A DNA stretch of 64,000 nucleotides, from assembly GCA_019414505.1 (NCBI GenBank), contig DXLW01000030.1:42378-106377 (forward strand), given 5' to 3'. The position numbers and the translations under genes are program-made. The notes under the pieces are model-generated. The model ran no database searches. It saw only the letters and a program-made list of their open reading frames with translations, and was not told the DNA's origin. How positions within the stretch are numbered: position 1 is the stretch's first letter; every line of letters begins with the position of its first letter. Of this stretch, positions 1-64,000 are shown one piece after another. This stretch comes from Collinsella sp. Lineage in GTDB: Bacteria > Actinomycetota > Coriobacteriia > Coriobacteriales > Coriobacteriaceae.

Positions 1-1669
<1,669 letters not shown>

Positions 1670-1746
1670 CTACTGGGGTTAATAATGCTTTCTAGAATAC
1701 CCAACCCGGACGGCGATAAACCGACGCCGGGCACGAAAAGACAGAG

Positions 1747-2232
1747 ATGGCATCACTGGAAGTCGGCAAGGTTCAAATCTATACGGGCGACGGCAAGGGC
1801 AAGACGACGGCTGCGCTGGGGCTCGCGCTGCGTGCCACGGGCTATGGACTTAACGTGCTCATGCTTCAGTTTGCCAAGAAGCTGCACTGCGCCGAACATG
1901 ACGCAGCACCTCGATTGGGGCTACGCATCGTACAAGCCGACCGCGACACACCCGAGGCTTGCGCCGCGCAGATCATGGAGCTCGCATGCGAGCAGATATC
2001 ACAGGTCGACGTTCTGATTTTGGATGAACTCGGCGAGGCCATGCGCCGCGGCTTCGTGACGCGCGAGGATGTCGAAGCGCTGATCGCGATAAAGCCCGCC
2101 ACCACGGAGCTCGTGCTCACCGGCCGGGGCTTGCTGCCCCTCGCGAACCTCGCCGACCTTGTCACCGAAATGCGCCCCATCAAACACTACTTCGACGAAG
2201 GACTCCTAGCCCGCCAAGGCATCGAATACTAA
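1747..2232 (+). CDS. cobO: cob(I)yrinic acid a,c-diamide adenosyltransferase (CobO/BtuR family)
   Basis: 161-aa ORF. N-terminal signature VQIYTGDGKGKTTAALGLALRATG...QF.K is typical of CobA/CobO P-loop adenosyltransferases, and the C-terminal VTEMRPIKH region also fits. Confidence 0.82.
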   Translation: MASLEVGKVQIYTGDGKGKTTAALGLALRATGYGLNVLMLQFAKKLHCAEHDAAPRLGLRIVQADRDTPEACAAQIMELACEQISQVDVLILDELGEAMRRGFVTREDVEALIAIKPATTELVLTGRGLLPLANLADLVTEMRPIKHYFDEGLLARQGIEY

Positions 2233-2235
2233 TCC

Positions 2236-2283
2236 GGCACTTAGGGACGTTCCTTTTCTGCCGGCACTTGGGGACACTCCTGT
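2236..2283. repeat. Left inverted end of the RAYT unit (two GGCACTTRGGGACRYTCC sub-repeats)
   Basis: Read directly: ggcacttagggacgttcc-ttttctgcc-ggcacttggggacactcc. It is the inverted partner of 3201-3249. Confidence 0.85.
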
Positions 2284-2302
2284 TTGCCAACAGTCCAGAA
2301 AT

Positions 2303-3073
2303 CTATCCTTCATTCCAACCTGCCGTACCAGAAACAACAGACGTACGACCAATGCCAACGACCCTCACGATCTGATTTATCGTAAGGCCCGCTTTTCTCA
2401 TTTTGCAGAGAATAGGTCTACGCTCGGAAGGCTTCATGGCTGCAAGCTCAGGAAGAGCTGTGGGGAAAGCAATTCCCTTGGCGACCTCAAGAGCTTCATC
2501 GTCCAGAATGCGCGGTCGAGGTTCAGCATCGTAGGGAGCCTGGTCAATTCGATCGGCAAAATAGTGCCTATACTCAAGCGAGCCACCCACAAGATCCAGA
2601 ACAATGCCAGGGTCGCAAAACCCAAACGAATCGTAGCCATAAGCATAAGCCCGATAACTGGACCAACGATAATTGTCGGCGGCCGAAACGCCCGCCTTGA
2701 CCGGATTCATATGAATATAGTCAGCAAGTGAAATTGCCTGCGCATCATTCTCGACTGGAATATTAGTAAATCTATCTTGGAATAAATGCCCAACTCGGTC
2801 GGTTTTGCGATTGAAATACATCGCATACGACGTAAGAACGCCGCTCATACACGAAGATATCTTCCCATGAGGATCATCAACCATAAGATGAAAATGATTC
2901 GACATGAGACACCACGCGATAACGCCGATACCATTCCCAACTAACTTATCCTCGAACAACGTAAGGATCCGATATCGATCTTCGTCGTCTTCAAAGATGC
3001 AGATGCCACCATTACCACGTGCGATAATGTGGTTATAGCCCGTCAACGAAACGACTCGACCTGTTCTTGGCAT
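2303..3073 (-). CDS. REP-associated tyrosine transposase / IS200-family Y1 (HUH) transposase with C-terminal HTH-like tail
   Basis: 256-aa ORF with HUH motif (SNHFHLMV), catalytic-Tyr region (ADYIHMNPVKAG) and the GHLFQDRF motif typical of Y1_Tnp/RAYT proteins. Flanked by inverted REP-like repeats. Confidence 0.85.
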   Translation of the reverse strand: MPRTGRVVSLTGYNHIIARGNGGICIFEDDEDRYRILTLFEDKLVGNGIGVIAWCLMSNHFHLMVDDPHGKISSCMSGVLTSYAMYFNRKTDRVGHLFQDRFTNIPVENDAQAISLADYIHMNPVKAGVSAADNYRWSSYRAYAYGYDSFGFCDPGIVLDLVGGSLEYRHYFADRIDQAPYDAEPRPRILDDEALEVAKGIAFPTALPELAAMKPSERRPILCKMRKAGLTINQIVRVVGIGRTSVVSGTAGWNEG

Positions 3074-3200
3074 ATCGCCCTCCCATCACAAACCCACCGG
3101 GCAACATCTGATAGGCGCGGACGATCTAATTTGCTAAGCCCGTGCTGACAGTTTACAGGGCAAGTCAGGCAGATTCTCCGAAAAACGACGAAACAGCCTT

Positions 3201-3249
3201 ACAAGGAGTGTCCCAAAGTGCCGGCAGAAAAGGAACGTCCCCAAGTGCC
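3201..3249. repeat. Right inverted end of the RAYT unit
   Basis: acaaggagtgtcccaaagtgccggcagaaaaggaacgtccccaagtgcc is the reverse complement of the left end with 2-3 mismatches. Confidence 0.85.
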
Positions 3250-3281
3250 AAGTGCGTTTTCCTCCGTCCCCTACGGATCAA

Positions 3282-4631
3282 TTAGGCGGTGGCGCGGCCT
3301 AGCCAGTTGCCGCTGTGGTGGTAGATGGTGAACATCGCGGCCGTAATGAGCCAGGTTACGGGGTAGACAAGCAGCAGGTGCTCAAGCGACGGATCGAACG
3401 GCATAATCGCAAACACCCAGATCACCCTGAGCACGACAGTGCCAAAAATCGTGAGCAGCATGGGCTGCAAGCTCACGCCGGCACCGCGAATGGAACCCGA
3501 CGCGTTTTCGATAATCGAGAAGATCGCGTAGAACGGCGCGATGAAATGAAGAATCGTCGTGGTGTACGCCGAAATCGAAGCATCGTCGACAAACAGACGC
3601 GACAGCGGACCCGAGAACACCAGGAGCACGGCAGACAGGCCACCAATGAGCATAAACGACAGCACGAGCGACGTATGGTAGCCCTTGCGCATGCGCTCAT
3701 AGTTGCGCGCGCCAAAGTTCTGTGCCGAGAACGTGGTGATCGACACGCCGAGCGCCTCGGTCACCATCCAGATAATGCCATCCAGGCGCCCAGATAGACC
3801 CCAAGCAGTCGTGACATCGGCGCCAAACGAATTAACCGACACCTGGATCAGCACGTTCGAGATCGAATAGGCAGCCGATTGAAAACCGAGTGGCAGACCA
3901 CACGAGATCATACTCTTGCAAATACCGCGATCGATACCGAGCTTAGACAGCGAAAGCCGCCACGCACCCGGTGCGTGCATCATGCGAATCACGATCATCG
4001 TGGCGTTGGAGCAAATGGTCAGCGCCACCGCGATGCCGCAGCCCAGCGCCTCCATATGAAGCACGGCAACAAAGATGACATCCAGCACCGCATTAACAAG
4101 GCAGCCGGAAGCGATGATCGCAGCAGGCCCGCGCGTGTCGCCCACGGCGCGTAGCAGTGCCGTTCCCATATTGAGCAGCAGCGCCGCAACCATGGCGGCA
4201 AAATAGCAACGAGCATAGGCCACGCCCTCGGCCAAAAGTTCATGCGGAGTGTTCATAAGTACCAGCATGGGCTCAACGAACACTATGCCAAGAATCGAGA
4301 AAACGATACCGCCCACCAGCGCGAGCGTCATGGCCGTATGGACCGAACGGCTCAGTCGCTCATCATCGTGCTGACCAAAATACTGACCGGTAATGACCGC
4401 GCAGCCGGCGCCGACGCCAACGCAAAAGCCAATGCAGAGCTCGGTGAGCACCATCGTAGCTTGAATGCCACCTAGCGCGAGCTTGCCGCCAAACTGACCG
4501 ACGATATAGGTACCGATAAGCGTGTAGGCCTGCTGAAAAAACGAACTAAAAAAGATGGGAACGCACAGCGACAGCAATTGCTGCCAAATGACTCCTTGCG
4601 TTACATCGATAGCCGTAGATTTCTTAGCCAC
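3282..4631 (-). CDS. MATE family efflux transporter
   Basis: Polytopic membrane ORF with MATE-type N-terminus (IDVTQGVIWQQLLSLCVPIFFSSFFQQ). The stop is fixed at 3282. I place the start at GTG 4631 after a GGAGGG box; the track's TTG at 4664 is the alternative. Confidence 0.85.
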   Translation of the reverse strand: MAKKSTAIDVTQGVIWQQLLSLCVPIFFSSFFQQAYTLIGTYIVGQFGGKLALGGIQATMVLTELCIGFCVGVGAGCAVITGQYFGQHDDERLSRSVHTAMTLALVGGIVFSILGIVFVEPMLVLMNTPHELLAEGVAYARCYFAAMVAALLLNMGTALLRAVGDTRGPAAIIASGCLVNAVLDVIFVAVLHMEALGCGIAVALTICSNATMIVIRMMHAPGAWRLSLSKLGIDRGICKSMISCGLPLGFQSAAYSISNVLIQVSVNSFGADVTTAWGLSGRLDGIIWMVTEALGVSITTFSAQNFGARNYERMRKGYHTSLVLSFMLIGGLSAVLLVFSGPLSRLFVDDASISAYTTTILHFIAPFYAIFSIIENASGSIRGAGVSLQPMLLTIFGTVVLRVIWVFAIMPFDPSLEHLLLVYPVTWLITAAMFTIYHHSGNWLGRATA

Positions 4632-4756
4632 ACGCCCTCCCCACACGCATACGTCAATCAGCAAAACAGCAATTTAAAACCAAAGCCAAAACCAGCTTAG
4701 CACCGACTGGCGGCGACCGAAACACCCCGAATTAGAGCACGGTGCGGAATAACTGC

Positions 4757-5704
4757 CTAGTGATACAAACCCGGCTGGTAGTGATACTCATTGCTCACGT
4801 GCGGGCATAGCTGCCAAAAGGCGACGGCGCTCGCCGCGGCCACGTTGAGCGAATCGACCCCGTGCGCCATCGGAATACGCACCGCGTGGTCACAGCCGGC
4901 AATGGTCTTGGCGCCCAAGCCGGCACCCTCGGTGCCCATAAAAATCGCCAAGCGATCAATCTTCTGCAGCACAGGATCATCAAGCGAAACAGAGTCGTCC
5001 GTCAACGCCATAGCGGCACACGAAAAACCGGCATCGTGCAACGCGCTCAGACCATCATGCGGCCACACACGAGCCTCGCTGCCAATGCGCGTCCACGGCA
5101 CCTGAAACACGGTGCCCATGCTCACGCGGGCCGAGCGACGGTACAGCGGGTCGCAGCACGTCGGGCTGACCAAAATACCGTCAACGTTCAATGCGGCAGC
5201 AGAGCGGAAAATCGCGCCAACATTGGTGTGGTCGACAATACCCTCGAGCACGCACACGCGCACCGGACGCTCCCCCGCCGCCTCGACGACGCCACCCAAG
5301 AACTCATCAACCGGAATCTGCCGCGGGCGACGAAACGCCGCGAGCGCACCGCGCGTCACGTTAAAGCCCGTCAGCTGCTCCATGAGCTCCATGGAGGCAA
5401 CGAACACAGGAACAGGACCCGCGCCCTCGCGCACGACTAGGCGCTCAAACAGCGGCATCATCTGGTCGAGCCAGCGTTCGCCCAAAAGAAAGCTCACCGG
5501 CTGATATCCGGCACGCACCGCGCGCTCGATGACCTTGGCGCTCTCCGCAATAAAGATGCCCTTCTGCGGCTCCAGCACGCAGCGCAGCTCGCGCTCGGTC
5601 AGTCGCACGTAGGCATCGAGCCGCTCGTCCTCGAGCGAATCAATTCGCAGAACCTCAACGGCATCAGTCATAGCAGCCAGCCCGCACCTTTCTTTACAGC
5701 ACAT
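4757..5704 (-). CDS. TrmH/SpoU-family RNA 2'-O-methyltransferase
   Basis: 315-aa ORF. The C-terminal SPOUT motifs (NVGAIFRSAAA, LAIFMGTEGAGL, VRIPMAHGVDSLNVAAASAV) match SpoU_methylase. The start is uncertain (ATG 5704 or ATG 5671). Confidence 0.85.
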   Translation of the reverse strand: MCCKERCGLAAMTDAVEVLRIDSLEDERLDAYVRLTERELRCVLEPQKGIFIAESAKVIERAVRAGYQPVSFLLGERWLDQMMPLFERLVVREGAGPVPVFVASMELMEQLTGFNVTRGALAAFRRPRQIPVDEFLGGVVEAAGERPVRVCVLEGIVDHTNVGAIFRSAAALNVDGILVSPTCCDPLYRRSARVSMGTVFQVPWTRIGSEARVWPHDGLSALHDAGFSCAAMALTDDSVSLDDPVLQKIDRLAIFMGTEGAGLGAKTIAGCDHAVRIPMAHGVDSLNVAAASAVAFWQLCPHVSNEYHYQPGLYH

Positions 5705-5780
5705 CTATACCAAACGAGGCGACGCTAAGCGCCGCCCCATGCATTCAATCAACCCGATGATACCGTTCACGCCAGACGAT

Positions 5781-6299
5781 TTACGCCTCGATGCGACGAT
5801 ACGTCACGAACTCATAATCGATGCCCTCGTCACCCTCACCGGCGGCAATCGTCGCGACCCCGCTACGCTGCGCAATCTCCCACGCGGGATCGGCGTCCAA
5901 GTCGGGAAAGTACGTGTCCACGGGATGGACGCAGTGGTCATGAGTGACCTCGGCCTCGACGCAATACGGCAAAAACTGCCGATAGACATCGCCGCCACCA
6001 ATCACCCAGGCAACGGGCTCATCGGCAACCGCGGCGAGCGCCTCGTCGATGCTATGCACCACGTCGACGCCCTGGGGCGCAAAATCCTCGTCGCGCGTGA
6101 GCACGATATTGCGACGATTCTTGAGCGGACGCCCACCGGGAAAACTCAGCAGCGTCTTGCGCCCCATGATGACCGGGCAGCCCTTGGTGCAGGCAATAAA
6201 ATGGCGCATGTCGGCGCGATTGGACACCACCATGTCGCCCTCGCACCCAATGCCCCAATCGTCACACACGGCGACGATAGCAGATAGCTTACACGTCAT
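5781..6299 (-). CDS. folA: Dihydrofolate reductase
   Basis: DHFR signatures are present: SAIVAV...GIG, VIMGRKT, NIVLTR, WVIGGGDVY. ATG 6299 is preceded by an AGGTGG box and lies 9 nt after the thyA stop. GTG 6308 is the alternative start. Confidence 0.92.
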   Translation of the reverse strand: MTCKLSAIVAVCDDWGIGCEGDMVVSNRADMRHFIACTKGCPVIMGRKTLLSFPGGRPLKNRRNIVLTRDEDFAPQGVDVVHSIDEALAAVADEPVAWVIGGGDVYRQFLPYCVEAEVTHDHCVHPVDTYFPDLDADPAWEIAQRSGVATIAAGEGDEGIDYEFVTYRRIEA

Positions 6300-6308
6300 G
6301 AGCACCAC

Positions 6309-7157
6309 CTACACCGCAATGGGAATGTTCTTGACCTGCGGGCCGTGCTCATAGCCCTCGACGATCAGGTCATCAGTCGTAAACGCGTAAAAATCATGCA
6401 CATCGGGGTTAAGCGTTACCTTGGGTGCCGCAAACTGCGGACGCTCGATAAGCTCGCGGACGATATCGACATGACGATCATAGATATGGGCGTCGGCGAT
6501 CACGTGCAGCAGCTCACCGGGAATCATATCGACCGACTGCGCGACCATCATCAGCAAAATGGCGTACTGGCACACGTTCCAGTTGTTCGCGGCCAAAATG
6601 TCCTGGCTGCGCTGGTTGAGAATCATGTTGAGCGTCGGCTTGTCGTCCTGAGGACGCTGCGTCACGTTATAGGTCACGCTATAGGCGCACGGATAAAGGT
6701 GCATCTCGGACAGATCGCTAAACACGTACGTATTGGTCATAATGCGGCGACTATACGGCGTGTGCTTAAGGTCGTACAGCACACGGTCCATCTGGTCGAA
6801 GTCGCCCTCGGCGTAATGGCTCTTCTGACCAATCTGATAGCCGTAGGCTTTACCGATGGAACCGGTCTCATCGGCCCACTCATCCCAGATATGGCTGTTG
6901 AGATCATGCACGTTATTGGACTTCTTTTGATAGATCCACAGAATCTCGTCCATGGCAGACTTAAGCGCCGTACGACGCAGGGTGAGCGCGGGGAACTCCT
7001 CGCGCAGATCATAGCGCGCCGTGACACCAAAGTTTTTAATGGTATAGGCAGGGGTGCCGTCCTCCCACACCGGACGGACCTTTTGGCCCTCGGTGGTGGT
7101 GCCATGGTCCAAGATATCGCGGCACATGGTTACAAACTGCTGATCAGCTTTGCTCAT
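6309..7157 (-). CDS. thyA: Thymidylate synthase (Bacillus subtilis ThyA-type)
   Basis: Start ATG 7157 follows a perfect AGGAGGG box. The sequence has the nucleophile loop LYPCAYS, SRRIM, NQRSQD, and a C-terminus (APKVTLNPDVHDFYAFTTDDL...IAV) closely resembling B. subtilis ThyA. The track ORF 6309..7727 is an upstream in-frame extension. Confidence 0.93.
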   Translation of the reverse strand: MSKADQQFVTMCRDILDHGTTTEGQKVRPVWEDGTPAYTIKNFGVTARYDLREEFPALTLRRTALKSAMDEILWIYQKKSNNVHDLNSHIWDEWADETGSIGKAYGYQIGQKSHYAEGDFDQMDRVLYDLKHTPYSRRIMTNTYVFSDLSEMHLYPCAYSVTYNVTQRPQDDKPTLNMILNQRSQDILAANNWNVCQYAILLMMVAQSVDMIPGELLHVIADAHIYDRHVDIVRELIERPQFAAPKVTLNPDVHDFYAFTTDDLIVEGYEHGPQVKNIPIAV

Positions 7158-7242
7158 TGACCCTCCTGTCAGTCGCCTACAAGCGAGATTCATTGTAGCC
7201 CAGGCGCACGCGGCCCCACAGCCCAAACATAAGCCCTCATTT

Positions 7243-7258
7243 TCTGACATATGCCAGA
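7243..7258. promoter_or_regulatory. Imperfect palindrome TCTGACATATGCCAGA (candidate operator, site 1)
   Basis: Read directly in the thyA/DUF134 divergent intergenic region. It shares the core GACATATG-CAG with site 2, about 53 bp away. Confidence 0.4.
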
Positions 7259-7297
7259 AATTCCTTGCGCAAATCCGCACGTTCGCTATTCTATTGT

Positions 7298-7309
7298 TGA
7301 CATATGTCA
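7298..7309. promoter_or_regulatory. Perfect 12-bp palindrome TGACATATGTCA (candidate operator, site 2)
   Basis: Read directly. It ends 15 nt upstream of ATG 7324 and abuts that gene's GGAGAG ribosome-binding site. Confidence 0.4.
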
Positions 7310-7323
7310 GATTTGGAGAGTGT

Positions 7324-8088
7324 ATGGCAGGAAGACGAGAAAAATTACGCCGCGTTGGGATCATCCCCGAATACCGCGGCTTTACCCCCGACGGCCTTGC
7401 CAGTGGAGACGCCATCGACATGACGATCGACGAACTCGAGGTGCTGCGCCTGTGCGACCTGGAAGGCCTTAACCAAGAGGCAGTCGCACAGCAGATGGGC
7501 ATCGCGCGCGCCACGGTGGCGGCTATTTGCAGCCGAGCACATCGTAAGGTGGCAAACGCGCTGGTCAACGGGCGAGCGCTCAGTATCGAGGGCGGCAATA
7601 TCGCATACTCCCCCATCACCACGACAACGGCCGCATGGCCAGCAAAGGAGGTCAGCACCATGAGGGTGGCAACGACGTACGACAACGGCAACATCTTTAT
7701 GCACTTTGGCCGCAGCGAACAGTTCAAGATCTACGACATCCAGGATGGCAAGGTGCTCAACGAGCAGGTCGTAGGCACCGGCGGCACCGGTCACGGCGCA
7801 TTGGTGGGCCTGCTTACCAACGGTGGCGTTGACACGCTCATCTGCGGCGGTATCGGCGGAGGCGCCATCAACGCGCTCACCCAGGCCGGCATCACGGTCT
7901 ATGCGGGCGCCCAGGGCAGCTGCGATGCCTGCGTCGAGGCCCTCATTGCCGGCACGCTCGCACAGAACGGCGAGGCCACCTGCGACTGCCATGGACATGA
8001 TCACGAGCACATCCACGAGCATGGCGAGTCCTGCGGCTGCCACGGTCACCACGACCATGACGGGCACGAAGGCTGCGGCTGCCACTAG
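7324..8088 (+). CDS. DUF134 (predicted HTH DNA-binding) fused in frame to a NifB/NifX-type FeMo-cofactor-binding domain with a His/Cys-rich tail
   Basis: The N-terminal half (MAGRREKLRRVGIIPEYRGFTP...IDELEVLRLCDLEGLNQEAVAQQMGIARATV) fits DUF134/UPF0251. The C-terminal half (MRVATTYDNGNIFMHFGRSEQFKIYD...LICGGIGGGAINAL) fits Nitro_FeMo-Co. There is no stop between the halves, yet a strong AAGGAGG box precedes the internal ATG at 7660. Confidence 0.75.
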   Translation: MAGRREKLRRVGIIPEYRGFTPDGLASGDAIDMTIDELEVLRLCDLEGLNQEAVAQQMGIARATVAAICSRAHRKVANALVNGRALSIEGGNIAYSPITTTTAAWPAKEVSTMRVATTYDNGNIFMHFGRSEQFKIYDIQDGKVLNEQVVGTGGTGHGALVGLLTNGGVDTLICGGIGGGAINALTQAGITVYAGAQGSCDACVEALIAGTLAQNGEATCDCHGHDHEHIHEHGESCGCHGHHDHDGHEGCGCH

Positions 8089-8144
8089 CGGCAAGCACCT
8101 CGTCGAGAACGCGCTTCCACGCGTGCGACAACCAGCGAACAAAC

Positions 8145-8184
8145 GGCGAAGGCCGCCTGGAATACCATCCAGGCGGCCTTCGCC
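8145..8184. terminator. Bidirectional stem-loop between the convergent nifX-like gene and ffh
   Basis: 16-bp perfect stem ggcgaaggccgcctgg / ccaggcggccttcgcc with an 8-nt loop. There is no strong T-tract on either side. Confidence 0.6.
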
Positions 8185-8205
8185 ATACACGACTCAATCA
8201 AGCCG

Positions 8206-9681
8206 TTACTTCTTGTTGCGCATCTGCGCTTCCATCTGGCGCAGCAGGTCCATATCGGACTTGGGGCCGCCCGTACCCAGGCCGCCCATGCCGCCCAGAC
8301 CCATAGCGTCCAGGCCAGGGATATTGGGCATGCGCATCCTCTTGCCCTTCTTGCCCTTTTTGCCCTTCTTGCCGCCGGCCTGCGCCTGATTGGCCATCGT
8401 GCGCATGCGGCCCATCATCTTGTTCATCTCGCCCCACTGCTTCATAAGGCTATTGACCTCGGTGGGGGTCACGCCGGCGCCCTTGGCGATACGCGCGCGA
8501 CGCTGGCCGTTGATGATAGAGGGACGCAGGCGCTCCTCCTTGGTCATCGACATGATGATGGCCTCGTTCTTGTCAAAGATGCCCTCGTCCAGGTTGCCGC
8601 CCATCTGGTTGAGCGCGCGCTGACCACCGGGAAGCATGCCCAGAATGCCCTTCATGCCGCCCATCTTCTTGACGGCCTTCATCTGGTCGAGCATGTCGTT
8701 CATGGTAAAGCCCTCGCGCAGCATACGCTCGGCAGCCTCGAGCTGCTCGGCGTCGGCTGCCTCCTGGGCCTTCTCGATGATGCCGACAACATCGCCCATG
8801 CCCAGAATGCGCTTGGCCATACGATCGGGATAGAACGGCTCCAGCGAATCGGGTTTCTCGCCCATGCTCACGAACTTGATGGGCTTACCGGTCACCTGGC
8901 GCACGGAAAGCGCGCCGCCGCCGCGGGCATCGCCGTCGAGCTTGGAGATGATCACGCCGTCAAAGTCGGTGCGCTCGGCGAAGGTCGAGACGACGTTGAC
9001 AATATCCTGGCCGGTCATGGCATCGACGACCATCAGCACCTGATCGGGCTTGACGGCCTTCTTGATGTCCACGGCCTCCTGCATCATCTGCTCGTCGATC
9101 TGCAGGCGACCGGCGGTATCGACGATGACCACGTCGCGCAGGTGGTCAACGGCCTCCTGGATGGCGCCCTTGGCGATATCGACCGGGTGCGCGCCGTCAC
9201 CGCGGAAGACCGGCACGCCGATCTCGCCGCCAAGCGTGGCCAGCTGGTCGGCAGCGGCGGGGCGGTAGACGTCGCACGCGGCGAGCAGCGGCGAGCGACC
9301 CTGCTTCTTGAGCAGATAAGCCAGCTTTACGGCTGCCGTAGTCTTACCGGAGCCCTGCAGGCCCACGAGCATGATGACATTGGGGATGCGGTTGCTAAAG
9401 ACGAGCTTGCTCTCGGTGGAACCGAGCATCTCGGTAAGCTCGTCGAGCACGATCTTGACGACGTTTTGCGCCGGCGACAGCGACTCCATGACCTCGGCGG
9501 TCATGCAGCGCTCCTTGGTCTTGGCGACAAACTCCTTGACGACCTTAAAGTTGACGTCGGCCTCGAGCAACGCCATGCGAATGTCGCGCATGGCAGAGGT
9601 GATATCGGCCTCGGTCAGTTTACCCTTGCCGCGCAGGCGGTCAAATGTGTCGTTGAGGCGATCGCTCAGGGAATCAAACAC
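8206..9681 (-). CDS. ffh: Signal recognition particle protein Ffh
   Basis: N-terminus MFDSLSDRLNDTFDRLRGKG, G-domain GLQGSGKTT and DTAGR, a Met-rich M domain, and a basic KKGKKGKKGK tail. Confidence 0.97.
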   Translation of the reverse strand: MFDSLSDRLNDTFDRLRGKGKLTEADITSAMRDIRMALLEADVNFKVVKEFVAKTKERCMTAEVMESLSPAQNVVKIVLDELTEMLGSTESKLVFSNRIPNVIMLVGLQGSGKTTAAVKLAYLLKKQGRSPLLAACDVYRPAAADQLATLGGEIGVPVFRGDGAHPVDIAKGAIQEAVDHLRDVVIVDTAGRLQIDEQMMQEAVDIKKAVKPDQVLMVVDAMTGQDIVNVVSTFAERTDFDGVIISKLDGDARGGGALSVRQVTGKPIKFVSMGEKPDSLEPFYPDRMAKRILGMGDVVGIIEKAQEAADAEQLEAAERMLREGFTMNDMLDQMKAVKKMGGMKGILGMLPGGQRALNQMGGNLDEGIFDKNEAIIMSMTKEERLRPSIINGQRRARIAKGAGVTPTEVNSLMKQWGEMNKMMGRMRTMANQAQAGGKKGKKGKKGKRMRMPNIPGLDAMGLGGMGGLGTGGPKSDMDLLRQMEAQMRNKK

Positions 9682-9691
9682 TAGTCACTCC

Positions 9692-10609
9692 TTAGTTGGA
9701 CTCGCCCACCAGGGCGCGGCAGAAATCTTTGGCATTGAACTCCTGCAGGTCATCGACCTGCTCGCCCACGCCGATGCGCAGGATGGGAAGCTTGAGCTTC
9801 TCGGCCACGGCCATGGCGATACCGCCCTTTGCCGTGCCGTCGAGCTTTGTCATGATAATACCGTCCAGACCCAGCGCCTCGTTAAACTCGAGCGCCTGGT
9901 TGAGGCCGTTTTGGCCCGTTGCGGCATCGATCACGAGCACGACATAGACGGGCATGGGGCCGGCGGCCATATTGGCGGCGCGCTTACGGGTCACATTGAC
10001 CACCTTGGCAAGCTCGCGCATGAGCTCGGGGCTCGTGTGCAGACGACCGGCGGTATCGATGAGCACCAGGTCGCTGCCGCGCTTGTCGGCCTCGTCGAGC
10101 ACGTCGTAGCAAACACTTGCCGGGTCGGAGCCGCGGTCGCGCTTGATGACGGGGACGCCAGCTCGCTGGCCCCACACATCGAGCTGCTCGATAGCTGCAG
10201 CACGGAAGGTATCGGCCGAACCGATCACGACGTTCTTGCCGCGGGCGGCCATGGCGCTCGCGATCTTACCGACCGTCGTGGTCTTGCCGGCACCGTTAAT
10301 GCCCACAAACAGCACGCAGCTCGGCGTATCGGAGAACGGATCGCGCTCGATGGGCACAAAGTGCTGCTCGAGCTGCTCGGCCAGGGCACGACGAAGCTGC
10401 GGAGCGGTCTTGAGGTTCTTCTTGGCCGCGGCATCGCGTAGGTCATCGGAGACCTGAATGGCGACCTCGGCACCCATGTCACCCATAACGAGGGTGTCCT
10501 CCAGGTCCTCCCAAAAATCCTCGTCGACCTCGCCGCCAAAGTAGAAGACCTCGTTGAGGGCCTCGCGGCTGCGCTCAAGTCCGCGCGAGAGAGCATCGAA
10601 GAATCCCAT
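9692..10609 (-). CDS. ftsY: Signal recognition particle receptor FtsY (short form, NG domain only)
   Basis: GINGAGKTTT, DTAGRLH and TKLDGTAKGG motifs in a 305-aa ORF. Confidence 0.96.
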   Translation of the reverse strand: MGFFDALSRGLERSREALNEVFYFGGEVDEDFWEDLEDTLVMGDMGAEVAIQVSDDLRDAAAKKNLKTAPQLRRALAEQLEQHFVPIERDPFSDTPSCVLFVGINGAGKTTTVGKIASAMAARGKNVVIGSADTFRAAAIEQLDVWGQRAGVPVIKRDRGSDPASVCYDVLDEADKRGSDLVLIDTAGRLHTSPELMRELAKVVNVTRKRAANMAAGPMPVYVVLVIDAATGQNGLNQALEFNEALGLDGIIMTKLDGTAKGGIAMAVAEKLKLPILRIGVGEQVDDLQEFNAKDFCRALVGESN

Positions 10610-13600
10610 TATGCATTCACGACCTTTCCGGTTTCGCGATCGAGTTTTTGCGAGACGACGCGACTGACGCCGTCAGCTTGCATCGAGACGCCATAGAGGA
10701 CGTCAGCGTCCTCCATAGTACGGCGCTGATGCGAGATAACCAAGAGCTGCGTATCGGAACGCAGTACATCAAGGGCGCCGATGAGCTTGGACAGGTTGGC
10801 GTCATCAAGCGCCGCCTCGACCTCGTCCAGCACATAGAACGGCACCGTACGCGTGCGATACACGGCAAAGAGCAGGGCGAGCGCCGTCAGGCTCTTCTCG
10901 CCGCCCGACATGAGCATCATCTTGGTGATGCGCTTGCCGCGCGGCTGCGCCACGACCTCGATTCCCGTCTCGGCCGGATGCTCGGGATCGGTCATCTCCA
11001 GATGCGCCTGTCCACCCGGGAACAGCATGGCGAAGATCTCGCGGAAGTTCGCGTCGACCTTCTCAAACGTCACCAGGAAGGCCTTCCGCATCTTGCGATC
11101 AATGGCCACCGTGATCTTGGTGAGCGCCTTGCGCGCGCTCTCCAGATCGGCCAGCTGCTCCTCGATGTAGTCGGCGCGGCGCTTGAGCTGCTCGTACTCC
11201 TCCATGGCAACTTGGTTAACGGGACCAAGGTTGTTGATCTGGCGCACAAGCTGGTTGAGCTCGCGCTCGGCGGCGTCGCGGTCGGTGGGAGCCGGAAGCA
11301 TGAGCGCTTCCTCGAGCACCGTGGTGCCATCGGCGGTAATGGCCTTAATGGCGGCCTCTACCTGCACCTCGAGCTTGCCACGCGCGACCTTGAAATCGTT
11401 TTGCGTGGCAGAGGCGGTATCGACCCGCTCCTTAGCGCGGGCAACCTCCGCCTTGGCATCCTCGATGGTCTTCTTGAGCGAAGCGGAGTCCGCCTCCTCC
11501 AGAGAGGCCTGGTCACGCAAGCGCGCTGCCCAATCCGATGCGCGCTCCAGCAGGGCCGAATAGCGCTCGTGCATGGGGTCGACGCGCAGACGCAGCAGCT
11601 CGAGTGAGCGCGAGGCCTGGCGTGTTCCGCGGATACGACGGTCGATGCCCTCAAGACGATGCTCCAGGTCGGGCACGCGACCCTTCAGCGAACGCAGGCG
11701 CTCGCTCGTCTGGGCTAGGCGAACCTTGGCGTCGGCGAGCTTGCCGGCAGCCTCGGAATCGTCGCGGCGAACGCGGTCGAGTTCGTCGTTGGCCTCGGCA
11801 ATCTGCAAGCCCAGATCGCTTGCCTGCGCGCGGGCCTCGTCACGCGAACGGGTGAGCTCATCAACCCGCGGGCGCGCAGCGCGAACGGCTTCGGAGGCCT
11901 GCTCGCGACGCTTGGAGATGCGCACGCGCTCGACCTCAGCATTGTTGGCGCTTTGCTCCAAGCGGCCGATCTCGGAGAGCAGCGAGCGGCGCTCGCCCTC
12001 AAGACGGGCGATCTCGCCGGCGGCATCGTCCTCAGCGGCACGCGCTTCCTCAACGGCCGCGTTGGCCTCGACGACCTGATCCGACACACGCTCAAACACA
12101 GCGGCCAAATCGGGCTCAAGCCCCTCCAGCTCGCGAATGCGACGCTTACGCTCCAGAGCACCCGACGCCTCGCCGGCATCGAGGCCCACACGCACCAGGC
12201 CGCCGCAGGCGACGCGGGCGCCATCGGGGGTCACGTAAGTCACGCCGTCAACGACCGGCGCCGAAAGCGCGGCAGAAAGATCGTCCACGACGTAATAACC
12301 GCCGAGCAGCGCCTCAACGACGGGACCATAGCCTGCGCGCACGGACAGAAGATCAACCAGACGGGTACCGGCAGCGCCCTCAGCGGCGGTAGAGCCGCTC
12401 ACGCCGCGCGCCACCAGCAGCGCCTCGCCCGAGGCCTTCTTCTGGTCCAGGGCGGCACGCCCGGCACGCTCAAGCGTGGCGGCGTCATCAAACAGCAGGG
12501 CATCGATATCGCCGGCAAGTAGCTGCTCCACCAGGCCCTCAAGCTCGCGCGGGGCCTCGAGCACGTCGCCCAGACGACCCGAGACATCGTCGCCCAACGC
12601 ACCCACCAGACGGCTCACGAGCGGCGAGCTGTCGGCCATGCGGGCATCAAGCTTCTTTTGGCTGGCAAGCTCCGAGCGCACCTCGGACAGCTTGTTGCGC
12701 GCCTCGCTCTCGCGGGCACGCAAGTCCTTCAGGGCCGCACGGGCGACCTCGGTGGCCTCACGCGCATCGACCTGAGCCCGGCGCGCTTCCTCAAGAGCGC
12801 CCTCAAGCTCCTCGGCGCGGTCGTGACGGCTCTCGAGCGAGGCCGTGACCTCCTCGAGCTGTTCATCGATCTGCTCCAGGCGCGAGGCATACATGTTGTC
12901 CTCGACCTCGGCATTGGAAAGCGAATCCTTCACCTTGGCGAGCTCGAGCGCGGCGTTATCGGCCACGCGCTGCACATCGCGTTGCTCACGCGTAAGCTGC
13001 GAAATCTGATTGTCGAGCGCCACGCGCCGCTCGTGGAGCTCGGCGGCGGCAGGACCAGCGGCGTCAACGTCCTCCTGGGCCTGCATGTGCGCACCGGTCA
13101 CTTCCTCAAGCTGCGCACGCGCGTCCTCGAGCTCCTCGACCACGCGACGTCGCTGATGCTCGGAGCTCGAAATCTGCCCGCGCATGTCAGACAGGCGCGA
13201 CACCATGTTGTGGCCCTTTTCCTCGAGCAGGCGCATGTCGGAGTTAATGCGGCCGACCACATCTTGCATATGACGGCGCTGCTCGCCCAGGTCGCCCACA
13301 AACAGGCCCTTTTCCTCGAGCAAGACCTGAAGCTTCTCGAGCTCGCGCTCCTTTTCGCCCAAGCGGTACTGCGCAAGCTCCAGCTCGGCGGCGCCTTCCT
13401 TGGAACGGCTCTCCAGGTCGTTCCACTGCGACTGCAGCGAACGCAGCTCGTCGACGGCTAGCATCTGCGTAAGCTCGTTCGCACGCGAGGACAGCTCTTT
13501 GTACTTGCGCGCGCGATCGACCTGACGCTCCAACGGTCGCAGCTGACGGGCGATTTCCTTATTGATGTCGCGGGCACGCGTCAGGTGCTCGTCCATCGAC

Positions 13601-14145
13601 TTAATCTTTTTGAGCGCACGCTCCTTGCGGCGCTTGTGCTTGGAGATGCCGGCGGCCTCCTCGATGAGGGCACGGCGCTCCTCGGGGCGGCTCTGCAAGA
13701 TGGCATCGAGCTTGCCCTGGCTGATGATGGAATGTGTATCCTTGCCCAGGCCCGAATCGTGCAAGATGTCCTGAATGTCCATCAGGCGGCACGGGCTCGA
13801 GTTGATGAGGTACTCGCTTTCGCCCGAGCGATACATACGACGGGTGATGGCGACCTCGTCAAAATCGACGGGCAGCATATGGTCCGAGTTATCGAGCACA
13901 AGCGTGACCTCGGCGACACCCACCGGCTTGCGCGCTGACGAGCCCGAGAAGATGACATCCTCCATGGCCTGGCCGCGCAGCTGCTTGGCGCTCTGCTCGC
14001 CCAGGACCCACAGAATCGAGTCAGAGATGTTCGATTTTCCCGAGCCGTTGGGACCGACGATGACGGTCAGGCCCGGCTCAAACGTCATATGGGCGCGGTC
14101 GGCAAACGACTTGAACCCTTTGAGCGTGAGGGACTTGAGATACAC
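10609..14145 (-). CDS. smc: Chromosome partition protein Smc
   Basis: 1178 aa. N-terminal Walker A GPNGSGKSN, long coiled coils with a central hinge, C-terminal signature LSGGEKSL and Walker B FYVLDEVEAALD. Confidence 0.97.
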   Translation of the reverse strand: MYLKSLTLKGFKSFADRAHMTFEPGLTVIVGPNGSGKSNISDSILWVLGEQSAKQLRGQAMEDVIFSGSSARKPVGVAEVTLVLDNSDHMLPVDFDEVAITRRMYRSGESEYLINSSPCRLMDIQDILHDSGLGKDTHSIISQGKLDAILQSRPEERRALIEEAAGISKHKRRKERALKKIKSMDEHLTRARDINKEIARQLRPLERQVDRARKYKELSSRANELTQMLAVDELRSLQSQWNDLESRSKEGAAELELAQYRLGEKERELEKLQVLLEEKGLFVGDLGEQRRHMQDVVGRINSDMRLLEEKGHNMVSRLSDMRGQISSSEHQRRRVVEELEDARAQLEEVTGAHMQAQEDVDAAGPAAAELHERRVALDNQISQLTREQRDVQRVADNAALELAKVKDSLSNAEVEDNMYASRLEQIDEQLEEVTASLESRHDRAEELEGALEEARRAQVDAREATEVARAALKDLRARESEARNKLSEVRSELASQKKLDARMADSSPLVSRLVGALGDDVSGRLGDVLEAPRELEGLVEQLLAGDIDALLFDDAATLERAGRAALDQKKASGEALLVARGVSGSTAAEGAAGTRLVDLLSVRAGYGPVVEALLGGYYVVDDLSAALSAPVVDGVTYVTPDGARVACGGLVRVGLDAGEASGALERKRRIRELEGLEPDLAAVFERVSDQVVEANAAVEEARAAEDDAAGEIARLEGERRSLLSEIGRLEQSANNAEVERVRISKRREQASEAVRAARPRVDELTRSRDEARAQASDLGLQIAEANDELDRVRRDDSEAAGKLADAKVRLAQTSERLRSLKGRVPDLEHRLEGIDRRIRGTRQASRSLELLRLRVDPMHERYSALLERASDWAARLRDQASLEEADSASLKKTIEDAKAEVARAKERVDTASATQNDFKVARGKLEVQVEAAIKAITADGTTVLEEALMLPAPTDRDAAERELNQLVRQINNLGPVNQVAMEEYEQLKRRADYIEEQLADLESARKALTKITVAIDRKMRKAFLVTFEKVDANFREIFAMLFPGGQAHLEMTDPEHPAETGIEVVAQPRGKRITKMMLMSGGEKSLTALALLFAVYRTRTVPFYVLDEVEAALDDANLSKLIGALDVLRSDTQLLVISHQRRTMEDADVLYGVSMQADGVSRVVSQKLDRETGKVVNA

Positions 14146-14155
14146 GGTTCCTCGC

Positions 14156-14881
14156 TTACACGTGCTTCTTGTTCAGAATCACGCCGTTGGTGGTGTAACC
14201 CATGCGGTCGAGCGCTTCGAGCGCGGCAGCTCCCTCGGCTTCCTTCTTTGAGGAGCCGGAGCCGCGACCCTGACGAATACCATCGATCAACACCACAGCG
14301 GTAAAGGTGGGCGCATGCGCCGGGCCCTCGGAGCCAACGAGCTTGTACGCCGGAGGTTCGTGACCGTCGGCTTGCACGCACTCCTGCAAAAACGACTTGG
14401 GGTTCGCAGGATGCTCGGCACGCTCGGAAGCCAAATGCGGCTTAAGCGTACGGTGAATGAACTCCGCCGCAACGTCCCAGCCGGCATCCAGGTACAGCGC
14501 GCCCACGAGCGACTCATAGACGTTCTCGAGGGCCGAATGCAGGCCGCGCGCACCGGAACCGGTCTCGGAGGCACCAAAGATGATGATGTCGTCGATGCCC
14601 AGCTCGTGAGAAACCTCGGACAGCGTAGCGCCCGAGACAAGCGACACCTTCAAGCGCGTGAGCTTGCCCTCGTCAAACTCCGGATAGGACTCAAACAGGG
14701 AGCGTGCGACCACAGCGCCCAAAATGGAATCGCCCAAGAACTCAAGGCGCTCATAGCTGGCAGAAACCGGCTGGCCCTCGACTGCCGAGGGATGCGTAAG
14801 CGCCGCGCGCAGCAGCACCTTATTGTTGAACTCGTGGCCCAGGATTTCCTGGGCGCGCGTAAGTCGGTCGGATAAAGCCAA
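14156..14881 (-). CDS. rnc: Ribonuclease III
   Basis: RNase III signature ERLEFLGDSILG plus a C-terminal dsRBD (GPAHAPTF...GSGSSKKEAE). Confidence 0.96.
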   Translation of the reverse strand: MALSDRLTRAQEILGHEFNNKVLLRAALTHPSAVEGQPVSASYERLEFLGDSILGAVVARSLFESYPEFDEGKLTRLKVSLVSGATLSEVSHELGIDDIIIFGASETGSGARGLHSALENVYESLVGALYLDAGWDVAAEFIHRTLKPHLASERAEHPANPKSFLQECVQADGHEPPAYKLVGSEGPAHAPTFTAVVLIDGIRQGRGSGSSKKEAEGAAALEALDRMGYTTNGVILNKKHV

Positions 14882-14884
14882 GAC

Positions 14885-15127
14885 TTAGGCCTCCTTGGCA
14901 GCTTCGATAGCGTCGACGGCGTCGGCGACAGAGTTGAGCGAGAGCAGGGTCTCGTCATCGATCTCGAGGTTGAACTCGTCCTCGATAGCCGTAACCAGCT
15001 GCAGGCGCTCGAGCGAGTTGGCATCGAGGTCGTCAAAGGTGGTCTCCTCGCTAATTTCGGCAACATCGACGCCTAGAACGTCAGCAGCGACCTCGGCGAT
15101 CTTGTCGAAGATTTCGGAGCGGTCCAT
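14885..15127 (-). CDS. acpP: Acyl carrier protein
   Basis: 80 aa from ATG 15127 (GAGGAAG box upstream). It has the phosphopantetheine-site context DLDANSLERLQLV. The track ORF extends further upstream in frame. Confidence 0.9.
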   Translation of the reverse strand: MDRSEIFDKIAEVAADVLGVDVAEISEETTFDDLDANSLERLQLVTAIEDEFNLEIDDETLLSLNSVADAVDAIEAAKEA

Positions 15128-15152
15128 AGCGCTTCCTCTCATAGTGCATGAA

Positions 15153-15184
15153 TACCAAAAGAATGGTACCGCCCGGGCGGTACC
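15153..15184 (-). terminator. Stem-loop plus T-rich run between plsX and acpP
   Basis: 20-nt perfect palindrome ggtaccgcccgggcggtacc (15165-15184). On the minus strand it is followed by attcttttggtatt. Confidence 0.5.
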
Positions 15185-15251
15185 AAGACACGGTTCTGAT
15201 TCTACCCCACGACGTGCGCCGCGAAGCACATAACAGCACTCTTACTCGCTC

Positions 15252-16277
15252 TTATAAAACGATACCGTCCATAGAGTTGGCGACATTCTCGACCAGTCCG
15301 GCGCGCACGGCTTCGGCCGCCGCGAGCGTACCGTTTCTAACAGCCTCGACCGAGGTGGCGCCATGGCCGATCAGGACCACGCCGCGCAGGCCCAAAAGAA
15401 TCGCGCCGCCCTTGGCGTCGCCCGAAAGCTTGGCTTTAATCTCGCGCATCTGCTTTTTGATGAGCAGCGCGGCAATCTTGGTGCCGAGCGAAGACATAAA
15501 GGCGCCCTTGAGCTCCTGCAGTAAAAACTTGGCAGCGCCCTCGGTGGCCTTGAGCGCAATATTGCCCGACATGCCATCGGCAACGACGACATCGAAGTTA
15601 CCTGAGGTGATGTCCGTTCCCTCGCAGTTACCAACAAAGCCGGGAACGGCGGCTTTCATGGCCGGGAAGCAGGCCTTGGTAAAGTTGGAGCCCTTCTCGT
15701 CCTCGGTGCCGTTGGCAAGCAGGCCCACGCGGGGATGCTCGATGCCCAGGACGACGCGGGCATAGGCGCTACCCATCTGGGCAAAACGTACCATATCGTC
15801 AACCTCGACATCGGGGTTGGCGCCCATATCGCACAGCACCGTCAGACCGCCGGCGCGATTGGGCAGCGCATTGGTCAGACAGGGGCGCACCGGCTGCTTC
15901 TTGCCTTCGGCCTGATACCTAAACGGCGTCACATAGGCGGTGGCGGCGGCGGTCATGGCGCCGGTGGAGCCGGCAGAGAAGAACGCGTCCGCATTACCCT
16001 TCTTGATGGCGCGACACGACAGCACGATCGACGACTTGCGTTTGGTCATCACGGCGCGAATGGGATCGTCATCCATGGCGATAACGTCAGGTGCCTCAAG
16101 GGCCTCAACACGTGCATGGGAAGCGGCAAAGGGATTGACGATTTCGGCGGGGCCAGCTGCCAAGACCTCGATATCGGGATCGGCGGCAAGTGCAGCCTCG
16201 ATACCATCGAGAACAACCTGAGGTTTCTCGTCTCCGCCCACAACGTCTACACAAACGCGAACGTTACTCATATACAT
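15252..16277 (-). CDS. plsX: Phosphate acyltransferase PlsX
   Basis: 341 aa. N-terminus VCVDVVGGDEKPQVVLDGI and a GNIALK region fit PlsX. The position between rpmF and acpP is canonical. Confidence 0.94.
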   Translation of the reverse strand: MYMSNVRVCVDVVGGDEKPQVVLDGIEAALAADPDIEVLAAGPAEIVNPFAASHARVEALEAPDVIAMDDDPIRAVMTKRKSSIVLSCRAIKKGNADAFFSAGSTGAMTAAATAYVTPFRYQAEGKKQPVRPCLTNALPNRAGGLTVLCDMGANPDVEVDDMVRFAQMGSAYARVVLGIEHPRVGLLANGTEDEKGSNFTKACFPAMKAAVPGFVGNCEGTDITSGNFDVVVADGMSGNIALKATEGAAKFLLQELKGAFMSSLGTKIAALLIKKQMREIKAKLSGDAKGGAILLGLRGVVLIGHGATSVEAVRNGTLAAAEAVRAGLVENVANSMDGIVL

Positions 16278-16286
16278 GCTCCTTAT

Positions 16287-16318
16287 ACAAAAATGGCCGA
16301 CTCATTGAGCCGGCCATT
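16287..16318 (-). terminator. Intrinsic terminator/attenuator after rpmF, immediately before the plsX RBS
   Basis: Minus strand reads aatggccg-gctcaatgagt-cggccatt followed by tttttgtat. The plsX AAGGAG box follows directly. Confidence 0.6.
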
Positions 16319-16358
16319 GTGGTTCCATTTGGAACGGCATCGCATCCAGAGTATACCG

Positions 16359-16538
16359 TTACTCGGTAACGATAACCTCGCGGTCCTTGTAGAAACCGCA
16401 GCTGGGGCACACGTGGTGCGGAAGCTTGACAGCGCCGCAACGGGGGCACGTGGACTGAGCCGCAGCCGAGATCTTCATGTTGGCGGAACGACGGGTGTGA
16501 GTGCGGATACGACCCTGCTTTTGTTTAGGTACGGGCAT
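16359..16538 (-). CDS. rpmF: 50S ribosomal protein L32
   Basis: Not in the ORF track (59 aa). My translation is MPVPKQKQGRIRTHTRRSANMKISAAAQSTCPRCGAVKLPHHVCPSCGFYKDREVIVTE, with a CxxC...CxxC zinc ribbon. An AAGGAAGG box lies upstream. Confidence 0.93.
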   Translation of the reverse strand: MPVPKQKQGRIRTHTRRSANMKISAAAQSTCPRCGAVKLPHHVCPSCGFYKDREVIVTE

Positions 16539-16602
16539 AGTGACCTTCCTTATGAACTATCCAGTGTGGCGATTACGCGCAAGTAGCGATACTACCACAG
16601 TT

Positions 16603-17157
16603 TTACTCATCAAGCTTGAGATTCTTCAATGCTGCAAATGGATTTTCCGTGGCAGCGGCCCATTCTGCCTCTGCCTGGGCGGCGCAATCGCATTGCTCGA
16701 CGTTGAGATTGCAACCGCATGTGGGGCACAGACCGCGGCAATCGGGCTTGCAGAGCACCACAAACGGCGTGTCCATGACGACCGCGTCGTTGATGGGCTC
16801 ACCCAGATCGACGATGCGGTCCTCACACAGGAGCTCGTAGCCGTCCTCGTAGGCCTCGGGATCCTCGGGCTCCTCAAAGAGGTAGAACTCCTCGATCTCG
16901 CCGGCGATATCAAACGAGGCGGGCTCCAGGCAACGGTCGCACTCGCCGGTGGCGTGCGCGCGGACCATGCCCGTGAGCAAGACACCGGTACCGGCATTGG
17001 TAAAGACAACGTCGTAGTCGATGCCGTCCTGAAGCTGGTACTCCTTCTCGCCCACCGTGTAGGTGGCGACATCGACCTTACCGGTCAGCGGATACGAATC
17101 TCCAGGAAACTCGAGCTGCTCGGAAAGATCGACGGTAACGCTCGGAAACTCAGCCAT
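16603..17157 (-). CDS. DUF177 / YceD-family large-ribosomal-subunit accumulation protein
   Basis: The start ATG 17157 overlaps the upstream stop (TAATG). The C-terminal Cys cluster CKPDCRGLCPTCGCNLN and the position upstream of rpmF are characteristic. Confidence 0.85.
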   Translation of the reverse strand: MAEFPSVTVDLSEQLEFPGDSYPLTGKVDVATYTVGEKEYQLQDGIDYDVVFTNAGTGVLLTGMVRAHATGECDRCLEPASFDIAGEIEEFYLFEEPEDPEAYEDGYELLCEDRIVDLGEPINDAVVMDTPFVVLCKPDCRGLCPTCGCNLNVEQCDCAAQAEAEWAAATENPFAALKNLKLDE

Positions 17158-17678
17158 TACCACTGACCATTCTGTTGGGCGGCACCCTCGTTGAGCTGCT
17201 GACGGCAACGGGTAACGGTGCCAGTCAGGCTCTTGAGGTTCTCCTCCAGGTGCGTAAAGACCTGCTCCGCGTAGTCCTCGGCAGCATAACGCGTCTCGCG
17301 CTCGTACTGCTGGGCACGATCGCGGATGTCGTCGGCCTGCTGCTGCGCAAGGCGGACGATCTCCTGCTCACCGGCAATGGTGAGGGCCTGCTGCTGAGCG
17401 TCGGCGATGATGGAATCAGCCTGAGCGGCGGCGGAAGCCATAAGCTCCTCGCGCTCCTTAAGGATACGGCGGGACTTCTGCCACTCCTCGGGATAGCTCA
17501 TGCGGATCTCGTCGAGGATATTGAAGAACACGTCGGCGTCGATGACCTTGAACTGAGCGTTCTTGCCGAAAGGCGGCTTGGCTTCCTCGATCAGCCCTTC
17601 GAGCTCATCGACCAAGCTGACGATCCTATCGCCAGGAAAATTCTCGCCCGGCATCCGGTCTCCTTTCATAGGTAACAT
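17157..17678 (-). CDS. Hypothetical coiled-coil protein (Q/A/E-rich; function unknown)
   Basis: 173-aa ORF in an operon position between coaD and yceD. It is translationally coupled to yceD. I recognise no catalytic motif. Confidence 0.6.
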   Translation of the reverse strand: MLPMKGDRMPGENFPGDRIVSLVDELEGLIEEAKPPFGKNAQFKVIDADVFFNILDEIRMSYPEEWQKSRRILKEREELMASAAAQADSIIADAQQQALTIAGEQEIVRLAQQQADDIRDRAQQYERETRYAAEDYAEQVFTHLEENLKSLTGTVTRCRQQLNEGAAQQNGQW

Positions 17679-17722
17679 ATCATCGTGCTAGTTTACCACA
17701 TGCCACCAGGCAATAAAAAACG

Positions 17723-18220
17723 TCACGAAAAGCGATGTCTGAGCGCTTCGACCACGTTGGGCGGCACAAACGTCGATACATCGCTGCCGAGCGAGGCGAT
17801 CTGGCGAACGACCGAGCTCGAGATGTAACCGTACTGCGGAGCACTCATGACAAAGATGGACTCCAGCTCGCTATCCAAGCGATAATTGAGGTCGGCCTGC
17901 TGCAGCTCATACTCAAAGTCGGTCATGGCGCGCAGGCCCTTGACCACGGCCCCCGCCCCCTGCTCACGAGCGAAGTCGACCAAGAGGCCGGTAAAGGGCA
18001 GGACCTCGACGCCATCGATATCACCGAGTGCCTCACGGGCCAGCGCCACGCGTTCATCGAGCGTAAAAGTGGTACCCACGCCGTTTTTGCCCTGCGACTC
18101 GGCAACGGCCACGATCACACTGGGAAAAATGCGGCGGGCGCGGCGGATGACGTCGATATGGCCAAACGTGATGGGATCGAAGGTACCCGGAACGATGACG
18201 CGGTTAATGGTGTCACTCAT
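17723..18220 (-). CDS. coaD: Phosphopantetheine adenylyltransferase
   Basis: From ATG 18220: MSDTINRVIVPGTFDPITFGHIDVIRRA, with the (T/H)xGH nucleotidyltransferase motif. It overlaps the rsmD stop by 8 nt. The track ORF carries an upstream in-frame extension. Confidence 0.93.
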   Translation of the reverse strand: MSDTINRVIVPGTFDPITFGHIDVIRRARRIFPSVIVAVAESQGKNGVGTTFTLDERVALAREALGDIDGVEVLPFTGLLVDFAREQGAGAVVKGLRAMTDFEYELQQADLNYRLDSELESIFVMSAPQYGYISSSVVRQIASLGSDVSTFVPPNVVEALRHRFS

Positions 18221-18863
18221 GGGCATCCCCCTGAAACGTCGTGCCGTCGCTGTCATCGGCATCGGTGGCGGTATCGTCATCCTCGCCCTCGCCGACCCAA
18301 CGGAGCAGGTCGACCGAGGTGATGCCATAGCGTTTCTCACGCACGGTTACAAAGCCGGCAGGATGTGCACCCGCGTCGGCGGCAGCATGCTCAAACAGAG
18401 CATAGGCACCCGGGGTGAGCAGACCCTGCTGGGCCAGGTTCTGCAGCAGCTCGTCGACCGGCTTGGCACCAAAAGCATAGGGCGGGTCGAGCAAGACCAG
18501 ATCGAAGGGGCCGCCCGGCACGCGGCCGCGCGAAGCGCTCGCAAGGACATCGCCCGTCACCACACGCCAACGCGCGCGATCGCGACAGAGCGACTCGATA
18601 TTCTTGGTAATGAGCCGCGCGGCGTTGCGATCGATCTCAAACGTCGTGAGTGAGCGGGCCCCACGAGAGAGCATCTCGATACCTAGGGCACCGGAGCCAC
18701 CAAAGGCGTCCAGCACACGAACCTCGTCCAAATCGAAATCGAATGCCGACATGACCATAGATGCGCACGCCTCGCGCACGCGATCAGTCGTGGGGCGGGT
18801 GACATCGCGACCACGGGGCTCCTCAATCTTACGACCGCGCCATTCGCCGCCGATGATTCTCAT
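18213..18863 (-). CDS. rsmD: 16S rRNA (guanine966-N2)-methyltransferase RsmD
   Basis: MRIIGGEWRGRKI, RPTTDRVREA, DAFGGSGALGIE and DPPY motifs. Confidence 0.92.
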   Translation of the reverse strand: MRIIGGEWRGRKIEEPRGRDVTRPTTDRVREACASMVMSAFDFDLDEVRVLDAFGGSGALGIEMLSRGARSLTTFEIDRNAARLITKNIESLCRDRARWRVVTGDVLASASRGRVPGGPFDLVLLDPPYAFGAKPVDELLQNLAQQGLLTPGAYALFEHAAADAGAHPAGFVTVREKRYGITSVDLLRWVGEGEDDDTATDADDSDGTTFQGDAHE

Positions 18864-21037
18864 CCTCCGCTGACCTCCTTAAAGATATGTCGATAACGCA
18901 TGGCGACCGCGTCGCGCAAGGGACGCGTCGCCACAGAGTCAAGGTTGCAAGCATACCGCAAGAGCTCGAGCGCGTCCAAATGGGCCCACTCGATCAGTTC
19001 TTCGTCGGCATCCAGGTCGACAAAACGCAGGGTCACGCCACCATGCTGGCGATAACCCAGGATCTCGCCTTCATGGCGCAGGCGCAGGTCCATCTGGGCG
19101 AGCGTAAAGCCGTCCGAAGTCTTTTCGAGCGACTGGAGACGGTCTTGCGCCGCCGATGCGCCGCCGTTGCCCTTGGAGTGCGTCATGACCAGACACGTGC
19201 CCGACACGCTGCCACGGCCCACGCGACCGCGCAGCTGGTGCAGGGCAGCCAAACCAAAGCGCTCGCCGTTCTCGATGACCATGACGGTGGCGTTAGGCAC
19301 GTCGACGCCCACCTCGACCACCGTAGTCGAGACGAGCACGTCAATTTCGCCACGCTTAAAGGCATCGATAACCTGGTCCTTCTCCCCCGCTGGCATACGG
19401 CCGTGAAGGCGCTCGATGGCAAGCCCCGGCAACGCCAGGCGCAGGCGGTCGAGCTCGGTTGCCGTATCGTGCAGTGGCACGGGGACGGTTACGCGGCCCT
19501 CGTCGTCGCGGGCAATACCGGGCACGTCTTCCAGCTCATCGGCCGAGTCACTCGGCTCCACGAGAGGACAAATCACGTAGGCCTGCTGACCCTTTTCATG
19601 CGCCTCGCGGATGGCGCCATAAGCGAGGTCACGGCTCGACTCGGTGAGCACGCGTGTCGTCACGCCAGCACCAGGGACGGGCCGATGGCGAATGATGCTC
19701 GTGTCCAGATCGCCGTAGACCGAAAGCGCCAGCGTACGCGGGATGGGCGTCGCCGTCATAACGAGCAGATCGGCACCCGGTCCCTTCGCGCGCAGGGCGT
19801 TGCGTTGGCCGACGCCAAACCGGTGCTGTTCATCGATGACCACGAGCGACAGATGCTTGAACGCAACGTTATCCGAAAGAACCGCGTGGGTGCCAAAGAG
19901 CACGTCAAGCTCGCCCGATTCCAGCTGTACATGGATGCGCTCGCGCTCTGCGGCCGGCGTGGCACCCGTCAGAAGTGCCCAGGACATGCCGGCCTGGGAG
20001 AGCAGAGGGCCGGTCTTATCGGCATATTGGCGCGCCAGCACGCCCGTGGGCGCCATAACGCAGGCCTGCGTACCGCTATCGGCAGCCACAGCCAGCGCGC
20101 AAGCGGCAACGGCGGTCTTACCGGTACCGACATCGCCCAGCAGCAGGCGGTTCATCACGCGCCCGCCATCGCACATATCGCGCAGGATATCCTGGAACGC
20201 GGCCTCCTGCTCGTCGCTCAGCGAAAACGGTAGGACCTGCTTGAGCGCGGCCAGGTGCTCGCCCGCGGTGTGGGCATAGGGCACCACATCGACCAGGCCG
20301 CCATCGTTGCGCAGGCGCAGCGCCAACTGCAGGTAGAGGCACTCCTCGTAGGCAAGCCGTGCGCGCGCGATATCGCGCTCGGCCATGCTCGAAGGAAAGT
20401 GGATCGATCGAAGCGCACGAGCATTGCTCATCAGGCGACGCTTAACGCGTAAGCGTGCCGGAATGGGATCAAAGGGATTGCCGACGACCTCGAGCGCGCC
20501 GCTTACGATGCGGCGCATCCACGCCTGGCTCACGCCATCACTCACGTAATGGACCGGCAGGATGGTGCCTGCGGCACGCCCGACCTCGAGCTTTTCAAAG
20601 TGCGGCGAGGCCATCTGCTTAAAGCCGTAGGCAAACTCGACCTTGCCCATCACGGCCAGGCGGTCGCCCTGCTTAAGCTGCTGGGCAATCCAGGGCTGGC
20701 GGAAAAAGGCGACCTGCAGCACGCCCGTCTCGTCAACAAGCGAGACCTCGGTCACCTGCATGCGCGGACGCGGCTGCTTTTGGACGATACGGTCGACCGT
20801 GGCGATGATGGTGCACACGGTACCGATGGGCGCCATCTCGATAGACCAAGAACGGGTAAAGTCGAGGTATCGATGAGGGATATGGAGAAGGAGGTCCCCC
20901 ACCGTCCGAATTCCCAGACGGCGAAGGGCCTCCTCGCGTTTACCCGAAACATATTTGAGTCGCGCGATATCCTCGTCGAGCGCATTGCTCTGGGCAAAGC
21001 GCTCCGAGACGCGCGGCACGGAGCACAGCTCGGACAT
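18860..21037 (-). CDS. recG: ATP-dependent DNA helicase RecG
   Basis: 725 aa. Wedge/OB N-terminal region, helicase motif I GDVGTGKT, motif II DEQHRFG, and a C-terminal RGRVGRG. Confidence 0.96.
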   Translation of the reverse strand: MSELCSVPRVSERFAQSNALDEDIARLKYVSGKREEALRRLGIRTVGDLLLHIPHRYLDFTRSWSIEMAPIGTVCTIIATVDRIVQKQPRPRMQVTEVSLVDETGVLQVAFFRQPWIAQQLKQGDRLAVMGKVEFAYGFKQMASPHFEKLEVGRAAGTILPVHYVSDGVSQAWMRRIVSGALEVVGNPFDPIPARLRVKRRLMSNARALRSIHFPSSMAERDIARARLAYEECLYLQLALRLRNDGGLVDVVPYAHTAGEHLAALKQVLPFSLSDEQEAAFQDILRDMCDGGRVMNRLLLGDVGTGKTAVAACALAVAADSGTQACVMAPTGVLARQYADKTGPLLSQAGMSWALLTGATPAAERERIHVQLESGELDVLFGTHAVLSDNVAFKHLSLVVIDEQHRFGVGQRNALRAKGPGADLLVMTATPIPRTLALSVYGDLDTSIIRHRPVPGAGVTTRVLTESSRDLAYGAIREAHEKGQQAYVICPLVEPSDSADELEDVPGIARDDEGRVTVPVPLHDTATELDRLRLALPGLAIERLHGRMPAGEKDQVIDAFKRGEIDVLVSTTVVEVGVDVPNATVMVIENGERFGLAALHQLRGRVGRGSVSGTCLVMTHSKGNGGASAAQDRLQSLEKTSDGFTLAQMDLRLRHEGEILGYRQHGGVTLRFVDLDADEELIEWAHLDALELLRYACNLDSVATRPLRDAVAMRYRHIFKEVSGG

Positions 21038-21047
21038 GGGCAGTTGC

Positions 21048-22709
21048 CTACTCGATCGAGAAGATCACGGGATAGAGCGGCTGCTCGCCACGATGGGCGT
21101 CGATCTCCAAGTCGGGCTGAGCCTCCTCGATAGCGTCGACGATCTCCTGGAAGACCTCATCGGACAGCTCCTCGCCGGCCAGAATCGTCAGCGCGTCACC
21201 CTCCTCTTCCTCCTGCATGCGGTTGATGCAGTCGAGCGTGACCTGCTTCACGTCGGAGCCGACCACGTCGATGGAGCCGGCGATGATACCCATGACGTCA
21301 CCGGAGTGAATCGGAGAGCCGTCAGAGGCGCTGGAATCGCGCACGGCGCGGGTGACCTCGCCATCGCGGACCTCGCTGATGGCGTCGACCATAGCGGCGA
21401 CGGCGTCCTCGAGCTCGGAATCGGGCAGGACCGCGAACAGCGCCGAGAAGGCCTGCGGAACGGTCTTGGTGGGAACGACGGCAACCTTCTTGTCCGTGCA
21501 GGCAGAAGCTGCGGCCTCGGCAGCCATGCGGATGTTGCCGTTATTGGGCAGGATGATGACCGAGGTCGCGTTGACCTGGTCCACCGCACCCAGCAGGTCG
21601 GCGGTCGAGGGGTTCATGGTCTGGCCACCCGACACGATCACGTCGACGCCGAGGGACTTAAGGATGTCGGCCTCGCCGGAACCAGCGGCAACGGCGACAA
21701 AGCCCAGCGCCTTGGCGGGCTCGGCGGCCTTCTCCTGGTCCTCGTGAATCTTGGCGGTACGGTCGTGGGCCTCCATCTCCATGTTGTGGATAAAGACCTC
21801 ATAGATCTGACCGAGCTGCAGCATGTGCTCGAGCACCAGGTTGGGGGTGTTGGAGTGCACATGGATCTTGTAGTCGGGATAGGCGCCCACGAGCAGCTCA
21901 CAGTCGCCCATGGAGCCTAGGAACTTAAGGCACTCGTCCTCGTCAAACGGGGCGTCGGCCTTAAAGAGGAACTCGTTGCAGTAGCGGAACTCCGAGCCCT
22001 CCCAGTCGTCGTTAGCCTCGATCTCAACACGGCCAAGAGCGGCATCGCGGGCAGAGCCGGCGGAGTCAAACGTAGCGGAGAAATCCTCGACCACGGTGCT
22101 GCGACCAAGAGCGGCGGCAACAAAGTTCTCCAGGAAGATGGCAAAGCCAAAGGCGCCGGAGTCGACCACGCCGTTCTCCTTCAGAACGGGCAGCAGGTCG
22201 GGCGTGCGGGCGACGGACTGGTACGCCTCGACGACGATAGCATCGAGCGCATCCTCGGCCGAGAACTTCTTCTTCTCGCACTCATCGGCCTTGGTCGAGA
22301 CATCGCGCAGGACCGTGAGGATCGTGCCCTCGATGGGCTTGCGGACAGCCTGGAAGGCAACCTTGACGGCACGACGGAAGGCGAAGGCAATGTTGGCGGA
22401 CGTAATGGGCTCATCGGCAGAGACAAGGCCCTCGGCCACGCCGCGCAGAATCTGCGAGGTGATGACGCCAGAGTTACCGCGGGCGCCCATAAGGGAGCCG
22501 TGGGTGATGGCGCCTGCGATGGCCTCCATGTCGGCATCGGCAGGAAGAGCGGAGAGCTCCTTGGTCACCGAGGCGAGCGTGAGCGACATATTGGTACCGG
22601 TGTCGCCGTCGGGTACGGGGAAGACGTTGAGCTTGTTGATCTCCTCGGCCTTGTCGGAAACGGCAGCCGCAGCGATCGGAAAACAGGTGCGAATGGTCTT
22701 TGCAATCAT
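21048..22709 (-). CDS. DAK2 domain-containing protein (YloV family)
   Basis: N-terminal Dak2 signature NVFPVPDGDTGTNM plus a DegV-like C-terminal half. It is paired with an upstream Asp23 gene, as in Firmicutes yloU-yloV. Confidence 0.9.
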   Translation of the reverse strand: MIAKTIRTCFPIAAAAVSDKAEEINKLNVFPVPDGDTGTNMSLTLASVTKELSALPADADMEAIAGAITHGSLMGARGNSGVITSQILRGVAEGLVSADEPITSANIAFAFRRAVKVAFQAVRKPIEGTILTVLRDVSTKADECEKKKFSAEDALDAIVVEAYQSVARTPDLLPVLKENGVVDSGAFGFAIFLENFVAAALGRSTVVEDFSATFDSAGSARDAALGRVEIEANDDWEGSEFRYCNEFLFKADAPFDEDECLKFLGSMGDCELLVGAYPDYKIHVHSNTPNLVLEHMLQLGQIYEVFIHNMEMEAHDRTAKIHEDQEKAAEPAKALGFVAVAAGSGEADILKSLGVDVIVSGGQTMNPSTADLLGAVDQVNATSVIILPNNGNIRMAAEAAASACTDKKVAVVPTKTVPQAFSALFAVLPDSELEDAVAAMVDAISEVRDGEVTRAVRDSSASDGSPIHSGDVMGIIAGSIDVVGSDVKQVTLDCINRMQEEEEGDALTILAGEELSDEVFQEIVDAIEEAQPDLEIDAHRGEQPLYPVIFSIE

Positions 22710-22736
22710 GGGTATTTGAATCTCCGTTTTCGGATG

Positions 22737-23093
22737 CTAGTTCAGACGGCTCTTGAGCGCGTCGATATGGATGCCGATCTTAAGGCTGGCGGGATCGATC
22801 TGGGCGATCTCCTGCAGGGTGAAGGCAACGGAGCTCGAAAGATTGTGGCAGACGGACTTCATGTTGACGCCGTTCTCGAGCACGACGTGAAGATCGACCG
22901 TAAGGCCGTTCTCGTCGGCGGAGACAAGCACGCCCTTGCGGAGGCGCTGACCGGCAAGCAGGCGCACGCTCTCGGCGCCCTGGAGCTGCTCAGCCATACC
23001 GACAACGCCATAGCACGTCATCGCGGCATAACCGGCAATATCGGCAATAACGTCGTTCGAGACGCTCAGGCTGCCGTTAATGGTCTCAGACAC
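22737..23093 (-). CDS. Asp23/Gls24-family envelope stress protein
   Basis: GTG 23093 lies 6 nt after an AAGGAG box. VSETINGSLSVSNDVIADIAGYAAMTCYGVVGM matches the Asp23 N-terminal signature. Confidence 0.85.
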   Translation of the reverse strand: MSETINGSLSVSNDVIADIAGYAAMTCYGVVGMAEQLQGAESVRLLAGQRLRKGVLVSADENGLTVDLHVVLENGVNMKSVCHNLSSSVAFTLQEIAQIDPASLKIGIHIDALKSRLN

Positions 23094-23252
23094 AAGAATC
23101 TCCTTTTCTTGGTGCTCGCGGCACCATGTCGTGGGAGCAATCATTGCAATATTCTACAACGACCGCGCCATGTTGAGGTGGCGGGCCTCGGGATTACATC
23201 CTCGACACGAAATGTTGATATGGTAACGTTCGCGAACGGCGATCGCGGCATG

Positions 23253-23282
23253 AAAAAACCCGCCGCATAAGCGACGGGTTTT
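23253..23282 (-). terminator. Intrinsic terminator downstream of the tRNA-Asn pair
   Basis: Minus strand reads aaaacccg-tcgcttatgcgg-cgggtttt followed by ttc. It could act in both directions. Confidence 0.65.
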
Positions 23283-23288
23283 ACAACC

Positions 23289-23363
23289 TGGCTCCCCGGG
23301 TAGGACTCGAACCTACAACAGCGCGGTTAACAGCCGCGTGCTCTACCATTGAGCTACCGAGGA
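23289..23363 (-). tRNA. tRNA-Asn (anticodon GTT), CCA encoded
   Basis: Hand-folded cloverleaf: acceptor TCCTCGG/CCGGGGA, D arm GCTC-AATGGTA-GAGC, anticodon stem CGCGG/CCGCG with loop CTGTTAA, T arm GTAGG-TTCGAGT-CCTAC, discriminator G, CCA. Confidence 0.92.
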
Positions 23364-23397
23364 ATTTAAAAGCCCAACGGAAAGGGCTGGAAAATTC

Positions 23398-23472
23398 TGG
23401 CTCCCCGGGTAGGACTCGAACCTACAACAGCGCGGTTAACAGCCGCGTGCTCTACCATTGAGCTACCGAGGA
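23398..23472 (-). tRNA. tRNA-Asn (anticodon GTT), second identical copy
   Basis: Identical 75-nt sequence, 109 nt upstream of copy 1 on the same strand. Confidence 0.92.
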
Positions 23473-23564
23473 ATAGGTGTGCGCTCTCAAGCAACGAAGT
23501 TTATTATACGGACGAATCAGCTCAGGGCAAGAACTTTTTTAAGAATTTTTCCGACCTAGTCATT

Positions 23565-23616
23565 GTCGTTGGGGACGTTCTTAAACGACTAGTCATTCAA
23601 GAACGTCCCCAACGAC
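23565..23616. repeat. Orphan REP-like palindrome sharing the TTGGGGACGTTC core with the RAYT ends
   Basis: 18-bp perfect stem gtcgttggggacgttctt / aagaacgtccccaacgac with a 16-nt loop. It lies about 50 nt downstream of the rpoD stop and may also act as the rpoD terminator hairpin. Confidence 0.6.
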
Positions 23617-23666
23617 TACATGAAAGCACCCCCAAGCGGATGTGCTTGAGGGCGCCTCTTGCTTGA

Positions 23667-25031
23667 CTAGCTTTCGATATAGTCCTTGAGCTTGCTGCTG
23701 CGGCTCGGGTGGCGAAGCTTGGCCAGGGTCTTGGACTCGATCTGGCGGATACGCTCGCGCGTGACGCCAAACTCGCGGCCAACTTCCTCGAGCGTACGGG
23801 GATGTCCGTCGACGAGACCAAAGCGCAGCTCGATAACCTTGCGCTCGCGATCGGCAAGCGAATCGAGCACCTGGGTGAGCTGCTCCTGCAGCATGGAGAA
23901 ACTGGCGGCATCGGGCGGAACGATAGCCTGGGAGTCCTCGATGAAGTCGCCCAGCTGGGAATCCTCTTCCTCACCGATCGGGGTCTCGAGCGACACAGGC
24001 TCCTGCGAAATCTTCTGGATCTCGCGGACGCGGTCGGCGCTCATGTCCATCTCAGCACCGATCTCCTCAGGGGTCGGGTCGCGACCCAGATCCTGGAGGA
24101 GCTGGCGTTGCACGCGGACGAGCTTGTTGATGGTCTCGACCATGTGCACGGGAATACGGATGGTACGGGCCTGGTCGGCAATAGCGCGCGTAATGGCCTG
24201 ACGGATCCACCACGTGGCGTACGTGGAGAACTTAAAGCCCTTCTGGTAGTCGAACTTCTCGACGGCGCGGATCAGACCGAGGTTGCCCTCCTGGATCAGA
24301 TCAAGGAACAGCATGCCACGGCCGACATAGCGCTTGGCGATGGAGACGACCAGACGCAGGTTTGCGCTGATGAGCGCCTGCTTGGCCTCAAGACCAACAT
24401 TCTCAATACGCGTAAGTCGACGCATCTCGGAGCGTGTGAGTTCAATCTCGCCTGCATCGGCAGCCTCGAGCTTCTCGGTGGCCTCAAGACCGGCCTCGAT
24501 CTTCATGGCCAGATCGACCTCTTCGGAGGCGGTCAGCAGGTCGACCTTGCCAATCTCCTTGAGGTACATACGGACTGGGTCGCCGGTCAACATCACCGTG
24601 GAGGCATCGATGCCGCGCACGCGCGAACGCGAACGGGACGTGCGCACGGTGCGCTTCTTCTTGCTCTTGGAAGAACCCATCTCGGCGTCGGCCTGGCGGG
24701 CCATCTTGAGCTCGTGATCGTCGAGCGAGCCGGAATCGTGCTCGTCGTCGTCATCGAAATCGTCGGTATCAGAATCGGTATTGTCATCGTCGACGTCCAT
24801 GGGGGCGTCGTCGTTACCGCTCGCGGAGATAATCTGGATGCCGCTGTTGCGCAGCGCGGAATACACCGCGGTGAGCTGCTCGTCAGAAACATCGATATCC
24901 TTCAGGGCGACCTGAATCTCGTCCTCGGTTACCGAAGTCCTGTTTGAGCCGTTGCCCATGAGCTTTGCAACGTAGGATTCCAGCCCAGTACCCGTGCTCT
25001 CAGTCTTTTTTGGCACAGATTCTCCCTTCAT
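23667..25031 (-). CDS. rpoD: RNA polymerase primary sigma factor (sigma-70/RpoD)
   Basis: Acidic N-terminal region. Region 2 reads [37 protein letters not shown]. Regions 3 and 4.2 ([20 protein letters not shown]) are present. Confidence 0.96.
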
Positions 25032-25126
25032 AGTCCACAGGACTCAATACTTTAGCACACACAATGACGTCTATACCCAAAAAGAGGACTGGATATAGGC
25101 GAGAATACGCTGGTTGACCACAACAT

Positions 25127-27235
25127 CTAGGCTTGTTCGGTGCCTGCGGCCTCCAGGCCGATCAAACGGAACGGATCCGCCACGCCGCCGATCGACTTTT
25201 GCAGTTCGCGTTGACGCTGCGAATCCTGCGCGGCCTGCACGGTCAGCGCGCGACGGGCCTCATCATCGAGCGAACGGTCCTGGCGCAGCTTGGCCTGTGC
25301 GGCACGCATGCGGCGCTTGATGGTGTAGAGCTCGAGCGTATCGAGCATAAACACGATGTTCGTCTCGGTGGGGTGCTTGCTCGTCGCCGAGATGCGCCCG
25401 GCACTCACAAGCGTTGCCGCCTCGGGACACACCGAGCGCGCCGCATCCATGCAGGCTGCAGGATCGGTTCCCGGCGGCGTTGCCAGAACGGCCCACGCGA
25501 TGGACTCGTGACGTGGGTCAACCCACTCGATGGAGCAGATGCGGTCGGCATATGTGCGGAACAGGTCGGGGTAGCTCGTGAGCATCGTCAACAGCTCGCG
25601 CTCCCCTGCCAAGGACTTGCGTTCAAGATCGGTAAGAACCATCGGCGCCGCCGCAGCCGGTGCGCCCGAACCGTCAGCCACAGGCACAGCGCCCATACCA
25701 TCAGGCACATCGATCGGCGGCAGGTCGTCGACGACCTCCACGGGCGCGGCGCCGTAGGCATCAAGCGGGACGTAGTCGTACGGCTCTTCTTCGACCGGCG
25801 TCGCTACTGCCGGCGTCGCGCCCGATGCCCAAGCGCCGCGACCGGCATCGCGAGAACCCGACGCCCGACCGCCCGCGCTACCGGACCGCTCAGCCTGTGC
25901 CCGCTGGCGCTCATAGTTCTGCTCACGACGTCGTTCAGCATCCTCGCGCTTGGCGACATCGCGAAACACACGGCCCGAGCTCGCGCGCACGGTCTCCAGG
26001 TCCAAACCAAGCAGGTCGGCAATCTGGATAAAGTACGTGTCGATCATATAGCTATCGCGCAGCGGATAGATAAGCGTCAGCGCATCTTCCAGCGCCTTGG
26101 CGCGACCGCCCGGCGTGCTAATATCGCTCGACTCCTGCAGCGAACGGTACACAAAGTCCATAAGCGGCTCGGCCGCGTCGATGCGCGCCTGCAGCTCCTG
26201 GCCGCCGTGCGCCGAAATAAACTCCATAGGGTCGTTGCCGTCGGGCAGCACCACGCAGCGCAGGTCCATAGAATCCTGCTCGATAAACTGAATCGCACGG
26301 CGAGCGGCCTTTTGGCCGGCGGCGTCACCATCGAACATGTACACGATGCGCTTGGCAAAGCGGGTGAGCGTCTTGACATGATGCTCCGTGAGCGCGGTGC
26401 CCAGCGTGGCGACAACGTTTTTAATCCCCGCCTCCCAGCAGGCGATGCAATCGGTATAGCCCTCCACCACAATGGCGGTATCCTGCGCGACGATAAACTC
26501 CTTGGCCCAATTAAAACCGTAGAGGTTTCGCTTTTTATGGAACACGCTCGTCTCGGCGGTGTTGAGATACTTAGGCTGACCGTCGCCCATAATGCGACCG
26601 CCAAAGGCAATGTTGTGACCCTGCTCGTCAAAGATGGGGAACATCACGCGGTCGTAAAAGCGGTCGGCAAGCTGCCCGCGCCCGCGGCTCACGGCAACGT
26701 TGGCGTCGATCATCTCCTGCGGGGTAAAGCCCGCCTGCGACAGGTGCGACACCAGTGCGTTACGGCCCGGTGCAAAGCCCAGGCAGTAGCGGCGGCAGAC
26801 GTCGCCACCCATGCCGCGGCTGGCAAAGTACTCGCGCGGACGGCCGTCCTTACCGCGCATGAGCATGGTGTGGTAGAACTGGGCGGTCTCGGCGCACAGA
26901 TCGTAGATGCGGGCACGCTTGGTACCGCGCTCGCGGCGATCTCCAGTGTCATGCAGCTCAATACCCGCGCGATCGGCCAAATAACGGATTGACTCGGGAA
27001 AGCTCAGGTTCTCGCGCTTCATGATATAGGTGAAGACGTCGCCACCCTCGCCGCAGCCAAAGCAATGCCACACCTGCGTGGCGGGAATAATGTGGAAGGA
27101 CGGCGTCTTTTCGCCATGAAAGGGGCAGCAGCCCCAAAACTCATGGCCGCGAGGCTTGAGCTCAACCGTTTCCTGCACGATGGCGACTAGGTCGGACGCA
27201 GCGCGTACCTGGTCTTTCTCCTCATCGCTAATCAC
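25127..27235 (-). CDS. dnaG: DNA primase DnaG
   Basis: Zinc finger CPFHGEKTPSFHI...CFGCG, TOPRIM EGYTDC, a low-complexity linker and a C-terminal helicase-interaction region. Confidence 0.95.
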   Translation of the reverse strand: MISDEEKDQVRAASDLVAIVQETVELKPRGHEFWGCCPFHGEKTPSFHIIPATQVWHCFGCGEGGDVFTYIMKRENLSFPESIRYLADRAGIELHDTGDRRERGTKRARIYDLCAETAQFYHTMLMRGKDGRPREYFASRGMGGDVCRRYCLGFAPGRNALVSHLSQAGFTPQEMIDANVAVSRGRGQLADRFYDRVMFPIFDEQGHNIAFGGRIMGDGQPKYLNTAETSVFHKKRNLYGFNWAKEFIVAQDTAIVVEGYTDCIACWEAGIKNVVATLGTALTEHHVKTLTRFAKRIVYMFDGDAAGQKAARRAIQFIEQDSMDLRCVVLPDGNDPMEFISAHGGQELQARIDAAEPLMDFVYRSLQESSDISTPGGRAKALEDALTLIYPLRDSYMIDTYFIQIADLLGLDLETVRASSGRVFRDVAKREDAERRREQNYERQRAQAERSGSAGGRASGSRDAGRGAWASGATPAVATPVEEEPYDYVPLDAYGAAPVEVVDDLPPIDVPDGMGAVPVADGSGAPAAAAPMVLTDLERKSLAGERELLTMLTSYPDLFRTYADRICSIEWVDPRHESIAWAVLATPPGTDPAACMDAARSVCPEAATLVSAGRISATSKHPTETNIVFMLDTLELYTIKRRMRAAQAKLRQDRSLDDEARRALTVQAAQDSQRQRELQKSIGGVADPFRLIGLEAAGTEQA

Positions 27236-28235
27236 GGATGCTCACCCCCTGCTCGCCCAAGTTGCGACGAATGTCCTCGATATTACCCTCGACGGTCGCG
27301 ATCAACTCATCCAGCGAATCGAACACGCGCGAGGGACGCAGCCAGCGTGTAAACGCCAGCGAAACGGAAGCGCCGTACAGGTCGCCCGTATAACCAATTA
27401 AGTTAGCCTCGAGATGCGCAGATGCCGCATCGTCAGCATACGTTGGCGGCAGGCCGACGTTCACGGCAGCGGGCCACGCGGTGTCATCGACCAGCACCAG
27501 ACCCTCATACACGCCATCGGCTGGCACCTGAATGCCGTCGGGAACCTGCAAGTTTGCCGTGGGAAAGCCCATACCAGAACCCTCGTGACGGCCACGAATA
27601 ACACCGCCACGCACCATATACGGACGGCCGAGCAACTCAGCAGCCAGCTCCACATGGCCCTGTCCCAACTCATGACGAATGCGGGTGGCGCAAATGGCCT
27701 CACCGCCCTCGCAAAGCAGGTCGTGACCATACACGTCAACGCCGTGCTCGGAACCCCAGGCGCGCATCTCGGCAACACCAGAAGCACCGCCACGACCCAG
27801 CCTAAAGTCGCTGCCAACGCGAATCGATCGAATGTCGACCAGACGCGACACCAGCGAGAGAAAACCAACATGGTTAAGTGCCGCAACCTCAGGCGTAAAG
27901 GGAACGGCCACCACCGCATCGACCCCGGTTTGAGCCAGGGCATGCAGACGGTCGGCCGTCGTCATCAATTTTTGAGCGGGCGAAGGGCTCACCACAACGT
28001 CCGGGTCGGGATCGAAGGTAACCACGACCGCCTTACAGCCATGGACACGGGCATCACGGACAAGCGCTTCGATGAGTTCCTGGTGTCCACGGTGAACGCC
28101 GTCGAACACGCCGATGGCAATCGATGCGGCACCCAAGTGCTCACACTCATCAAACGTATCGGCAGCAACGATGCGAGCCTCGTCCGACTCACCCGCGAAA
28201 AAGACACGCGCGAGCTCGCGAGCGGACAACATCAT
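27228..28235 (-). CDS. ribF: Bifunctional riboflavin kinase / FMN adenylyltransferase
   Basis: 335 aa. FAD-synthetase N-terminal half (GVFDGVHRGHQ) and riboflavin-kinase C-terminal half (GFPTAN...E.hl). Confidence 0.93.
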   Translation of the reverse strand: MMLSARELARVFFAGESDEARIVAADTFDECEHLGAASIAIGVFDGVHRGHQELIEALVRDARVHGCKAVVVTFDPDPDVVVSPSPAQKLMTTADRLHALAQTGVDAVVAVPFTPEVAALNHVGFLSLVSRLVDIRSIRVGSDFRLGRGGASGVAEMRAWGSEHGVDVYGHDLLCEGGEAICATRIRHELGQGHVELAAELLGRPYMVRGGVIRGRHEGSGMGFPTANLQVPDGIQVPADGVYEGLVLVDDTAWPAAVNVGLPPTYADDAASAHLEANLIGYTGDLYGASVSLAFTRWLRPSRVFDSLDELIATVEGNIEDIRRNLGEQGVSIRD

Positions 28236-29164
28236 CGAACACCGCCGATTGCCTGCGGAAACACGTGCTCCATGACAAAGCGGCCACCCTCAATGCGGGC
28301 GAGCGCCTTGAGTCCCCCATCGAGCACCAGCGCAAACGGCGCCTTCGAGGCATCGAAATCGGCAAGCGCACGCTCAACGGGAATGCGTCGGCCGCAGAGA
28401 AGGTCGTCGGCAAGATTGCCCGGCAAGTCAACACGCGTGGCGCCCAGGGCCACAATGGGATCCAGGGCAAAGCCAGCGGCGGACTCGGGAGAAAGCTCCT
28501 CCACCGCATGACAGGCACCAATGGAAACCACACCGGAGGCCGTACGGCGCAGCGCGGAAATATGCGCAGCACTATCACAGGCACGACCCAGATCGCGAGC
28601 GAGCGCACGAATGTAGGTGCCCTTGCTTACCGAAAACGTCACGGTCCAGACGCACGTATCGCCCTCGCCGCCCACGGCAATCAGGTCGGCGGCATAGATC
28701 TCGACGGGACGCGGGGGCAACTCAACCGCATTGCCCTCGCGAGCACTCTTATAGGCGCGAACGCCATTGACCGAGATGGCCGAAAACGCTGGCGGCACCT
28801 GCATCTGCGGGCCAAGCATAGCGGCTAGCTGCTCACGGGCGTAAGCGAGATCGTGCAGCTCGGGGGCAACGGGCACCGTGCGAACGGCCTCGCCCTCCGC
28901 GTCATCGGTATTCGTCTCGACACCAAACGAAATGTCGGCGACATAACTTTTGGTATCGAGGGTTAGCATGCCCAGCAGACGGGTCGCCTGGCCCACGCCC
29001 ACCACCATGACACCCGAGGCCATGGGGTCGAGCGTACCGGCATGGCCGATGCGTCGCTCATGGAGGGCGCGTCGGCACTGCGATACCACGTCGTGGGACG
29101 TGCAGCCCACCGGCTTATCGACAGCGAGCAGCAAATTCAGTTGAGAAGGCGTACGACGAGCCAT
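28232..29164 (-). CDS. truB: tRNA pseudouridine(55) synthase TruB
   Basis: Catalytic motif HAGTLDPMASGV and N-terminus LLAVDKPVGCTSHDVV. Confidence 0.95.
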   Translation of the reverse strand: MARRTPSQLNLLLAVDKPVGCTSHDVVSQCRRALHERRIGHAGTLDPMASGVMVVGVGQATRLLGMLTLDTKSYVADISFGVETNTDDAEGEAVRTVPVAPELHDLAYAREQLAAMLGPQMQVPPAFSAISVNGVRAYKSAREGNAVELPPRPVEIYAADLIAVGGEGDTCVWTVTFSVSKGTYIRALARDLGRACDSAAHISALRRTASGVVSIGACHAVEELSPESAAGFALDPIVALGATRVDLPGNLADDLLCGRRIPVERALADFDASKAPFALVLDGGLKALARIEGGRFVMEHVFPQAIGGVR

Positions 29165-29179
29165 GTACCATCCAAAAAG

Positions 29180-30223
29180 TTAAAGCTCGACGGTCACCGA
29201 AGCGGGATCCTCCCCTACCAGTTCGGCCAGCATAGGAAGTGCCACGGTGAGCGTCTCGAGAATCGTTCCGTTGTTGGAGAAACCGGCGGCAGCGGGATGT
29301 CCGCCTCCGCCAAAAGCAGCAGCGATCTCGGACACGTTGAGGTCGCCCTTGGAGCGCAGGTTGCCGCGCACCTTGGTATCGCCCTCGATGCCCTTCAGGA
29401 ACAGGCAGACCTCCACACCCATCACCGAGCGCACCACATCGACCAGTCCGTCGCACTCATCCGAGGTGACACCGCAGGCCTCAAGGTCACTCTGGTACGC
29501 GTAGCTATACGCGACGCGCCCGTGGGCCACCGTCTTAATGCGGCCCATAACAATAGACTTGAGGTGCAAAAACTCAACGCGCATGCTCTGATAGACCTCG
29601 AGTGCAACGCGCGCCGGATCGGCACCGTGGGCAACCAGACGCGAGGCCGCATGGAACGCGGCGGCATCGGCGTTTTGGTACTGAAAACGGCCGGTATCGG
29701 TAACCAAGCCGCACAGCAGGCAGGTCGCAACGCCATCACGTGCGACAATGCCACAATTGTCCAAGAAGCGGTCGATGATCATGGCGCAGGCTGCAGCTTC
29801 GACGCGCCTCAGGCTGAGCTCGGCAAACTCCTCGCGCGCCGGATGGTGATCGAAGCACACCACATGCTTGGAGCGACGAAGCACCTCAGCGGAATTATTG
29901 AGACGCTCGACGACCGGCACGTCCACCGAGATGAACAGGTCCGGATTGCCGGTGTACGCAGATGCCGGCACCAGGCGATCGGAGCCTTCCATAAAGCGGT
30001 AGATACGCGGAACCGGGTCATCGTCTGCCAGCAGCAGCGCAATGTCCTTGTTGGGGAAAAACTTCATGAGCGAAAGGCCCAGACCCAATACGGAGCCCAG
30101 GGCATCGCCATCGGGAGAAGTATGTCCCGAAATCGCAATGGAGGACGCACCCTCGATGAGCTCGAGGATGCGTCGCTGAATATCTGCAGACTCGCACGAG
30201 GCGAGGTCGGCGGAATTAGTCAT
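29180..30223 (-). CDS. nrnA: DHH/DHHA1 phosphoesterase (NrnA-type oligoribonuclease / pAp phosphatase)
   Basis: DHH motifs GHTSPDGDALGS and CFDHHP, plus DHHA1 GGGHPAAAG. Confidence 0.88.
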   Translation of the reverse strand: MTNSADLASCESADIQRRILELIEGASSIAISGHTSPDGDALGSVLGLGLSLMKFFPNKDIALLLADDDPVPRIYRFMEGSDRLVPASAYTGNPDLFISVDVPVVERLNNSAEVLRRSKHVVCFDHHPAREEFAELSLRRVEAAACAMIIDRFLDNCGIVARDGVATCLLCGLVTDTGRFQYQNADAAAFHAASRLVAHGADPARVALEVYQSMRVEFLHLKSIVMGRIKTVAHGRVAYSYAYQSDLEACGVTSDECDGLVDVVRSVMGVEVCLFLKGIEGDTKVRGNLRSKGDLNVSEIAAAFGGGGHPAAAGFSNNGTILETLTVALPMLAELVGEDPASVTVEL

Positions 30224-30626
30224 CTAAAGCTGCCTCCTGGGCGGCATCCGCTATCGGATAGCCGTCCTCGTCCTTTTCGATCGCAAGCGTGGCAGGAACG
30301 TTTTCCAGCGCACGCGTGATGCGCTCGGCCTCATCGGTCGAGCGATCGATGCGAAAATCGAGCTCGGGCGTGACACGCCAATCGAGCGAGCGAGCCAACA
30401 GGCTGCGAATACGGCCCTTGGCGCTTGCGAGCGCCTCCATGACCTCGTCGTAGCGGCTCGCATCGCACGACACGTACACACGCGCGAACGAACGGTCCAC
30501 CGCGACCTCGACCGCGGTCAAAGTAACCAGGTCGAGACGCGGATCGGAAACCTCAAAGAGCAGGATATAACCAAGCTTCTCGCGAAGCTGCTCGCCCAGA
30601 CGGCGGGTTGCCTGCGTTTGCTTCAT
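30216..30626 (-). CDS. rbfA: Ribosome-binding factor A
   Basis: 136 aa. RLGEQLREKLGYILLFEVSDPRL and a KH-like fold signature. It sits in the canonical position after infB. Confidence 0.92.
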   Translation of the reverse strand: MKQTQATRRLGEQLREKLGYILLFEVSDPRLDLVTLTAVEVAVDRSFARVYVSCDASRYDEVMEALASAKGRIRSLLARSLDWRVTPELDFRIDRSTDEAERITRALENVPATLAIEKDEDGYPIADAAQEAALDD

Positions 30627-30637
30627 AGCGCTACCCC

Positions 30638-33352
30638 CTACTCGGTACGGGCAACCTGGTCGATGCGATAACCCTCGATCTGGTCGCCGGGCTTGATGTC
30701 CTGGAAGTTCTCCAGGCCAATGCCGCCCTCGGAACCGCTCTTGAGGCTCTTGGCCTCATCCTTGTAGTGACGCATCGAGGCGATCTTGCCGTTGAAGACC
30801 ACGATGCCGTCACGTACCAGGCGCACGGAATCGGTCGCGGAAATCTCGCCCTCCTCGACGCGGACACCGGCAGCGATGCCGACTTTGGGCACCTTAAAGG
30901 TGTCCAGGACGGTCGCAGTACCCGTGGAGACCTCGACCTCGGTGGGCTTAAGCATGCCGATACGGGCAGCGTCGAGCTCCTCGAGGCACTTGTAGATGAC
31001 GTCGTAGCAACGGATCTCGACGCCCTCGCGCTCGGCGGCGGAGCGGGCCTTGCCATCGGGACGCACGCCAAAGCCGATGATGATGGCATTAGAGGCATCT
31101 GCCAGGACGACGTCGGTCTCGTTGATGGCACCGACCGCGGAGTGGATCGTGTTGATGCGCACCTCGGACTGGTCCATCTTGTCAAGCGAGTCCTGAAGGG
31201 CCTCGATAGAACCCTGAACGTCGGCCTTGATGATCAGGTTGAGCTCCTTGACCTCGGCGTCGGCGATGGTCTCGAAGAGGTTCTCGAGCGTGACGTGCTT
31301 CACGCGGCTCTGCTCCTCGATACGGGCCTTGAGCGAACGCTCGTCGGCCAGGGCGCGAGCCTCGCGCTCATCCTCGAACACGCGGAACTCGTCGCCGGCG
31401 TTGGGCACGGACTGCAGGCCCAGGATCTCGACGGCGTCAGAGGGACCGGCCTCGGTAACGGCGTTGCCCTTGGGGTCGAGCATGGCGCGGACGCGGCCGT
31501 AGGTAAGGCCGGCGACCAGCGTATCGCCCACGTGCAGGGTACCGCGGGTCACGAGCACCGTGGCAACCGAACCGCGGCCCTTGTCGAGCTTAGCCTCGAG
31601 GACGTTACCGGAGGCAAAGGTGTCGGGGTTGGCCTTGAGCTCGAGCACGTCGGCCTGGAGCAGCACGGTCTCGAGCAGGTCGTCGATACCGATCTTCTGC
31701 TTGGCCGAAATGTTGACGAACATGTTCTGTCCGCCCCACTCCTCGGGGATGATGCCGTACTCGGTGAGCTCCTGGCGCACGCGGTCGGGGTTGGCGCCCG
31801 GCTTATCGATCTTGTTGACGGCGACGACGATGGGTACGCCGGCGGCCTTGGCGTGGTTGATCGACTCGATGGTCTGAGGCATGACGCCGTCGTCGGCAGC
31901 CACGATCAGAATGACGATGTCGGTCACCTTGGCGCCGCGGGCACGCATGGCCGTAAAGGTCGCGTGGCCGGGGGTATCGATGAAGGTGATCTTGCGGTCG
32001 TTGATCATGACCTGCGAAGCGCCGATGGCCTGCGTAATGCCGCCTGCCTCGCCGGCAGCGACGCCGGTGTGACGGATGGCGTCGAGCAGCGACGTCTTGC
32101 CGTGGTCGACGTGACCCATGACGGTGACGACCGGGGCGCGCGGCTTAAGGTCGGCGGGATCGTCGTAGAACGAGAAGGTGTTCTCCTCCTCGGGGGTGAT
32201 GATCTTGATCTGACGGCCCAGGTCGTCGGCAACGAGCTCGACGAGGTCGTCGGACATGGACTGCGTCATGGTGAGCGGCGTACCCAGCAGGAACAGGCGC
32301 TTGATGATGTCGTTGGCCGGAACGTCGAGCGCCTCGGCGAGCTCCTGGACCGTAACGCCCTGGGAAACCTTGATGGCATCGAGCTCCTCGGGGTTCACAC
32401 CCTGGGCCAGCGCCTCCTCTATCTTGCGCTCCTCCTGAGCCTTGGCAGCCTCGCGTTCGCGCTTCTCCTTGCGCTTCTTGCGGCGACCGGTGGACTCGCG
32501 AGAGGCCTCCTCGACGGCAGCACGAGCCTCCTCGAGCACCTTCTCGCGGCTGTACTCCTCGGCCTCGCGAGCCATGCGGCTGTAGTGGTCCTCTTCGTTG
32601 TTGTGACCGCCCTTGCGCTTCTTGCCCTTGCCCTGCTTATCGGGGTTGGGGAAGTCCATGCCGGCAGCGACGTTGTTGCTGGCGTTGGTGCGATGGCTGT
32701 GCGGACGGCTCTCAGAGGCGTTGCGCTCGGAGTTGTTGTCGGAAGCGTTGCGATCGTTACGACGGCCACCGCGGCGGTCGTTGTTGCCGCCACGACGGTT
32801 ACCGCGCTCGGCGGCGCGCTCGGCCTTGGCCTTGTCCTCGGCGTCCTTCTTCTCCTTGAGCACGGTCTCCTGTGCGGCGATCTGGTCGAGCAGCGAACGG
32901 AAACGCGAACCGGAGTCGGAAGCGGGAACGGCGCGGCGCTGGGCCTCGCGGGCAGCCTCCTCCTTCTCGCGGGCAAGGCGCTCCTGCTCGGCCTTCTTCT
33001 TGGCCTCGGCCTCGGCGCGGGCAGCCTCCTCGGCAGCCTGGGCTGCGGCAAACTGGCGGCGCTCCTCCTCGCGTGCCTTCTCGGCGGCGATGCGCTCGCG
33101 CTCGGCCTCGGCGGCGCGTGCGGCCTCCTCGGCGGCAGCAGCCTGCTCCTCGGCCTGCTTGGCGGCCTCGACTTCCTGGGCGCGGGCCTCGATCACCGGG
33201 GCGAGCTGCTTGCGGACCATGGCGACGTAGGCGTCCTCCAGAGCGGAGGAAGCGGACTTAGCGGGAATCTTCATATCGGCGAGATGACCCATCAGTTCCT
33301 TGGAGGTCATGCCGAACTCTTTGGCCAGGGTGGACACACGGACTTTTGCCAT
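30638..33352 (-). CDS. infB: Translation initiation factor IF-2
   Basis: 904 aa. N-terminus [14 protein letters not shown], a long charged low-complexity region, and G domain [12 protein letters not shown] / DTPGH / NKID. Confidence 0.97.
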
Positions 33353-33442
33353 ATGACTTCACCTACCCTTTCTGGCACCTTGGTGCCTAGAGACTGAACG
33401 AGCGTGGGAGATGCGCCGAAACCTGTCCGGCGCGACCGCGCG

Positions 33443-34690
33443 CTAGATCAGGTCCTCCGCATCATCGAAGGCGTCGGTGTCGTGGACACCGCAGAAACGG
33501 GAACCGGGACGGGCCTGGTTGCGGCACTGGATGCCGTCCTCGGACACATACTCGCAGCGACGGACGTCGTCGTCTTCCTCGTCACCGATCAGGTCGGCGG
33601 CGGGCTCCTCGTGAACGGGGACGTTCTTGAGGATGTCGGCGGCAAGGGTCTCGGACTTGATGTCAATGTGCCAGCCGGTCAGGCGAGCGGCGAGGCGGGC
33701 GTTCTGGCCCTCCTTGCCGATGGCGAGGGACAGCTGGTCGTCGGGCACGATGACGCCGGCGTAGGCCTTCTCCTCGTCGATGAGGACGCGGGTGACCTTG
33801 GCAGGCGACAGGGCGTTGGCAACGTAGACGGCCGGATCGGCATCCCACAGGATGACGTCGACACGCTCACCACGGATCTCACCAACGACGGCGCGGACAC
33901 GGCTGCCCTTGGGGCCGACGCAGGCGCCCACGGGATCCAGACGATCGTCGAGCGAATGGACGGCGACCTTGGAGCGCTGGCCGGGCTCGCGGGCGATCGA
34001 CTTGATCTGGACGGTGCCCTCATAGATCTCGGGCACCTCCTGCTCAAACAGACGACGCATGAGCTCGGGGTGGGTACGGGAGATGACGATCGGCGGACGG
34101 CTATGCTCGCCGCGGACCGGCTGCAGGTTGGAGTTGGGGTCGCGGACGTCGATGATCACGGCCTTGATGTGCTGGTTGTGCAGGTAGCGCTCGCCCATCG
34201 GACGCTCGTTGCGCTCGTTCTCGTAACGGCGCTGGTCAAAGTGCGGCAGCTCGGCCTCGACGCCGTCACGGATCTTGACGATGGTGAAGTCGGGCGTGGA
34301 CTGCAGCACGGTACCGCTGATGAGGTCACCGATGCGGCCGGAGAACTCCTCGTAGATCTGCTCGCGGGCGGAGTTACGCACAATGGCGTTAATCTCGGCC
34401 TTGGCGTGCTGGGCAGCGATGCGGCTCGTGTTCTTGGGAGTGACGTCGATCTCCTCGAACTCGGTGAAGTTGCCCTCCTCGTCCATGGAATCGTCGATCG
34501 GCTCAAGGCGGTAGACGTAGATCTTGCCGGTGGTGCGGTCGATGGTCACCTTGGCGCCCCACTCAAGATGCAGAATCTCGGCATAGCTCTTGGCGAGCGA
34601 CTGCTCCAGGCGGTCGATCAGGTAGAGCTGGTCGATGTGCTTCTCCTGGCAAAGCTCCATCAGGGCGGACATCATGTCGGATGCTGCCAT
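33443..34690 (-). CDS. nusA: Transcription termination/antitermination factor NusA with a ~65-aa acidic plus Cys/His C-terminal extension
   Basis: NTD, S1 and two KH domains (KH GxxG: [17 protein letters not shown]). The extra C-terminus reads ...[36 protein letters not shown]... Confidence 0.95.
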
Positions 34691-34691
34691 C

Positions 34692-35186
34692 TTACTTTCC
34701 TTCCTTCGCGGGCTTGAAGTCGTAGGTGGGCTTCAATTTGCACTTTTTAACATCAGAGAAATCGAGGGTAACGGACTCGCCGTCCTCGAGCTCGAGGGTC
34801 ACGTCGGCCTCGGTGGCGGCGGCAATCTTGCCGGCGTACTTGCGACGGCCCTCGGTGGCGGTGGAGGTGAGCTCGCAGTTCTCGCCCACAAAGCGGGCAA
34901 AGTCACTCGGGCGGCGCAGCGGGCGCGCCATACCCGGGCTCGACACCTCGAGCGTATAGCTCGAAGAGATGGGGTCGAGCTCCTCAATCACATCGCCGAC
35001 CCACTTGGTGTTGGCCGTGACGTCGTTGAGCGACAGGCTCTGACCCTCGGCACCCTCGATACGCACGCGCACGCAGGGGGCCTTGGTGGCACCCACGAGC
35101 TCGACGTCGACGATGTCGATATCGTGCTGGGGAGCGACGGCCTCGAGCGCGTCGATGATCGCCTGCTCGGTCTTGGTCTTGACCAT
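34692..35186 (-). CDS. rimP: Ribosome maturation factor RimP
   Basis: ATG 35186 follows a GGAGGTG box. MVKTKTEQAIIDALEAVAPQHDIDIVDVELVG... is RimP-like, and the gene lies directly upstream of nusA. The track ORF (to 35441) is an upstream extension. Confidence 0.88.
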   Translation of the reverse strand: MVKTKTEQAIIDALEAVAPQHDIDIVDVELVGATKAPCVRVRIEGAEGQSLSLNDVTANTKWVGDVIEELDPISSSYTLEVSSPGMARPLRRPSDFARFVGENCELTSTATEGRRKYAGKIAAATEADVTLELEDGESVTLDFSDVKKCKLKPTYDFKPAKEGK

Positions 35187-35206
35187 TGCGGCACCTCCAT
35201 CCATAC

Positions 35207-35237
35207 AAAAAAGAAGCGGGGCCGAAACCCCACTTCT
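35207..35237 (-). terminator. Intrinsic terminator in the rimP-nusA-infB leader, 20 nt upstream of the rimP start
   Basis: Minus strand reads agaagtgggg-tttcgg-ccccgcttct followed by tttttt. Confidence 0.7.
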
Positions 35238-35555
35238 TTCAATTACAACTTCATTTGCAAGCAAACTATACCAATAGCTGCGGAAACGTGCAAGCACAGT
35301 ACGAATCTGCAGGTCAGCGTGCGCACAGCTTCTCCACAAGAATAGGACAATTGGACTAAAGACTCCATGAGGCAAGCGTCCGAGGGTCCAAGAACGGGCC
35401 ATGCGTCCCAATCCACAGGCCCGTTCGGACCCCAAGGGCATTCCTCCCCGAGCCCCTATCGATCAGACTTACGTTAAGGGGCATTCTGCAACAAGCCAGC
35501 CAGCAAGTCGCGCAACGACGAACCTTTCGAGATCCTTTACGGTAAGGAGGCACCC

Positions 35556-36128
35556 ATGAAACGCCTAGGCACCCTCTGCATGACTGCGCTCGCCATCGCA
35601 ACGTGCTCGTTGACCCTCGTGGGCTGTGGCAAAACGAACAGCAAAACCGGAACATGCGAACCGGATCTTGGCAGCACCAAAGCCATCGAGAAAACCGAAC
35701 CCCCGGCGAGCTTCGACAAAATAAACGAAGACATCGTCGATCCCCAGGGCCTGGGTCCCGATTCCCAAGAACAGCTCCCCATCGACCTTGAGGCGGACGA
35801 GAACGTCCATGTTACCTGCGTGGGCAAGGACACCGACGGCTACGGGGACGCCGCGCTCGTCTTTACGGTGTCCAACAACACCGGTGTCGACATGATGTTT
35901 GGCGATGTGGACTCCTATGCCTACGTCAACGGCGTGGTCCGCGACGTACACATGCGCCAACCGGTCGCCGCTGGAGAGGAAACGCGCGCCATGCTCACCT
36001 TTGTGGGCACCTTCGACGATCCGGACTTTGATGTGAACAACGACCTCAACGACATCTACCTCAACATTTGGATGTTCGAAGAGGCAACGGGCAACGTTTA
36101 CTTTAGGGACCTGGTACACATCCCATAG
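35556..36128 (+). CDS. Hypothetical lipoprotein
   Basis: Signal peptide with lipobox (MKRLGTLCMTALAIATCSLTLVGC), an AAGGAGG box upstream and a beta-rich C-terminal domain. No function recognised. Confidence 0.75.
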   Translation: MKRLGTLCMTALAIATCSLTLVGCGKTNSKTGTCEPDLGSTKAIEKTEPPASFDKINEDIVDPQGLGPDSQEQLPIDLEADENVHVTCVGKDTDGYGDAALVFTVSNNTGVDMMFGDVDSYAYVNGVVRDVHMRQPVAAGEETRAMLTFVGTFDDPDFDVNNDLNDIYLNIWMFEEATGNVYFRDLVHIP

Positions 36129-36171
36129 AAAACGTTGCGACGCAATGACTAAGCAGGGCTAAAAACACAAG

Positions 36172-36203
36172 ACGAGGGACGACCCAACTGGATCGCCCCT
36201 CGT
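36172..36203. terminator. Stem-loop between the convergent lipoprotein gene and leuS
   Basis: acgaggg...ccctcgt outer stem with an inner cga/tcg and cc/gg extension. No clear T-tract. Confidence 0.45.
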
Positions 36204-36232
36204 TCATTGCATGTCAGCTATGCGCGCAGTGC

Positions 36233-38809
36233 TTACTTGACCACCAGGTTGACCAGCTTGCCGGGCACGCAGATGGCCTTGACGACCGTCTTGCCCTCGA
36301 GCCACTTGGCGACGGCGGCCTCGGCGGCAGCCTGCATTTCCTCGTTGGAGGCATCGCGGGCCACGTCGACGCGGCCGCGGACCTTGCCGAGCACCTGGAC
36401 CACGATCTGCACCGTGTCCTCAACGGACTCGGCCAGGTCGAACTCGGGCCAGGCGGCGGTGTAGGCGTTGCCCTCGCAGCCGAGCGCCTCGTGCCACAGC
36501 TCGTCGGCCCAGAACGGGCAGATGGGGGCAAGGACGCTCACGATATCCTTGGCCACGCCGTAGCACAGCGCCTTGTCGCGGGCGGTACCCTCGGTGGCGT
36601 TGAGGTAGGCGCTCGCCGCGTTGACGAGCTCCATGACGGCCGAGATGGCGGTGTTGAACTGGCCGCGATCGAAGTCCTCGGTGCACTTGGCGATGGTGCG
36701 GTGACGCTCGCGATAGAGCTTCATCGCGACCTCGTCGAGCGCGGACTTGTCGAAGGCCACGTTGGCGTCGCCGGACTGGACGAGCTGCCAAACGATACGC
36801 CAGGCGCGCTTGATGAAGCGGTTGGCGCCCTCGACGGCCTTGGGATCCCAGTCGAAGTCCTTCTCGGGCGGGGCGATAAACAGGATCGCCAAACGCATAG
36901 TGTCGGCACCGTAGGGCTCGATAACCGAGCTCGGGGGCACGACGTTGCCCTTGGACTTGGACATGGTGTCGCCGTTCTCGTCCTTGACCATGCCCTGGCA
37001 CAGCAGGTTGGTGAAGGGCTCGTCCACACTCAGCAGACCCAGGTCGCGCAGTGCCTTGGTAAAGAAACGGCTGTAGAGCAGGTGCAGAATGGCGTGCTCG
37101 ATGCCGCCGATGTAGTTATCGACGGGCATCCAACGGTCGGCGGCTCCCTTGGAGAAGGGCAGCTCGGTGTTGTGCGGGTCGGTATAGCGCAGGTAGTACC
37201 AGCTGGAGCAGGTAAAGGTGTCCATGGTATCGGTCTCGCGCTTGGCCGGGCGACCGCAGACCGGGCAGGTGGTCTCGTAGAACTCCTTGCACTCGGCGAG
37301 GGTTTCGCCGGCGCCCAGGTCCAGGTTCTCGGGCAGCGTCACCGGCAGCTGATCCTCGGGCACGGGCACGATGCCGCAGTGCTCGCAGTGGATGGCCGGG
37401 ATGGGGTTGCCCCAATAGCGCTGGCGGCTGATGAGCCAGTCGCGCAGACGGAACTCGACCTTGCGACGACCGCAGCCCATGGCCTCGAGGTCGGCCACGA
37501 TCGCAGCCTCGCCCTCGGAGTGCTTGCCGCCGCGCATGCCGGTGTACTTGCCGGACTGGACGAGCGTGCCCTCGGCAGCGTGGGCGCAATCCCAGTCGAC
37601 GGTCTCGGCATGGAAGGTATCGATGGTCTCGCCGCTGGCCTCGACGGCAGCGCGATCGTCATCGTCCAGGATGATCGGCACGATCGGCAGGTCGTACTTA
37701 CGGGCAAACTCAAAGTCGCGCTGGTCGCCACAGGGAACGGCCATGACGGCACCGGTACCGTAGTCGGCAACGACATAATCGGCAACCCACACGGGGACCT
37801 TCTCGCCGTTGACGGGGTTTACCACATAGCGGCCCGTGAAGGCACCGTGCTTCTCGAGGGTGCCCTGGGCACGCTCGACGGCAGAGATATGCTTGGAGTC
37901 CTCGACGATCTTGGTGACGGCCTCCTCGTACTCCGTGCCCTCGACGAGCTCGTGCAGGCCGGCGTACTCGGGAGCCAGGACAAAGAAGGAGACGCCAAAA
38001 AGGGTATCGGCACGCGTGGTGAAGACGGTGATCTTGCCCTCATCGCCCTCGATGGGCTCGCCATCCTGGTCGCACAGGGTAAAGTCGACCTCGGCGCCCT
38101 CGGAGCGACCGATCCAGTTGGCCTGCATCTGCTTGACGCGCTCGGGCCAGCCGGGGAGCTTCTCCAGATCGTCGAGCAGCTCCTGAGAGTACTCGGTGAT
38201 CTTGAAGTACCACTGCTCCAGGTCGCGCTTCTCGGGCTCGGTGCCGCAGCGCCAGCACTTGCCCTCGGTAACCTGCTCGTTGGCCAGAACGGTCTTGCAG
38301 GTGGGGCACCAGTTGACCGGGTTCTTCTTGCGGTAGACCAGGCCCTTTTCCCACATCTTCTCAAAGATCCACTGACCCCAACGGTAGTAGTCAGGACTGC
38401 AGGTCTTAACCATGCGATCCAGATCGTAGGAGAAGCCCATGCGCTTCATCGTGGCGAGCGCCTGGTCCATGTTCTTATACGTCCAGGCGGCAGCCTGCGT
38501 GTTGTGCTTGATGGCGGCGTTCTCGGCAGGCAGGCCAAAGGCGTCAAAGCCGATGGGGTGCAGCACGTCGTAGCCGCGCATGCGGGCCTGACGGGCCATG
38601 GCATCGCCGATAGTGTAGTTGCGCGCGTGGCCCATGTGCAGGTCGCCCGACGGATACGGGAACATCTCGAGCACATACTTCTTGGGCTTACTGTCGTCGG
38701 TGTCGACGGCAAAGAGGTTGGAGTCCTCCCAGGCCTTCATCCACCTGGACTCAATGGCCTGCGCGTCGTAGGCAGGAATCTCGTCCTTATGATCTGTGCA
38801 ATCGCACAT
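36233..38809 (-). CDS. leuS: Leucine--tRNA ligase
   Basis: ATG 38809 follows an AAGGAG box. HIGH motif [13 protein letters not shown] motif TMSKSKGN, and a CP1 editing domain. The track ORF to 38935 is an upstream extension through the leader hairpin. Confidence 0.96.
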
Positions 38810-38835
38810 ATCAGCTCCTTTGTTATCTCGGTTGG

Positions 38836-38953
38836 GGCGGGGCGTTCTTACCTTTACTCGCTGCTGCGGACAGTCCTGCTCGCACGAAGAGCACATTAAG
38901 TGCTCTTCGGCTCGTGCGGAACTTGCAGCGAGCAAAGGTAAGAACGCCCCGCC
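38836..38953 (-). other. 118-nt near-perfect extended hairpin in the leuS 5' leader
   Basis: The outer 20-bp perfect stem is ggcggggcgttcttaccttt / aaaggtaagaacgccccgcc. An 8-bp ctcgctgc/gcagcgag segment follows. The apical helix is gaagagcac-ttaat-gtgctcttc. Confidence 0.7.
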
Positions 38954-38980
38954 ACATCGTTAACTCGCATGATGATAGCA

Positions 38981-39024
38981 AATACGACAAGCGAGATGCC
39001 TGCGACTTGCAGGCATCTCGCTTT
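38981..39024 (-). terminator. guaB terminator hairpin
   Basis: 15-bp stem aagcgagatgcctgc / gcaggcatctcgctt with a 5-nt loop, about 48 nt after the guaB stop. T-rich runs flank both sides. Confidence 0.7.
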
Positions 39025-39071
39025 ATCTAAATAACGTGGTTGAAACTCAACCTTTATGTGAGGCTCTTACC

Positions 39072-40583
39072 TTATCGATAAGATACGGACTGCTGAGAAT
39101 CCTTCACGACTACGTCGTGGGCGCCGCCTTCGACGATGGAGGTGGAGCTTACCAGGGTCAGGCGTGCCTTTTCCTGGAGCTCGGGGATCGAGAGGGCACC
39201 GCAGTTGCACATCGTGGACTTGACCTTGTAGAGCGTGCCGCCCACGCCGTCCTTGAGGGAACCGGCGTAGGGAACGTAGGAGTCGACGCCCTCGACGAAG
39301 CTGAGCTTTGCGGCGCCGCCCAGGTCGTAACGCTGCCAGTTGCGGGCACGTGCAGAACCCTCGCCCCAGTACTCCTTCATGTACTGACCGTTAACGTTGA
39401 CGCGCTCGGTCGGGCTCTCGTCGAAGCGGGCGAAGTAGCGACCCAGCATCATAAAGTCGGCACCCATGGCAAGAGCGAGCGTCATGTGGTAGTCGTAGAC
39501 GATGCCGCCGTCAGAGCACACGGGCACGTAGACGCCGGTCTCCTCGTAATACTCGTCGCGAGCGCGGCAGACGTCGATCAGCGCGGTGGCCTGGCCACGA
39601 CCGATACCCTTGGTCTCACGGGTGATGCAGATGGAACCGCCGCCGATACCGACCTTGATGAAGTCGGCACCGCAGTCGGCAAGGAAGCGGAAGCCCTCGG
39701 CGTCGACGACGTTACCGGCACCGACCTTGACGTCCTCGCCATAGTTGGCGCGAATCCACTCGATGGTGCGCTTCTGCCACTCGCTGAAGCCCTCGGAAGA
39801 GTCGATGCACAGGACATCGGCGCCGGCCTCGATGAGCAGCGGCACGCGCTCGGCATAGTCGCGGGTGTTGATACCAGCACCGACCATGTAGCGCTTGTCG
39901 TTATCGAGTAGCTCGTTGGGGTTGGTCTTGTGGCTGTCGTAGTCCTTGCGGAAGACGATGCCCATGAGGTGATCGTTGTCGTCGACGATCGGCAGGGCGT
40001 TAAGCTTGTTGTCCCAGATGACGTCGTTGGCAACCTTGAGGCTGATGTTCTTGTCGCCCACGATGAGCTGCTCACGCGGGGTCATGAACTCGGAGACCTT
40101 CGTCTGGTGGTCATCGCGGCTGGGGCGATAGTCACGGCTGGTGACGATGCCCAGGAGCTTACCCTTGGGAGTGCCGTCGTCGGTGACCGGCATGGTGGAG
40201 TGACCGGTCTTCTCCTTGAGCTCGATGACCTGCTCCATAGTCATGTCGGGGGTCAGGGTGGAATCGGACTGAACGAAGCCGGCCTTGTGATCCTTGACGG
40301 CCTTGACCATAGCGGCCTCGGACTCGGCGCTCTGGGAACCGTAAATGAAGGACAGGCCACCCTCGGTAGCGAGCGCGACACCCATGTCGACGCCCGAGAC
40401 GGACTGCATGATGGCGGAAACCATGGGGATGTTCAGGGTGATTGCCGGCTTCTCACCGCGCTTAAAGCGGGTTAGCGGCGTCTTAAGAGAGACGTTGTTG
40501 GGGATGCACTGCGAGGACGAGTAACCAGGGACCAGCAGATACTCCGAAAACGTGTGGGACTCACCGGGAAAGAACGTAGCCAT
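39072..40583 (-). CDS. guaB: IMP dehydrogenase
   Basis: 503 aa. Catalytic loop [15 protein letters not shown] pair insert, and a C-terminal flap/finger region. Confidence 0.96.
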
Positions 40584-40776
40584 GTTTCTCCTTTTTCCAT
40601 GCGACCGGTCGGCTGCAGGCCTCGTAGGACCCAGCCCAACCTTGGGCGCCCAATACTGGGGAAGTATCTTAACGCACTTTGACTGCTACAATGCATGTTT
40701 TAAGAAGAGCACACGAGGGTTTGACGCAGGCTTTGCGTTTGCCCAGCAAACACTTTAGCGGGGAGACGTGGAGCAC

Positions 40777-41121
40777 ATGGAGTACAAGACGACGGCAAAG
40801 TTGGTCATTCAAGCGTGCGACAAGGATCTGCCGGGCGTGTTCGGCCACGGCTGCGTTTTGCTGCTGCAGGGTATTGCCCGCGAACACTCGCTCAACCGCG
40901 CCGCCAAGAGCATGGGCATGGCGTACTCCAAGGCCTGGCGCATTGTGAACGAGGCCGAAGGACAGCTGGGCTGCAAGCTCATAGAGCGCGACGGCGCCCG
41001 CGGATCCACCCTCACCCCCGCCGGCGAGCGAGCCATAGCGGCCTACGAGGAGCTGCAGGCCGACATCAACAACGTCATCGCCACCAAAGCCAACGCCCTC
41101 ATCGCAAGTATCAAAGAGTAG
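40777..41121 (+). CDS. ModE-N-terminal-like / LysR-type winged-HTH protein (stand-alone DNA-binding domain)
   Basis: GIAREHSLNRAAKSMGMAYSKAWRIVNEAEGQLGCKLIERDGARGSTLTPAG matches the ModE/LysR HTH_1 signature. The start is ATG 40777 or GTG 40768. Confidence 0.75.
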   Translation: MEYKTTAKLVIQACDKDLPGVFGHGCVLLLQGIAREHSLNRAAKSMGMAYSKAWRIVNEAEGQLGCKLIERDGARGSTLTPAGERAIAAYEELQADINNVIATKANALIASIKE

Positions 41122-41162
41122 CCCATTTGGGACGGGGCCTTATAGCCACACAACCCCTTCTC

Positions 41163-41235
41163 ATAAGTTGCGGTGAAATAGGGACTGTTTATGCGGTTAA
41201 AGCCGTAAATCAATCCCTATTTCACCGCAACTTAT
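41163..41235. repeat. 22-bp perfect inverted repeat with a 29-nt spacer
   Basis: ataagttgcggtgaaataggga ... tccctatttcaccgcaacttat. It sits in the convergent intergenic region and is relatively AT-rich. Confidence 0.8.
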
Positions 41236-41254
41236 GGAGTCGAGGATGATTTAG

Positions 41255-42265
41255 CTAGTTGCGGAGGGCATTATCTAGGGTGGCGGCCACGATCAAGGGG
41301 TCGTCGGTACCGGCGAAGAGGCGGATGGTGCTCCCCTGCTTGCCGCGTGGGGCCGAAAGGCGCGTCGTTGCGCCGCCGGCGGGCGATGTGCGAAACTCCC
41401 CGGGCAAAGCATCGAACAGCTCGCGCGCACTACGCTCGATAAGGTCAAATTCAACTGCCGGACCAAAGCCGTGCTCGAGGATTCCCGTTGCAACCGCATG
41501 ATCGGGATGCGAGCTCAGCCCGGGATAGCGCACGTTGCACACCATCTCGTTGGCGGCCAGATACTCGGCCAGCGCACGGGCGCGGTCGAAATGCGCCTGC
41601 ATGCGGACGTCGAGCGAGTCCAGCCCGCGCTTCAGCACACCGGCCTCGTCAGCAGTCAAATCAAGCTTGGCCAAGCCACGGCCCACAAGCAGGGCATGCG
41701 CGCACTCGGCAGCGGCATCCACACGATGGCGCTTGAGCTGCGAGCGCGCCACCGAAGCGGCAACGAGCTTGCGCGGAGCATCACCGGCGCATACACGATC
41801 GAGCGCCTCGAGCGACAGCACAGCACCCAGCCGCAGCGAATCGCAGCCAAAAGCTGACGCCACGGTATTGTCCACAACCAGCAGCGCATGGGCCTCACGC
41901 GCCGTGCGGCCCAAAGCGCGAAGGTCGGGCACACGCAGGCCAAACCCACCGATTGAGTTCACAAACCACCACAGGTGCGGCCCCTCGGCATCAAACGAAG
42001 CATCAAAACCCTCGGACGCAGCAGCAAACGCCGCAACCGACGGCTCGCCCACCATAGCCACGTCGCAGGCATCAAAGCCGTGCGCAAACGCATCGACAAA
42101 GTCGTCCGCAAAGGCCACCAGGCGGTCACCGGGACGCACAATACCCAGCAGCGACAGAGCCGCCGGCACATGCGGGGCCGCAACAAGACGCGCCTCACGC
42201 GCGCCGGTCCTTACAGCCCAGGCCTCTTCTAGCTGCTGTACATCCACAAGGCATCGCCCCTTCAT
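41255..42265 (-). pseudogene. Cys/Met-metabolism PLP-enzyme homologue, N-terminally short and apparently lacking the Schiff-base lysine (pseudoenzyme or gene remnant)
   Basis: Family motifs YPGLSSHPDHAVA and IRLFAGTDDPLIVAATLDNAL are present. Where S-x-T-K is expected the sequence reads SLEALDRV. About 60 N-terminal residues of the family are absent, no SD box is visible, and the start abuts the scr terminator. Confidence 0.5.
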
Positions 42266-42269
42266 AAGC

Positions 42270-42305
42270 AAAAACCCACGATGCGGGTGTTCCCCGCATC
42301 GTGGG
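42270..42305 (-). terminator. Intrinsic terminator of the scrA-scrB operon
   Basis: Minus strand reads cccacgatgcggg-gaaca-cccgcatcgtggg followed by ttttt. Confidence 0.8.
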
Positions 42306-42343
42306 CAACGGCTGCAGTATAGCGCCGATATGCGACGAATCGC

Positions 42344-43885
42344 CTAGATGTTGAGCGTGCGATAGGTCACATTCGCGCCCGGAGCGTCAACGGTCACGCC
42401 ATAGGCCTCGGGATAGATGCGCGTCGAAAACACGAGCGAGCCATCGTTCACAAACACCTCGACCGACGAGACATCGCCAACAATGCGCACGTTGCGCACC
42501 TCGTCGACGGGCTCCCAGCGCACGGTACGACCGCAGCCGGCAGAAGCGCGACCCTCATCGGTAAATCGCATCTCAAAGCGCGAGGGCAGTTCGCCCTCGG
42601 CGGGCACAAACGCCAACTTCAGCTCGCCATCAACGGTCGCGGTAAACGCGCCATCGACACCGTTGGCAACAACGTCAAAGCAGGTATCGCCGTCAACCTC
42701 CAACGAGCCCGCCCCCACACGCACCGAGGCATAATGGCGCTCGATCTCGCGCGCCGGCTGCTGCAGCACCAAGCCGCCAGCACCGGCTGTAAGCTCACGC
42801 GGCACCGTCATACAGTGCTGCCAGCCACACGCCACGGTGGGTGCGTTGCCATAGGTCGGCTCATCGGGCATGCCCATCCAGCCGATCAGAATATGTCGAC
42901 CATCCTCGGACGTAAACTCCTGCGGAGCATAGAAGTCAAAACCGGCGTCCCACAGGCGGAACTCGCCCAGCTCATAAGTGTCATTATCACCGGTGATGTC
43001 ACCCGTTACAGGCATATAGCCAGCAGCATACACATTACCGCGGTCCCAACGACCACCTTCGAGCCCCTGGGGCGAGAAGGACAGCCACTTCGCCGGTACA
43101 CCGCCATCCGACTCAAGCTCAAGGTATCCCGGGCACTCCCACATAAAGCCAAAGCGCTCGGGCGTAGACACACGGCTCTCGAGCTCCCAGCTCATCATGT
43201 CCGCCGAACCGTACACCAGGATCTCGCCCACATCGCGCCCGGCACCCTCGCCGTGCATGGCGCAAAATCGACTATCGACATGCGGCCCGTCCACGCGACG
43301 ACGCGCGCCCAGCACCATGTGGTAACGTCCATCATCATCGCGCCACACCTTGGGGTCACGCACGTGGCAGGTCAAATCCTCGGGATAATCCTCGGACGCC
43401 AGCACCACGCGCTTTTGGCTGAACTCCCGACCGGCAAGGCCATCAACGCTCTCGACATAAACAGTATCGGCGCGGCGGCCGGTATTGACGTAGTCGTACG
43501 TGCCGTCCGCATCGGAAAGCTTAACGTTGCCCGTATAGAGCACGCGAATGCGGCCATCCTCGGCAAGCGCGGAGCCCGAGTACACGCCATGGCAGTCAAA
43601 CGGCTCGTCGGGAAGCAGCGGCGCGCCAACATATTCCCAGTTCATAAGGTCGCGGCTTGTCGCATGACCCCAGGCCTTAACGCCGCCCTCGACATCAAAC
43701 GGCGCATACTGAAAATAGGCATGGAACACGCCGCCCGCCTGGCAAAGACCGTTGGGGTCGTTGAGCCAACCCGCCGGCGGCATAATATGGAAGCGTTGGC
43801 CATACGCGCCATGACCGCACTCAGAGGCGGCGGCGTCAACAGCGGCGACCAGCTTTGCAAGGTCGCGACCAAGTGCATTAGACAT
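42344..43885 (-). CDS. scrB: Sucrose-6-phosphate hydrolase (GH32)
   Basis: GH32 catalytic blocks WLNDPNGL, RDPKV and WECP are present. It lies adjacent to a sucrose-type PTS EIIBC gene. Confidence 0.9.
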   Translation of the reverse strand: MSNALGRDLAKLVAAVDAAASECGHGAYGQRFHIMPPAGWLNDPNGLCQAGGVFHAYFQYAPFDVEGGVKAWGHATSRDLMNWEYVGAPLLPDEPFDCHGVYSGSALAEDGRIRVLYTGNVKLSDADGTYDYVNTGRRADTVYVESVDGLAGREFSQKRVVLASEDYPEDLTCHVRDPKVWRDDDGRYHMVLGARRRVDGPHVDSRFCAMHGEGAGRDVGEILVYGSADMMSWELESRVSTPERFGFMWECPGYLELESDGGVPAKWLSFSPQGLEGGRWDRGNVYAAGYMPVTGDITGDNDTYELGEFRLWDAGFDFYAPQEFTSEDGRHILIGWMGMPDEPTYGNAPTVACGWQHCMTVPRELTAGAGGLVLQQPAREIERHYASVRVGAGSLEVDGDTCFDVVANGVDGAFTATVDGELKLAFVPAEGELPSRFEMRFTDEGRASAGCGRTVRWEPVDEVRNVRIVGDVSSVEVFVNDGSLVFSTRIYPEAYGVTVDAPGANVTYRTLNI

Positions 43886-43992
43886 ATCAAAGTCCTAACG
43901 GATCGAAAGTTACAAGGCACAAGAGATCGGCACCAGATACGGGAAACGCCCGCGAGCATACAACCCGCGGGCATCCCCTCAATCAAAAGCTC

Positions 43993-45393
43993 TTAGGCCT
44001 GCTCGGAAGCCTTGGGCTCGTCCTTGTACAGGACAAACGAGACGGCAAAGGAAACCAGCGCGGCGACCGCAAACATGATCGCGTACTGCACGGGTTGGGC
44101 CAGGCACAGCAGGATACCGAAGATACCGGTAACGCCCGTGCCGGAGGCGGCCAGCGAAGTGAGTGCGCAGACCAGGGCACCGCAACCGCCGCCGATGCAG
44201 CCGGCGATGAAGGGCTTAAAGAAGCGCAGGTTCACACCAAAGATGGCAGGCTCGGTAATGCCCATGAAGGCGGACAGGGCCGAAGGAAGCGCCAGACCCT
44301 TGATCTTGGCATCGCGGGTCTTAAAGGCAACGGCGAGTGCGGCGCCACCCTGAGCGATGTTGGCAGCACTGGCGATGGGCAGCCAGTAGGTCACGCCGTA
44401 CTGGGCAAGCTGGCCCAGGTCGATGGCGGTGTACATCTGGTGGATACCGGTAACGACCGTGGGGGCATAGAACAGGCCGACGATAAAGGAACCGATGCCG
44501 AAGGGCAGGGTCAGAAGGGCCTGAATCAGACCGAGGATGGCGTTCTCGGCCCAGACAAAGATGGGGCCGACGGCAACGAGAGTCACGAGCACGGTCACGA
44601 ACACCGAGACAAGCGGAGTCACAAAGAGATCGAACATCTCGGGAACGATCTTGTGCAGGCGCTTCTCGAGGAAAGCGAGAATGGCACAGGCGATGACGAT
44701 GGGGATCACATGACCCTGATAGCCGACCCACTCAAAGCTGTACACGCCGGGGATGACGTTGACCATGGTCTGCACGCCCTCGGAGGCAACCGTATAGGCG
44801 CTCTGCAGCGAGGAGTTGATGAATGCACCACCGACGACGGCGCCCAGGTACGGGTTGGCGCCAAAGGCCTTAGCTGCGGAGTAACCGATCAGGATCTGCA
44901 GAATGCCAAAGGACGTGCCCGAGACCAGGTCGGCAATCTTATAAATAAAGTTATTGGTGTCGAGCGCGATAAAGCCGTTGGAGGCCATAAAGTTGAGGGC
45001 GCTCATAATGCCCAGCAGCAGGCCCGAAGCCACGATGGCGGGGATGATGGGGACAAAGACGTCGCCGAGCACCTTAATGGCACGCATAAAGATGTTCTGC
45101 TGCTGCGCCGCTGCCTCCTTGACCTCGGCCTTGGTGGCAGCCTCGACGCCGCTGAGCGCAATAAACTCGTCGTAGACCTTGTTGACGGTGCCAGTGCCAA
45201 AAATAATCTGGAGCTGGCCCTGGGCCTCAAAGACGCCCTTGGCGCCGTCGATATTCTCGAGGGCCTCCTTGTCGACCTTGGCGTTATCGGCAATCACAAG
45301 GCGCAGACGCGTGGCGCAGTGTGCGGCAGAGACGACGTTGTCGGCGCCACCGATATTGTCGAGCACCTCTTGGGCTGATTTGCGGTAGTCCAT
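43993..45393 (-). CDS. scrA: PTS sucrose-family EIIBC component
   Basis: EIIB motif from ATG 45393 (MDYRKSAQEVLDNIGGADNVVSAAHCATRLRL), followed by a polytopic EIIC. Confidence 0.9.
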   Translation of the reverse strand: MDYRKSAQEVLDNIGGADNVVSAAHCATRLRLVIADNAKVDKEALENIDGAKGVFEAQGQLQIIFGTGTVNKVYDEFIALSGVEAATKAEVKEAAAQQQNIFMRAIKVLGDVFVPIIPAIVASGLLLGIMSALNFMASNGFIALDTNNFIYKIADLVSGTSFGILQILIGYSAAKAFGANPYLGAVVGGAFINSSLQSAYTVASEGVQTMVNVIPGVYSFEWVGYQGHVIPIVIACAILAFLEKRLHKIVPEMFDLFVTPLVSVFVTVLVTLVAVGPIFVWAENAILGLIQALLTLPFGIGSFIVGLFYAPTVVTGIHQMYTAIDLGQLAQYGVTYWLPIASAANIAQGGAALAVAFKTRDAKIKGLALPSALSAFMGITEPAIFGVNLRFFKPFIAGCIGGGCGALVCALTSLAASGTGVTGIFGILLCLAQPVQYAIMFAVAALVSFAVSFVLYKDEPKASEQA

Positions 45394-45449
45394 GACTTCC
45401 CTTTCCTCCAACGGGCGCATCTGCACCCGGCCATCTTTGACACTTACAC

Positions 45450-45463
45450 TGTAATCGTTTTCA
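45450..45463. promoter_or_regulatory. cre / LacI-family operator-like site TGTAATCGTTTTCA (site 1)
   Basis: Fits TGWAANCGNTNWCA at all defined positions. It lies 57 nt upstream of the scrA start. Confidence 0.6.
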
Positions 45464-45475
45464 GTCTCATATGTC

Positions 45476-45489
45476 TGTAATCGTTTTCA
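45476..45489. promoter_or_regulatory. cre / LacI-family operator-like site TGTAATCGTTTTCA (site 2)
   Basis: Identical 14-mer, 26 bp from site 1. Confidence 0.6.
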
Positions 45490-45577
45490 CAGTAGGGTGA
45501 ACGGTAGGAAAAAGCCGGCGAAAGGTAGTTTTAAAGCAAAAAGAGGCGGCTCAGAGACAGGCAGACGTGCCCAAAGC

Positions 45578-46558
45578 CTAGACATTCATAAGCTGATGGC
45601 CGAGCTTGAGCGTCTTTAGACCACTCTCCCCCTCCACGCCATCGAGCGTGTTGAGCAACATATTGGTCGCCTCGACGCCACTGGTCAGGTAGCCATAATG
45701 CACGGTGGGAATGCCGCCCGTCAGCGCGCGCAAAAACGCGTTGTCGCCAAAACCGCTCACGCGGTGTATGCCCTCGCCCATACCGCGAACCTCATCGATG
45801 GCACGCAGCGCGCCCGCCGCCATGGTGTCGGTCGCGCAGGCGACAAACGAAACATCGGGGGCATCGGCAAGCAGCTCGCGCGCAGCGCGATAGCCCGAGT
45901 CGAGCGTAAACGAGCCCAGGCGAATCAAGGCAGCATCGAGTGGGTTACCCGCGGCGCGCAAACCGGCTTCAAAACCGCGGCGGCGTTCATAACCAGCCGC
46001 GCGGTCCTCTTCGGTAACTCCAATGTAGGCAATCTTGCCGTCCACGCGACCCGCAAGCGCACGGCCCAGCTCAAAGGCAGCCTCGTAATCGTCGTGATAG
46101 ACGCACGCCGCACCCTCGACATGCTGGCCGATCAACACAATGGGCACACGGCACGACTCAATCGCGCGACGGTGCTCGTCGGTGATCATGGTTGCCACCA
46201 GCACAATGCCATCGACCGGGTGGTTTTGGAATAAATCGAGGTACTCGAGCTCGCGATCGGGGGCGTTATCGGTATTGGCAAGCAGCATCTGGTAGCCACG
46301 GCGACCAAGCACCTGGCCAATACCGGCGGTAATGCGGCTCACGGATTCCGAGTTGATCTTGGGTACGATGACGCCGATGAGCTTGGTGGAGCCGGTGCGC
46401 AGCGCACGAGCCTGACTAGAACGCACGTATCCGGTCAGCTCAATCGCCTTCTTAATGCGCTCGGCCTTGTCCGTCGATATGTAGCCACCGTTGAGGTAGC
46501 GCGAGACGGCGGCGCTCGAAACGCCCGCCAACTCGGCCACATCTTTCATCTTTACCAC
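45578..46558 (-). CDS. scrR: LacI-family transcriptional regulator (probable sucrose operon repressor)
   Basis: HTH MKDVAELAGVSSAAVSRYLNG plus a periplasmic-binding-protein-like effector domain. I prefer GTG 46558 as the start (the AGGGG box has suitable spacing); ATG 46549 is the alternative. Confidence 0.85.
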   Translation of the reverse strand: MVKMKDVAELAGVSSAAVSRYLNGGYISTDKAERIKKAIELTGYVRSSQARALRTGSTKLIGVIVPKINSESVSRITAGIGQVLGRRGYQMLLANTDNAPDRELEYLDLFQNHPVDGIVLVATMITDEHRRAIESCRVPIVLIGQHVEGAACVYHDDYEAAFELGRALAGRVDGKIAYIGVTEEDRAAGYERRRGFEAGLRAAGNPLDAALIRLGSFTLDSGYRAARELLADAPDVSFVACATDTMAAGALRAIDEVRGMGEGIHRVSGFGDNAFLRALTGGIPTVHYGYLTSGVEATNMLLNTLDGVEGESGLKTLKLGHQLMNV

Positions 46559-46768
46559 GAGCACCCCTGTCATTGAAATCGCTTTCACCATGATACCCGT
46601 GAAGACGGCATCCGAACAAAATCGGCCCACCCAGGTCGAGCAAACGTCAGCGAGCGGGCAACTGCCGTGGCGAGGTGCCGCGAAAGAGGAGCGAAGCGTA
46701 CTTTATGTACGCGAGCGACGGTTTGAGCGGCAGATCGCCCGGCAGATGCCCGCGCAGCGTCGAGCGGT

Positions 46769-46790
46769 CCGGCGTTTGTTAAAACGCCGG
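46769..46790 (-). terminator. Stem-loop directly after the DUF4956 stop (end of the pel-cotH-vtc operon)
   Basis: ccggcgttt-gtta-aaacgccgg. There is no T-tract, so this is weak as an intrinsic terminator. Confidence 0.4.
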
Positions 46791-46797
46791 AACATAA

Positions 46798-47463
46798 TTA
46801 GCCGTGGTATTCGCCGTTGTACTGGATGAGTGTGAGGTCCTCCACGCCGTCAAGCGCGCGAATAGCGTCGGCATAGGGCATATCCACACCGTCCGAGAAC
46901 AGCTCGACGGCCATCTCGACTTTGTCGCCGCGCATGGTCTTGGACTTGACAGTGAAGTTGGTGCGCCCAAACGCGCGCACGATATCGTCGCCTGTGGTCT
47001 GGCCTGTGTAGTGAATGACCATCATGTACACGCGCGCCTTATCCTGATGACTCGCAAAGCCGGCGATCATCACCACGATCACCACCGCCGTGAGCCCCAC
47101 GAGCGCATACATGCCGGCGCCGGCCGTAATGCCCGTGGTAATGGCCCAAAATAGATACAGCAGGTCGAGCGGGTCCTTGACCGCCGTACGGTAGCGGACG
47201 ATGGACAGAGCACCGACCATACCGAGCGAAATGACCACGTTTGTCGAGATCGCGAGCGTAACCATGCAGGTAAGCACGCACATACCCACGAGCGTCACGG
47301 CAAAACTGCGCGAATACACCACGCCGGTAAAAAAGCGCTTGTACACGTAGTAGATCAGGATACCCATGGCGAGCGCCACGAGCAGCGAAAGGCCAATCTT
47401 GGCGGGATCGACCTGGCCAAACGCCTCCAAGACGGAGTTCTTAAAAAAGTCCCTGGTGCTCAT
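46798..47463 (-). CDS. DUF4956 domain-containing membrane protein
   Basis: 221 aa with four hydrophobic segments. The LSIVRYRTAVKDPLDLLYLFW block is one I associate with DUF4956, and a soluble C-terminal domain follows. It sits 3 nt after the VTC gene. Confidence 0.75.
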   Translation of the reverse strand: MSTRDFFKNSVLEAFGQVDPAKIGLSLLVALAMGILIYYVYKRFFTGVVYSRSFAVTLVGMCVLTCMVTLAISTNVVISLGMVGALSIVRYRTAVKDPLDLLYLFWAITTGITAGAGMYALVGLTAVVIVVMIAGFASHQDKARVYMMVIHYTGQTTGDDIVRAFGRTNFTVKSKTMRGDKVEMAVELFSDGVDMPYADAIRALDGVEDLTLIQYNGEYHG

Positions 47464-47466
47464 GGT

Positions 47467-48258
47467 CTAAATATCCCCTCGGTTCTCAAAATCCGATTCC
47501 CAGTAATTAAATCCGCGAAGGTAGGCGGTCTTTTCGTAACACAGGCAGTACTTGGAGACCGCCGTAAGCTCGGCCGCTCCCGGCGGCACCATATCGCGCA
47601 CCAGCTGCGGGCAAAACTCCGTAAACTTGACCTCCATCACCAGCTTGCCGGGCTCCAGGACCGGCAGCGCGGGCAGCGTCGCGTCAAAGATATCGAAGCT
47701 TCCCACCGCGGCACGCACGTTCATGTCAAACGTGATGCGCACGGTGCCCTCATCCATCACCCACGGCTCGCGCTCGTAGTCCACGATGGTCCGCGGGCGC
47801 ATCATATTGCAGATGCACTCGATGTAGAACTCGCGACAGAGCGGATAAGGACTCCTCAGCAAAAAGTCGTAGTCGCCAGCCAGAATCTGCTCAAACTCGC
47901 CACGCGTGAGCGGCGCGTCCTCCTTGTAGATCCAGCTGCCGTACTTCTTTTTGCGCTCGAGCTTAATCACCTTGTCGCTGCCGTTATAGATGCGCACGCG
48001 ATACTTTTTGCGCATGAGAATGCCGGCGTCTTTTTCCTCGTAGGCCGAGTTGCAGTAGTCGTCAAAGTACAGGCTGCGAATGGTGTAACCGCCTGCCCGC
48101 GCATGCTTGTCCAGCTTAAAAACCGGCGCCATGCGACAGGCAAGCGCGGCGTGCTCGCCCTCGTTAATGAGATATTTGAGCTCGTGGCGGTAACGCTCCT
48201 GCGTGGCACGCACAGGCGGGGCCGCCAAGCGCTCAAGCAGCGCGCTAGCCCTCCTCAT
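47467..48258 (-). CDS. VTC-domain (polyphosphate polymerase-like, triphosphate-tunnel) protein
   Basis: RYRHELKYLI, IRSLYFDD, KKYRVRIY and KLERKKK beta-strand basic motifs are typical of the VTC/CYTH-like tunnel fold. The gene overlaps the CotH stop by 14 nt. Confidence 0.78.
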   Translation of the reverse strand: MRRASALLERLAAPPVRATQERYRHELKYLINEGEHAALACRMAPVFKLDKHARAGGYTIRSLYFDDYCNSAYEEKDAGILMRKKYRVRIYNGSDKVIKLERKKKYGSWIYKEDAPLTRGEFEQILAGDYDFLLRSPYPLCREFYIECICNMMRPRTIVDYEREPWVMDEGTVRITFDMNVRAAVGSFDIFDATLPALPVLEPGKLVMEVKFTEFCPQLVRDMVPPGAAELTAVSKYCLCYEKTAYLRGFNYWESDFENRGDI

Positions 48259-50014
48259 ACGTGTCCTCCACGACCTTACCGCCGTCTTGCACGTAAAAAC
48301 ACTTCATGCCGTAGTGCTTGCCGTCGTCGGTCACATAGTAGTCAAACGCATCTTGCGTATAGCCGTCGGAGTTGGTGGCACGCACGCGCACAAAATACTG
48401 GCCGGTATCGGGCGCATCACAGGTCACCTCGGGAAGCAGCACGTCCTCGGCCTTAAAGACCACGTCGCTTATGGCATAGTCACGCGCAAGCTCCACGGTG
48501 TAGCGAATGTCGCGCGCCTCAAAGTCGTAGGACGCATCCCAGTTAATACGCAGCTTACCGTTATCGATCTGCGGCACGCCGATGTAGAACGGCATGGGCT
48601 TTTTAAAACTCTCGCGAAAGCTCTTGTAGTTCTCCTCGATCTCGGAGGGAATCGCCGCGGCGATCTGCTCGTATTGGTCCTTGGTGACAGGCAGATGGTC
48701 GATATCGGGCGAAGCAAAGACCAGCGATTCAGTAACCTCGCGGTAGTGCTTGATCATCTTGCTCAGGCGTGCCTCGGTCATATACGAGCGCAGGTCCTTG
48801 ACGGCACGGTCGAGATCGCTGCGGAACGATTTGCTGCGCAGCGCACGATTGAACAGAACGTTGCCCCAGTAGTTGCTTACGCCGCGCTCCCAGCTCGCGT
48901 AGTCCGAAAACCCGGTAAGAGAAAGCTCCAGCTTACGAAGCATGCCATCGTTATCCCAATCTAAAAAGTACCAGGTATTTGAGTTGAGAGGACTGTACAG
49001 ATAGCAGTTACGGTTCTGCGTATCGCAGTTGCCCGTCAGAATCTGAAACGCCAGCCAATAAACCAGATTCTCGGAATCAAAGTGGGTGTCGAGCACGTCA
49101 TCGATCTTTTGCGATTCGTCGTTGAGCGCATCGAGCATCTCGATGAGCTTCGTGTGGTCCGTATCGCCCTTAATCTCGAGCATGCCTTCAAAGCTTGCCT
49201 GGTTGTAGTCGGGATCATCGGCAAGCTTAATGGTGTCCTCGTAGCGATGGAAATCAAAGCTGTTCACCTTGTACAGGTGCCCGCTCTTATCCAGGCCATG
49301 TGCCTTAAGCGCCGTCTTGTTGAGCTGCTCCACCTGCGTAAACAGGCCGTAGTCCTCAAAGGTATCGTTGGACTTTTCGGTCTGGTCGCACACCCACAGA
49401 TGCACAAACTGCGTGCGCAGGCCCATCATCTGGGGAATCCCGCGGATAAGGTCGTAGGCCATCTTGTTGCGAAAACGCATACCCTCGCCCATGTGCTTGT
49501 TGAGCGCAATCGCGCGCTGTTGGCGCCAGGTACCCTTGCCCTTTTTGAGCTCCACCTTGTAATTCTTCTGCGAGTTCATGCTCGATGTCTGACCGCGCAC
49601 CTGCACGGTAGCATTGGGCGCTTCCTCGCCATAGCCAACCTCGCCGGCAACCGGGCCGTCTTCGTCGCCCGGCTGTAGCAGGCCCATAACCTGATAGCGC
49701 GTCACGCCCATGTCGGCATAGTCATACACCGAGTACGTGTTGATCTCGGCCCAGCTGTGGTCGGTGTTCTCGGAGCTGTTGCCGCGTGAGACCGTCAAGT
49801 ACATGGTCACAATGCCCGAGTCATCGTAGACCTCGTAGAGCTCGTCCTTGTCGCGCAGGTGCTTGGCCTCATTCGAGGCCTCAGCCTTTTTAATCTTGTC
49901 CTGCTTTTTGACCTTTTTGGTCGAGGAGTCTTCCTGCACCGAGCAGCCCGAAAGCAACAGCGCACCGGCAGCCGCCTCAAACAGGCGACGGCGAGACATC
50001 ATCCTATCGGTCAT
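48245..50014 (-). CDS. CotH-family atypical kinase, predicted lipoprotein
   Basis: Lipobox LLLSGC. CotH-type block NCYLYSPLNSNTWYFLDWDNDGML. C-terminal beta-rich (Ig/FN3-like) region. The start overlaps or abuts the pelG stop. Confidence 0.8.
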   Translation of the reverse strand: MTDRMMSRRRLFEAAAGALLLSGCSVQEDSSTKKVKKQDKIKKAEASNEAKHLRDKDELYEVYDDSGIVTMYLTVSRGNSSENTDHSWAEINTYSVYDYADMGVTRYQVMGLLQPGDEDGPVAGEVGYGEEAPNATVQVRGQTSSMNSQKNYKVELKKGKGTWRQQRAIALNKHMGEGMRFRNKMAYDLIRGIPQMMGLRTQFVHLWVCDQTEKSNDTFEDYGLFTQVEQLNKTALKAHGLDKSGHLYKVNSFDFHRYEDTIKLADDPDYNQASFEGMLEIKGDTDHTKLIEMLDALNDESQKIDDVLDTHFDSENLVYWLAFQILTGNCDTQNRNCYLYSPLNSNTWYFLDWDNDGMLRKLELSLTGFSDYASWERGVSNYWGNVLFNRALRSKSFRSDLDRAVKDLRSYMTEARLSKMIKHYREVTESLVFASPDIDHLPVTKDQYEQIAAAIPSEIEENYKSFRESFKKPMPFYIGVPQIDNGKLRINWDASYDFEARDIRYTVELARDYAISDVVFKAEDVLLPEVTCDAPDTGQYFVRVRATNSDGYTQDAFDYYVTDDGKHYGMKCFYVQDGGKVVEDTYEEG

Positions 50015-51548
50015 CAGAACCTCCCCAATGCTTGCGATACACGCGAACTACTGCGCGCTCAAACGCGCCGTGCGGCACGCCCTTATGTCGGCCTTCCTCA
50101 TAGCGCTGTTCGGCACGGTCGAGCAAGCGGCCCAGCTGTGTAAAGCGACCCGTCTTGTCGGTCGCCACAATGGGCTGCTGGCTCAGGATACGATACGGCA
50201 AGTTGGAGGTATAGGTATCGAGCCGCAGCAGCGCCACGATAAAAAACACCGCCGCACCCAACAAAAAGCCAAAGCCGTAAAACTGCTGCGGCAAAAGCAA
50301 CGAAGCGGCAGTCGCCAGCCCGGCCACACCGGCAAACAGGCCCGAAGCCAGCACGGCCCCCTTATAGTCGGTAAAGTACAGCAAGATGAGCATCACCGTA
50401 TTGCCCACGGCATACAGGCCATAGCCCACGCACAGCGTGCGAAAATACCCGTGCATCAGGTTGTTAAAGCCCAACGGTAGGGCCGACAGCACCGTGGTCT
50501 CGAGCGAAATGACCGCCGCGGTCACAAACAGCTGCTTGAGCGCACAAAAGCGCAGTTCGCTGTTAAGCGTGGAGAGCATCTCCTCCTCGGCCACCACAAT
50601 GTCGCCCACCACGCCGCCGTCATTGAACAGGCTGTAGTAGTCGTGGTAGCGCGGATAGAAGTTGACCTCGACCGAGACCACAAAGTTGACGGTCGTGACC
50701 AGGATCGTCAAAAACGCAATGAGCGCCGGCACATCGTAGTAGGGCGCACCATAAAACAAGCCCTTGACCTGCACGCCAATAGGACCGGCCCAAATAATCA
50801 CCAGGTGCGCAAAAAGTCCCAGATTGGTTAACAGGCCCGTGAGCGCCAGCGGCATAAACTGATCGAGCCACTGCAAAAAGGGCCAGGGGCTGCGGTCGCT
50901 CTGAGGAAAATACCGGTACAGCAGCACCACGTCCCAGGCGAGCATGACGCCGTAGCCCAGAGCAATTGACGCCAACAAGCCCTCGACCGGCGGCAGTCCC
51001 AGCGCCAGCGCGGCCAGGGCGCACAGGCACGCCACGCCAATGGCAGCCGCAAAGCTGCACAGGATGCCGCGGTAATCCTTGATGGCCGTGAGGTAGCTCA
51101 TGCCGTTCCAGTTGACGATCATAATGTTGAACAGCCACAGACATAGCAGCCCCTGCAGCAGCGTGGCGCCCGAGAACAGCAAAAAGACACCGTAGAGCAC
51201 CGTGCCCGCAACGAGCATGACAGCATTGGAGCCCCAAAACGAAGGCAGAATCTCGTCCTCGCGCTCGGCAAACAACATATCAGCCAAAAAGCGCGTGACC
51301 GGCATGGAGAAAAAGCTCGTGAGCAAAAGTGAGGCCAGCAGTGTGTAGGTCACCATGCACACCAGCAGATCCTGGTTGGCACGGCCCACACCCCACAGAC
51401 CGCACAGCACCAAGATACCCACCTGGAGCAGCACGCCCAACAGCATGGGACCCGTGCACACAATGCCGGCGTAGCCATAAGCGCGCATCGTGGCAAACAG
51501 GCCCCTGCGCCTAAACAGGCGCTTGAGCTCAAAACCAATTCCGGCCAC
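50004..51548 (-). CDS. pelG: Pel exopolysaccharide export/membrane protein PelG
   Basis: The N-terminus MAGIGFELKRLFRRRGLFATMRAYGYAGIV is the characteristic PelG start. About 12 TM segments. Confidence 0.85.
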   Translation of the reverse strand: MAGIGFELKRLFRRRGLFATMRAYGYAGIVCTGPMLLGVLLQVGILVLCGLWGVGRANQDLLVCMVTYTLLASLLLTSFFSMPVTRFLADMLFAEREDEILPSFWGSNAVMLVAGTVLYGVFLLFSGATLLQGLLCLWLFNIMIVNWNGMSYLTAIKDYRGILCSFAAAIGVACLCALAALALGLPPVEGLLASIALGYGVMLAWDVVLLYRYFPQSDRSPWPFLQWLDQFMPLALTGLLTNLGLFAHLVIIWAGPIGVQVKGLFYGAPYYDVPALIAFLTILVTTVNFVVSVEVNFYPRYHDYYSLFNDGGVVGDIVVAEEEMLSTLNSELRFCALKQLFVTAAVISLETTVLSALPLGFNNLMHGYFRTLCVGYGLYAVGNTVMLILLYFTDYKGAVLASGLFAGVAGLATAASLLLPQQFYGFGFLLGAAVFFIVALLRLDTYTSNLPYRILSQQPIVATDKTGRFTQLGRLLDRAEQRYEEGRHKGVPHGAFERAVVRVYRKHWGGSDDR

Positions 51549-51551
51549 CGG

Positions 51552-52979
51552 CTACTCCCCCTCTCTGGGCAGGTTAAACGCACACGCCGTCTCGTCGTAC
51601 AGCGCGCGATAGTTGGCGAGCATCTGCTCGTGCAAAAAGTACGTGGCAACGCGACGCTGCCCGCGCTCCCCCATCTCGATACGGCGGGCGCGGCTCACGC
51701 ACATGCGCTCCATGGCATCAGCCAAGCCCTTGCGATACATGGGCGGCGTCACAAAACCCGCCACGCCAAAGTCGTCGCCCGGGGCGCCCTCGAGCAGCTC
51801 GCGGCAGCAGCCCACCTCGGTCGTCACGCAGGGACGGCGCGCTGCAAGCGACTCCAGCACGCTGAGCGGCTGGCCCTCGGAGATGCTCGTTAAAATGGTA
51901 AAGTCGAGCTTTTCCATGTACTCGACCACGTTAACGCGGCCGGTAAATATCAGGTCGCGCACGCCCAGGGTGTCAACCAGCGCATGGCACTCGGCGCCGT
52001 ACTCTTCGTCGTCCACGCCGCCCATGATGTGCAGGCGCACCTTGGGCAGGCGCTCATGCAGCTCAAAGAAGGCATAGATCATGGTCTTGACGTCCTTGAT
52101 GGGCGCCAGGCGCACCACCGCGCCAATGTCCACCCAGCCGTCATCGGGCTTTAAGGGAATGTCCTTAAAGCGGTCGAACTGGATGCCGTTGGGGATGACC
52201 AGGCATTTGTCCGCATCGCAGCCCATATCGATCTGCGTCTTGCGGGCGTTATGGAACAAACTGGTCACGCGGAAGGCACGGCGGTAGATCTCCTCCGAAA
52301 GCAGGTAGAAAAAGCGAATCCAGCGGTCCTTAAACGACGGCACCACCCAGTCGGCGCGAATGATCTCTTCCTCACGCTCGCGGGTATAGATGCCGTGCTC
52401 GGTCAGCAGTACCGGCGCATGGGAAACGCTCGAGCCCAGGCAGGCGAGCAGACCACCGTAGCCGGTCGAGATAGCGTGGTACACATCGGCCACCGGCACC
52501 TCGCTGCCCAGCAGGTAGAGCACTGGCAGCAGCATAGAGCGCATGGTGTGGAATGCGTCGGCAAAGGGCGTGTAGGGGTACTCGGTCAGACACACGTCGC
52601 GGAAGATGTCCATAAACGTTCGGCTCTGTAAAAACGAGAGCGGATGCACACGACGGCGCTGGAAGATATCGAACAGCACGTCCCAATCCGGATTGGAGAG
52701 CGACACCAGGCGGCGTAGCGCCTCGCGCTCGCGGTCGTTAAAACTGGCTTCGTGCTGCTCGCCCGAAAGCCGCAGGGCGTCGTCCAGGAACACCTCGTGC
52801 ACCTCGACCACGTTGCCGGGCAGCTCGTAGACAAACTTGCCGCGGTCGGCAGCATGCGCGCCAATCACCCACAACACAAACTCGTGCTCTGGCATGGCCG
52901 TAATGTAGCCGTGCATCCAGGTGGATACGCCGCCGTGTACATAGGGGTAGCAACCCTCGAGTACCAAGCAGATTCTCAT
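51552..52979 (-). CDS. pelF: Pel glycosyltransferase PelF (GT4 with DUF3492-type N-terminus)
   Basis: MRICLVLEGCYPYVHGGVSTWMHGYI N-terminal signature and a GT4 C-terminal EGQPLSVLE motif. Confidence 0.85.
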   Translation of the reverse strand: MRICLVLEGCYPYVHGGVSTWMHGYITAMPEHEFVLWVIGAHAADRGKFVYELPGNVVEVHEVFLDDALRLSGEQHEASFNDREREALRRLVSLSNPDWDVLFDIFQRRRVHPLSFLQSRTFMDIFRDVCLTEYPYTPFADAFHTMRSMLLPVLYLLGSEVPVADVYHAISTGYGGLLACLGSSVSHAPVLLTEHGIYTREREEEIIRADWVVPSFKDRWIRFFYLLSEEIYRRAFRVTSLFHNARKTQIDMGCDADKCLVIPNGIQFDRFKDIPLKPDDGWVDIGAVVRLAPIKDVKTMIYAFFELHERLPKVRLHIMGGVDDEEYGAECHALVDTLGVRDLIFTGRVNVVEYMEKLDFTILTSISEGQPLSVLESLAARRPCVTTEVGCCRELLEGAPGDDFGVAGFVTPPMYRKGLADAMERMCVSRARRIEMGERGQRRVATYFLHEQMLANYRALYDETACAFNLPREGE

Positions 52980-54856
52980 TTGTCGCCACCCTCCTTGCGC
53001 TCGATCGTCACGGTCTTATCATTTGCCTTGAGCAGATACAGATTGCCCGTAAGGTGCGTCAATTCGCCACCCGTCACCGCACCCGGCTCGCCGTTGTTGG
53101 CGCGGAACATGAGCCACGCCTCATCGTGGAAATTGCCCAGGCTGAGCGCCCAGGCATCCGCGCTGGTATCCACGCTCACCGTAACCGACGAAAAGCGCTG
53201 GATGGCACCGGAGCACTCCGACGCCGTCTGGTGCCGCAGGTCGGGCGCGGATTTGGTAAGCCACTCCAGGTAGTCGACCAGGCCGCCCTTGTAGACCTCC
53301 CAGCCCTCCTTGGCACCACGATCGGGATCGAGCAAGTCGTCCGGGTGCATAAAATGCGTGCTCACGTAGTGCATGTTGAGCTCGGACACGGCTGCCAGGC
53401 GCATATAGGAATCGTCGACCATGCCGCCCGAGACAATACGTGGCTGCTCCACAATGCCGTCGCTCGCCACGCCAAACTCCTGCACGTAGGGCAGGTCGGT
53501 GCCATCCTCAAAATACGTGCTGGCGATGGTCTTAATGCGCGGAACGTCGGTGCCGATGAGCTTGCGCGCTCGGGCCGAAAGGATATTCGACGGCGGTACG
53601 TAAACCGAGCCATGAGCGTTGGGCAGAACCTCGTCCTGAAACGCGATAAGTTCGTTGAGCGAAGCGACGAGCGTCTCTTTGTTCTTCCAGGTCTTGTAGA
53701 CGTACAGCGTGCCGTAGTCGGTGTCCCAGAGCGCGAGCGGCTGATGGTTGTAGCCGTGAAAGCCCAGCTCGCCGCCCATCTGCAGCAGCATGCCGCCAAA
53801 ATATCGAAACTGCGTGGTATCGGGTTGGCGCGCGGGCTCGGTCTGGTTGACCGCGTCCTCGTAGTTTTCGATCATCACGCCGGTATAGCGAATGCCATAT
53901 TTTTGCGCGAGCTTTTGCAGATCGGGCCACCAGACCTTGGTGTAAAAATCCGCAATGGAAAGGCCGTAGTCACGCTTGATATAAGTACCATCGCCCGAGG
54001 GCACGGGGCTAGGAAAGTCGTCCAAATAGAACACGGCGCTGTTGATGACCGGATAGGCCGTAGCATCGCCCAGCAGACTGATCGCCGCGGCGAAAAAGCC
54101 GCGCATGACCTTGTCGTAGATACCGATATTGCACACCACGGTGCGCCCGCTACCGCAGTCATTAGACCAAATGAGCGGCGCGCCCGCATCGCCAGTCTTA
54201 GCCCACTCACGCGCCGTCTCGCGCAGCGATACTGAAAGCGACGAATCAAAGGGGTCCGAGAGCTCGTAGCGCTCTCCCCCGCCCAGCATAAAGTCCTCAC
54301 TCGGCACAATGCTTTCGGCTTTTACATAGTCATATCCGGCCGATTCAATGCCAAGCTTGGAGGCAATCACTTGCAGATAGCTCGAGTTATCCGGCGGCAT
54401 GGCGAGCATAAGCGAACCGCCGGCACTCACCCAACTCATAATGTCGCTCAGGTGCGTACCGAGCCCATCGAGCGACGGCATGAGCAAAATCACGCGATCG
54501 AAGGAGGTCAGCGAGGGAATGGCATCCGCACCATCCAGGGCAAGATCCACGTCGCGATGGGCGATCTTCATGTCCAGCAAAATCTGGTCGAACTGGTCTT
54601 TGACGTCGTCGACGCCATCTTGGTCCGAGTCTGTAATGACCAGGCACGTGGGCTTTTGGCCAAAGATTGCCGAGGAGGCCGGCACCGCGTCGTTGGCGGC
54701 AAGCATCCCCAGCCTATGCTGGCCCGCACTGTACTGCACGCCGGCACGCTCCACCAGCAGCACGGCGGCCATGGCAATAAAGACCGCCCACACCACGAGG
54801 AGTCCCATCCAACGAAAGCGGCCCACACGGTCTCGGATATGTTGCGCCACGCTCAT
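52976..54856 (-). CDS. pelA: DUF2194 / PelA-deacetylase-like extracytoplasmic protein
   Basis: N-terminal TM anchor and CE4-like metal motifs FYLDDFP and FHGYNH. The start ATG 54856 overlaps the pelE stop (ATGA) after a GGAGGAGG box. The position between pelE and pelF matches the Gram-positive pel layout. Confidence 0.7.
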   Translation of the reverse strand: MSVAQHIRDRVGRFRWMGLLVVWAVFIAMAAVLLVERAGVQYSAGQHRLGMLAANDAVPASSAIFGQKPTCLVITDSDQDGVDDVKDQFDQILLDMKIAHRDVDLALDGADAIPSLTSFDRVILLMPSLDGLGTHLSDIMSWVSAGGSLMLAMPPDNSSYLQVIASKLGIESAGYDYVKAESIVPSEDFMLGGGERYELSDPFDSSLSVSLRETAREWAKTGDAGAPLIWSNDCGSGRTVVCNIGIYDKVMRGFFAAAISLLGDATAYPVINSAVFYLDDFPSPVPSGDGTYIKRDYGLSIADFYTKVWWPDLQKLAQKYGIRYTGVMIENYEDAVNQTEPARQPDTTQFRYFGGMLLQMGGELGFHGYNHQPLALWDTDYGTLYVYKTWKNKETLVASLNELIAFQDEVLPNAHGSVYVPPSNILSARARKLIGTDVPRIKTIASTYFEDGTDLPYVQEFGVASDGIVEQPRIVSGGMVDDSYMRLAAVSELNMHYVSTHFMHPDDLLDPDRGAKEGWEVYKGGLVDYLEWLTKSAPDLRHQTASECSGAIQRFSSVTVSVDTSADAWALSLGNFHDEAWLMFRANNGEPGAVTGGELTHLTGNLYLLKANDKTVTIERKEGGDK

Positions 54857-55758
54857 CGGGCCTCCTCCCCATCGCGCCAAAACGCCAACTTTTCGCGGTT
54901 GTCGGCGCTCAAATACACATGTTGCTTGTCAATCGCATCGATCACACAGTGGACCTCGTCACCGTCGCGGCGCATCACGGCCAGGCGCAGGCAAAGCATC
55001 CAAACCTCCTGCTCCTCGGGCACGTCGAGTACCAGCTGGTCGGTCACGGCCTGCGCCTCGTCGATCTGTCCGACATCGGCCAGCGCCGTCGCGTATCGAA
55101 TGCGCAGCTCAAGGGTATCCTCGCGCTCGCAGCGACGCGCAAGCAGGCGCGCGTACTGTTGGCGCTGAATCTGAGCAACGCGCCCCTCAGCCAAGCCCGA
55201 GCCCAAGTATTCACCAAGAAAATCACAGTATTCGTTGAGGTTTTGCGCGCTCGGGTCCGTCTTAAAGGCACGCTCCAGCTGCTGCAGTTTAAGGTCGGAC
55301 TCCTTGGAGATCTGCGCCACCGCCGTCGCGGCATAGTGCGCCACCTCAACGTCGTCGTTAAGCTTAGCCGCCTGCAACTGCGCCAGGTACGCGTCGGGCT
55401 CCTCGGTGAGCATGGAGAGCATTAGGCGGCGCCGGTATGCCGGGTCGTTGACGATGAGCGCCTCCTCGAGCGGGACCACGCCCGCATCGGCGTCACGGTC
55501 GTGCACCTGGATGCTGCGATGCAGGTCGTCGTTGAAGCGCAGCGACTCCAGCGCAGACTCTTTCAGTCCCTCGCCGAACACCGCGCTGCGGACCGATAGC
55601 AGAACCACCAGCAACGGGCCCCACAGCGGCACCAGCACTATCACAGCCAGCATGTGCCCGCGCACCGGCAGCAGGCCCAGCTTCATGAGCGTCCACAGCA
55701 TCAGGCAAACCAGCGCATGAATCAGCAGCAAGACGGCAGCAACGACAAGCGAGATCAA
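54853..55758 (-). CDS. pelE: PelE-like membrane protein (2 TM plus TPR-like helical repeats)
   Basis: Two N-terminal hydrophobic helices are followed by an alpha-helical repeat region. The call rests on architecture and operon position, not on sequence motifs. Confidence 0.6.
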   Translation of the reverse strand: MISLVVAAVLLLIHALVCLMLWTLMKLGLLPVRGHMLAVIVLVPLWGPLLVVLLSVRSAVFGEGLKESALESLRFNDDLHRSIQVHDRDADAGVVPLEEALIVNDPAYRRRLMLSMLTEEPDAYLAQLQAAKLNDDVEVAHYAATAVAQISKESDLKLQQLERAFKTDPSAQNLNEYCDFLGEYLGSGLAEGRVAQIQRQQYARLLARRCEREDTLELRIRYATALADVGQIDEAQAVTDQLVLDVPEEQEVWMLCLRLAVMRRDGDEVHCVIDAIDKQHVYLSADNREKLAFWRDGEEAR

Positions 55759-57938
55759 GCGACACTCCCCTCACCGTCACCGGTGTAAGAGACGTGCTGC
55801 AGCAGCGCCACGATGTCCTCGCCGTCGACGGGCTCCACCGCAATCTGCTTTGCGCTCAGGCGCTCGCGGATAATGGGCAGATCGCACGCCTTTGCCTGGC
55901 GCATAAGCAGGTAGAGCACGTCGCCGTCGACCAAGCCCGCCGCGTCACTCTCGCGGATTGCCGACCCAATTGCGCCCACCAGCTTGCCGACAGGCTCCAC
56001 GCCCGGTACCACGCGCAGGAGCAAAAAACTCCCCATCTTGCTATCTGCCAGCGCTTGCTCCGCCGCGAGCTCTTGGCCAAAGGCAGCCTGCTTGAGCACG
56101 CAAGTGCCGCCAACGCAGCGTTTATCCTGCGCCACCGCCTCATAGTCAAAGGCACGGCCCAGCGCGCTTTCGACCAGCCCGCACAAGATGCGGAACAGGT
56201 TTTGATAATAGAGGGTCATTTGGTTTTCGGCCGCACTACGCACAAAGATCAACACGGCGGGTGCCCCGTCGCGCTCGATCGTGTATCCAAACATGGGAAG
56301 CCCCGGCGTCAGCTCGCGGTTCACCCACAGGTTCGAACGACCCCCGTCGCCCAAAAGAGGTGCAAGCTGCTCAAGCGTGAGCGAGCGTGCGGCATCTTCG
56401 GCAATCGCGGGACTTGCTGCCACCAGGCGTGCAAATGCCCCGCCCGAAACATGGTAGATCGCCACCGAATCGTTCTCGAGGATCTCGCCCAGAAGCTCGC
56501 AGCACTTGCGATAGATGTCGCGAGGATTGAGCACATCGAGCTCCTGCGTCACGGCAAAGATCTTGCCAAAGCTGTCGTGGCGACCCACGATCTGGCGCCT
56601 GTACGCGCGCTTGTCCTCGATCGCGTCGTGGTAGAGCTGCGTAAGGAACGTATTGCGGTTGCGCACGAGCTCGTTTTGATCGCGCTCTGCCCTAATGGCT
56701 TCACTGTTGCGCAGCTGCACATAGCCGCACACGGCACCCACCACAAAGTACACAATAAACGGCAGCCAGTTGGACGGCTCGTAGAACAGGCCCTGGAAGG
56801 TATAGCCGTACTGAGTAAAGTAGCTCGCGGCCAAACCCACCGACGCCAGCAGCGCCGCAACCAGGCCAAAATCGAGCCCATACAGCGTGCCGATCAGTAC
56901 CACGTACAGCAGGCGGTAGTCGAGCACGTTAAGCTGAGCAGACTGCGAAAACACCAGCTCCAGGCCCTCAAAGAGCACCCAGGCCAGCGCGGTCTCCAGG
57001 CATTTGATGGGCAGTGTCCGCCCGCGCATGCGGTCGATGGCGGCACGCAGCGGATGGCGCTTGCCCGCGAGGGTCTGCTCCCAGCGGGCGTGTATGGTCG
57101 AAAGATCGCGCAGCACGTCATAGCGCTGGAACCACCCGTAGCGCGTGCGGACGGTATCGCTCGGAGCAATGGAGACGACGGCGTCCCCGTCGTAGGTAAT
57201 GTCGAGCCCCGGGAACAAGCCCTTGAGCGCCTCGCCCAGGTCTCCCACGGTGTGGGCAAAGCTATCCGGAACCTCGAGTTCCTCGAATGTGGCATCCCAG
57301 CTGTCGAAGATGCGACGCACCAGAACGGCCAGCTCCTCGGCGCAGAGGGCACCGAGCGGTGAGTCCGCCCCAGCCCTCATGACAGCAGAGCCTTGCGAGC
57401 ACGCCTCGAACAGCGGGGTCAAAATCGGGTCTTCCAGCGTGGGCGAGGCGGTGTACAGATACGGCACGCGCAAGATCTTGGCCTGAATGCCGTCGCGGAC
57501 CGCATAGTAGCGGCACAGGTCGTTGGCCGCACGGGCAATGATGCCCTTGCCGTTTTGCCCCGCAACGTCCACCGCACCGTCCGCTCCCATGGGACCAGTC
57601 ACAAACAGCAGCTGAATCTGGCGACCCATGCAAGCTCGAAAGACGGAGCGCAGCAGCTCGATGTCGCCAACGGCCTCGGTATGCGGCGTGAGATAGGTAG
57701 AGAGGTAGACCACACGGTCGAATTCGTAAGCCTGGTCCAGGTGCTGCAGCAGCTCTTTCCAAGACGCATGGAGCGACGACCCGTCGCGGCGCGCCTCGTT
57801 GGCCGCCACGACCTGAACATGGTCACCGGGAAACGCCTTGGCACAAAAGTCGTCATCGACATACGCGGTATTGCCAACAACCAGCACTTCCACCGTGCGC
57901 TCCCCCTCCCCAAATTTAGCTTTTGCCATGGTAAACAT
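55755..57938 (-). CDS. pelD: PelD-like c-di-GMP receptor with an extra N-terminal degenerate Rossmann/SDR-like domain
   Basis: 727 aa. It has an N-terminal ~290-aa Rossmann-like region without an intact GxxGxxG (VLVVGNTAYVDDDF) and about 4 TM helices. A GAF-like region and a degenerate GGDEF domain follow. RESDAAGLVDGDVLYLLM aligns to RxxD-x5-GGDEF. Confidence 0.7.
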   Translation of the reverse strand: MFTMAKAKFGEGERTVEVLVVGNTAYVDDDFCAKAFPGDHVQVVAANEARRDGSSLHASWKELLQHLDQAYEFDRVVYLSTYLTPHTEAVGDIELLRSVFRACMGRQIQLLFVTGPMGADGAVDVAGQNGKGIIARAANDLCRYYAVRDGIQAKILRVPYLYTASPTLEDPILTPLFEACSQGSAVMRAGADSPLGALCAEELAVLVRRIFDSWDATFEELEVPDSFAHTVGDLGEALKGLFPGLDITYDGDAVVSIAPSDTVRTRYGWFQRYDVLRDLSTIHARWEQTLAGKRHPLRAAIDRMRGRTLPIKCLETALAWVLFEGLELVFSQSAQLNVLDYRLLYVVLIGTLYGLDFGLVAALLASVGLAASYFTQYGYTFQGLFYEPSNWLPFIVYFVVGAVCGYVQLRNSEAIRAERDQNELVRNRNTFLTQLYHDAIEDKRAYRRQIVGRHDSFGKIFAVTQELDVLNPRDIYRKCCELLGEILENDSVAIYHVSGGAFARLVAASPAIAEDAARSLTLEQLAPLLGDGGRSNLWVNRELTPGLPMFGYTIERDGAPAVLIFVRSAAENQMTLYYQNLFRILCGLVESALGRAFDYEAVAQDKRCVGGTCVLKQAAFGQELAAEQALADSKMGSFLLLRVVPGVEPVGKLVGAIGSAIRESDAAGLVDGDVLYLLMRQAKACDLPIIRERLSAKQIAVEPVDGEDIVALLQHVSYTGDGEGSVA

Positions 57939-58130
57939 GCGTATTGTACGCTGTCAATGTAGGCCAAAGGCAACTTTAAAGCTGTTTTAAGAACTTTTTC
58001 AGACGGGAAGCGACTCGCGCCTGAGCCAGAGAGCCCTACACGTGCCGCTGCACGGCGGAGAAAGGCGAATCCACTACCCCTCAGGCATAATTCCTGAGCA
58101 AAATCAAGCAGAGCACACGGCTTTTTGCGC

Positions 58131-58353
58131 CACTTTAAGACGTAATCGGGATGTGGCGAGAGGCCAAATTCGGAAGTGCGGGGAAAACCAAAGGAATGCT
58201 GACCAGACCCCCGTTTTAGGCTTCCGCGACCTGCGGTTTTGATACAAAAAAACCGCGTTGTGCTCGAAGGTTTTCGTTTTTTCCCCGCACTTCTGTAATT
58301 ACATCTCTGGATCGAGGGCGCAGGCAATGGTGACGACATCCACGATAGCGCCC
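58131..58353 (+). repeat. ~220-bp structured direct repeat, copy 1
   Basis: Roughly 80-85% identical by eye to 60314-60533. It has an internal 15-bp inverted repeat (58173-58187 / 58279-58293) that encloses an 8-bp hairpin (58233-58240 / 58249-58256). Confidence 0.85.
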
Positions 58354-58535
58354 CCCTATGCCTGATACCAAAATCGTTCCATAGGGACCCGTTTCCCAAT
58401 GGGATGATTCTTCACAAAGGGCATTAAGGCGCATGAGAACATGGTAGAGGCAAGCAAGCGCGCTTCCACGTTTTCGCCCATGGTGACCACGGTATAATCC
58501 AACGAGACAAGCAACGAACGGGAAAGGCAGCGCGG

Positions 58536-59918
58536 ATGAACCTGGGCAGCGAGAGCGAGACCGTCGAGTTCAAGAAGTCCACTGGCGAGCATAAAGAAGC
58601 ACTGCAAGCCATCAGCGCCATGCTGAACAAGCACGGCCGCGGCGAGCTCTACTTCGGCGTGAAGGACAACGGCGATGTCATCGGCCAGGATGTCAGCGAC
58701 GCAACGCTGCGCCAGGTGACGTCGTGGGTGTCCGACAAGATCGAGCCCGCGGTGTTCCCGACGGTCGAGTGCCTCGACGCCGATGATGGGCTGCGATACA
58801 TCAAAATTGCCTTCTCAGGTGCCGACGCCCCCTACTCCGCCGACGGACGCTACTTCACCCGCGTGGGGACTTCGAACAAAGCGCTGTCGGCCTCGGAGCT
58901 GAGCGCCATGGTCGTCAAGCGTGAGCGCGCCCGTAGCCCGTGGGACTCGCTGCCGTCCGGCAGGCCCGTCTCCGACGCCGACGAGCAGGCGGTGCGTGAC
59001 TTCGTCGCGCGCGGCGGCAGGGCCGGACGCGTGGGCGGCGGGTTCGCCGGCGTGGAGGACACCTTGGCAAGGCTCGACCTCGTCGCGCCCGACGGCAGCC
59101 TAAGAAACGCCGCGGTGGAGCTGTTCTGCGAGGGATCCGACACCTACCCCAGGATGAAGCTGGGGCTTCTGGGCGGCAACACCAAGGCCAAGATCCTCGA
59201 CCTGCGCCGCGAGTGCGGCACCATGCTCAAGCTGCTCGACTTCGCCGAGTACTTCGTGACGTCGAACATCAGGCGCGAGTTCGTCATCGGCGAGACGGGC
59301 ATGTACCGCAAGGAGATCCCCGAGATCCCGGCCGAGGCCATCCGCGAGGCGGTTGCCAACGCGCTGTGCCACCGCGACTACACCACCGGCACCGCCGTCG
59401 AGGTCAACGTGTTCATGGACACCGTCCAGATCGTGAGCCCGGGCCTGTTCCCCGAGGGCGACTCGCCGCAAGAGCACCTAGACGGTACCGCGAGCGAGTT
59501 CGGCCTCCGAAACCCCGCGATCGCGCGCACCCTGTTCCGCGCCGGCGTCATCGAGCAGTACGGCACGGGCATACCGCGCATCAAGGAGGCCTGCGAGGCA
59601 GCCGGCGTGAGGTTCCGCTTCGAGCAGACCGTCAACAGCACCGTCGTCGTCTTCGAGCGTCCTGGGTTACAGAAAGCGGCCTTCAGGAGAACCGCGGCCG
59701 ACAACCGACCGCTCCTCAGCGAGCGCGAACGAGCAGCGATGGCAATTGCCGCCGCTCAGGGGAAAATCACGACCTCCGACCTCGCGCGGGAGTCCAATGT
59801 CGGTAGGAAAACGGCCTCGAAGACTCTGAAAGACCTTGCCGGGCGAGGCCTGTTGGAATGGGTAGGGAAAAGCCCGAAAGACCCGCACCAGTTCTACAAG
59901 ATGCCAAGCGAAGTTTGA
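58536..59918 (+). CDS. AlbA_2 (Schlafen-type) domain + HATPase_c_4-like + C-terminal winged-HTH protein ('RecG-like putative transcriptional regulator' family)
   Basis: N-terminus SESETVEFKKSTGEHKEAL...ELYFGVKDNGDVIG (AlbA_2). Central NALCHRDY and QYGTGIPRI motifs. The C-terminus ITTSDLARESNVGRKTASKTLKDLAGRGLL is a wHTH. A TATAAT hexamer lies at 58493-58498. Confidence 0.82.
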   Translation: MNLGSESETVEFKKSTGEHKEALQAISAMLNKHGRGELYFGVKDNGDVIGQDVSDATLRQVTSWVSDKIEPAVFPTVECLDADDGLRYIKIAFSGADAPYSADGRYFTRVGTSNKALSASELSAMVVKRERARSPWDSLPSGRPVSDADEQAVRDFVARGGRAGRVGGGFAGVEDTLARLDLVAPDGSLRNAAVELFCEGSDTYPRMKLGLLGGNTKAKILDLRRECGTMLKLLDFAEYFVTSNIRREFVIGETGMYRKEIPEIPAEAIREAVANALCHRDYTTGTAVEVNVFMDTVQIVSPGLFPEGDSPQEHLDGTASEFGLRNPAIARTLFRAGVIEQYGTGIPRIKEACEAAGVRFRFEQTVNSTVVVFERPGLQKAAFRRTAADNRPLLSERERAAMAIAAAQGKITTSDLARESNVGRKTASKTLKDLAGRGLLEWVGKSPKDPHQFYKMPSEV

Positions 59919-59974
59919 GGCTGCAGGTCCTAGCCGGGAAACAGGCCCATTGCGTTTGCTGCCCTCCCCCTGCT

Positions 59975-60029
59975 GGGCACTACTGAGTAATCTACTGGGC
60001 ACTGCTGAGTAATCTACTGAGTAGTGCCC
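59975..60029. repeat. Two 22-nt tandem repeats plus an inverted partial copy
   Basis: gggcactactgagtaatctact / gggcactgctgagtaatctact / gagtagtgccc. It starts 57 nt after the stop of the AlbA_2 gene. Confidence 0.8.
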
Positions 60030-60081
60030 AAGCGCGAGTTGGCAAGTCCGCCGAAGCCCAGAGAAACGGCTCCGAAGAATA

Positions 60082-60139
60082 TACTGACCGCTACTGACCG
60101 CTACTGATCGCGGCATTCGGCAGGCCCGCCGAATGCCGC
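60082..60139. repeat. Three 10-nt tandem repeats (tactgaYcgc) running into a 12-bp GC-rich hairpin
   Basis: tactgaccgc x2, then tactgatcgc, then gcggcattcggc-aggccc-gccgaatgccgc. Confidence 0.8.
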
Positions 60140-60313
60140 GGTCTCCCGAGACTAGCAGAGCCGCCCTTATTGTTAGCGCTGCCGAAGCAAGCCCTACTTC
60201 AGCAGCAACTTGAATTTTCGTGCGATGAGCCTCCCCGGAGCCAAGAGCCTTTTGCCCTAATCACAACACCGCAATTCAAGCACCGCAGAAAACTCCATTA
60301 GCGATGAACCAGC

Positions 60314-60533
60314 CACTTGAAGACGTGATCAAGGTGCGGCAAGGGGTCAAATTCGGAAGTGCGGGGAAAATCGAAGAAATGCTAACCAGGCCCCAGTTTT
60401 CGCTTCCGCGAACTGCGGTTTTGGTGCTAAAAATCGCGTTGTGCTCGAAGGTTCTCGATTTTCCCCGCACTTCCGTAATTACATCCTTGGATCGAGAGTG
60501 CAGGCAACAATGACGTCATCCGCGATAGCACCC
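60314..60533 (+). repeat. ~220-bp structured direct repeat, copy 2
   Basis: Same orientation as copy 1. It has an internal 21-bp perfect inverted repeat (60354-60374 / 60455-60475). The inner hairpin (60415-60422 / 60430-60437) is kept through a G-T wobble, and its loop sequence differs from copy 1. Confidence 0.85.
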
Positions 60534-60622
60534 AACAGTCACGGACGTACAAAAGGCCGTTGCCGGAAGCCTCCATACAACGACTCTTCTTTGCGCGCGC
60601 CACGCTCGCAATGCTCCATTAA

Positions 60623-60685
60623 ATGTAACTAATTGATTTGCTATATACCATTCATAATGGCACATAGCAAATCAATTAGTTACAT
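60623..60685. promoter_or_regulatory. 22-bp perfect inverted repeat (ATGTAACTAATTGATTTGCTAT) just upstream of the low-GC plus-strand genes
   Basis: The arms are 60623-60644 and 60664-60685, and the 19-nt spacer is itself partly self-complementary (ccatt-cat-aatgg). It ends 13 nt before the small-ORF start codon at 60699. The function (operator or terminator) is not established. Confidence 0.45.
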
Positions 60686-60698
60686 GTGGAGGCAGAAC

Positions 60699-60800
60699 AT
60701 GAGGGAGTACGTCGAGAAGCAGCTGCACACTAGAGTCGATTGCGAGCCCAACGACGCCTCGGAAATATCAACGCAAAACTCTTTCCGAAAGTGTAGGTGA
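60699..60800 (+). CDS. Possible 33-aa leader ORF (MREYVEKQLHTRVDCEPNDASEISTQNSFRKCR)
   Basis: ATG lies 7 nt after a GGAGG box. Its TGA stop is 5 nt before the ATG of the 442-aa ORF. There is no homology evidence and it could be spurious. Confidence 0.3.
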   Translation: MREYVEKQLHTRVDCEPNDASEISTQNSFRKCR

Positions 60801-60805
60801 GCGAA

Positions 60806-62134
60806 ATGGCGACTCATGCATACGATGACCTTTATTCTTATCTAGCCGCATTCAAGAACAGCTCTCTTGCCGAAATAATTGCGTACCTAGAAGAACTGGG
60901 GCAAAATAGGTTCGACGCCTTTATTGGGGGCCTTGCACCCCTTATCCCAATCGATAAAATCGAAAATCAATCCCTATTCAATTTTTCTGTTGACTCCACC
61001 CTTGAAGGAGGCAAATTCCCCTGCACTGACTATGCCTGTCGAGAGCAAAACATTTACCATTTGGCAAAGTTCTCAGCATTGTATGCAGATAAAACCCTGA
61101 TTCATTGTCCTATAGATTCGGCATTCGAAATGGCGCACGATGATTATGTCTCAGTCGATGAACTTGCATTCGGGATCTATTTGACCATGCGAGTCGAAGA
61201 CATAGTCAAAGCTGGAATACTCGGATTTTCGAGCAATTACATTCCTCTTTGCGAAAATTGCCTAGCGCGACAAATCGAAAGAGAGTCAAAAGCAAAAGGA
61301 TTGATATCGACTTATTGGGATGATCTCGTACGACAATTCTGCTCCTCTACCACGTGCACTTTAAAACGAGCACCGGATGGGAATCTGTATGTAGCGATTG
61401 AGGGAATGGATGCATATGGGTCCCATGAGGAGATAGATGTCGATTTCCTGGTAATCCCGTCTGAATACGAATCGCTCTATGCAAGCCACGGCGAAACGCG
61501 ATTGGATAGAGACATGCTGGAGAACGGCGGCATCACAACTATCTTACTGCCATTGTTGAACGATAGCTTTCAAGCCCTCGTCAATCCCTATTTTTCGAAT
61601 AGCTCGTATTTAACCACTCGTCCTGCTCAGATTGAGTTCCTCGAGTCCGCAACTTCCACCCTTTATCCTCGAAAGGATCAGACCCTACCCATTCGCCGGT
61701 TATCTTGTCCCCTCCCCATTGCTGAAAATGCGACGTTACGTAGCATCCTTGATTGCCGCATTAGAAACGAAGAGTCGTTTCTTGTGTTTAGGGACACCTT
61801 GTCCAAAGGCCTGAGCGAAAGGCCCATCGACAGTTCAACATTAACTGACCTAAAGAACGACCTAATAGAGCCCGAGCTTCACAAGATATCTTTGGTGATG
61901 AAAAACGAACGATCCCGATTAGTCACCTCCGCAGGCATTGAAGCCGCTATCGGAATTGCAAGCTTTACATTGGGGCAATACGGAGTCGCATCACCTTGTG
62001 ATGTCATGACCATCCTCGGGGCTGCCGGCATAGGGGCCGTTGCATCTCAATCCGCAGATTTCTTGCGAGAAGCCAAGGCAAAAGAGAACCCCATGTATTT
62101 CCTCTGGAAGCTCAATAGAAACAACCGTCTGTAA
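60806..62134 (+). CDS. Orphan 442-aa protein, Cys-rich N-terminal two-thirds, predicted C-terminal membrane hairpin
   Basis: Long low-GC ORF with an AGGTGA box 5 nt before ATG 60806 (the track's start is GTG 60797). Cys pairs: CTDYAC, CENC, CSSTTC. The C-terminus holds two Gly/Ala-rich hydrophobic helices (VTSAGIEAAIGIASFTLGQYGV and VMTILGAAGIGAVASQ). I recognise no family. Confidence 0.7.
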   Translation: MATHAYDDLYSYLAAFKNSSLAEIIAYLEELGQNRFDAFIGGLAPLIPIDKIENQSLFNFSVDSTLEGGKFPCTDYACREQNIYHLAKFSALYADKTLIHCPIDSAFEMAHDDYVSVDELAFGIYLTMRVEDIVKAGILGFSSNYIPLCENCLARQIERESKAKGLISTYWDDLVRQFCSSTTCTLKRAPDGNLYVAIEGMDAYGSHEEIDVDFLVIPSEYESLYASHGETRLDRDMLENGGITTILLPLLNDSFQALVNPYFSNSSYLTTRPAQIEFLESATSTLYPRKDQTLPIRRLSCPLPIAENATLRSILDCRIRNEESFLVFRDTLSKGLSERPIDSSTLTDLKNDLIEPELHKISLVMKNERSRLVTSAGIEAAIGIASFTLGQYGVASPCDVMTILGAAGIGAVASQSADFLREAKAKENPMYFLWKLNRNNRL

Positions 62135-62370
62135 CCTAATAAGAGAACTGACTGAAATATAGTCATCGAATTTTGCAGAGGACCACGCCGGCCCTAGCGC
62201 CCGCACGTAATAGCGATCACGCCCAAAAACGCATACCAACATTGATATTGAATAATCGGGGCACAACGATAAACGCTGGACTCATGAGGAGTTCCCCGCC
62301 TCAAACAGACAGTTCGTCTTACTCAATCAAAAGAAAACGGGGACACACCCAGTGGATGCGTCCCCGATAA

Positions 62371-62394
62371 GAAGGTATCAACCTTCTTTGTATT
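62371..62394 (+). terminator. Small intrinsic-terminator-like hairpin
   Basis: gaaggt-atca-accttc followed by tttgtatt. It lies 237 nt after the 442-aa ORF stop. Confidence 0.4.
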
Positions 62395-62442
62395 GTGAGT
62401 GAGTATTATAGCTATAGTCTTGTTCCCAAAAGAGACTATTTT

Positions 62443-62862
62443 CTAATTCACAAACCAGCCATTAATCAGGCCGCTAATAAATGCGAAACCAGTTCTTATT
62501 TGGTCATTACGAAGATAGTAGCTCTCGTTGCGATACATTCTTTCAGCTAGCCTGCGCAGCTGTTTTCCTTTATTACTCCTTACCCCGGTTGAAGCCATAG
62601 TGCTGTGAAGGTACAACGTAGTCGCAATATGCTGTAGCCGATCGTTTGATAGCTCAGCCTTAACATTCACATCTTGGAGCTTAAGTCCTGTCACAGCATT
62701 TCTTACGTCATACTAAACGTTATACGACCGGAGCCTGAAATAATTATTGTTATGTTTTAAATAACTCAGAGCTTCTTGTTTGCTCATCAAGTTGAACGCT
62801 ACGCCCTTACGCTCCAAATGCTCAATCTGTTGTTCAGGAGTAAGCCATGGTTTATCGTGCAT
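62443..62862 (-). pseudogene. Abi_2 (AbiD/AbiF)-like gene, interrupted by an in-frame TAG and truncated
   Basis: ATG 62862 (GGGGGG box upstream) gives MHDKPWLTPEQQIEHLERKGVAFNLMSKQEALSYLKHNNNYFRLRSYNV, the classic Abi_2 N-terminal pattern. A TAG follows at 62715-62713, and the same frame then continues 89 codons to 62443. The total is about 139 codons, against roughly 300 that I would expect for the family. Confidence 0.6.
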
Positions 62863-62980
62863 AACGCCCCCCACCGGTCATTCTTTATTAGTGAACAGAA
62901 TATCAAGCAATTGACATTGAAAAGTTGTAAGGCGAAGCCCCGCAGGGGCAACGATTAAGGGCAACTACTAATTGGTTTAA

Positions 62981-64000
62981 TTAATTGTCTATTTGTAGTC
63001 GAAATCGATCGGCGCTATAGCAGCAAAATGCCCGAGCACTCAAGCGTTTAATATTCCTGTAAATCTTGGCCTCATCAGGGGCAATCGGATCATTTGGAAA
63101 CGCCTTCTGGGCTCTCGCCACGTAGGAGAGAAAGTTCCCATAGCGAGAAAATGCAGAAGAGTCAGCATCACCCGAAGGGCATAACTTTCTTCCCTTAATA
63201 CCAAGCGGCGAATAATGTTGATACAGAGCGGAGACACGCTTTTTTGATGCGTGCCTTCCCTCCCCCTGATTAGAACGCGCAATCGCAGTGGCTGCCTCAC
63301 GGAGACGCTTGTGGTACCTTCCAACCGTAGACTGTCGAAGTCTTACAACGCGCCCGTCAAAGTCAAATCCCAGGAAACTGATTTTCTGCGCCGGATGTGC
63401 ACCGGAGTACGAAAGGACCTTACCCGCACGAACGCTTTCAAAATCAAGCTGAGCAACTCCGTCGCCATCAACCCAGAACACCTTGGTTTTCTCAGGTTGC
63501 AGTTTAACGGAATCGACATCGGCCATTAGATTGATGGCTTCTACAAGTGCATCAAAGCCAAACTTTGGAACGGCAATAATAAAGTCATCGCAATAACGAA
63601 GATACAAGCCGCCAACCCGTTCAACGGCAAGCCTGACTTTCATGTCGATATCGGCCATATAGATGTTAGCGAGCACTCCGCTTGCGGCAAGACCCTGAGG
63701 AATTCCCAGCCCAATACCCGTTCGCTTCCACGGTCTGGTGATGACCTTACTTTTGTTTGCAAGAAACTCAGACTTTGGCAAGATAACGTCCAGCTTATTA
63801 AGTTCGCGAATAGACTTGAACCGAAGCTCGATAGCTGCATCGCTAATCATTTTCTCCCGAGTAGGATCGATTGCTGGCCATGGCAATTCATGTCGAGCAG
63901 CCAAATCAGCAATAGGCCAGCACGAATAGCGGAGGATATTTTTAATGACTTGATAGTGATCGTCCGGTAAGCGTCCACTGGGAAACAACGAACGCAACGA
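62981..64000 (-). CDS. Stand-alone reverse transcriptase (RNA-directed DNA polymerase); N-terminus lies beyond the right window edge
   Basis: The frame is open to position 64000. Motifs present: GIPQGLAASGVLANIYM (QG box), YLRYCDDFIIAV (YxDD box), KLQPEKTKVF and ISFLGFDFDG (thumb entry). The C-terminal ~115 aa have no recognised domain. Confidence 0.85.
   Translation of the reverse strand, partial: SLRSLFPSGRLPDDHYQVIKNILRYSCWPIADLAARHELPWPAIDPTREKMISDAAIELRFKSIRELNKLDVILPKSEFLANKSKVITRPWKRTGIGLGIPQGLAASGVLANIYMADIDMKVRLAVERVGGLYLRYCDDFIIAVPKFGFDALVEAINLMADVDSVKLQPEKTKVFWVDGDGVAQLDFESVRAGKVLSYSGAHPAQKISFLGFDFDGRVVRLRQSTVGRYHKRLREAATAIARSNQGEGRHASKKRVSALYQHYSPLGIKGRKLCPSGDADSSAFSRYGNFLSYVARAQKAFPNDPIAPDEAKIYRNIKRLSARAFCCYSADRFRLQIDN

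Follow-up and report, generated by a model that had tools for sequence, protein, structure and literature searches.

The CotH-VTC-DUF4956 genes of a Collinsella Pel operon: a copy of the extended Gram-positive cluster with a candidate phosphate-handling module

Introduction

What might a kinase, a polyphosphate polymerase-like enzyme, and a membrane protein contribute to an operon for an exopolysaccharide? The products of the five Pel core genes synthesize a GalNAc/GalN polymer, cationic and in part deacetylated, and carry it through the membrane. In a window of 64,000 nucleotides from a gut Collinsella (Coriobacteriia), these genes belong to an eight-gene minus-strand cluster (positions 46798-57938) that continues into genes for a CotH-like kinase, a VTC-domain protein, and a DUF4956 membrane protein. 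A preliminary description of the window had taken the linkage of pel to this trio to be undescribed. That claim is refuted by Whitfield et al. (2020, PLoS Pathog, PMC7112168, S4 and S5 Figs), who found pelDEA(DA)FG directly joined to cotH, a poly-phosphate polymerase gene, and DUF4956 in streptococci and clostridia. Bifidobacteria have a DGC/PDE variant, and Collinsella aerofaciens C11 and indica appear in the supplementary table of that paper.

Results

Table 1. Genes and signals of the Collinsella Pel cluster, in operon order
Feature	Position	Strand	Evidence
Promoter-like site upstream of pelD	57928..57957	-	Consensus scan, 10/12 matches
pelD	55755-57938	-	ORF and Pfam DUF4118
pelE	54853-55758	-	Membrane N-terminus and TPR; TPR_19 and TPR_14 matches
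pelA(DA)/DUF2194, deacetylase-like	52976-54880	-	PF09960, 568.7 bits, full length
pelF, GT4 glycosyltransferase	51552-52979	-	NCBIfam PelF equivalog NF038011, 320 bits; DUF3492 and Glycos_transf_1
pelG, polytopic membrane component of Pel synthase/export machinery	50004-51548	-	PF16933, 459.7 bits, full length
cotH-like atypical kinase	48245-50014	-	PF08757, 218 bits
VTC-domain protein	47467-48258	-	PF09359, 108 bits
DUF4956 membrane protein	46798-47463	-	PF16316, 45.5 bits
Terminator-type hairpin	46768-46791	-	Sequence, fold z-score, Collinsella conservation

The genes follow the order pelD-pelE-pelA(DA)/DUF2194-pelF-pelG-cotH-VTC-DUF4956, with successive junctions of -4, -28, -4, +3, -11, -14, and +3 nt and a purine-rich Shine-Dalgarno-like run 5' of each of the eight starts. 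All domain assignments exceed curated cut-offs (100 bits for NF038011), and the gene identities named in the preliminary description were all correct. Its tight packing of eight genes is likewise borne out (spacings of -28 to +3 nt), as are overlaps of 4 nt at pelD/pelE and DUF2194/pelF and of 14 nt at cotH/VTC, and 3-nt gaps at pelF/pelG and VTC/DUF4956. The pelG stop and cotH start, described as overlapping or abutting, overlap by 11 nt. The ATGA it placed at pelE/DUF2194 holds if DUF2194 starts at the ATG at 54856, after GGGGAGGAGG, which changes the junction from -28 to -4; it does not hold for the ORF start at 54880, where the overlap is 28 nt. The probable true start is the ATG at 54856. 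pelE itself starts with TTG, in a 4-nt overlap with the pelD stop.

Upstream of pelD, TTGACA followed by TACAAT/TACCAT agrees with the consensus at 10 of 12 positions, as a consensus match only. This TTGACA is only ~10 nt 5' of the ATG at 57938. The probable start of pelD is instead a GTG near 57893, which follows GGGGAGGGGGAG. No Rfam riboswitch was found in 57800-58700. Inside the cluster, consensus matches occurred at chance level (4 promoter-like versus 3.5 expected; 16 terminator-like versus 14.5), and the scan gave neither kind of match at the pelG-cotH junction. Six nucleotides past the DUF4956 stop, the hairpin of the preliminary description is present and conserved in Collinsella: a 10-bp stem, UCCGGCGUUU-UAAC-AAACGCCGGA, without a U tract, folding at -27.8 kcal/mol in context (more stable than shuffles, z = -2.74) and kept in most Collinsella loci with a compensatory TTT/AAA to TTC/GAA change. 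Judged from sequence, this arrangement is consistent with a single transcript that would start at a promoter 5' of pelD and end at the hairpin after DUF4956, and is compatible with the single operon with overlapping stops and starts proposed earlier.

The Collinsella cluster represents the extended Gram-positive Pel operon known from earlier work (PMC7112168; Streptococcus intermedius SIR_1591-1594, PMC12345266), with which it shares the contiguous order pelD-E-A(DA)-F-G-cotH-PPP-DUF4956, a long PelD, a secreted CotH with a C-terminal FN3-like domain, and a DUF4956 protein with transmembrane and ACT-like parts. It differs in lacking a ninth gene, having neither the DUF4832 glycoside hydrolase of streptococci and clostridia (no tblastn match to DUF4832 anywhere in the window) nor the EAL/GGDEF gene of bifidobacteria. 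The five core genes of Bacillus cereus ATCC 10987, pelDEA(DA)FG, stand in the same order; however, B. cereus has a short PelD and divergent galE and pelA(H) accessory genes and is without cotH, VTC, and DUF4956 (PMC7112168).

The adjacency of pel and the trio is not unique to this strain. pelG lies directly 5' of cotH in 69 of 69 related genome loci that have sequence upstream of cotH, and where at least 8 kb of upstream sequence was available, all eight genes are present (52 of 52 loci); pelE is syntenic in all related loci. Twelve of the related loci are from Firmicutes. Hosts include Faecalibacterium, Blautia, Roseburia, Abiotrophia, Oribacterium, and Streptococcus. Metagenome and Bifidobacterium loci have the same gene order, with a pelG/cotH overlap of 4 nt, and the Bifidobacterium pseudocatenulatum locus is colinear with the Collinsella window. 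Between Collinsella and F. prausnitzii, the trio is about as conserved (62-73% identity; VTC, 71%) as pelF and pelG (72-80%; pelF, 80%), whereas pelD and pelE are only 42-43% identical.

The trio is indeed a recurrent neighborhood, as had been stated, and it recurs outside pel loci as well. VTC-DUF4956 with a CotH or CotH-like partner was found in other glycan loci and alone, which contradicts a statement in PMC12345266. In all contexts sampled, VTC and DUF4956 lie next to each other; the trio is repeatedly embedded in other surface-glycan clusters, where it overlaps the upstream gene, and stand-alone trios sit among housekeeping genes. Some neighbors specify polymers for which no positive charge is expected, and elsewhere there are no glycan genes at all. 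In Clostridium perfringens NELoc-2 and a Planococcus maritimus plasmid cluster (VTC, DUF4956, CotH, a HEAT-repeat protein, and a glycosyltransferase), CotH/VTC(/DUF4956) adjoins glycan enzymes, as in Collinsella, but pel genes are absent, the order is VTC-DUF4956-CotH, and the VTC proteins are only ~36% identical to that of the window.

PelD is of the extended form, with a degenerate SDR/epimerase-like N-terminal region, a DUF4118 transmembrane region, and a C-terminal degenerate GGDEF domain. The N-terminal region of the window protein aligns with homologues that match PF01370 (loci L086, L092, L093, and L095); unlike these, it falls below the Pfam Epimerase threshold, and it has GNTAY where GxxGxxG is expected. 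Since the RxxD I-site is intact (RESD, within a conserved RESD-AAGLV-DGDVL), PelD probably acts as a c-di-GMP receptor. B. cereus PelD likewise combines an RxxD I-site with a degenerate GGDEF, fitting c-di-GMP reception (PMC7112168).

The CotH protein has a twin-arginine-like leader (SRRRLFEAAAGALLLSGC) and a C-terminal FN3-like beta-sandwich. A lipobox agrees with its earlier designation as a lipoprotein and is found in nearly all pel-linked CotH proteins. Its profile matches B. cereus CotH (5JD9, E 8e-29), and D331 and D354 align with the catalytic Asp pair (D228/D251 in B. subtilis CotH, PMC7821199), which is invariant. Among PDB structures, the AF2 model, whose N-lobe is poorly predicted, resembles 5JD9 most closely (E 6.5e-11); FN3 structures rank next. 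With these aspartates retained, CotH looks like a catalytically competent kinase. It shares the fold and Asp pair of the Bacillus spore-coat kinase (PDB 5JD9/5JDA), whose known substrates are the spore-coat proteins CotB and CotG, but differs in its lipoprotein leader and FN3-like tail; hosts that do not sporulate also carry CotH-like genes (PMC7112168).

The VTC protein matches yeast Vtc4 (3G3Q, E 1.6e-10), and every aligned Vtc4 tunnel residue checked is kept: K27, R86/R88, K102, K111, Y160/R162, R173, E208/K210, and S234/K235 align with Vtc4 K200, R264/R266, K281, K294, Y359/R361, R373, E426/K428, and S457/K458. The roles of Vtc4 R264, R266, and E426 have been confirmed (PMC9911596), and the catalytic and tunnel residues are invariant or nearly so across 45 diverse relatives. 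No signal peptide, SPX domain, or transmembrane domain was found in the VTC protein, which is predicted to be a cytoplasmic triphosphate-tunnel enzyme resembling the Vtc4 polyphosphate polymerase core and, by its conserved residues, looks active. As in the eukaryotic VTC complex (Vtc4; PDB 3G3Q, 8I6V), the homologous tunnel domain is always paired with a membrane protein. In contrast to that complex, the putative polymerase has no SPX or fused Vtc1-type transmembrane domain, and its partner is a separate, unrelated DUF4956/MgtC-like protein. DUF4956 has about five transmembrane helices and a C-terminal ACT-like beta-alpha-beta-beta-alpha-beta domain (Foldseek match to the ACT domain 3IBW, TM 0.77, rmsd 1.9 Å). 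Since the transmembrane part of the AF2 model is of low confidence (overall pLDDT 67.6; C-domain near 80), a conduit role for DUF4956 is conjecture.

Discussion

The deletion mutants that the preliminary description proposed already exist for all three trio genes of S. intermedius (mBio 2025, PMC12345266). Loss of CotH lowered Pel and loss of DUF4956 raised it, each reducing aggregation in sputum medium by more than 50%; loss of VTC had no significant phenotype, aggregation included; and Pel was still produced in all three mutants. The reading that we consider reasonably likely is that the trio is an autonomous, portable phosphate-handling module, captured by one clade of pel operons, that tunes the amount and behavior of cell-retained Pel. 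The cytoplasmic Vtc4-like tunnel enzyme would act on nucleoside triphosphate or polyphosphate and work on DUF4956, a membrane protein that may be gated by its ACT domain, and CotH would be tethered to the external side of the membrane as a catalytically competent kinase. Deleting VTC in S. intermedius did not significantly affect aggregation, which speaks against a simple chain with CotH depending on the VTC product. A further difficulty for the phosphate-handling module is ATP, of which a kinase outside the cytoplasm has no obvious source.

Alternatively, CotH may be a regulatory protein kinase (Whitfield et al., 2020) that turns synthesis on or off independently of c-di-GMP by phosphorylating one of the proteins of the Pel machinery, with VTC and DUF4956 supporting or sensing. 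CotH members of known function are Ser/Thr protein kinases (PMC7821199), the catalytic residues are retained, the S. intermedius CotH mutant makes less Pel (PMC12345266), and other control would be useful in streptococci and Abiotrophia, whose PelD lacks the GGDEF/I-site. However, a lipoprotein on the outer face is separated from the cytoplasmic PelF and PelD regulatory domains, Collinsella, bifidobacteria, and clostridia combine the trio with a PelD whose I-site is intact, and the occurrence of the trio both in unrelated glycan loci and by itself suggests that the substrate is not specific to Pel. We regard this explanation as unlikely.

Rather less probable is the idea, raised in the preliminary description, that VTC and DUF4956 make and extrude polyphosphate as a matrix partner that ionically cross-links cationic Pel, with CotH modifying or anchoring it. 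The conserved Vtc4-type residues, the constant VTC/DUF4956 adjacency, the coupling of polyphosphate synthesis to membrane translocation in eukaryotic VTC (PMC9911596), and the established charge of Pel are in its favor, and the S. intermedius mutants lend weak support to polyphosphate or a modified anionic partner. Yet DUF4956 is no relative of the Vtc1-type channel and its low-confidence model reveals no channel, loss of VTC caused no significant aggregation defect in S. intermedius, and the module also adjoins genes for polymers not expected to be cationic, or no glycan genes. Finally, an MgtC-like trio serving cellular phosphate or energy homeostasis, traveling with pel by horizontal transfer and affecting Pel only indirectly, would accord with the MgtC-like architecture of DUF4956 (also PMC12345266), the stand-alone trios, and movement of the cluster across phyla (as the Collinsella-F. 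prausnitzii identities exemplify), but is very improbable given the pelG/cotH stop-start overlap retained in distant lineages, the pelG-cotH adjacency without exception in 69 loci, the repeated embedding in surface-glycan clusters, and an exported kinase ill suited to purely cytoplasmic homeostasis.

To the published cluster, this work adds the retention of CotH and VTC residues, CotH as a lipoprotein, the ACT-like domain of DUF4956, the absence of a ninth gene in Collinsella, and the occurrence of the trio outside pel loci. As a phosphate-handling module, the trio would use phosphorylation or polyphosphate chemistry at the cell surface to tune how much Pel the cell holds and how that Pel behaves, and Pel production itself would not need it.

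Organization of the operon

Pel is one of the major polymers in biofilm formation and aggregation, and Collinsella is a genus abundant in the gut. A mechanical listing of open reading frames (ORFs), combined with analysis of their junctions, identified eight consecutive minus-strand ORFs in which pelD, pelE, pelA(DA), pelF, and pelG lie in that order, followed directly and contiguously by cotH, a VTC ("poly-phosphate polymerase," PPP) gene, and a DUF4956 gene. Given as ORF overlaps (negative) or gaps (positive), the junctions in operon order are -4, -28, -4, +3, -11, -14, and +3 nt; taking the ATG at 54856 as the start of DUF2194 would change the pelE/DUF2194 value to -4 (ATGA). A purine-rich, ribosome-binding-like run lies upstream of each of the eight starts, and for pelD the true start is probably some 45 nt inside the listed ORF. 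Pfam and NCBIfam bore out all of the gene names proposed in the preliminary description, and the tight packing of eight minus-strand genes that it reported was confirmed, with every junction between -28 and +3 nt.

The hairpin said to follow DUF4956 is also present, with a 10-bp stem 6 nt past the stop codon. Its retention in most Collinsella relatives, together with a compensatory stem change (TTT/AAA to TTC/GAA) among them, provides evidence of selection on the structure. A second promoter for the cotH-VTC-DUF4956 trio was rejected, since a consensus scan returned promoter and terminator matches within the cluster at chance level only and the genes overlap. An Rfam search of the region preceding pelD identified neither a riboswitch nor any other RNA family.

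Features of the window and of related loci, with their identification and, for the operon, protein identity between Collinsella and Faecalibacterium prausnitzii
Feature	Location	Strand	Identification	Identity
Operon, eight genes	46798-57938	-	ORF listing and junction analysis	
pelD	55755-57938	-	DUF4118 (Pfam)	43%
pelE		-	TPR (Pfam)	42%
pelA(DA)		-	DUF2194, 569 bits (Pfam)	65%
pelF		-	PelF equivalog, 320 bits vs cut-off 100 (NCBIfam)	80%
pelG		-	PelG, 460 bits (Pfam)	72%
cotH		-	PF08757, 218 bits (Pfam)	62%
VTC		-	VTC, 108 bits (Pfam)	71%
DUF4956		-	DUF4956, 45.5 bits (Pfam)	73%
lacI-PTS EIIBC-GH32 block	42344-46630	-	sucrose/fructan	
tRNA gene	23292-23363	-	68.8 bits (Rfam)	
tRNA gene	23401-23472	-	68.8 bits (Rfam)	
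Schlafen/AlbA_2-HATPase_c_4-wHTH protein	58536-59918	+		
Low-GC island	60001-64000		47-48% GC	
445-aa ORF	60797-62134	+	no family assigned	
DRT2-type defence reverse transcriptase	62981-63997	-	PADLOC Drt2, E 2.6e-56; Pfam RVT_1	
~910-aa beta-helix protein	L083:7255-10008			
~910-aa beta-helix protein	L089:7282-10008			
~910-aa beta-helix protein	L091:6680-9406			

Relation to described pel loci

The preliminary description held that no linkage between pel and the trio had been described. This was wrong: Whitfield et al. presented the trio in 2020 as the second accessory gene group of pel loci, and their supplementary table includes Collinsella aerofaciens C11 and indica (PMC7112168). Each gene has since been deleted in Streptococcus intermedius (mBio 2025), where every core pel gene was essential for Pel, loss of the CotH gene (SIR_1594) gave less Pel, and loss of the DUF4956 gene (SIR_1592) gave more (PMC12345266). 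In sputum medium, each of these two accessory deletions cut aggregation by more than 50%; no significant change followed deletion of the VTC gene (SIR_1593) (PMC12345266). The linkage itself is already known, and the experiments proposed in the preliminary description have partly been done. Overall, its interpretation of the locus is supported in part.

Conservation and spread of the cluster

The VTC protein of the window is 96 to 100% identical to proteins on many Collinsella contigs, and a CotH search matched a named C. aerofaciens protein. Scanning genomes with a diverse VTC alignment gave 595 relatives, of which the best 80, ranked against the window protein, were kept; these comprised 68 Collinsella-type loci and 12 Firmicutes, the predominance of Collinsella reflecting a ranking by similarity to the window protein. 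Among these best 80 of 595, pelG lies directly upstream of cotH in all 69 loci with sequence there, and all eight genes occur in the same order in each of the 52 loci whose upstream sequence extends for 8 kb or more. The idea that the operon is a strain-specific accident was rejected on the agreement of these 69 loci. In distant lineages on other contigs, gene calls place 4-nt overlaps at both pelG/cotH and cotH/VTC. Identities between Collinsella and F. prausnitzii indicate that the trio is under constraint similar to that on the synthase genes and that the cluster as a whole has crossed phylum boundaries.

The 5' end of the operon is more variable. Compared with the window, pelD genes of the related loci L001 to L067 fall into two classes, of about 97 to 99% and 83 to 86% identity, and a third Collinsella class of about 76 to 78% is paired with a pelE of about 80%, with downstream genes at 93 to 100%. 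This pattern points to recombination, or to replacement of alleles, in that part of the operon. Two loci with other labels, L013 (CAVKNR010000085.1, Sodaliphilus sp., a Bacteroidota bin) and L056 (CAVCRP010000014.1, uncultured Ruminococcus sp.), carry the Collinsella operon with most genes at 90 to 100% protein identity (pelD/pelE 76 to 80% in L056). The most likely explanation is mis-binning of Collinsella contigs; recent transfer is less likely.

Published loci have a ninth accessory gene, a DUF4832 hydrolase in streptococci and clostridia or a DGC/PDE gene in bifidobacteria. The Collinsella operon has none at its 3' end, where DUF4956 is followed in the window by the hairpin and then lacI. 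DUF4832 was not found anywhere in the window by tblastn, and neither DUF4832 nor a DGC/PDE gene adjoins DUF4956 in any Collinsella locus examined. In contrast, DUF4832 overlaps the DUF4956 stop in F. prausnitzii, a Lachnospiraceae MAG, Abiotrophia, Streptococcus, and two metagenome loci, and Bifidobacterium pseudocatenulatum has an EAL/GGDEF gene at the ninth position, in keeping with the DGC/PDE gene described in place of DUF4832 in bifidobacteria (PMC7112168). Absence of the ninth gene is a minor variation on the published architecture.

The lacI-PTS EIIBC-GH32 block, situated between DUF4956 and PLP-enzyme/IMPDH/LeuRS genes, is present in roughly two thirds of Collinsella loci and has the appearance of a variable island bordering the operon on its 3' side; where it is absent (e.g., L021, L034, L041, L046, L054, and L056), DUF4956 is followed directly by a gene of about 335 aa. 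The hairpin is missing from loci L007, L010, L018, L020, L027, and L060 and from L041, L044, and L047, which carry one of two other downstream junction sequences, indicating that the 3' boundary has been rearranged more than once.

The trio outside pel loci

The authors of the 2025 study reported that they did not find the three genes in synteny anywhere but at the Pel locus (PMC12345266). The best-80-of-595 scan was unsuited to determining how often the trio occurs elsewhere, and we sampled this instead by tblastn of plasmids and 10 context look-ups on more distant VTC relatives. All sampled relatives with a VTC protein at least 51% identical to that of the window were pel-linked. In every sampled relative at 36 to 46% identity, VTC-DUF4956 lay outside pel, accompanied by CotH or by a protein of about 910 aa. 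Plasmid pNP95 of Pseudobutyrivibrio xylanivorans carries GT2-CotH-PPP-DUF4956-GT4-acyltransferase and, further along, pyruvyl transferases; a Planococcus maritimus plasmid carries VTC-DUF4956-CotH-hypothetical-HEAT-glycosyltransferase, a cluster resembling NELoc-2 of Clostridium perfringens (PMC11677781). Two stand-alone cases, with VTC-DUF4956 and a convergent CotH gene, were located among housekeeping genes.

In four capsule/O-antigen-type loci, VTC-DUF4956 follows the ~910-aa protein, which has a C-terminal right-handed beta-helix. VTC overlaps this gene by 8 nt in three of the four (L083 and L089 among them), and in the fourth (L091) an inorganic pyrophosphatase gene lies between the two. 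Pfam detected no CotH domain in the ~910-aa proteins; by hhalign, the N-terminal half gave a weak match to the whole CotH domain (probability 20%, E 1e-3). The simplest reading of this small, nonrandom sample has the module existing earlier as an autonomous unit, which one clade of pel operons then acquired.

Predicted properties of the proteins

Searching PDB sequences with CotH, VTC, or PelD as single queries returned nothing useful; profiles were needed (15 sequences for CotH and 45 for VTC). The CotH profile matched Bacillus cereus CotH (5JD9; E 8e-29), and D331 (GNCDTQNRN) and D354 (LDWDNDG) of the window protein align with D228 and D251 of Bacillus subtilis CotH, mutation of which inactivates that enzyme (PMC7821199). 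D331 and W353-D354 are invariant, both aspartates even in distant non-pel members, and the pair corresponds to the catalytic and metal-binding aspartates of the CotH kinase fold. An AF2 model (pLDDT 63.6, N-lobe poor) likewise had 5JD9 as its best Foldseek match (E 6.5e-11) and ended in an FN3-like sandwich. The leader, SRRRLFEAAAGALLLSGC, contains a twin-arginine-like motif followed by a lipobox (LLSGC), and a lipobox occurs in nearly all pel-linked CotH proteins; the kinase is therefore predicted to be extracytoplasmic. Bacillus CotH differs in its spore-coat location and its CotB/CotG substrates, neither of which is matched by this predicted exported lipoprotein, and CotH-like genes are also found in nonsporulating hosts (PMC7112168).

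The VTC profile matched yeast Vtc4 (3G3Q; E 1.6e-10), and every Vtc4 tunnel residue checked aligns with a residue invariant or at least 90% conserved among 45 relatives: K200 (K27 in the window protein), R264/R266 (R86/R88), K281 (K102), K294 (K111), Y359/R361 (Y160/R162), R373 (R173), E426/K428 (E208/K210), and S457/K458 (S234/K235). Apart from the residues mutated in R264A/R266A/E426N, the catalytic and tunnel positions are reportedly those listed by Hothorn et al. in 2009. That mutant Vtc4 is inactive (PMC9911596). By sequence, then, the tunnel domain is homologous to Vtc4 and keeps its basic and acidic catalytic residues. The window protein (263 aa) consists of the VTC domain only by Pfam, with no signal peptide, SPX domain, or transmembrane domain; relative to the eukaryotic VTC complex it lacks the SPX sensor and the Vtc1-type transmembrane channel and has DUF4956 as its neighbour. 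Many VTC relatives at 41 to 47% identity (P0141, P0146, P0168, P0186, and about 20 others) have N-terminal extensions of 130 to 360 aa that are strongly basic, Pro/Gln-rich, and apparently intrinsically disordered. Long relatives (365 to 586 aa) were tested for a fused partner, and no Pfam domain was found in the extensions.

In the AF2 model of DUF4956 (pLDDT 67.6, moderate), about five membrane helices precede a C-terminal beta-alpha-beta-beta-alpha-beta domain, whose best compact matches are ACT domains (3IBW; TM 0.77, rmsd 1.9 Å). As modelled, its architecture fits an MgtC-like membrane protein with an ACT domain, in agreement with the published description of SIR_1592.

PelD (727 aa) has about 300 aa ahead of its DUF4118 transmembrane region. 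It contains RESD-AAGLV-DGDVL, an RxxD five residues upstream of a degenerate GGDEF (DGDVL), which is the pattern of a putative I-site c-di-GMP receptor; RxxD is kept in clostridial relatives and absent from the truncated PelD proteins of Abiotrophia and Streptococcus. The second accessory group correlates with an epimerase-like N-terminal domain on PelD (PMC7112168). The N terminus of the window PelD aligns with homologues matching PF01370, with a degenerate nucleotide motif (GNTAY); the window protein itself gave no Epimerase match even at E = 10.

Other features of the window

Rfam identified only two tRNAs over the whole window, in tandem and 38 nt apart. The DRT2-type gene runs off the window end within an island of low GC content (about 60% elsewhere); the 445-aa ORF adjoins it and the Schlafen-type gene lies nearby.

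Possible function of the trio

In S. intermedius, the trio modulates Pel output and aggregation and is not required for them, and none of the phenotypes assayed depended on the VTC gene (PMC12345266). We infer a mechanism of phosphate chemistry at the cell surface, in which a cytoplasmic Vtc4-like enzyme would act together with an exported kinase and a membrane protein gated by its ACT domain; this chemistry may tune Pel retention or behaviour. Alternatively, CotH may be a regulatory kinase of the Pel machinery; we rank this lower since CotH is predicted to be separated by the membrane from PelF and the PelD sensor domains, and since the module recurs in unrelated glycan loci. Polyphosphate as a cross-linker of Pel also ranks lower, given the lack of a significant phenotype in the VTC mutant and the existence of trios that stand alone. 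Apparently intact catalytic residues, a kinase predicted to be outside, and occurrence of the module beyond Pel together favour general cell-surface phosphate chemistry over Pel-specific regulation. A more specific version of surface phosphate chemistry, which we consider unlikely, is that VTC-DUF4956 is the prokaryotic counterpart of the eukaryotic VTC polyphosphate synthase/translocase, delivering polyphosphate or phosphoryl groups to the outside, with which CotH would phosphorylate surface glycans or matrix proteins.

In sum, the operon as a finding adds nothing beyond the 2020 and 2025 papers. The cluster is confirmed as nearly universal in the Collinsella lineages sampled and is common to Actinomycetota and Firmicutes at 60 to 80% protein identity (42 to 43% for pelD/pelE). 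What is still of interest is the biochemistry of the trio, along with its broader link to surface glycans. On the less likely reading of VTC-DUF4956 as a counterpart of the eukaryotic VTC complex, the trio would be a portable surface-polymer phosphorylation module, employed for Pel in one clade and in capsule/O-antigen-type loci in others; some of these loci may encode the kinase as a fusion with a polysaccharide-binding beta-helix.

What the first reader, a model, noticed from the sequence alone, without database searches (positions are those of the whole stretch)
60540..64000. Low-GC island with a stand-alone reverse transcriptase, an Abi_2-like partner gene and a convergent membrane-anchored orphan: candidate RT-based defence locus
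**Composition.** Right after repeat copy 2 the G+C drops from the roughly 60-65% of the backbone to roughly the low-to-mid 40s (by eye). This suggests recent horizontal acquisition.

**Gene content.**
- An RT with clear QG, YxDD and thumb motifs, open at the window edge.
- 118 nt downstream on the same strand, an ORF with a textbook Abi_2 (AbiD/AbiF) N-terminus and its own SD box.
- A convergent 442-aa orphan ending in a two-helix membrane hairpin.

**What the RT is not.**
- It does not look like a group II intron RT. I see no domain V-like GNRA hairpin in the 118 nt after its stop, and no visible maturase or endonuclease tail.
- No retron msr/msd is visible. That RNA would lie upstream, beyond position 64000.

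**Why it may be new.**
- Abi_2 has been assigned to the HEPN superfamily, as far as I recall.
- Several UG/Abi defence RTs (AbiA-like) carry a fused C-terminal HEPN domain.
- An RT with a separate Abi_2 gene would be a split version of that logic, which I do not recognise as a named system.

**Caveat.** The Abi_2 gene is broken here, so this copy may be decaying.
Basis: partly seen in the sequence, partly recalled or inferred. Interest (0 to 1): 0.72.

Follow-up and report, generated by a model that had tools for sequence, protein, structure and literature searches.

The report
DRT2 reverse transcriptase in defence island
The low-GC stretch is the edge of a Collinsella anti-phage gene island: its reverse transcriptase belongs to the known DRT2 family, the Abi_2 gene is a dead remnant, and the neighbouring 442-residue gene is independent, so no new paired system is present.

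Summary
The sequence features are real: a G+C drop, an RT open at the window edge, an Abi_2 N-terminus 118 nt downstream, and a convergent 442-aa ORF.

The interpretation as a new split RT + Abi_2 system does not hold.

- **RT.** It is a DRT2-family enzyme. The full-length 500-aa form in near-identical contigs scores PADLOC Drt2 E=3e-110, and its best solved structure is Klebsiella Drt2.
- **ncRNA.** DRT2's canonical partner lies just beyond position 64000. It is a roughly 300-nt structured RNA with compensatory changes and an antisense stop-free ORF, a candidate neo gene.
- **Abi_2.** The gene is an internally deleted cassette. About 500 nt, including the HEPN core, is missing at 62720/62721. 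It has its own terminator. It sits next to this RT in only one recent lineage.
- **442-aa gene.** It is not an orphan: 782 family representatives were found. It usually occurs without the RT, and homology to such contigs ends 5 nt after its stop codon.
- **Setting.** The region is a mosaic defence island of Collinsella aerofaciens, which also carries Gabija, AbiH, PIN and a Schlafen-like gene in its variants.

The residual interest lies in the unannotated 442-aa family and the divergent DRT2 clade.

The parts
62981..64000 (-). 3' two-thirds (residues 162-500 of 500) of a DRT2-family reverse transcriptase gene. It is cut by the window edge, not by a mutation.
   Evidence: - ORF and translation.
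- PADLOC Drt2 on the fragment: E=1.7e-56.
- The same gene is intact and in frame, with a TTG start, in contigs 99.8% identical to the window.
- Full length: PADLOC Drt2 3.4e-110; NCBIfam Drt2 2.1e-82; PDB Drt2 9c0i 2.9e-31.
62981..63031 (-). Variant 16-codon C-terminal tail (AFCCYSADRFRLQIDN). It was created where the RT module was recombined onto different downstream DNA.
   Evidence: - Homology to the 484-aa RT loci (L001-L003) stops at 63032.
- Those proteins end at ...KRLSAR.
62323..62888 (-). Abi_2 (AbiD/AbiF-like) gene cassette, now a pseudogene.
- N-terminal fragment: 62713-62874.
- C-terminal fragment: 62443-62694.
- Internal deletion junction: 62720/62721.
   Evidence: - PADLOC AbiD E=6.8e-7 for the N fragment.
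- The C fragment is 44% identical to residues 249-318 of the L001 Abi_2.
- A fuller relative, L148, aligns at 104-271 and 778-1181. The window therefore lacks its 272-777.
- Read-through and further-deleted variants occur in other strains.
62338..62366 (-). Intrinsic terminator-like hairpin (13-bp stem, 9 G-C pairs, then a T-run) ending the Abi_2 cassette.
   Evidence: -.
- It is conserved with the cassette in L148.
60806..62134 (+). 442-aa protein of a widespread, unannotated family.
- An alpha/beta body with four conserved cysteines.
- A C-terminal hydrophobic hairpin.
- A conserved NPMYFLWK end.

It is an independent cassette, convergent with the RT.
   Evidence: - Family size.
- Alignment.
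- AF2 model with pLDDT 80.
- No fold or sequence match.
- No match in Pfam, NCBIfam, PADLOC or PHROGs.
- Module borders at 60743-60790 and 62139.
60552..60762 (.). 211-nt block holding a 30-bp-arm palindrome (60623-60685), immediately upstream of the 442-aa gene. The same block precedes a different gene in L004.
60312..60533 (.). Island repeat copy 2, about 225 nt with an internal inverted repeat. Copy 1 is at 58129-58353. The two copies bracket the Schlafen/AlbA_2-like gene.
   Evidence: -.
- 99 copies in 68 of the fetched island loci, and only these two in the 64-kb window.

Best explanation
Window 60540-64000 is the right-hand end of a chromosomal defence island of Collinsella aerofaciens. 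The island is built from independently shuffled single-gene cassettes.

**The RT is the protein half of a DRT2-type system.**
- Its ncRNA occupies the roughly 300 nt immediately upstream of the RT start. That corresponds to window-equivalent positions of about 64484-64784, outside the window.
- By homology with Klebsiella DRT2, the RT binds this RNA. It reverse-transcribes a template segment repeatedly into concatemeric cDNA.
- After phage-triggered second-strand synthesis, the cDNA is transcribed and translated into a stop-less repeat protein (Neo) that arrests growth.
- The candidate neo frame here is antisense to the ncRNA and reads MLAYGILDESEELVLMTIEALIQLAAGNAGVNVANVGISSFAILTAVAY...

**The Abi_2 gene** is a decayed neighbouring cassette with no role in the RT system.

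**The 442-aa gene** is a separate stand-alone cassette. It is possibly a membrane-acting defence effector.

**Shown versus inferred.**
- Shown: family membership, the conserved structured ncRNA, the open antisense frame, and the cassette mosaicism.
- Inferred: rolling-circle cDNA synthesis, Neo production, and any defence phenotype.
For: **RT identity.**
- PADLOC Drt2 scores 367 bits, E=3.4e-110. The next family that is not a Drt2 model, RT_UG39, scores 5.7e-23.
- The best solved structures are Drt2 (9c0i and others) at 2.9e-31, against DRT1 at 1.8e-7 and retron RT at 4e-4.
- The NCBIfam Drt2 profile is covered at positions 4-405 of 416.

**Unit boundaries.**
- Homology between differently embedded copies (L004 vs L001) runs from -301 to codon 484.
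- The RT therefore travels with about 300 nt of upstream non-coding DNA.

**ncRNA.**
- The upstream block is conserved between two RT clades that are only 48% identical in protein.
- 45 proposed pairs are 99.6% paired, against 22-49% in slid controls. Eight pairs changed on both sides.
- The 5' hairpin is CCCAUCGC/GCGAUGGG in one clade and CUUUACGC/GCGUAAAG in the other.
- Rfam RT-6 (RF03027) hits this position above threshold in Clostridia homologues. It hits weakly in Collinsella clade B (24.9 bits).

**Candidate neo.**
- The antisense frame is stop-free over the template in all four RT clades examined.
- The ATG is conserved, and there are exactly 147 nt between the 5' hairpin and the start-codon complement in both Collinsella clades.
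- The only indel in the template is 6 nt, so it is in frame.
- In Klebsiella DRT2, neo is antisense to the ncRNA and template lengths are multiples of 3 (PMC12039810; doi 10.1101/2024.05.08.593200).
- A Clostridiales DRT2 with an N-terminus like the Clostridia-type homologues (L080-L089) is listed with a predicted Neo in that preprint's supplement.

**Mosaicism.**
- Breakpoints lie at 60743-60790, 62139 and 62960-63032.
- Genes downstream of the RT differ among loci: a 272-aa phrog_4170 protein, AbiH, PIN_12, a KAP NTPase, RES, AAA_21, and a DUF4238-Abi_2 fusion.
- Gabija lies upstream in L006, L007 and L009.
Against: - The ncRNA and the first 161 RT codons are not in the window. They are inferred from contigs 96-99.8% identical to it.
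- The NCBIfam score (277 bits) is below the Drt2 equivalog cut-off (390). The clade is therefore divergent.
- I could not find the ACA-1/ACA-2 bracket of Klebsiella DRT2, and I could not fix the repeat junction. Any in-frame junction would give a stop-free concatemer, so that test is weak.
- Substitutions between the two Collinsella clades show no codon-position bias in the candidate neo frame (13/11/9).
- Covariation rests essentially on two clades, and the tested structure was derived from the same sequences.
- Gene callers annotate the antisense frame as an ordinary 76-85-aa ORF. A conventional small gene is not excluded.
Confidence: 0.8

Rival explanations
1. The RT and the Abi_2 (HEPN) protein form a two-gene defence system, a split version of AbiA-like RT-HEPN fusions. 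The convergent membrane protein would be a third component.
For: - Same strand, with 118 nt spacing.
- Abi_2-family genes recur near this RT in three different forms:
  - the window remnant;
  - a split Abi_2 3.6 kb downstream in L001, L002, L016 and L031;
  - a DUF4238-Abi_2 fusion 7 nt after the RT stop in L025 and L039.
Against: - The remnant lacks about 500 nt, including the HEPN motif region. It is decaying further in other strains.
- The cassette has its own 5' region and its own terminator. In L148 it has a different upstream neighbour.
- The RT-Abi_2 junction is a recombination breakpoint inside the RT's 3' end.
- 70 of 80 species-level RT loci have no Abi_2-like sequence within 6 kb. 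None of the 48%, 40% or 35% identity clades does.
- DRT2 is known to need only the RT and its ncRNA.
- The 442-aa gene usually lacks the RT.
Confidence: 0.04
2. The RT belongs to a mobile retroelement (a group II intron or a retron) rather than to a DRT system.
For: Generic RVT_1 domain. Weak secondary hits to group II (TIGR04416, 63 bits) and retron RT profiles.
Against: - Those hits are far below their cut-offs (63 vs 300 bits; 43 vs 235 bits). They are also far below the Drt2 hit.
- No group II intron or retron RNA family was found in the window or the related loci.
- There is no maturase or endonuclease tail.
- The gene sits at a fixed chromosomal site in dozens of Collinsella species.
Confidence: 0.02
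3. The conserved upstream block is not a template RNA. It would be a conventional divergently transcribed small gene encoding a hydrophobic peptide of about 67-87 aa, together with its shared promoter region. The RT would then act by some other mechanism.
For: - Gene callers annotate a 76-85-aa antisense ORF with a start and a stop.
- The peptide is hydrophobic.
Against: - Helices with compensatory changes span the same nucleotides.
- There is no synonymous-site bias.
- The ORF's 3' end falls in non-conserved DNA and varies in length. In clade B it ends inside the 5' hairpin.
- There is homology to the RT-6 RNA motif found at other DRT2 loci.
Confidence: 0.08

Closest known systems
DRT2 (UG2 reverse transcriptase + ncRNA; Klebsiella pneumoniae KpnDRT2, PDB 9c0i)
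   Same: - Same RT family by three profile libraries and by the best solved structure.
- One protein gene, with no conserved protein partner.
- A co-oriented structured ncRNA of about 300 nt immediately upstream, with a 5' hairpin, a long template and a 3' scaffold with a possible pseudoknot.
- An antisense stop-free frame over the template.
   Different: - About 25-30% identity to KpnDRT2, and below NCBI's equivalog cut-off (277 vs 390 bits).
- The RT is longer: 484-500 aa against 425.
- The apparent template is at least 147 nt (49 or more codons) against 120 nt (40 codons).
- No recognisable ACA-1/ACA-2 bracket.
- The host is an actinobacterial gut commensal.
- Nothing has been tested experimentally.
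Rfam RT-6 RNA motif (RF03027)
   Same: It matches the 5' hairpin plus the ...UUGUCAA segment at the start of the template. It lies upstream of the Clostridia homologues of this RT (49-60 bits) and matches weakly in Collinsella clade B.
   Different: - The window-type (clade A) RNA does not reach E<=10 with the RT-6 model. Homology is seen only through the A/B alignment.
- RT-6 covers only about 75 of the roughly 300 nt.
Abi_2 / AbiD-AbiF family (PF07751, HEPN-type abortive infection proteins)
   Same: The N-terminal ~48 aa and the C-terminal ~70 aa are recognisably Abi_2.
   Different: It is internally deleted, the HEPN core is absent, and stop codons are present. It is a pseudogene, not a working member.
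AbiA / AbiK-type UG/Abi RTs with fused effector domains
   Same: Defence RTs of the same broad UG/Abi assemblage.
   Different: No fused or conserved HEPN partner. The RT is of the ncRNA-templated class (DRT2), not an AbiA/AbiK-type enzyme. That contrast rests on established knowledge.

Membership tests
DRT2 (UG2) defence system | Reverse transcriptase of the DRT2/UG2 clade | tested here: met
   - PADLOC Drt2: 3.4e-110, 367 bits. The next family that is not a Drt2 model scores 5.7e-23.
- PDB Drt2 9c0i: 2.9e-31.
- NCBIfam Drt2: 2.1e-82, covering 4-405 of 416, but 277 bits is below the equivalog cut-off of 390.
DRT2 (UG2) defence system | Structured ncRNA immediately upstream of the RT and co-oriented with it | tested here: met
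   It lies outside the window. It was tested in contigs 96-99.8% identical to the window and in relatives.
- The conserved block starts at -301.
- 99.6% of cells are paired, 8 pairs show compensatory changes, and slid controls give 22-49%.
- Rfam RT-6 hits in relatives.
DRT2 (UG2) defence system | No conserved protein partner (single-gene system) | tested here: met
   Downstream and upstream genes differ among 89 loci.
DRT2 (UG2) defence system | The template gives a stop-free antisense ORF (neo) when concatenated, with a repeat length that is a multiple of 3 | tested here: inconclusive
   - The antisense frame is open across the template in all four clades.
- The indel is in frame at 6 nt, and the spacing is conserved at 147 nt.
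- The junction cannot be located.
- There is no codon-position bias.
DRT2 (UG2) defence system | Conserved ACA-1/ACA-2 motifs bracketing the template | tested here: not met
   - No ACA lies next to the 5' hairpin. The site varies (UAC, CAC, UGC).
- No shared bracket motif is common to clades A and B.
- This may reflect a divergent clade. Tang et al. note that Neo annotation is harder in divergent clades.
DRT2 (UG2) defence system | Concatemeric cDNA synthesis and phage defence | not testable with these tools
   Requires expression, cDNA sequencing and phage assays.
Abi_2 (PF07751, AbiD/AbiF) | Complete Abi_2 domain including the HEPN Rx4-6H core | tested here: not met
   - No Pfam hit.
- Only profile positions 2-46 of 277 of PADLOC AbiD match.
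- The window lacks L148 positions 272-777.
   - About 10 of 80 species-level loci, from three unrelated Abi_2 lineages, and only in clade A.
- None in the other clades.
Group II intron RT | Intron RNA domains and a maturase domain | tested here: not met
   - No Rfam intron family.
- TIGR04416 scores 63 bits against a cut-off of 300.
Retron | A retron-clade RT with msr/msd | tested here: not met
   - Retron profiles score 43 bits or less against cut-offs of 235 or more.
- No retron RNA family was found.

The most novel reading that the evidence does not exclude
The 442-aa protein (60806-62134) represents an unrecognised single-gene defence family.
- It has a cytosolic alpha/beta domain with a Cys4 site and no detectable structural relative.
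- That domain is tethered to a C-terminal membrane hairpin that would act as the effector.
- It rides as an autonomous cassette in defence islands.

A second, less radical possibility concerns the RT. The Collinsella DRT2 clade may use a longer template of at least 49 codons and a non-ACA jumping rule to make a hydrophobic Neo.
Probability: 0.25. Interest if true: 0.55.

Novelty: new member of a known kind. Interest (0 to 1): 0.3.

Why it matters
There is no new RT + Abi_2 system here.
- It documents a divergent DRT2 clade fixed at one chromosomal hotspot in dozens of Collinsella species, which are abundant human gut commensals. Its ncRNA and candidate neo differ in length and in bracket motif from the Klebsiella model. 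This clade is a useful test of how general the template-jumping rules are.
- It flags a large family (782 representatives) with a confidently predicted but unmatched fold and no annotation anywhere. That family is a reasonable candidate for defence screening.

Tried and rejected
**Source contig.**
- An exact look-up of the 445-aa GTG-start form found nothing. The 442-aa ATG form worked.

**Known RNA families on the window-type ncRNA.**
- Rfam on the window found only two tRNAs.
- Rfam at E<=10 on the window-type ncRNA gave only spurious miRNA and FourU hairpin matches. RT-6 was not recovered.

**Locating the neo repeat junction.**
- I looked for short direct repeats at the template ends. Several candidates appeared, but none was shared by both clades. 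Distances of 155 or 164 nt would need the +1 nt rule. I rejected this as undecidable from sequence.

**Codon-position test on the candidate neo.**
- No signal.

**Function of the 442-aa protein.**
- I tried Pfam, NCBIfam, PADLOC, PHROGs, a PDB profile search, and Foldseek against PDB and BFVD. All were negative.
- The faint methionyl-tRNA synthetase and PIN-like matches (E>=0.2, TM<=0.3) were judged to be noise.
- A viral-contig scan found no relative.

**Intact close homologue of the window's Abi_2.**
- Only deletion variants and one short, scaffold-gapped relative were found.

**Prophage or ICE cargo.**
- No integrase or phage genes were seen in the flanks. Only transposase fragments occur, in some variants.

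Full report
**1. What is in the sequence**

The composition shift is real. G+C is 0.59-0.69 over 58400-60000. From about 60400 to the window end it is 0.40-0.51.

On the minus strand, an ORF with its stop at 62981 runs off the window at 64000. It has 339 codons and carries IPQGLAASG and YCDD.

An ATG at 62862, 118 nt downstream, opens a 49-53-aa ORF. Its sequence (KPWLTPEQQIEHLERKGV...) matches only the first 46 positions of PADLOC's AbiD profile, at E=6.8e-7. It has no Pfam hit. An 83-aa ORF follows at 62443-62694.

On the plus strand, 60806-62134 encodes 442 aa.

A direct repeat of about 225 nt (58129-58353 and 60312-60533, about 84% identical) brackets a Schlafen/AlbA_2 + HATPase_c_4 + wHTH gene. 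That gene has backbone-like G+C.

**2. The RT is a DRT2 enzyme and is intact**

The fragment already scores E=1.7e-56 against PADLOC Drt2.

An exact look-up of the 442-aa protein recovered contigs that match the window at 96-99.8% identity through 64000 and continue beyond it. In all six contigs the RT frame is open for 500 codons from a TTG start. The '341-aa' gene calls there reflect the gene caller's choice of start codon.

The full-length protein gives these scores:

| Library | Best hit | Comparison |
|---|---|---|
| PADLOC | Drt2, 3.4e-110, 367 bits | next non-Drt2 family, RT_UG39, 5.7e-23 |
| NCBIfam | Drt2, 2.1e-82, profile 4-405 of 416 | 277 bits is below the equivalog cut-off of 390; group II 63 bits vs 300; retron 43 bits vs 235 |
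| PDB sequences | Klebsiella Drt2 9c0i, 2.9e-31 | DRT1 1.8e-7; retron RT about 4e-4 |

One genome per species in GTDB gave about 55 Collinsella/Coriobacteriaceae loci with RTs of 88-98% identity. It also gave a second Collinsella clade at 48%, an Enterorhabdus homologue at 40%, and Clostridia homologues at 33-37%. The best match names the host: Collinsella aerofaciens.

**3. DRT2's canonical partner lies just beyond the window**

DRT2 works with an upstream ncRNA of about 280 nt. A template segment of this RNA is copied into concatemeric cDNA. The cDNA encodes a stop-less ORF, neo, on the strand antisense to the ncRNA. In Klebsiella the template is bracketed by ACA motifs and its length is a multiple of three (10.1101/2024.05.08.593200; PMC12039810).

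*Shared unit.* Homology between differently embedded RT copies (L004 vs L001) starts 301 nt upstream of the RT start and ends at codon 484 (alignment). RT plus 300 nt is therefore the mobile unit.

*Conservation and structure.*
- The block is conserved between the two Collinsella clades even though their RTs are only 48% identical.
- RNAalifold predicts 74 pairs, 10 of them with compensatory changes.
- For 45 pairs that I specified, 99.6% of cells pair, against 22-49% when partners are slid. These pairs cover a long hairpin inside the template, a small hairpin, a 14-bp 3' hairpin and a 6-bp pseudoknot. Eight pairs changed on both sides, including within-clade events in L039 and L075.
- The 5' hairpin reads CCCAUCGC/GCGAUGGG in one clade and CUUUACGC/GCGUAAAG in the other. 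That adds four further double changes. MAFFT mis-registers this hairpin, so it was read directly from the sequences.
- Caveat: the structure was derived from these sequences, and the evidence comes essentially from two clades.

*Known RNA motif.* Rfam's RT-6 motif (RF03027) hits the equivalent position above threshold in four Clostridia homologues. It hits at 24.9 bits in Collinsella clade B. It does not hit the window-type RNA.

*Candidate neo.*
- The antisense frame is stop-free across the template in every clade.
- In the Collinsella clades it starts at a conserved ATG.
  - Clade A reads MLAYGILDESEELVLMTIEALIQLAAGNAGVNVANVGISSFAILTAVAY.
  - Clade B reads MLAYGILDGDAEITDMIISALAQLCAGNVGINSANVGISSFALLTAITH.
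- The distance from the 5' hairpin to the start-codon complement is exactly 147 nt in both clades. The only indel is 6 nt.

*What is not shown.*
- I found no ACA bracket and could not locate the junction.
- Substitutions show no codon-position bias.
- The Klebsiella authors likewise attribute most Neo conservation to RNA-level constraint.

**4. The Abi_2 gene is a dead, independent cassette**

- The 83-aa ORF is 44% identical to residues 249-318 of the Abi_2 gene of L001. The N fragment is 57-59% identical to residues 7-52.
- A fuller relative, L148, aligns to the window at its positions 104-271 and 778-1181. The window therefore lacks about 500 nt at 62720/62721, including the region that carries the HEPN motif.
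- Other strains carry a read-through 179-aa version of the same deletion, or a larger deletion.
- The homology with L148 spans 62323-62888. That includes the cassette's own 5' region and a strong terminator at 62338-62366. L148 has a different sequence upstream.
- Identity between the window and the 484-aa RT loci stops at 63032, inside the RT's last codons. This created a 16-residue tail.
- Across 80 species-level RT loci, about 10 have any Abi_2-like sequence within 6 kb. These belong to three unrelated lineages, all in clade A.
- Other clades have a KAP NTPase, RES, AAA_21 or a methyltransferase downstream.
- The commonest downstream neighbour in Collinsella is an unannotated 272-aa protein (phrog_4170).

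**5. The 442-aa gene is not an orphan and is not tied to the RT**

- An exhaustive HMMER scan found 782 representatives at E<=1e-3. They are nearly all 430-460 aa and align end to end.
- Invariant residues include C73, C78, R79, C149, D253 and the C-terminal F-L-W. C152 is nearly invariant.
- The AF2 model is confident (pLDDT 80, pTM 0.78). It has no match in PDB or BFVD (best E=0.2 and 0.03, TM<=0.22).
- No library annotates the family.
- The most abundant Collinsella variant (94% identical, 2636 member sequences) sits next to the same Schlafen-like gene but has no RT within 5 kb. Identity to the window ends at 62139, 5 nt past the stop codon. Beyond that point lie a 239-aa gene, a 111-aa gene and a 1167-aa P-loop gene.
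- More distant members lie beside Type I restriction-modification genes, a MobA relaxase, or housekeeping genes. None was found in viral contigs.
- I therefore read it as an autonomous cassette. A defence role is an inference from its location only.

**6. Synthesis**

The region is a recombination-shuffled defence island. It lies between polysaccharide-synthesis genes and contains:
- the island-specific 225-nt repeats (99 copies in 68 fetched loci);
- a Schlafen-like gene;
- the 442-aa cassette;
- the Abi_2 remnant;
- the DRT2 unit;
- beyond the window, either Gabija or PIN_12 and AbiH.

By its own refutation criteria, however, the proposed new RT + Abi_2 system is not there.

**7. Verdict**

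- The RT is a new, divergent member of a known kind (DRT2).
- Interest is modest at 0.3.
- What remains open is the unannotated 442-aa family and the exact template-jumping rule of this DRT2 clade.

Noticed in passing
window 58129-58353 and 60312-60533: A ~225-nt direct repeat (about 84% identical), each copy with an internal 35-nt inverted repeat. The two copies bracket the Schlafen-like gene. They are the only copies in the 64-kb window, but the element recurs (99 hits in 68 loci) in variants of this island. It may be the recombination substrate that shuffles the cassettes.
   Followed up: partly
window 60552-60762 (palindrome 60623-60685): A 211-nt block with a 30-nt-arm, 93% complementary palindrome lies just upstream of the 442-aa gene. 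The same block (87% identical) precedes a different 329-aa gene in L004 (5554-5765). It may be a portable promoter or operator cassette. Rfam gives only a spurious miRNA-like hit.
   Followed up: partly
window 58536-59918 (+): A 460-aa SLFN_AlbA_2 + HATPase_c_4 + winged-HTH protein with backbone-like G+C (0.66-0.69). It has weak PADLOC matches to pAgo-associated Aga domains and a PHROG 'DNA helicase' match (4.8e-53). It is another likely defence or regulatory cassette.
   Followed up: partly
L006/L007/L009 14122-17663 (window-equivalent about 64930-68470): A complete Gabija pair (GajA with AAA_15 + OLD-TOPRIM, and GajB with a UvrD helicase) lies immediately upstream of the DRT2 ncRNA. In L004, L005 and L008 only a 171-aa UvrD_C remnant is left, followed by PIN_12 or AbiH genes.
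   Followed up: partly
L007 ~13907-13912, also L016 and L025 (ncRNA template): A 6-nt insertion (AATCGC) lies in the loop of the template's long hairpin. It adds Ala-Ile in the candidate neo frame. It is the only indel seen in the template and it is a multiple of three.
   Followed up: yes
L025 7459-8934 and L039 7635-8934: A 491-aa fusion of DUF4238 (1.2e-22) with the C-terminal half of Abi_2 (3.2e-17) starts 7 nt after the RT stop codon. It is split in L039. It is a third, unrelated Abi_2-type gene at this hotspot.
   Followed up: partly
L017 8020-8838 and about 30 other Collinsella loci: A 272-aa protein with no Pfam, NCBIfam or PADLOC hit (phrog_4170, function unknown) is the commonest gene about 570 nt downstream of the 484-aa RT. 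Whether this is synteny by descent or a functional link was not resolved.
   Followed up: no
L080 5646-5719, L082 5653-5729, L088 5629-5715, L089 5540-5618: The Rfam RT-6 motif, described as an RT-associated sRNA, coincides with the 5' hairpin and the start of the template in the ncRNA of DRT2 homologues. RT-6 therefore appears to be a fragment of the DRT2 ncRNA.
   Followed up: partly
window 23289-23472 (-): Two tandem tRNA-Asn (GTT) genes lie 109 nt apart, start to start.
   Followed up: no
L098 7723-11226 (-): In the RT-less island variant, a 1167-aa P-loop protein with only faint PADLOC hits (PDC-S73, mad8), plus 239-aa and 111-aa unknowns, replace the Abi_2 and RT block to the right of the 442-aa gene.
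   Followed up: no
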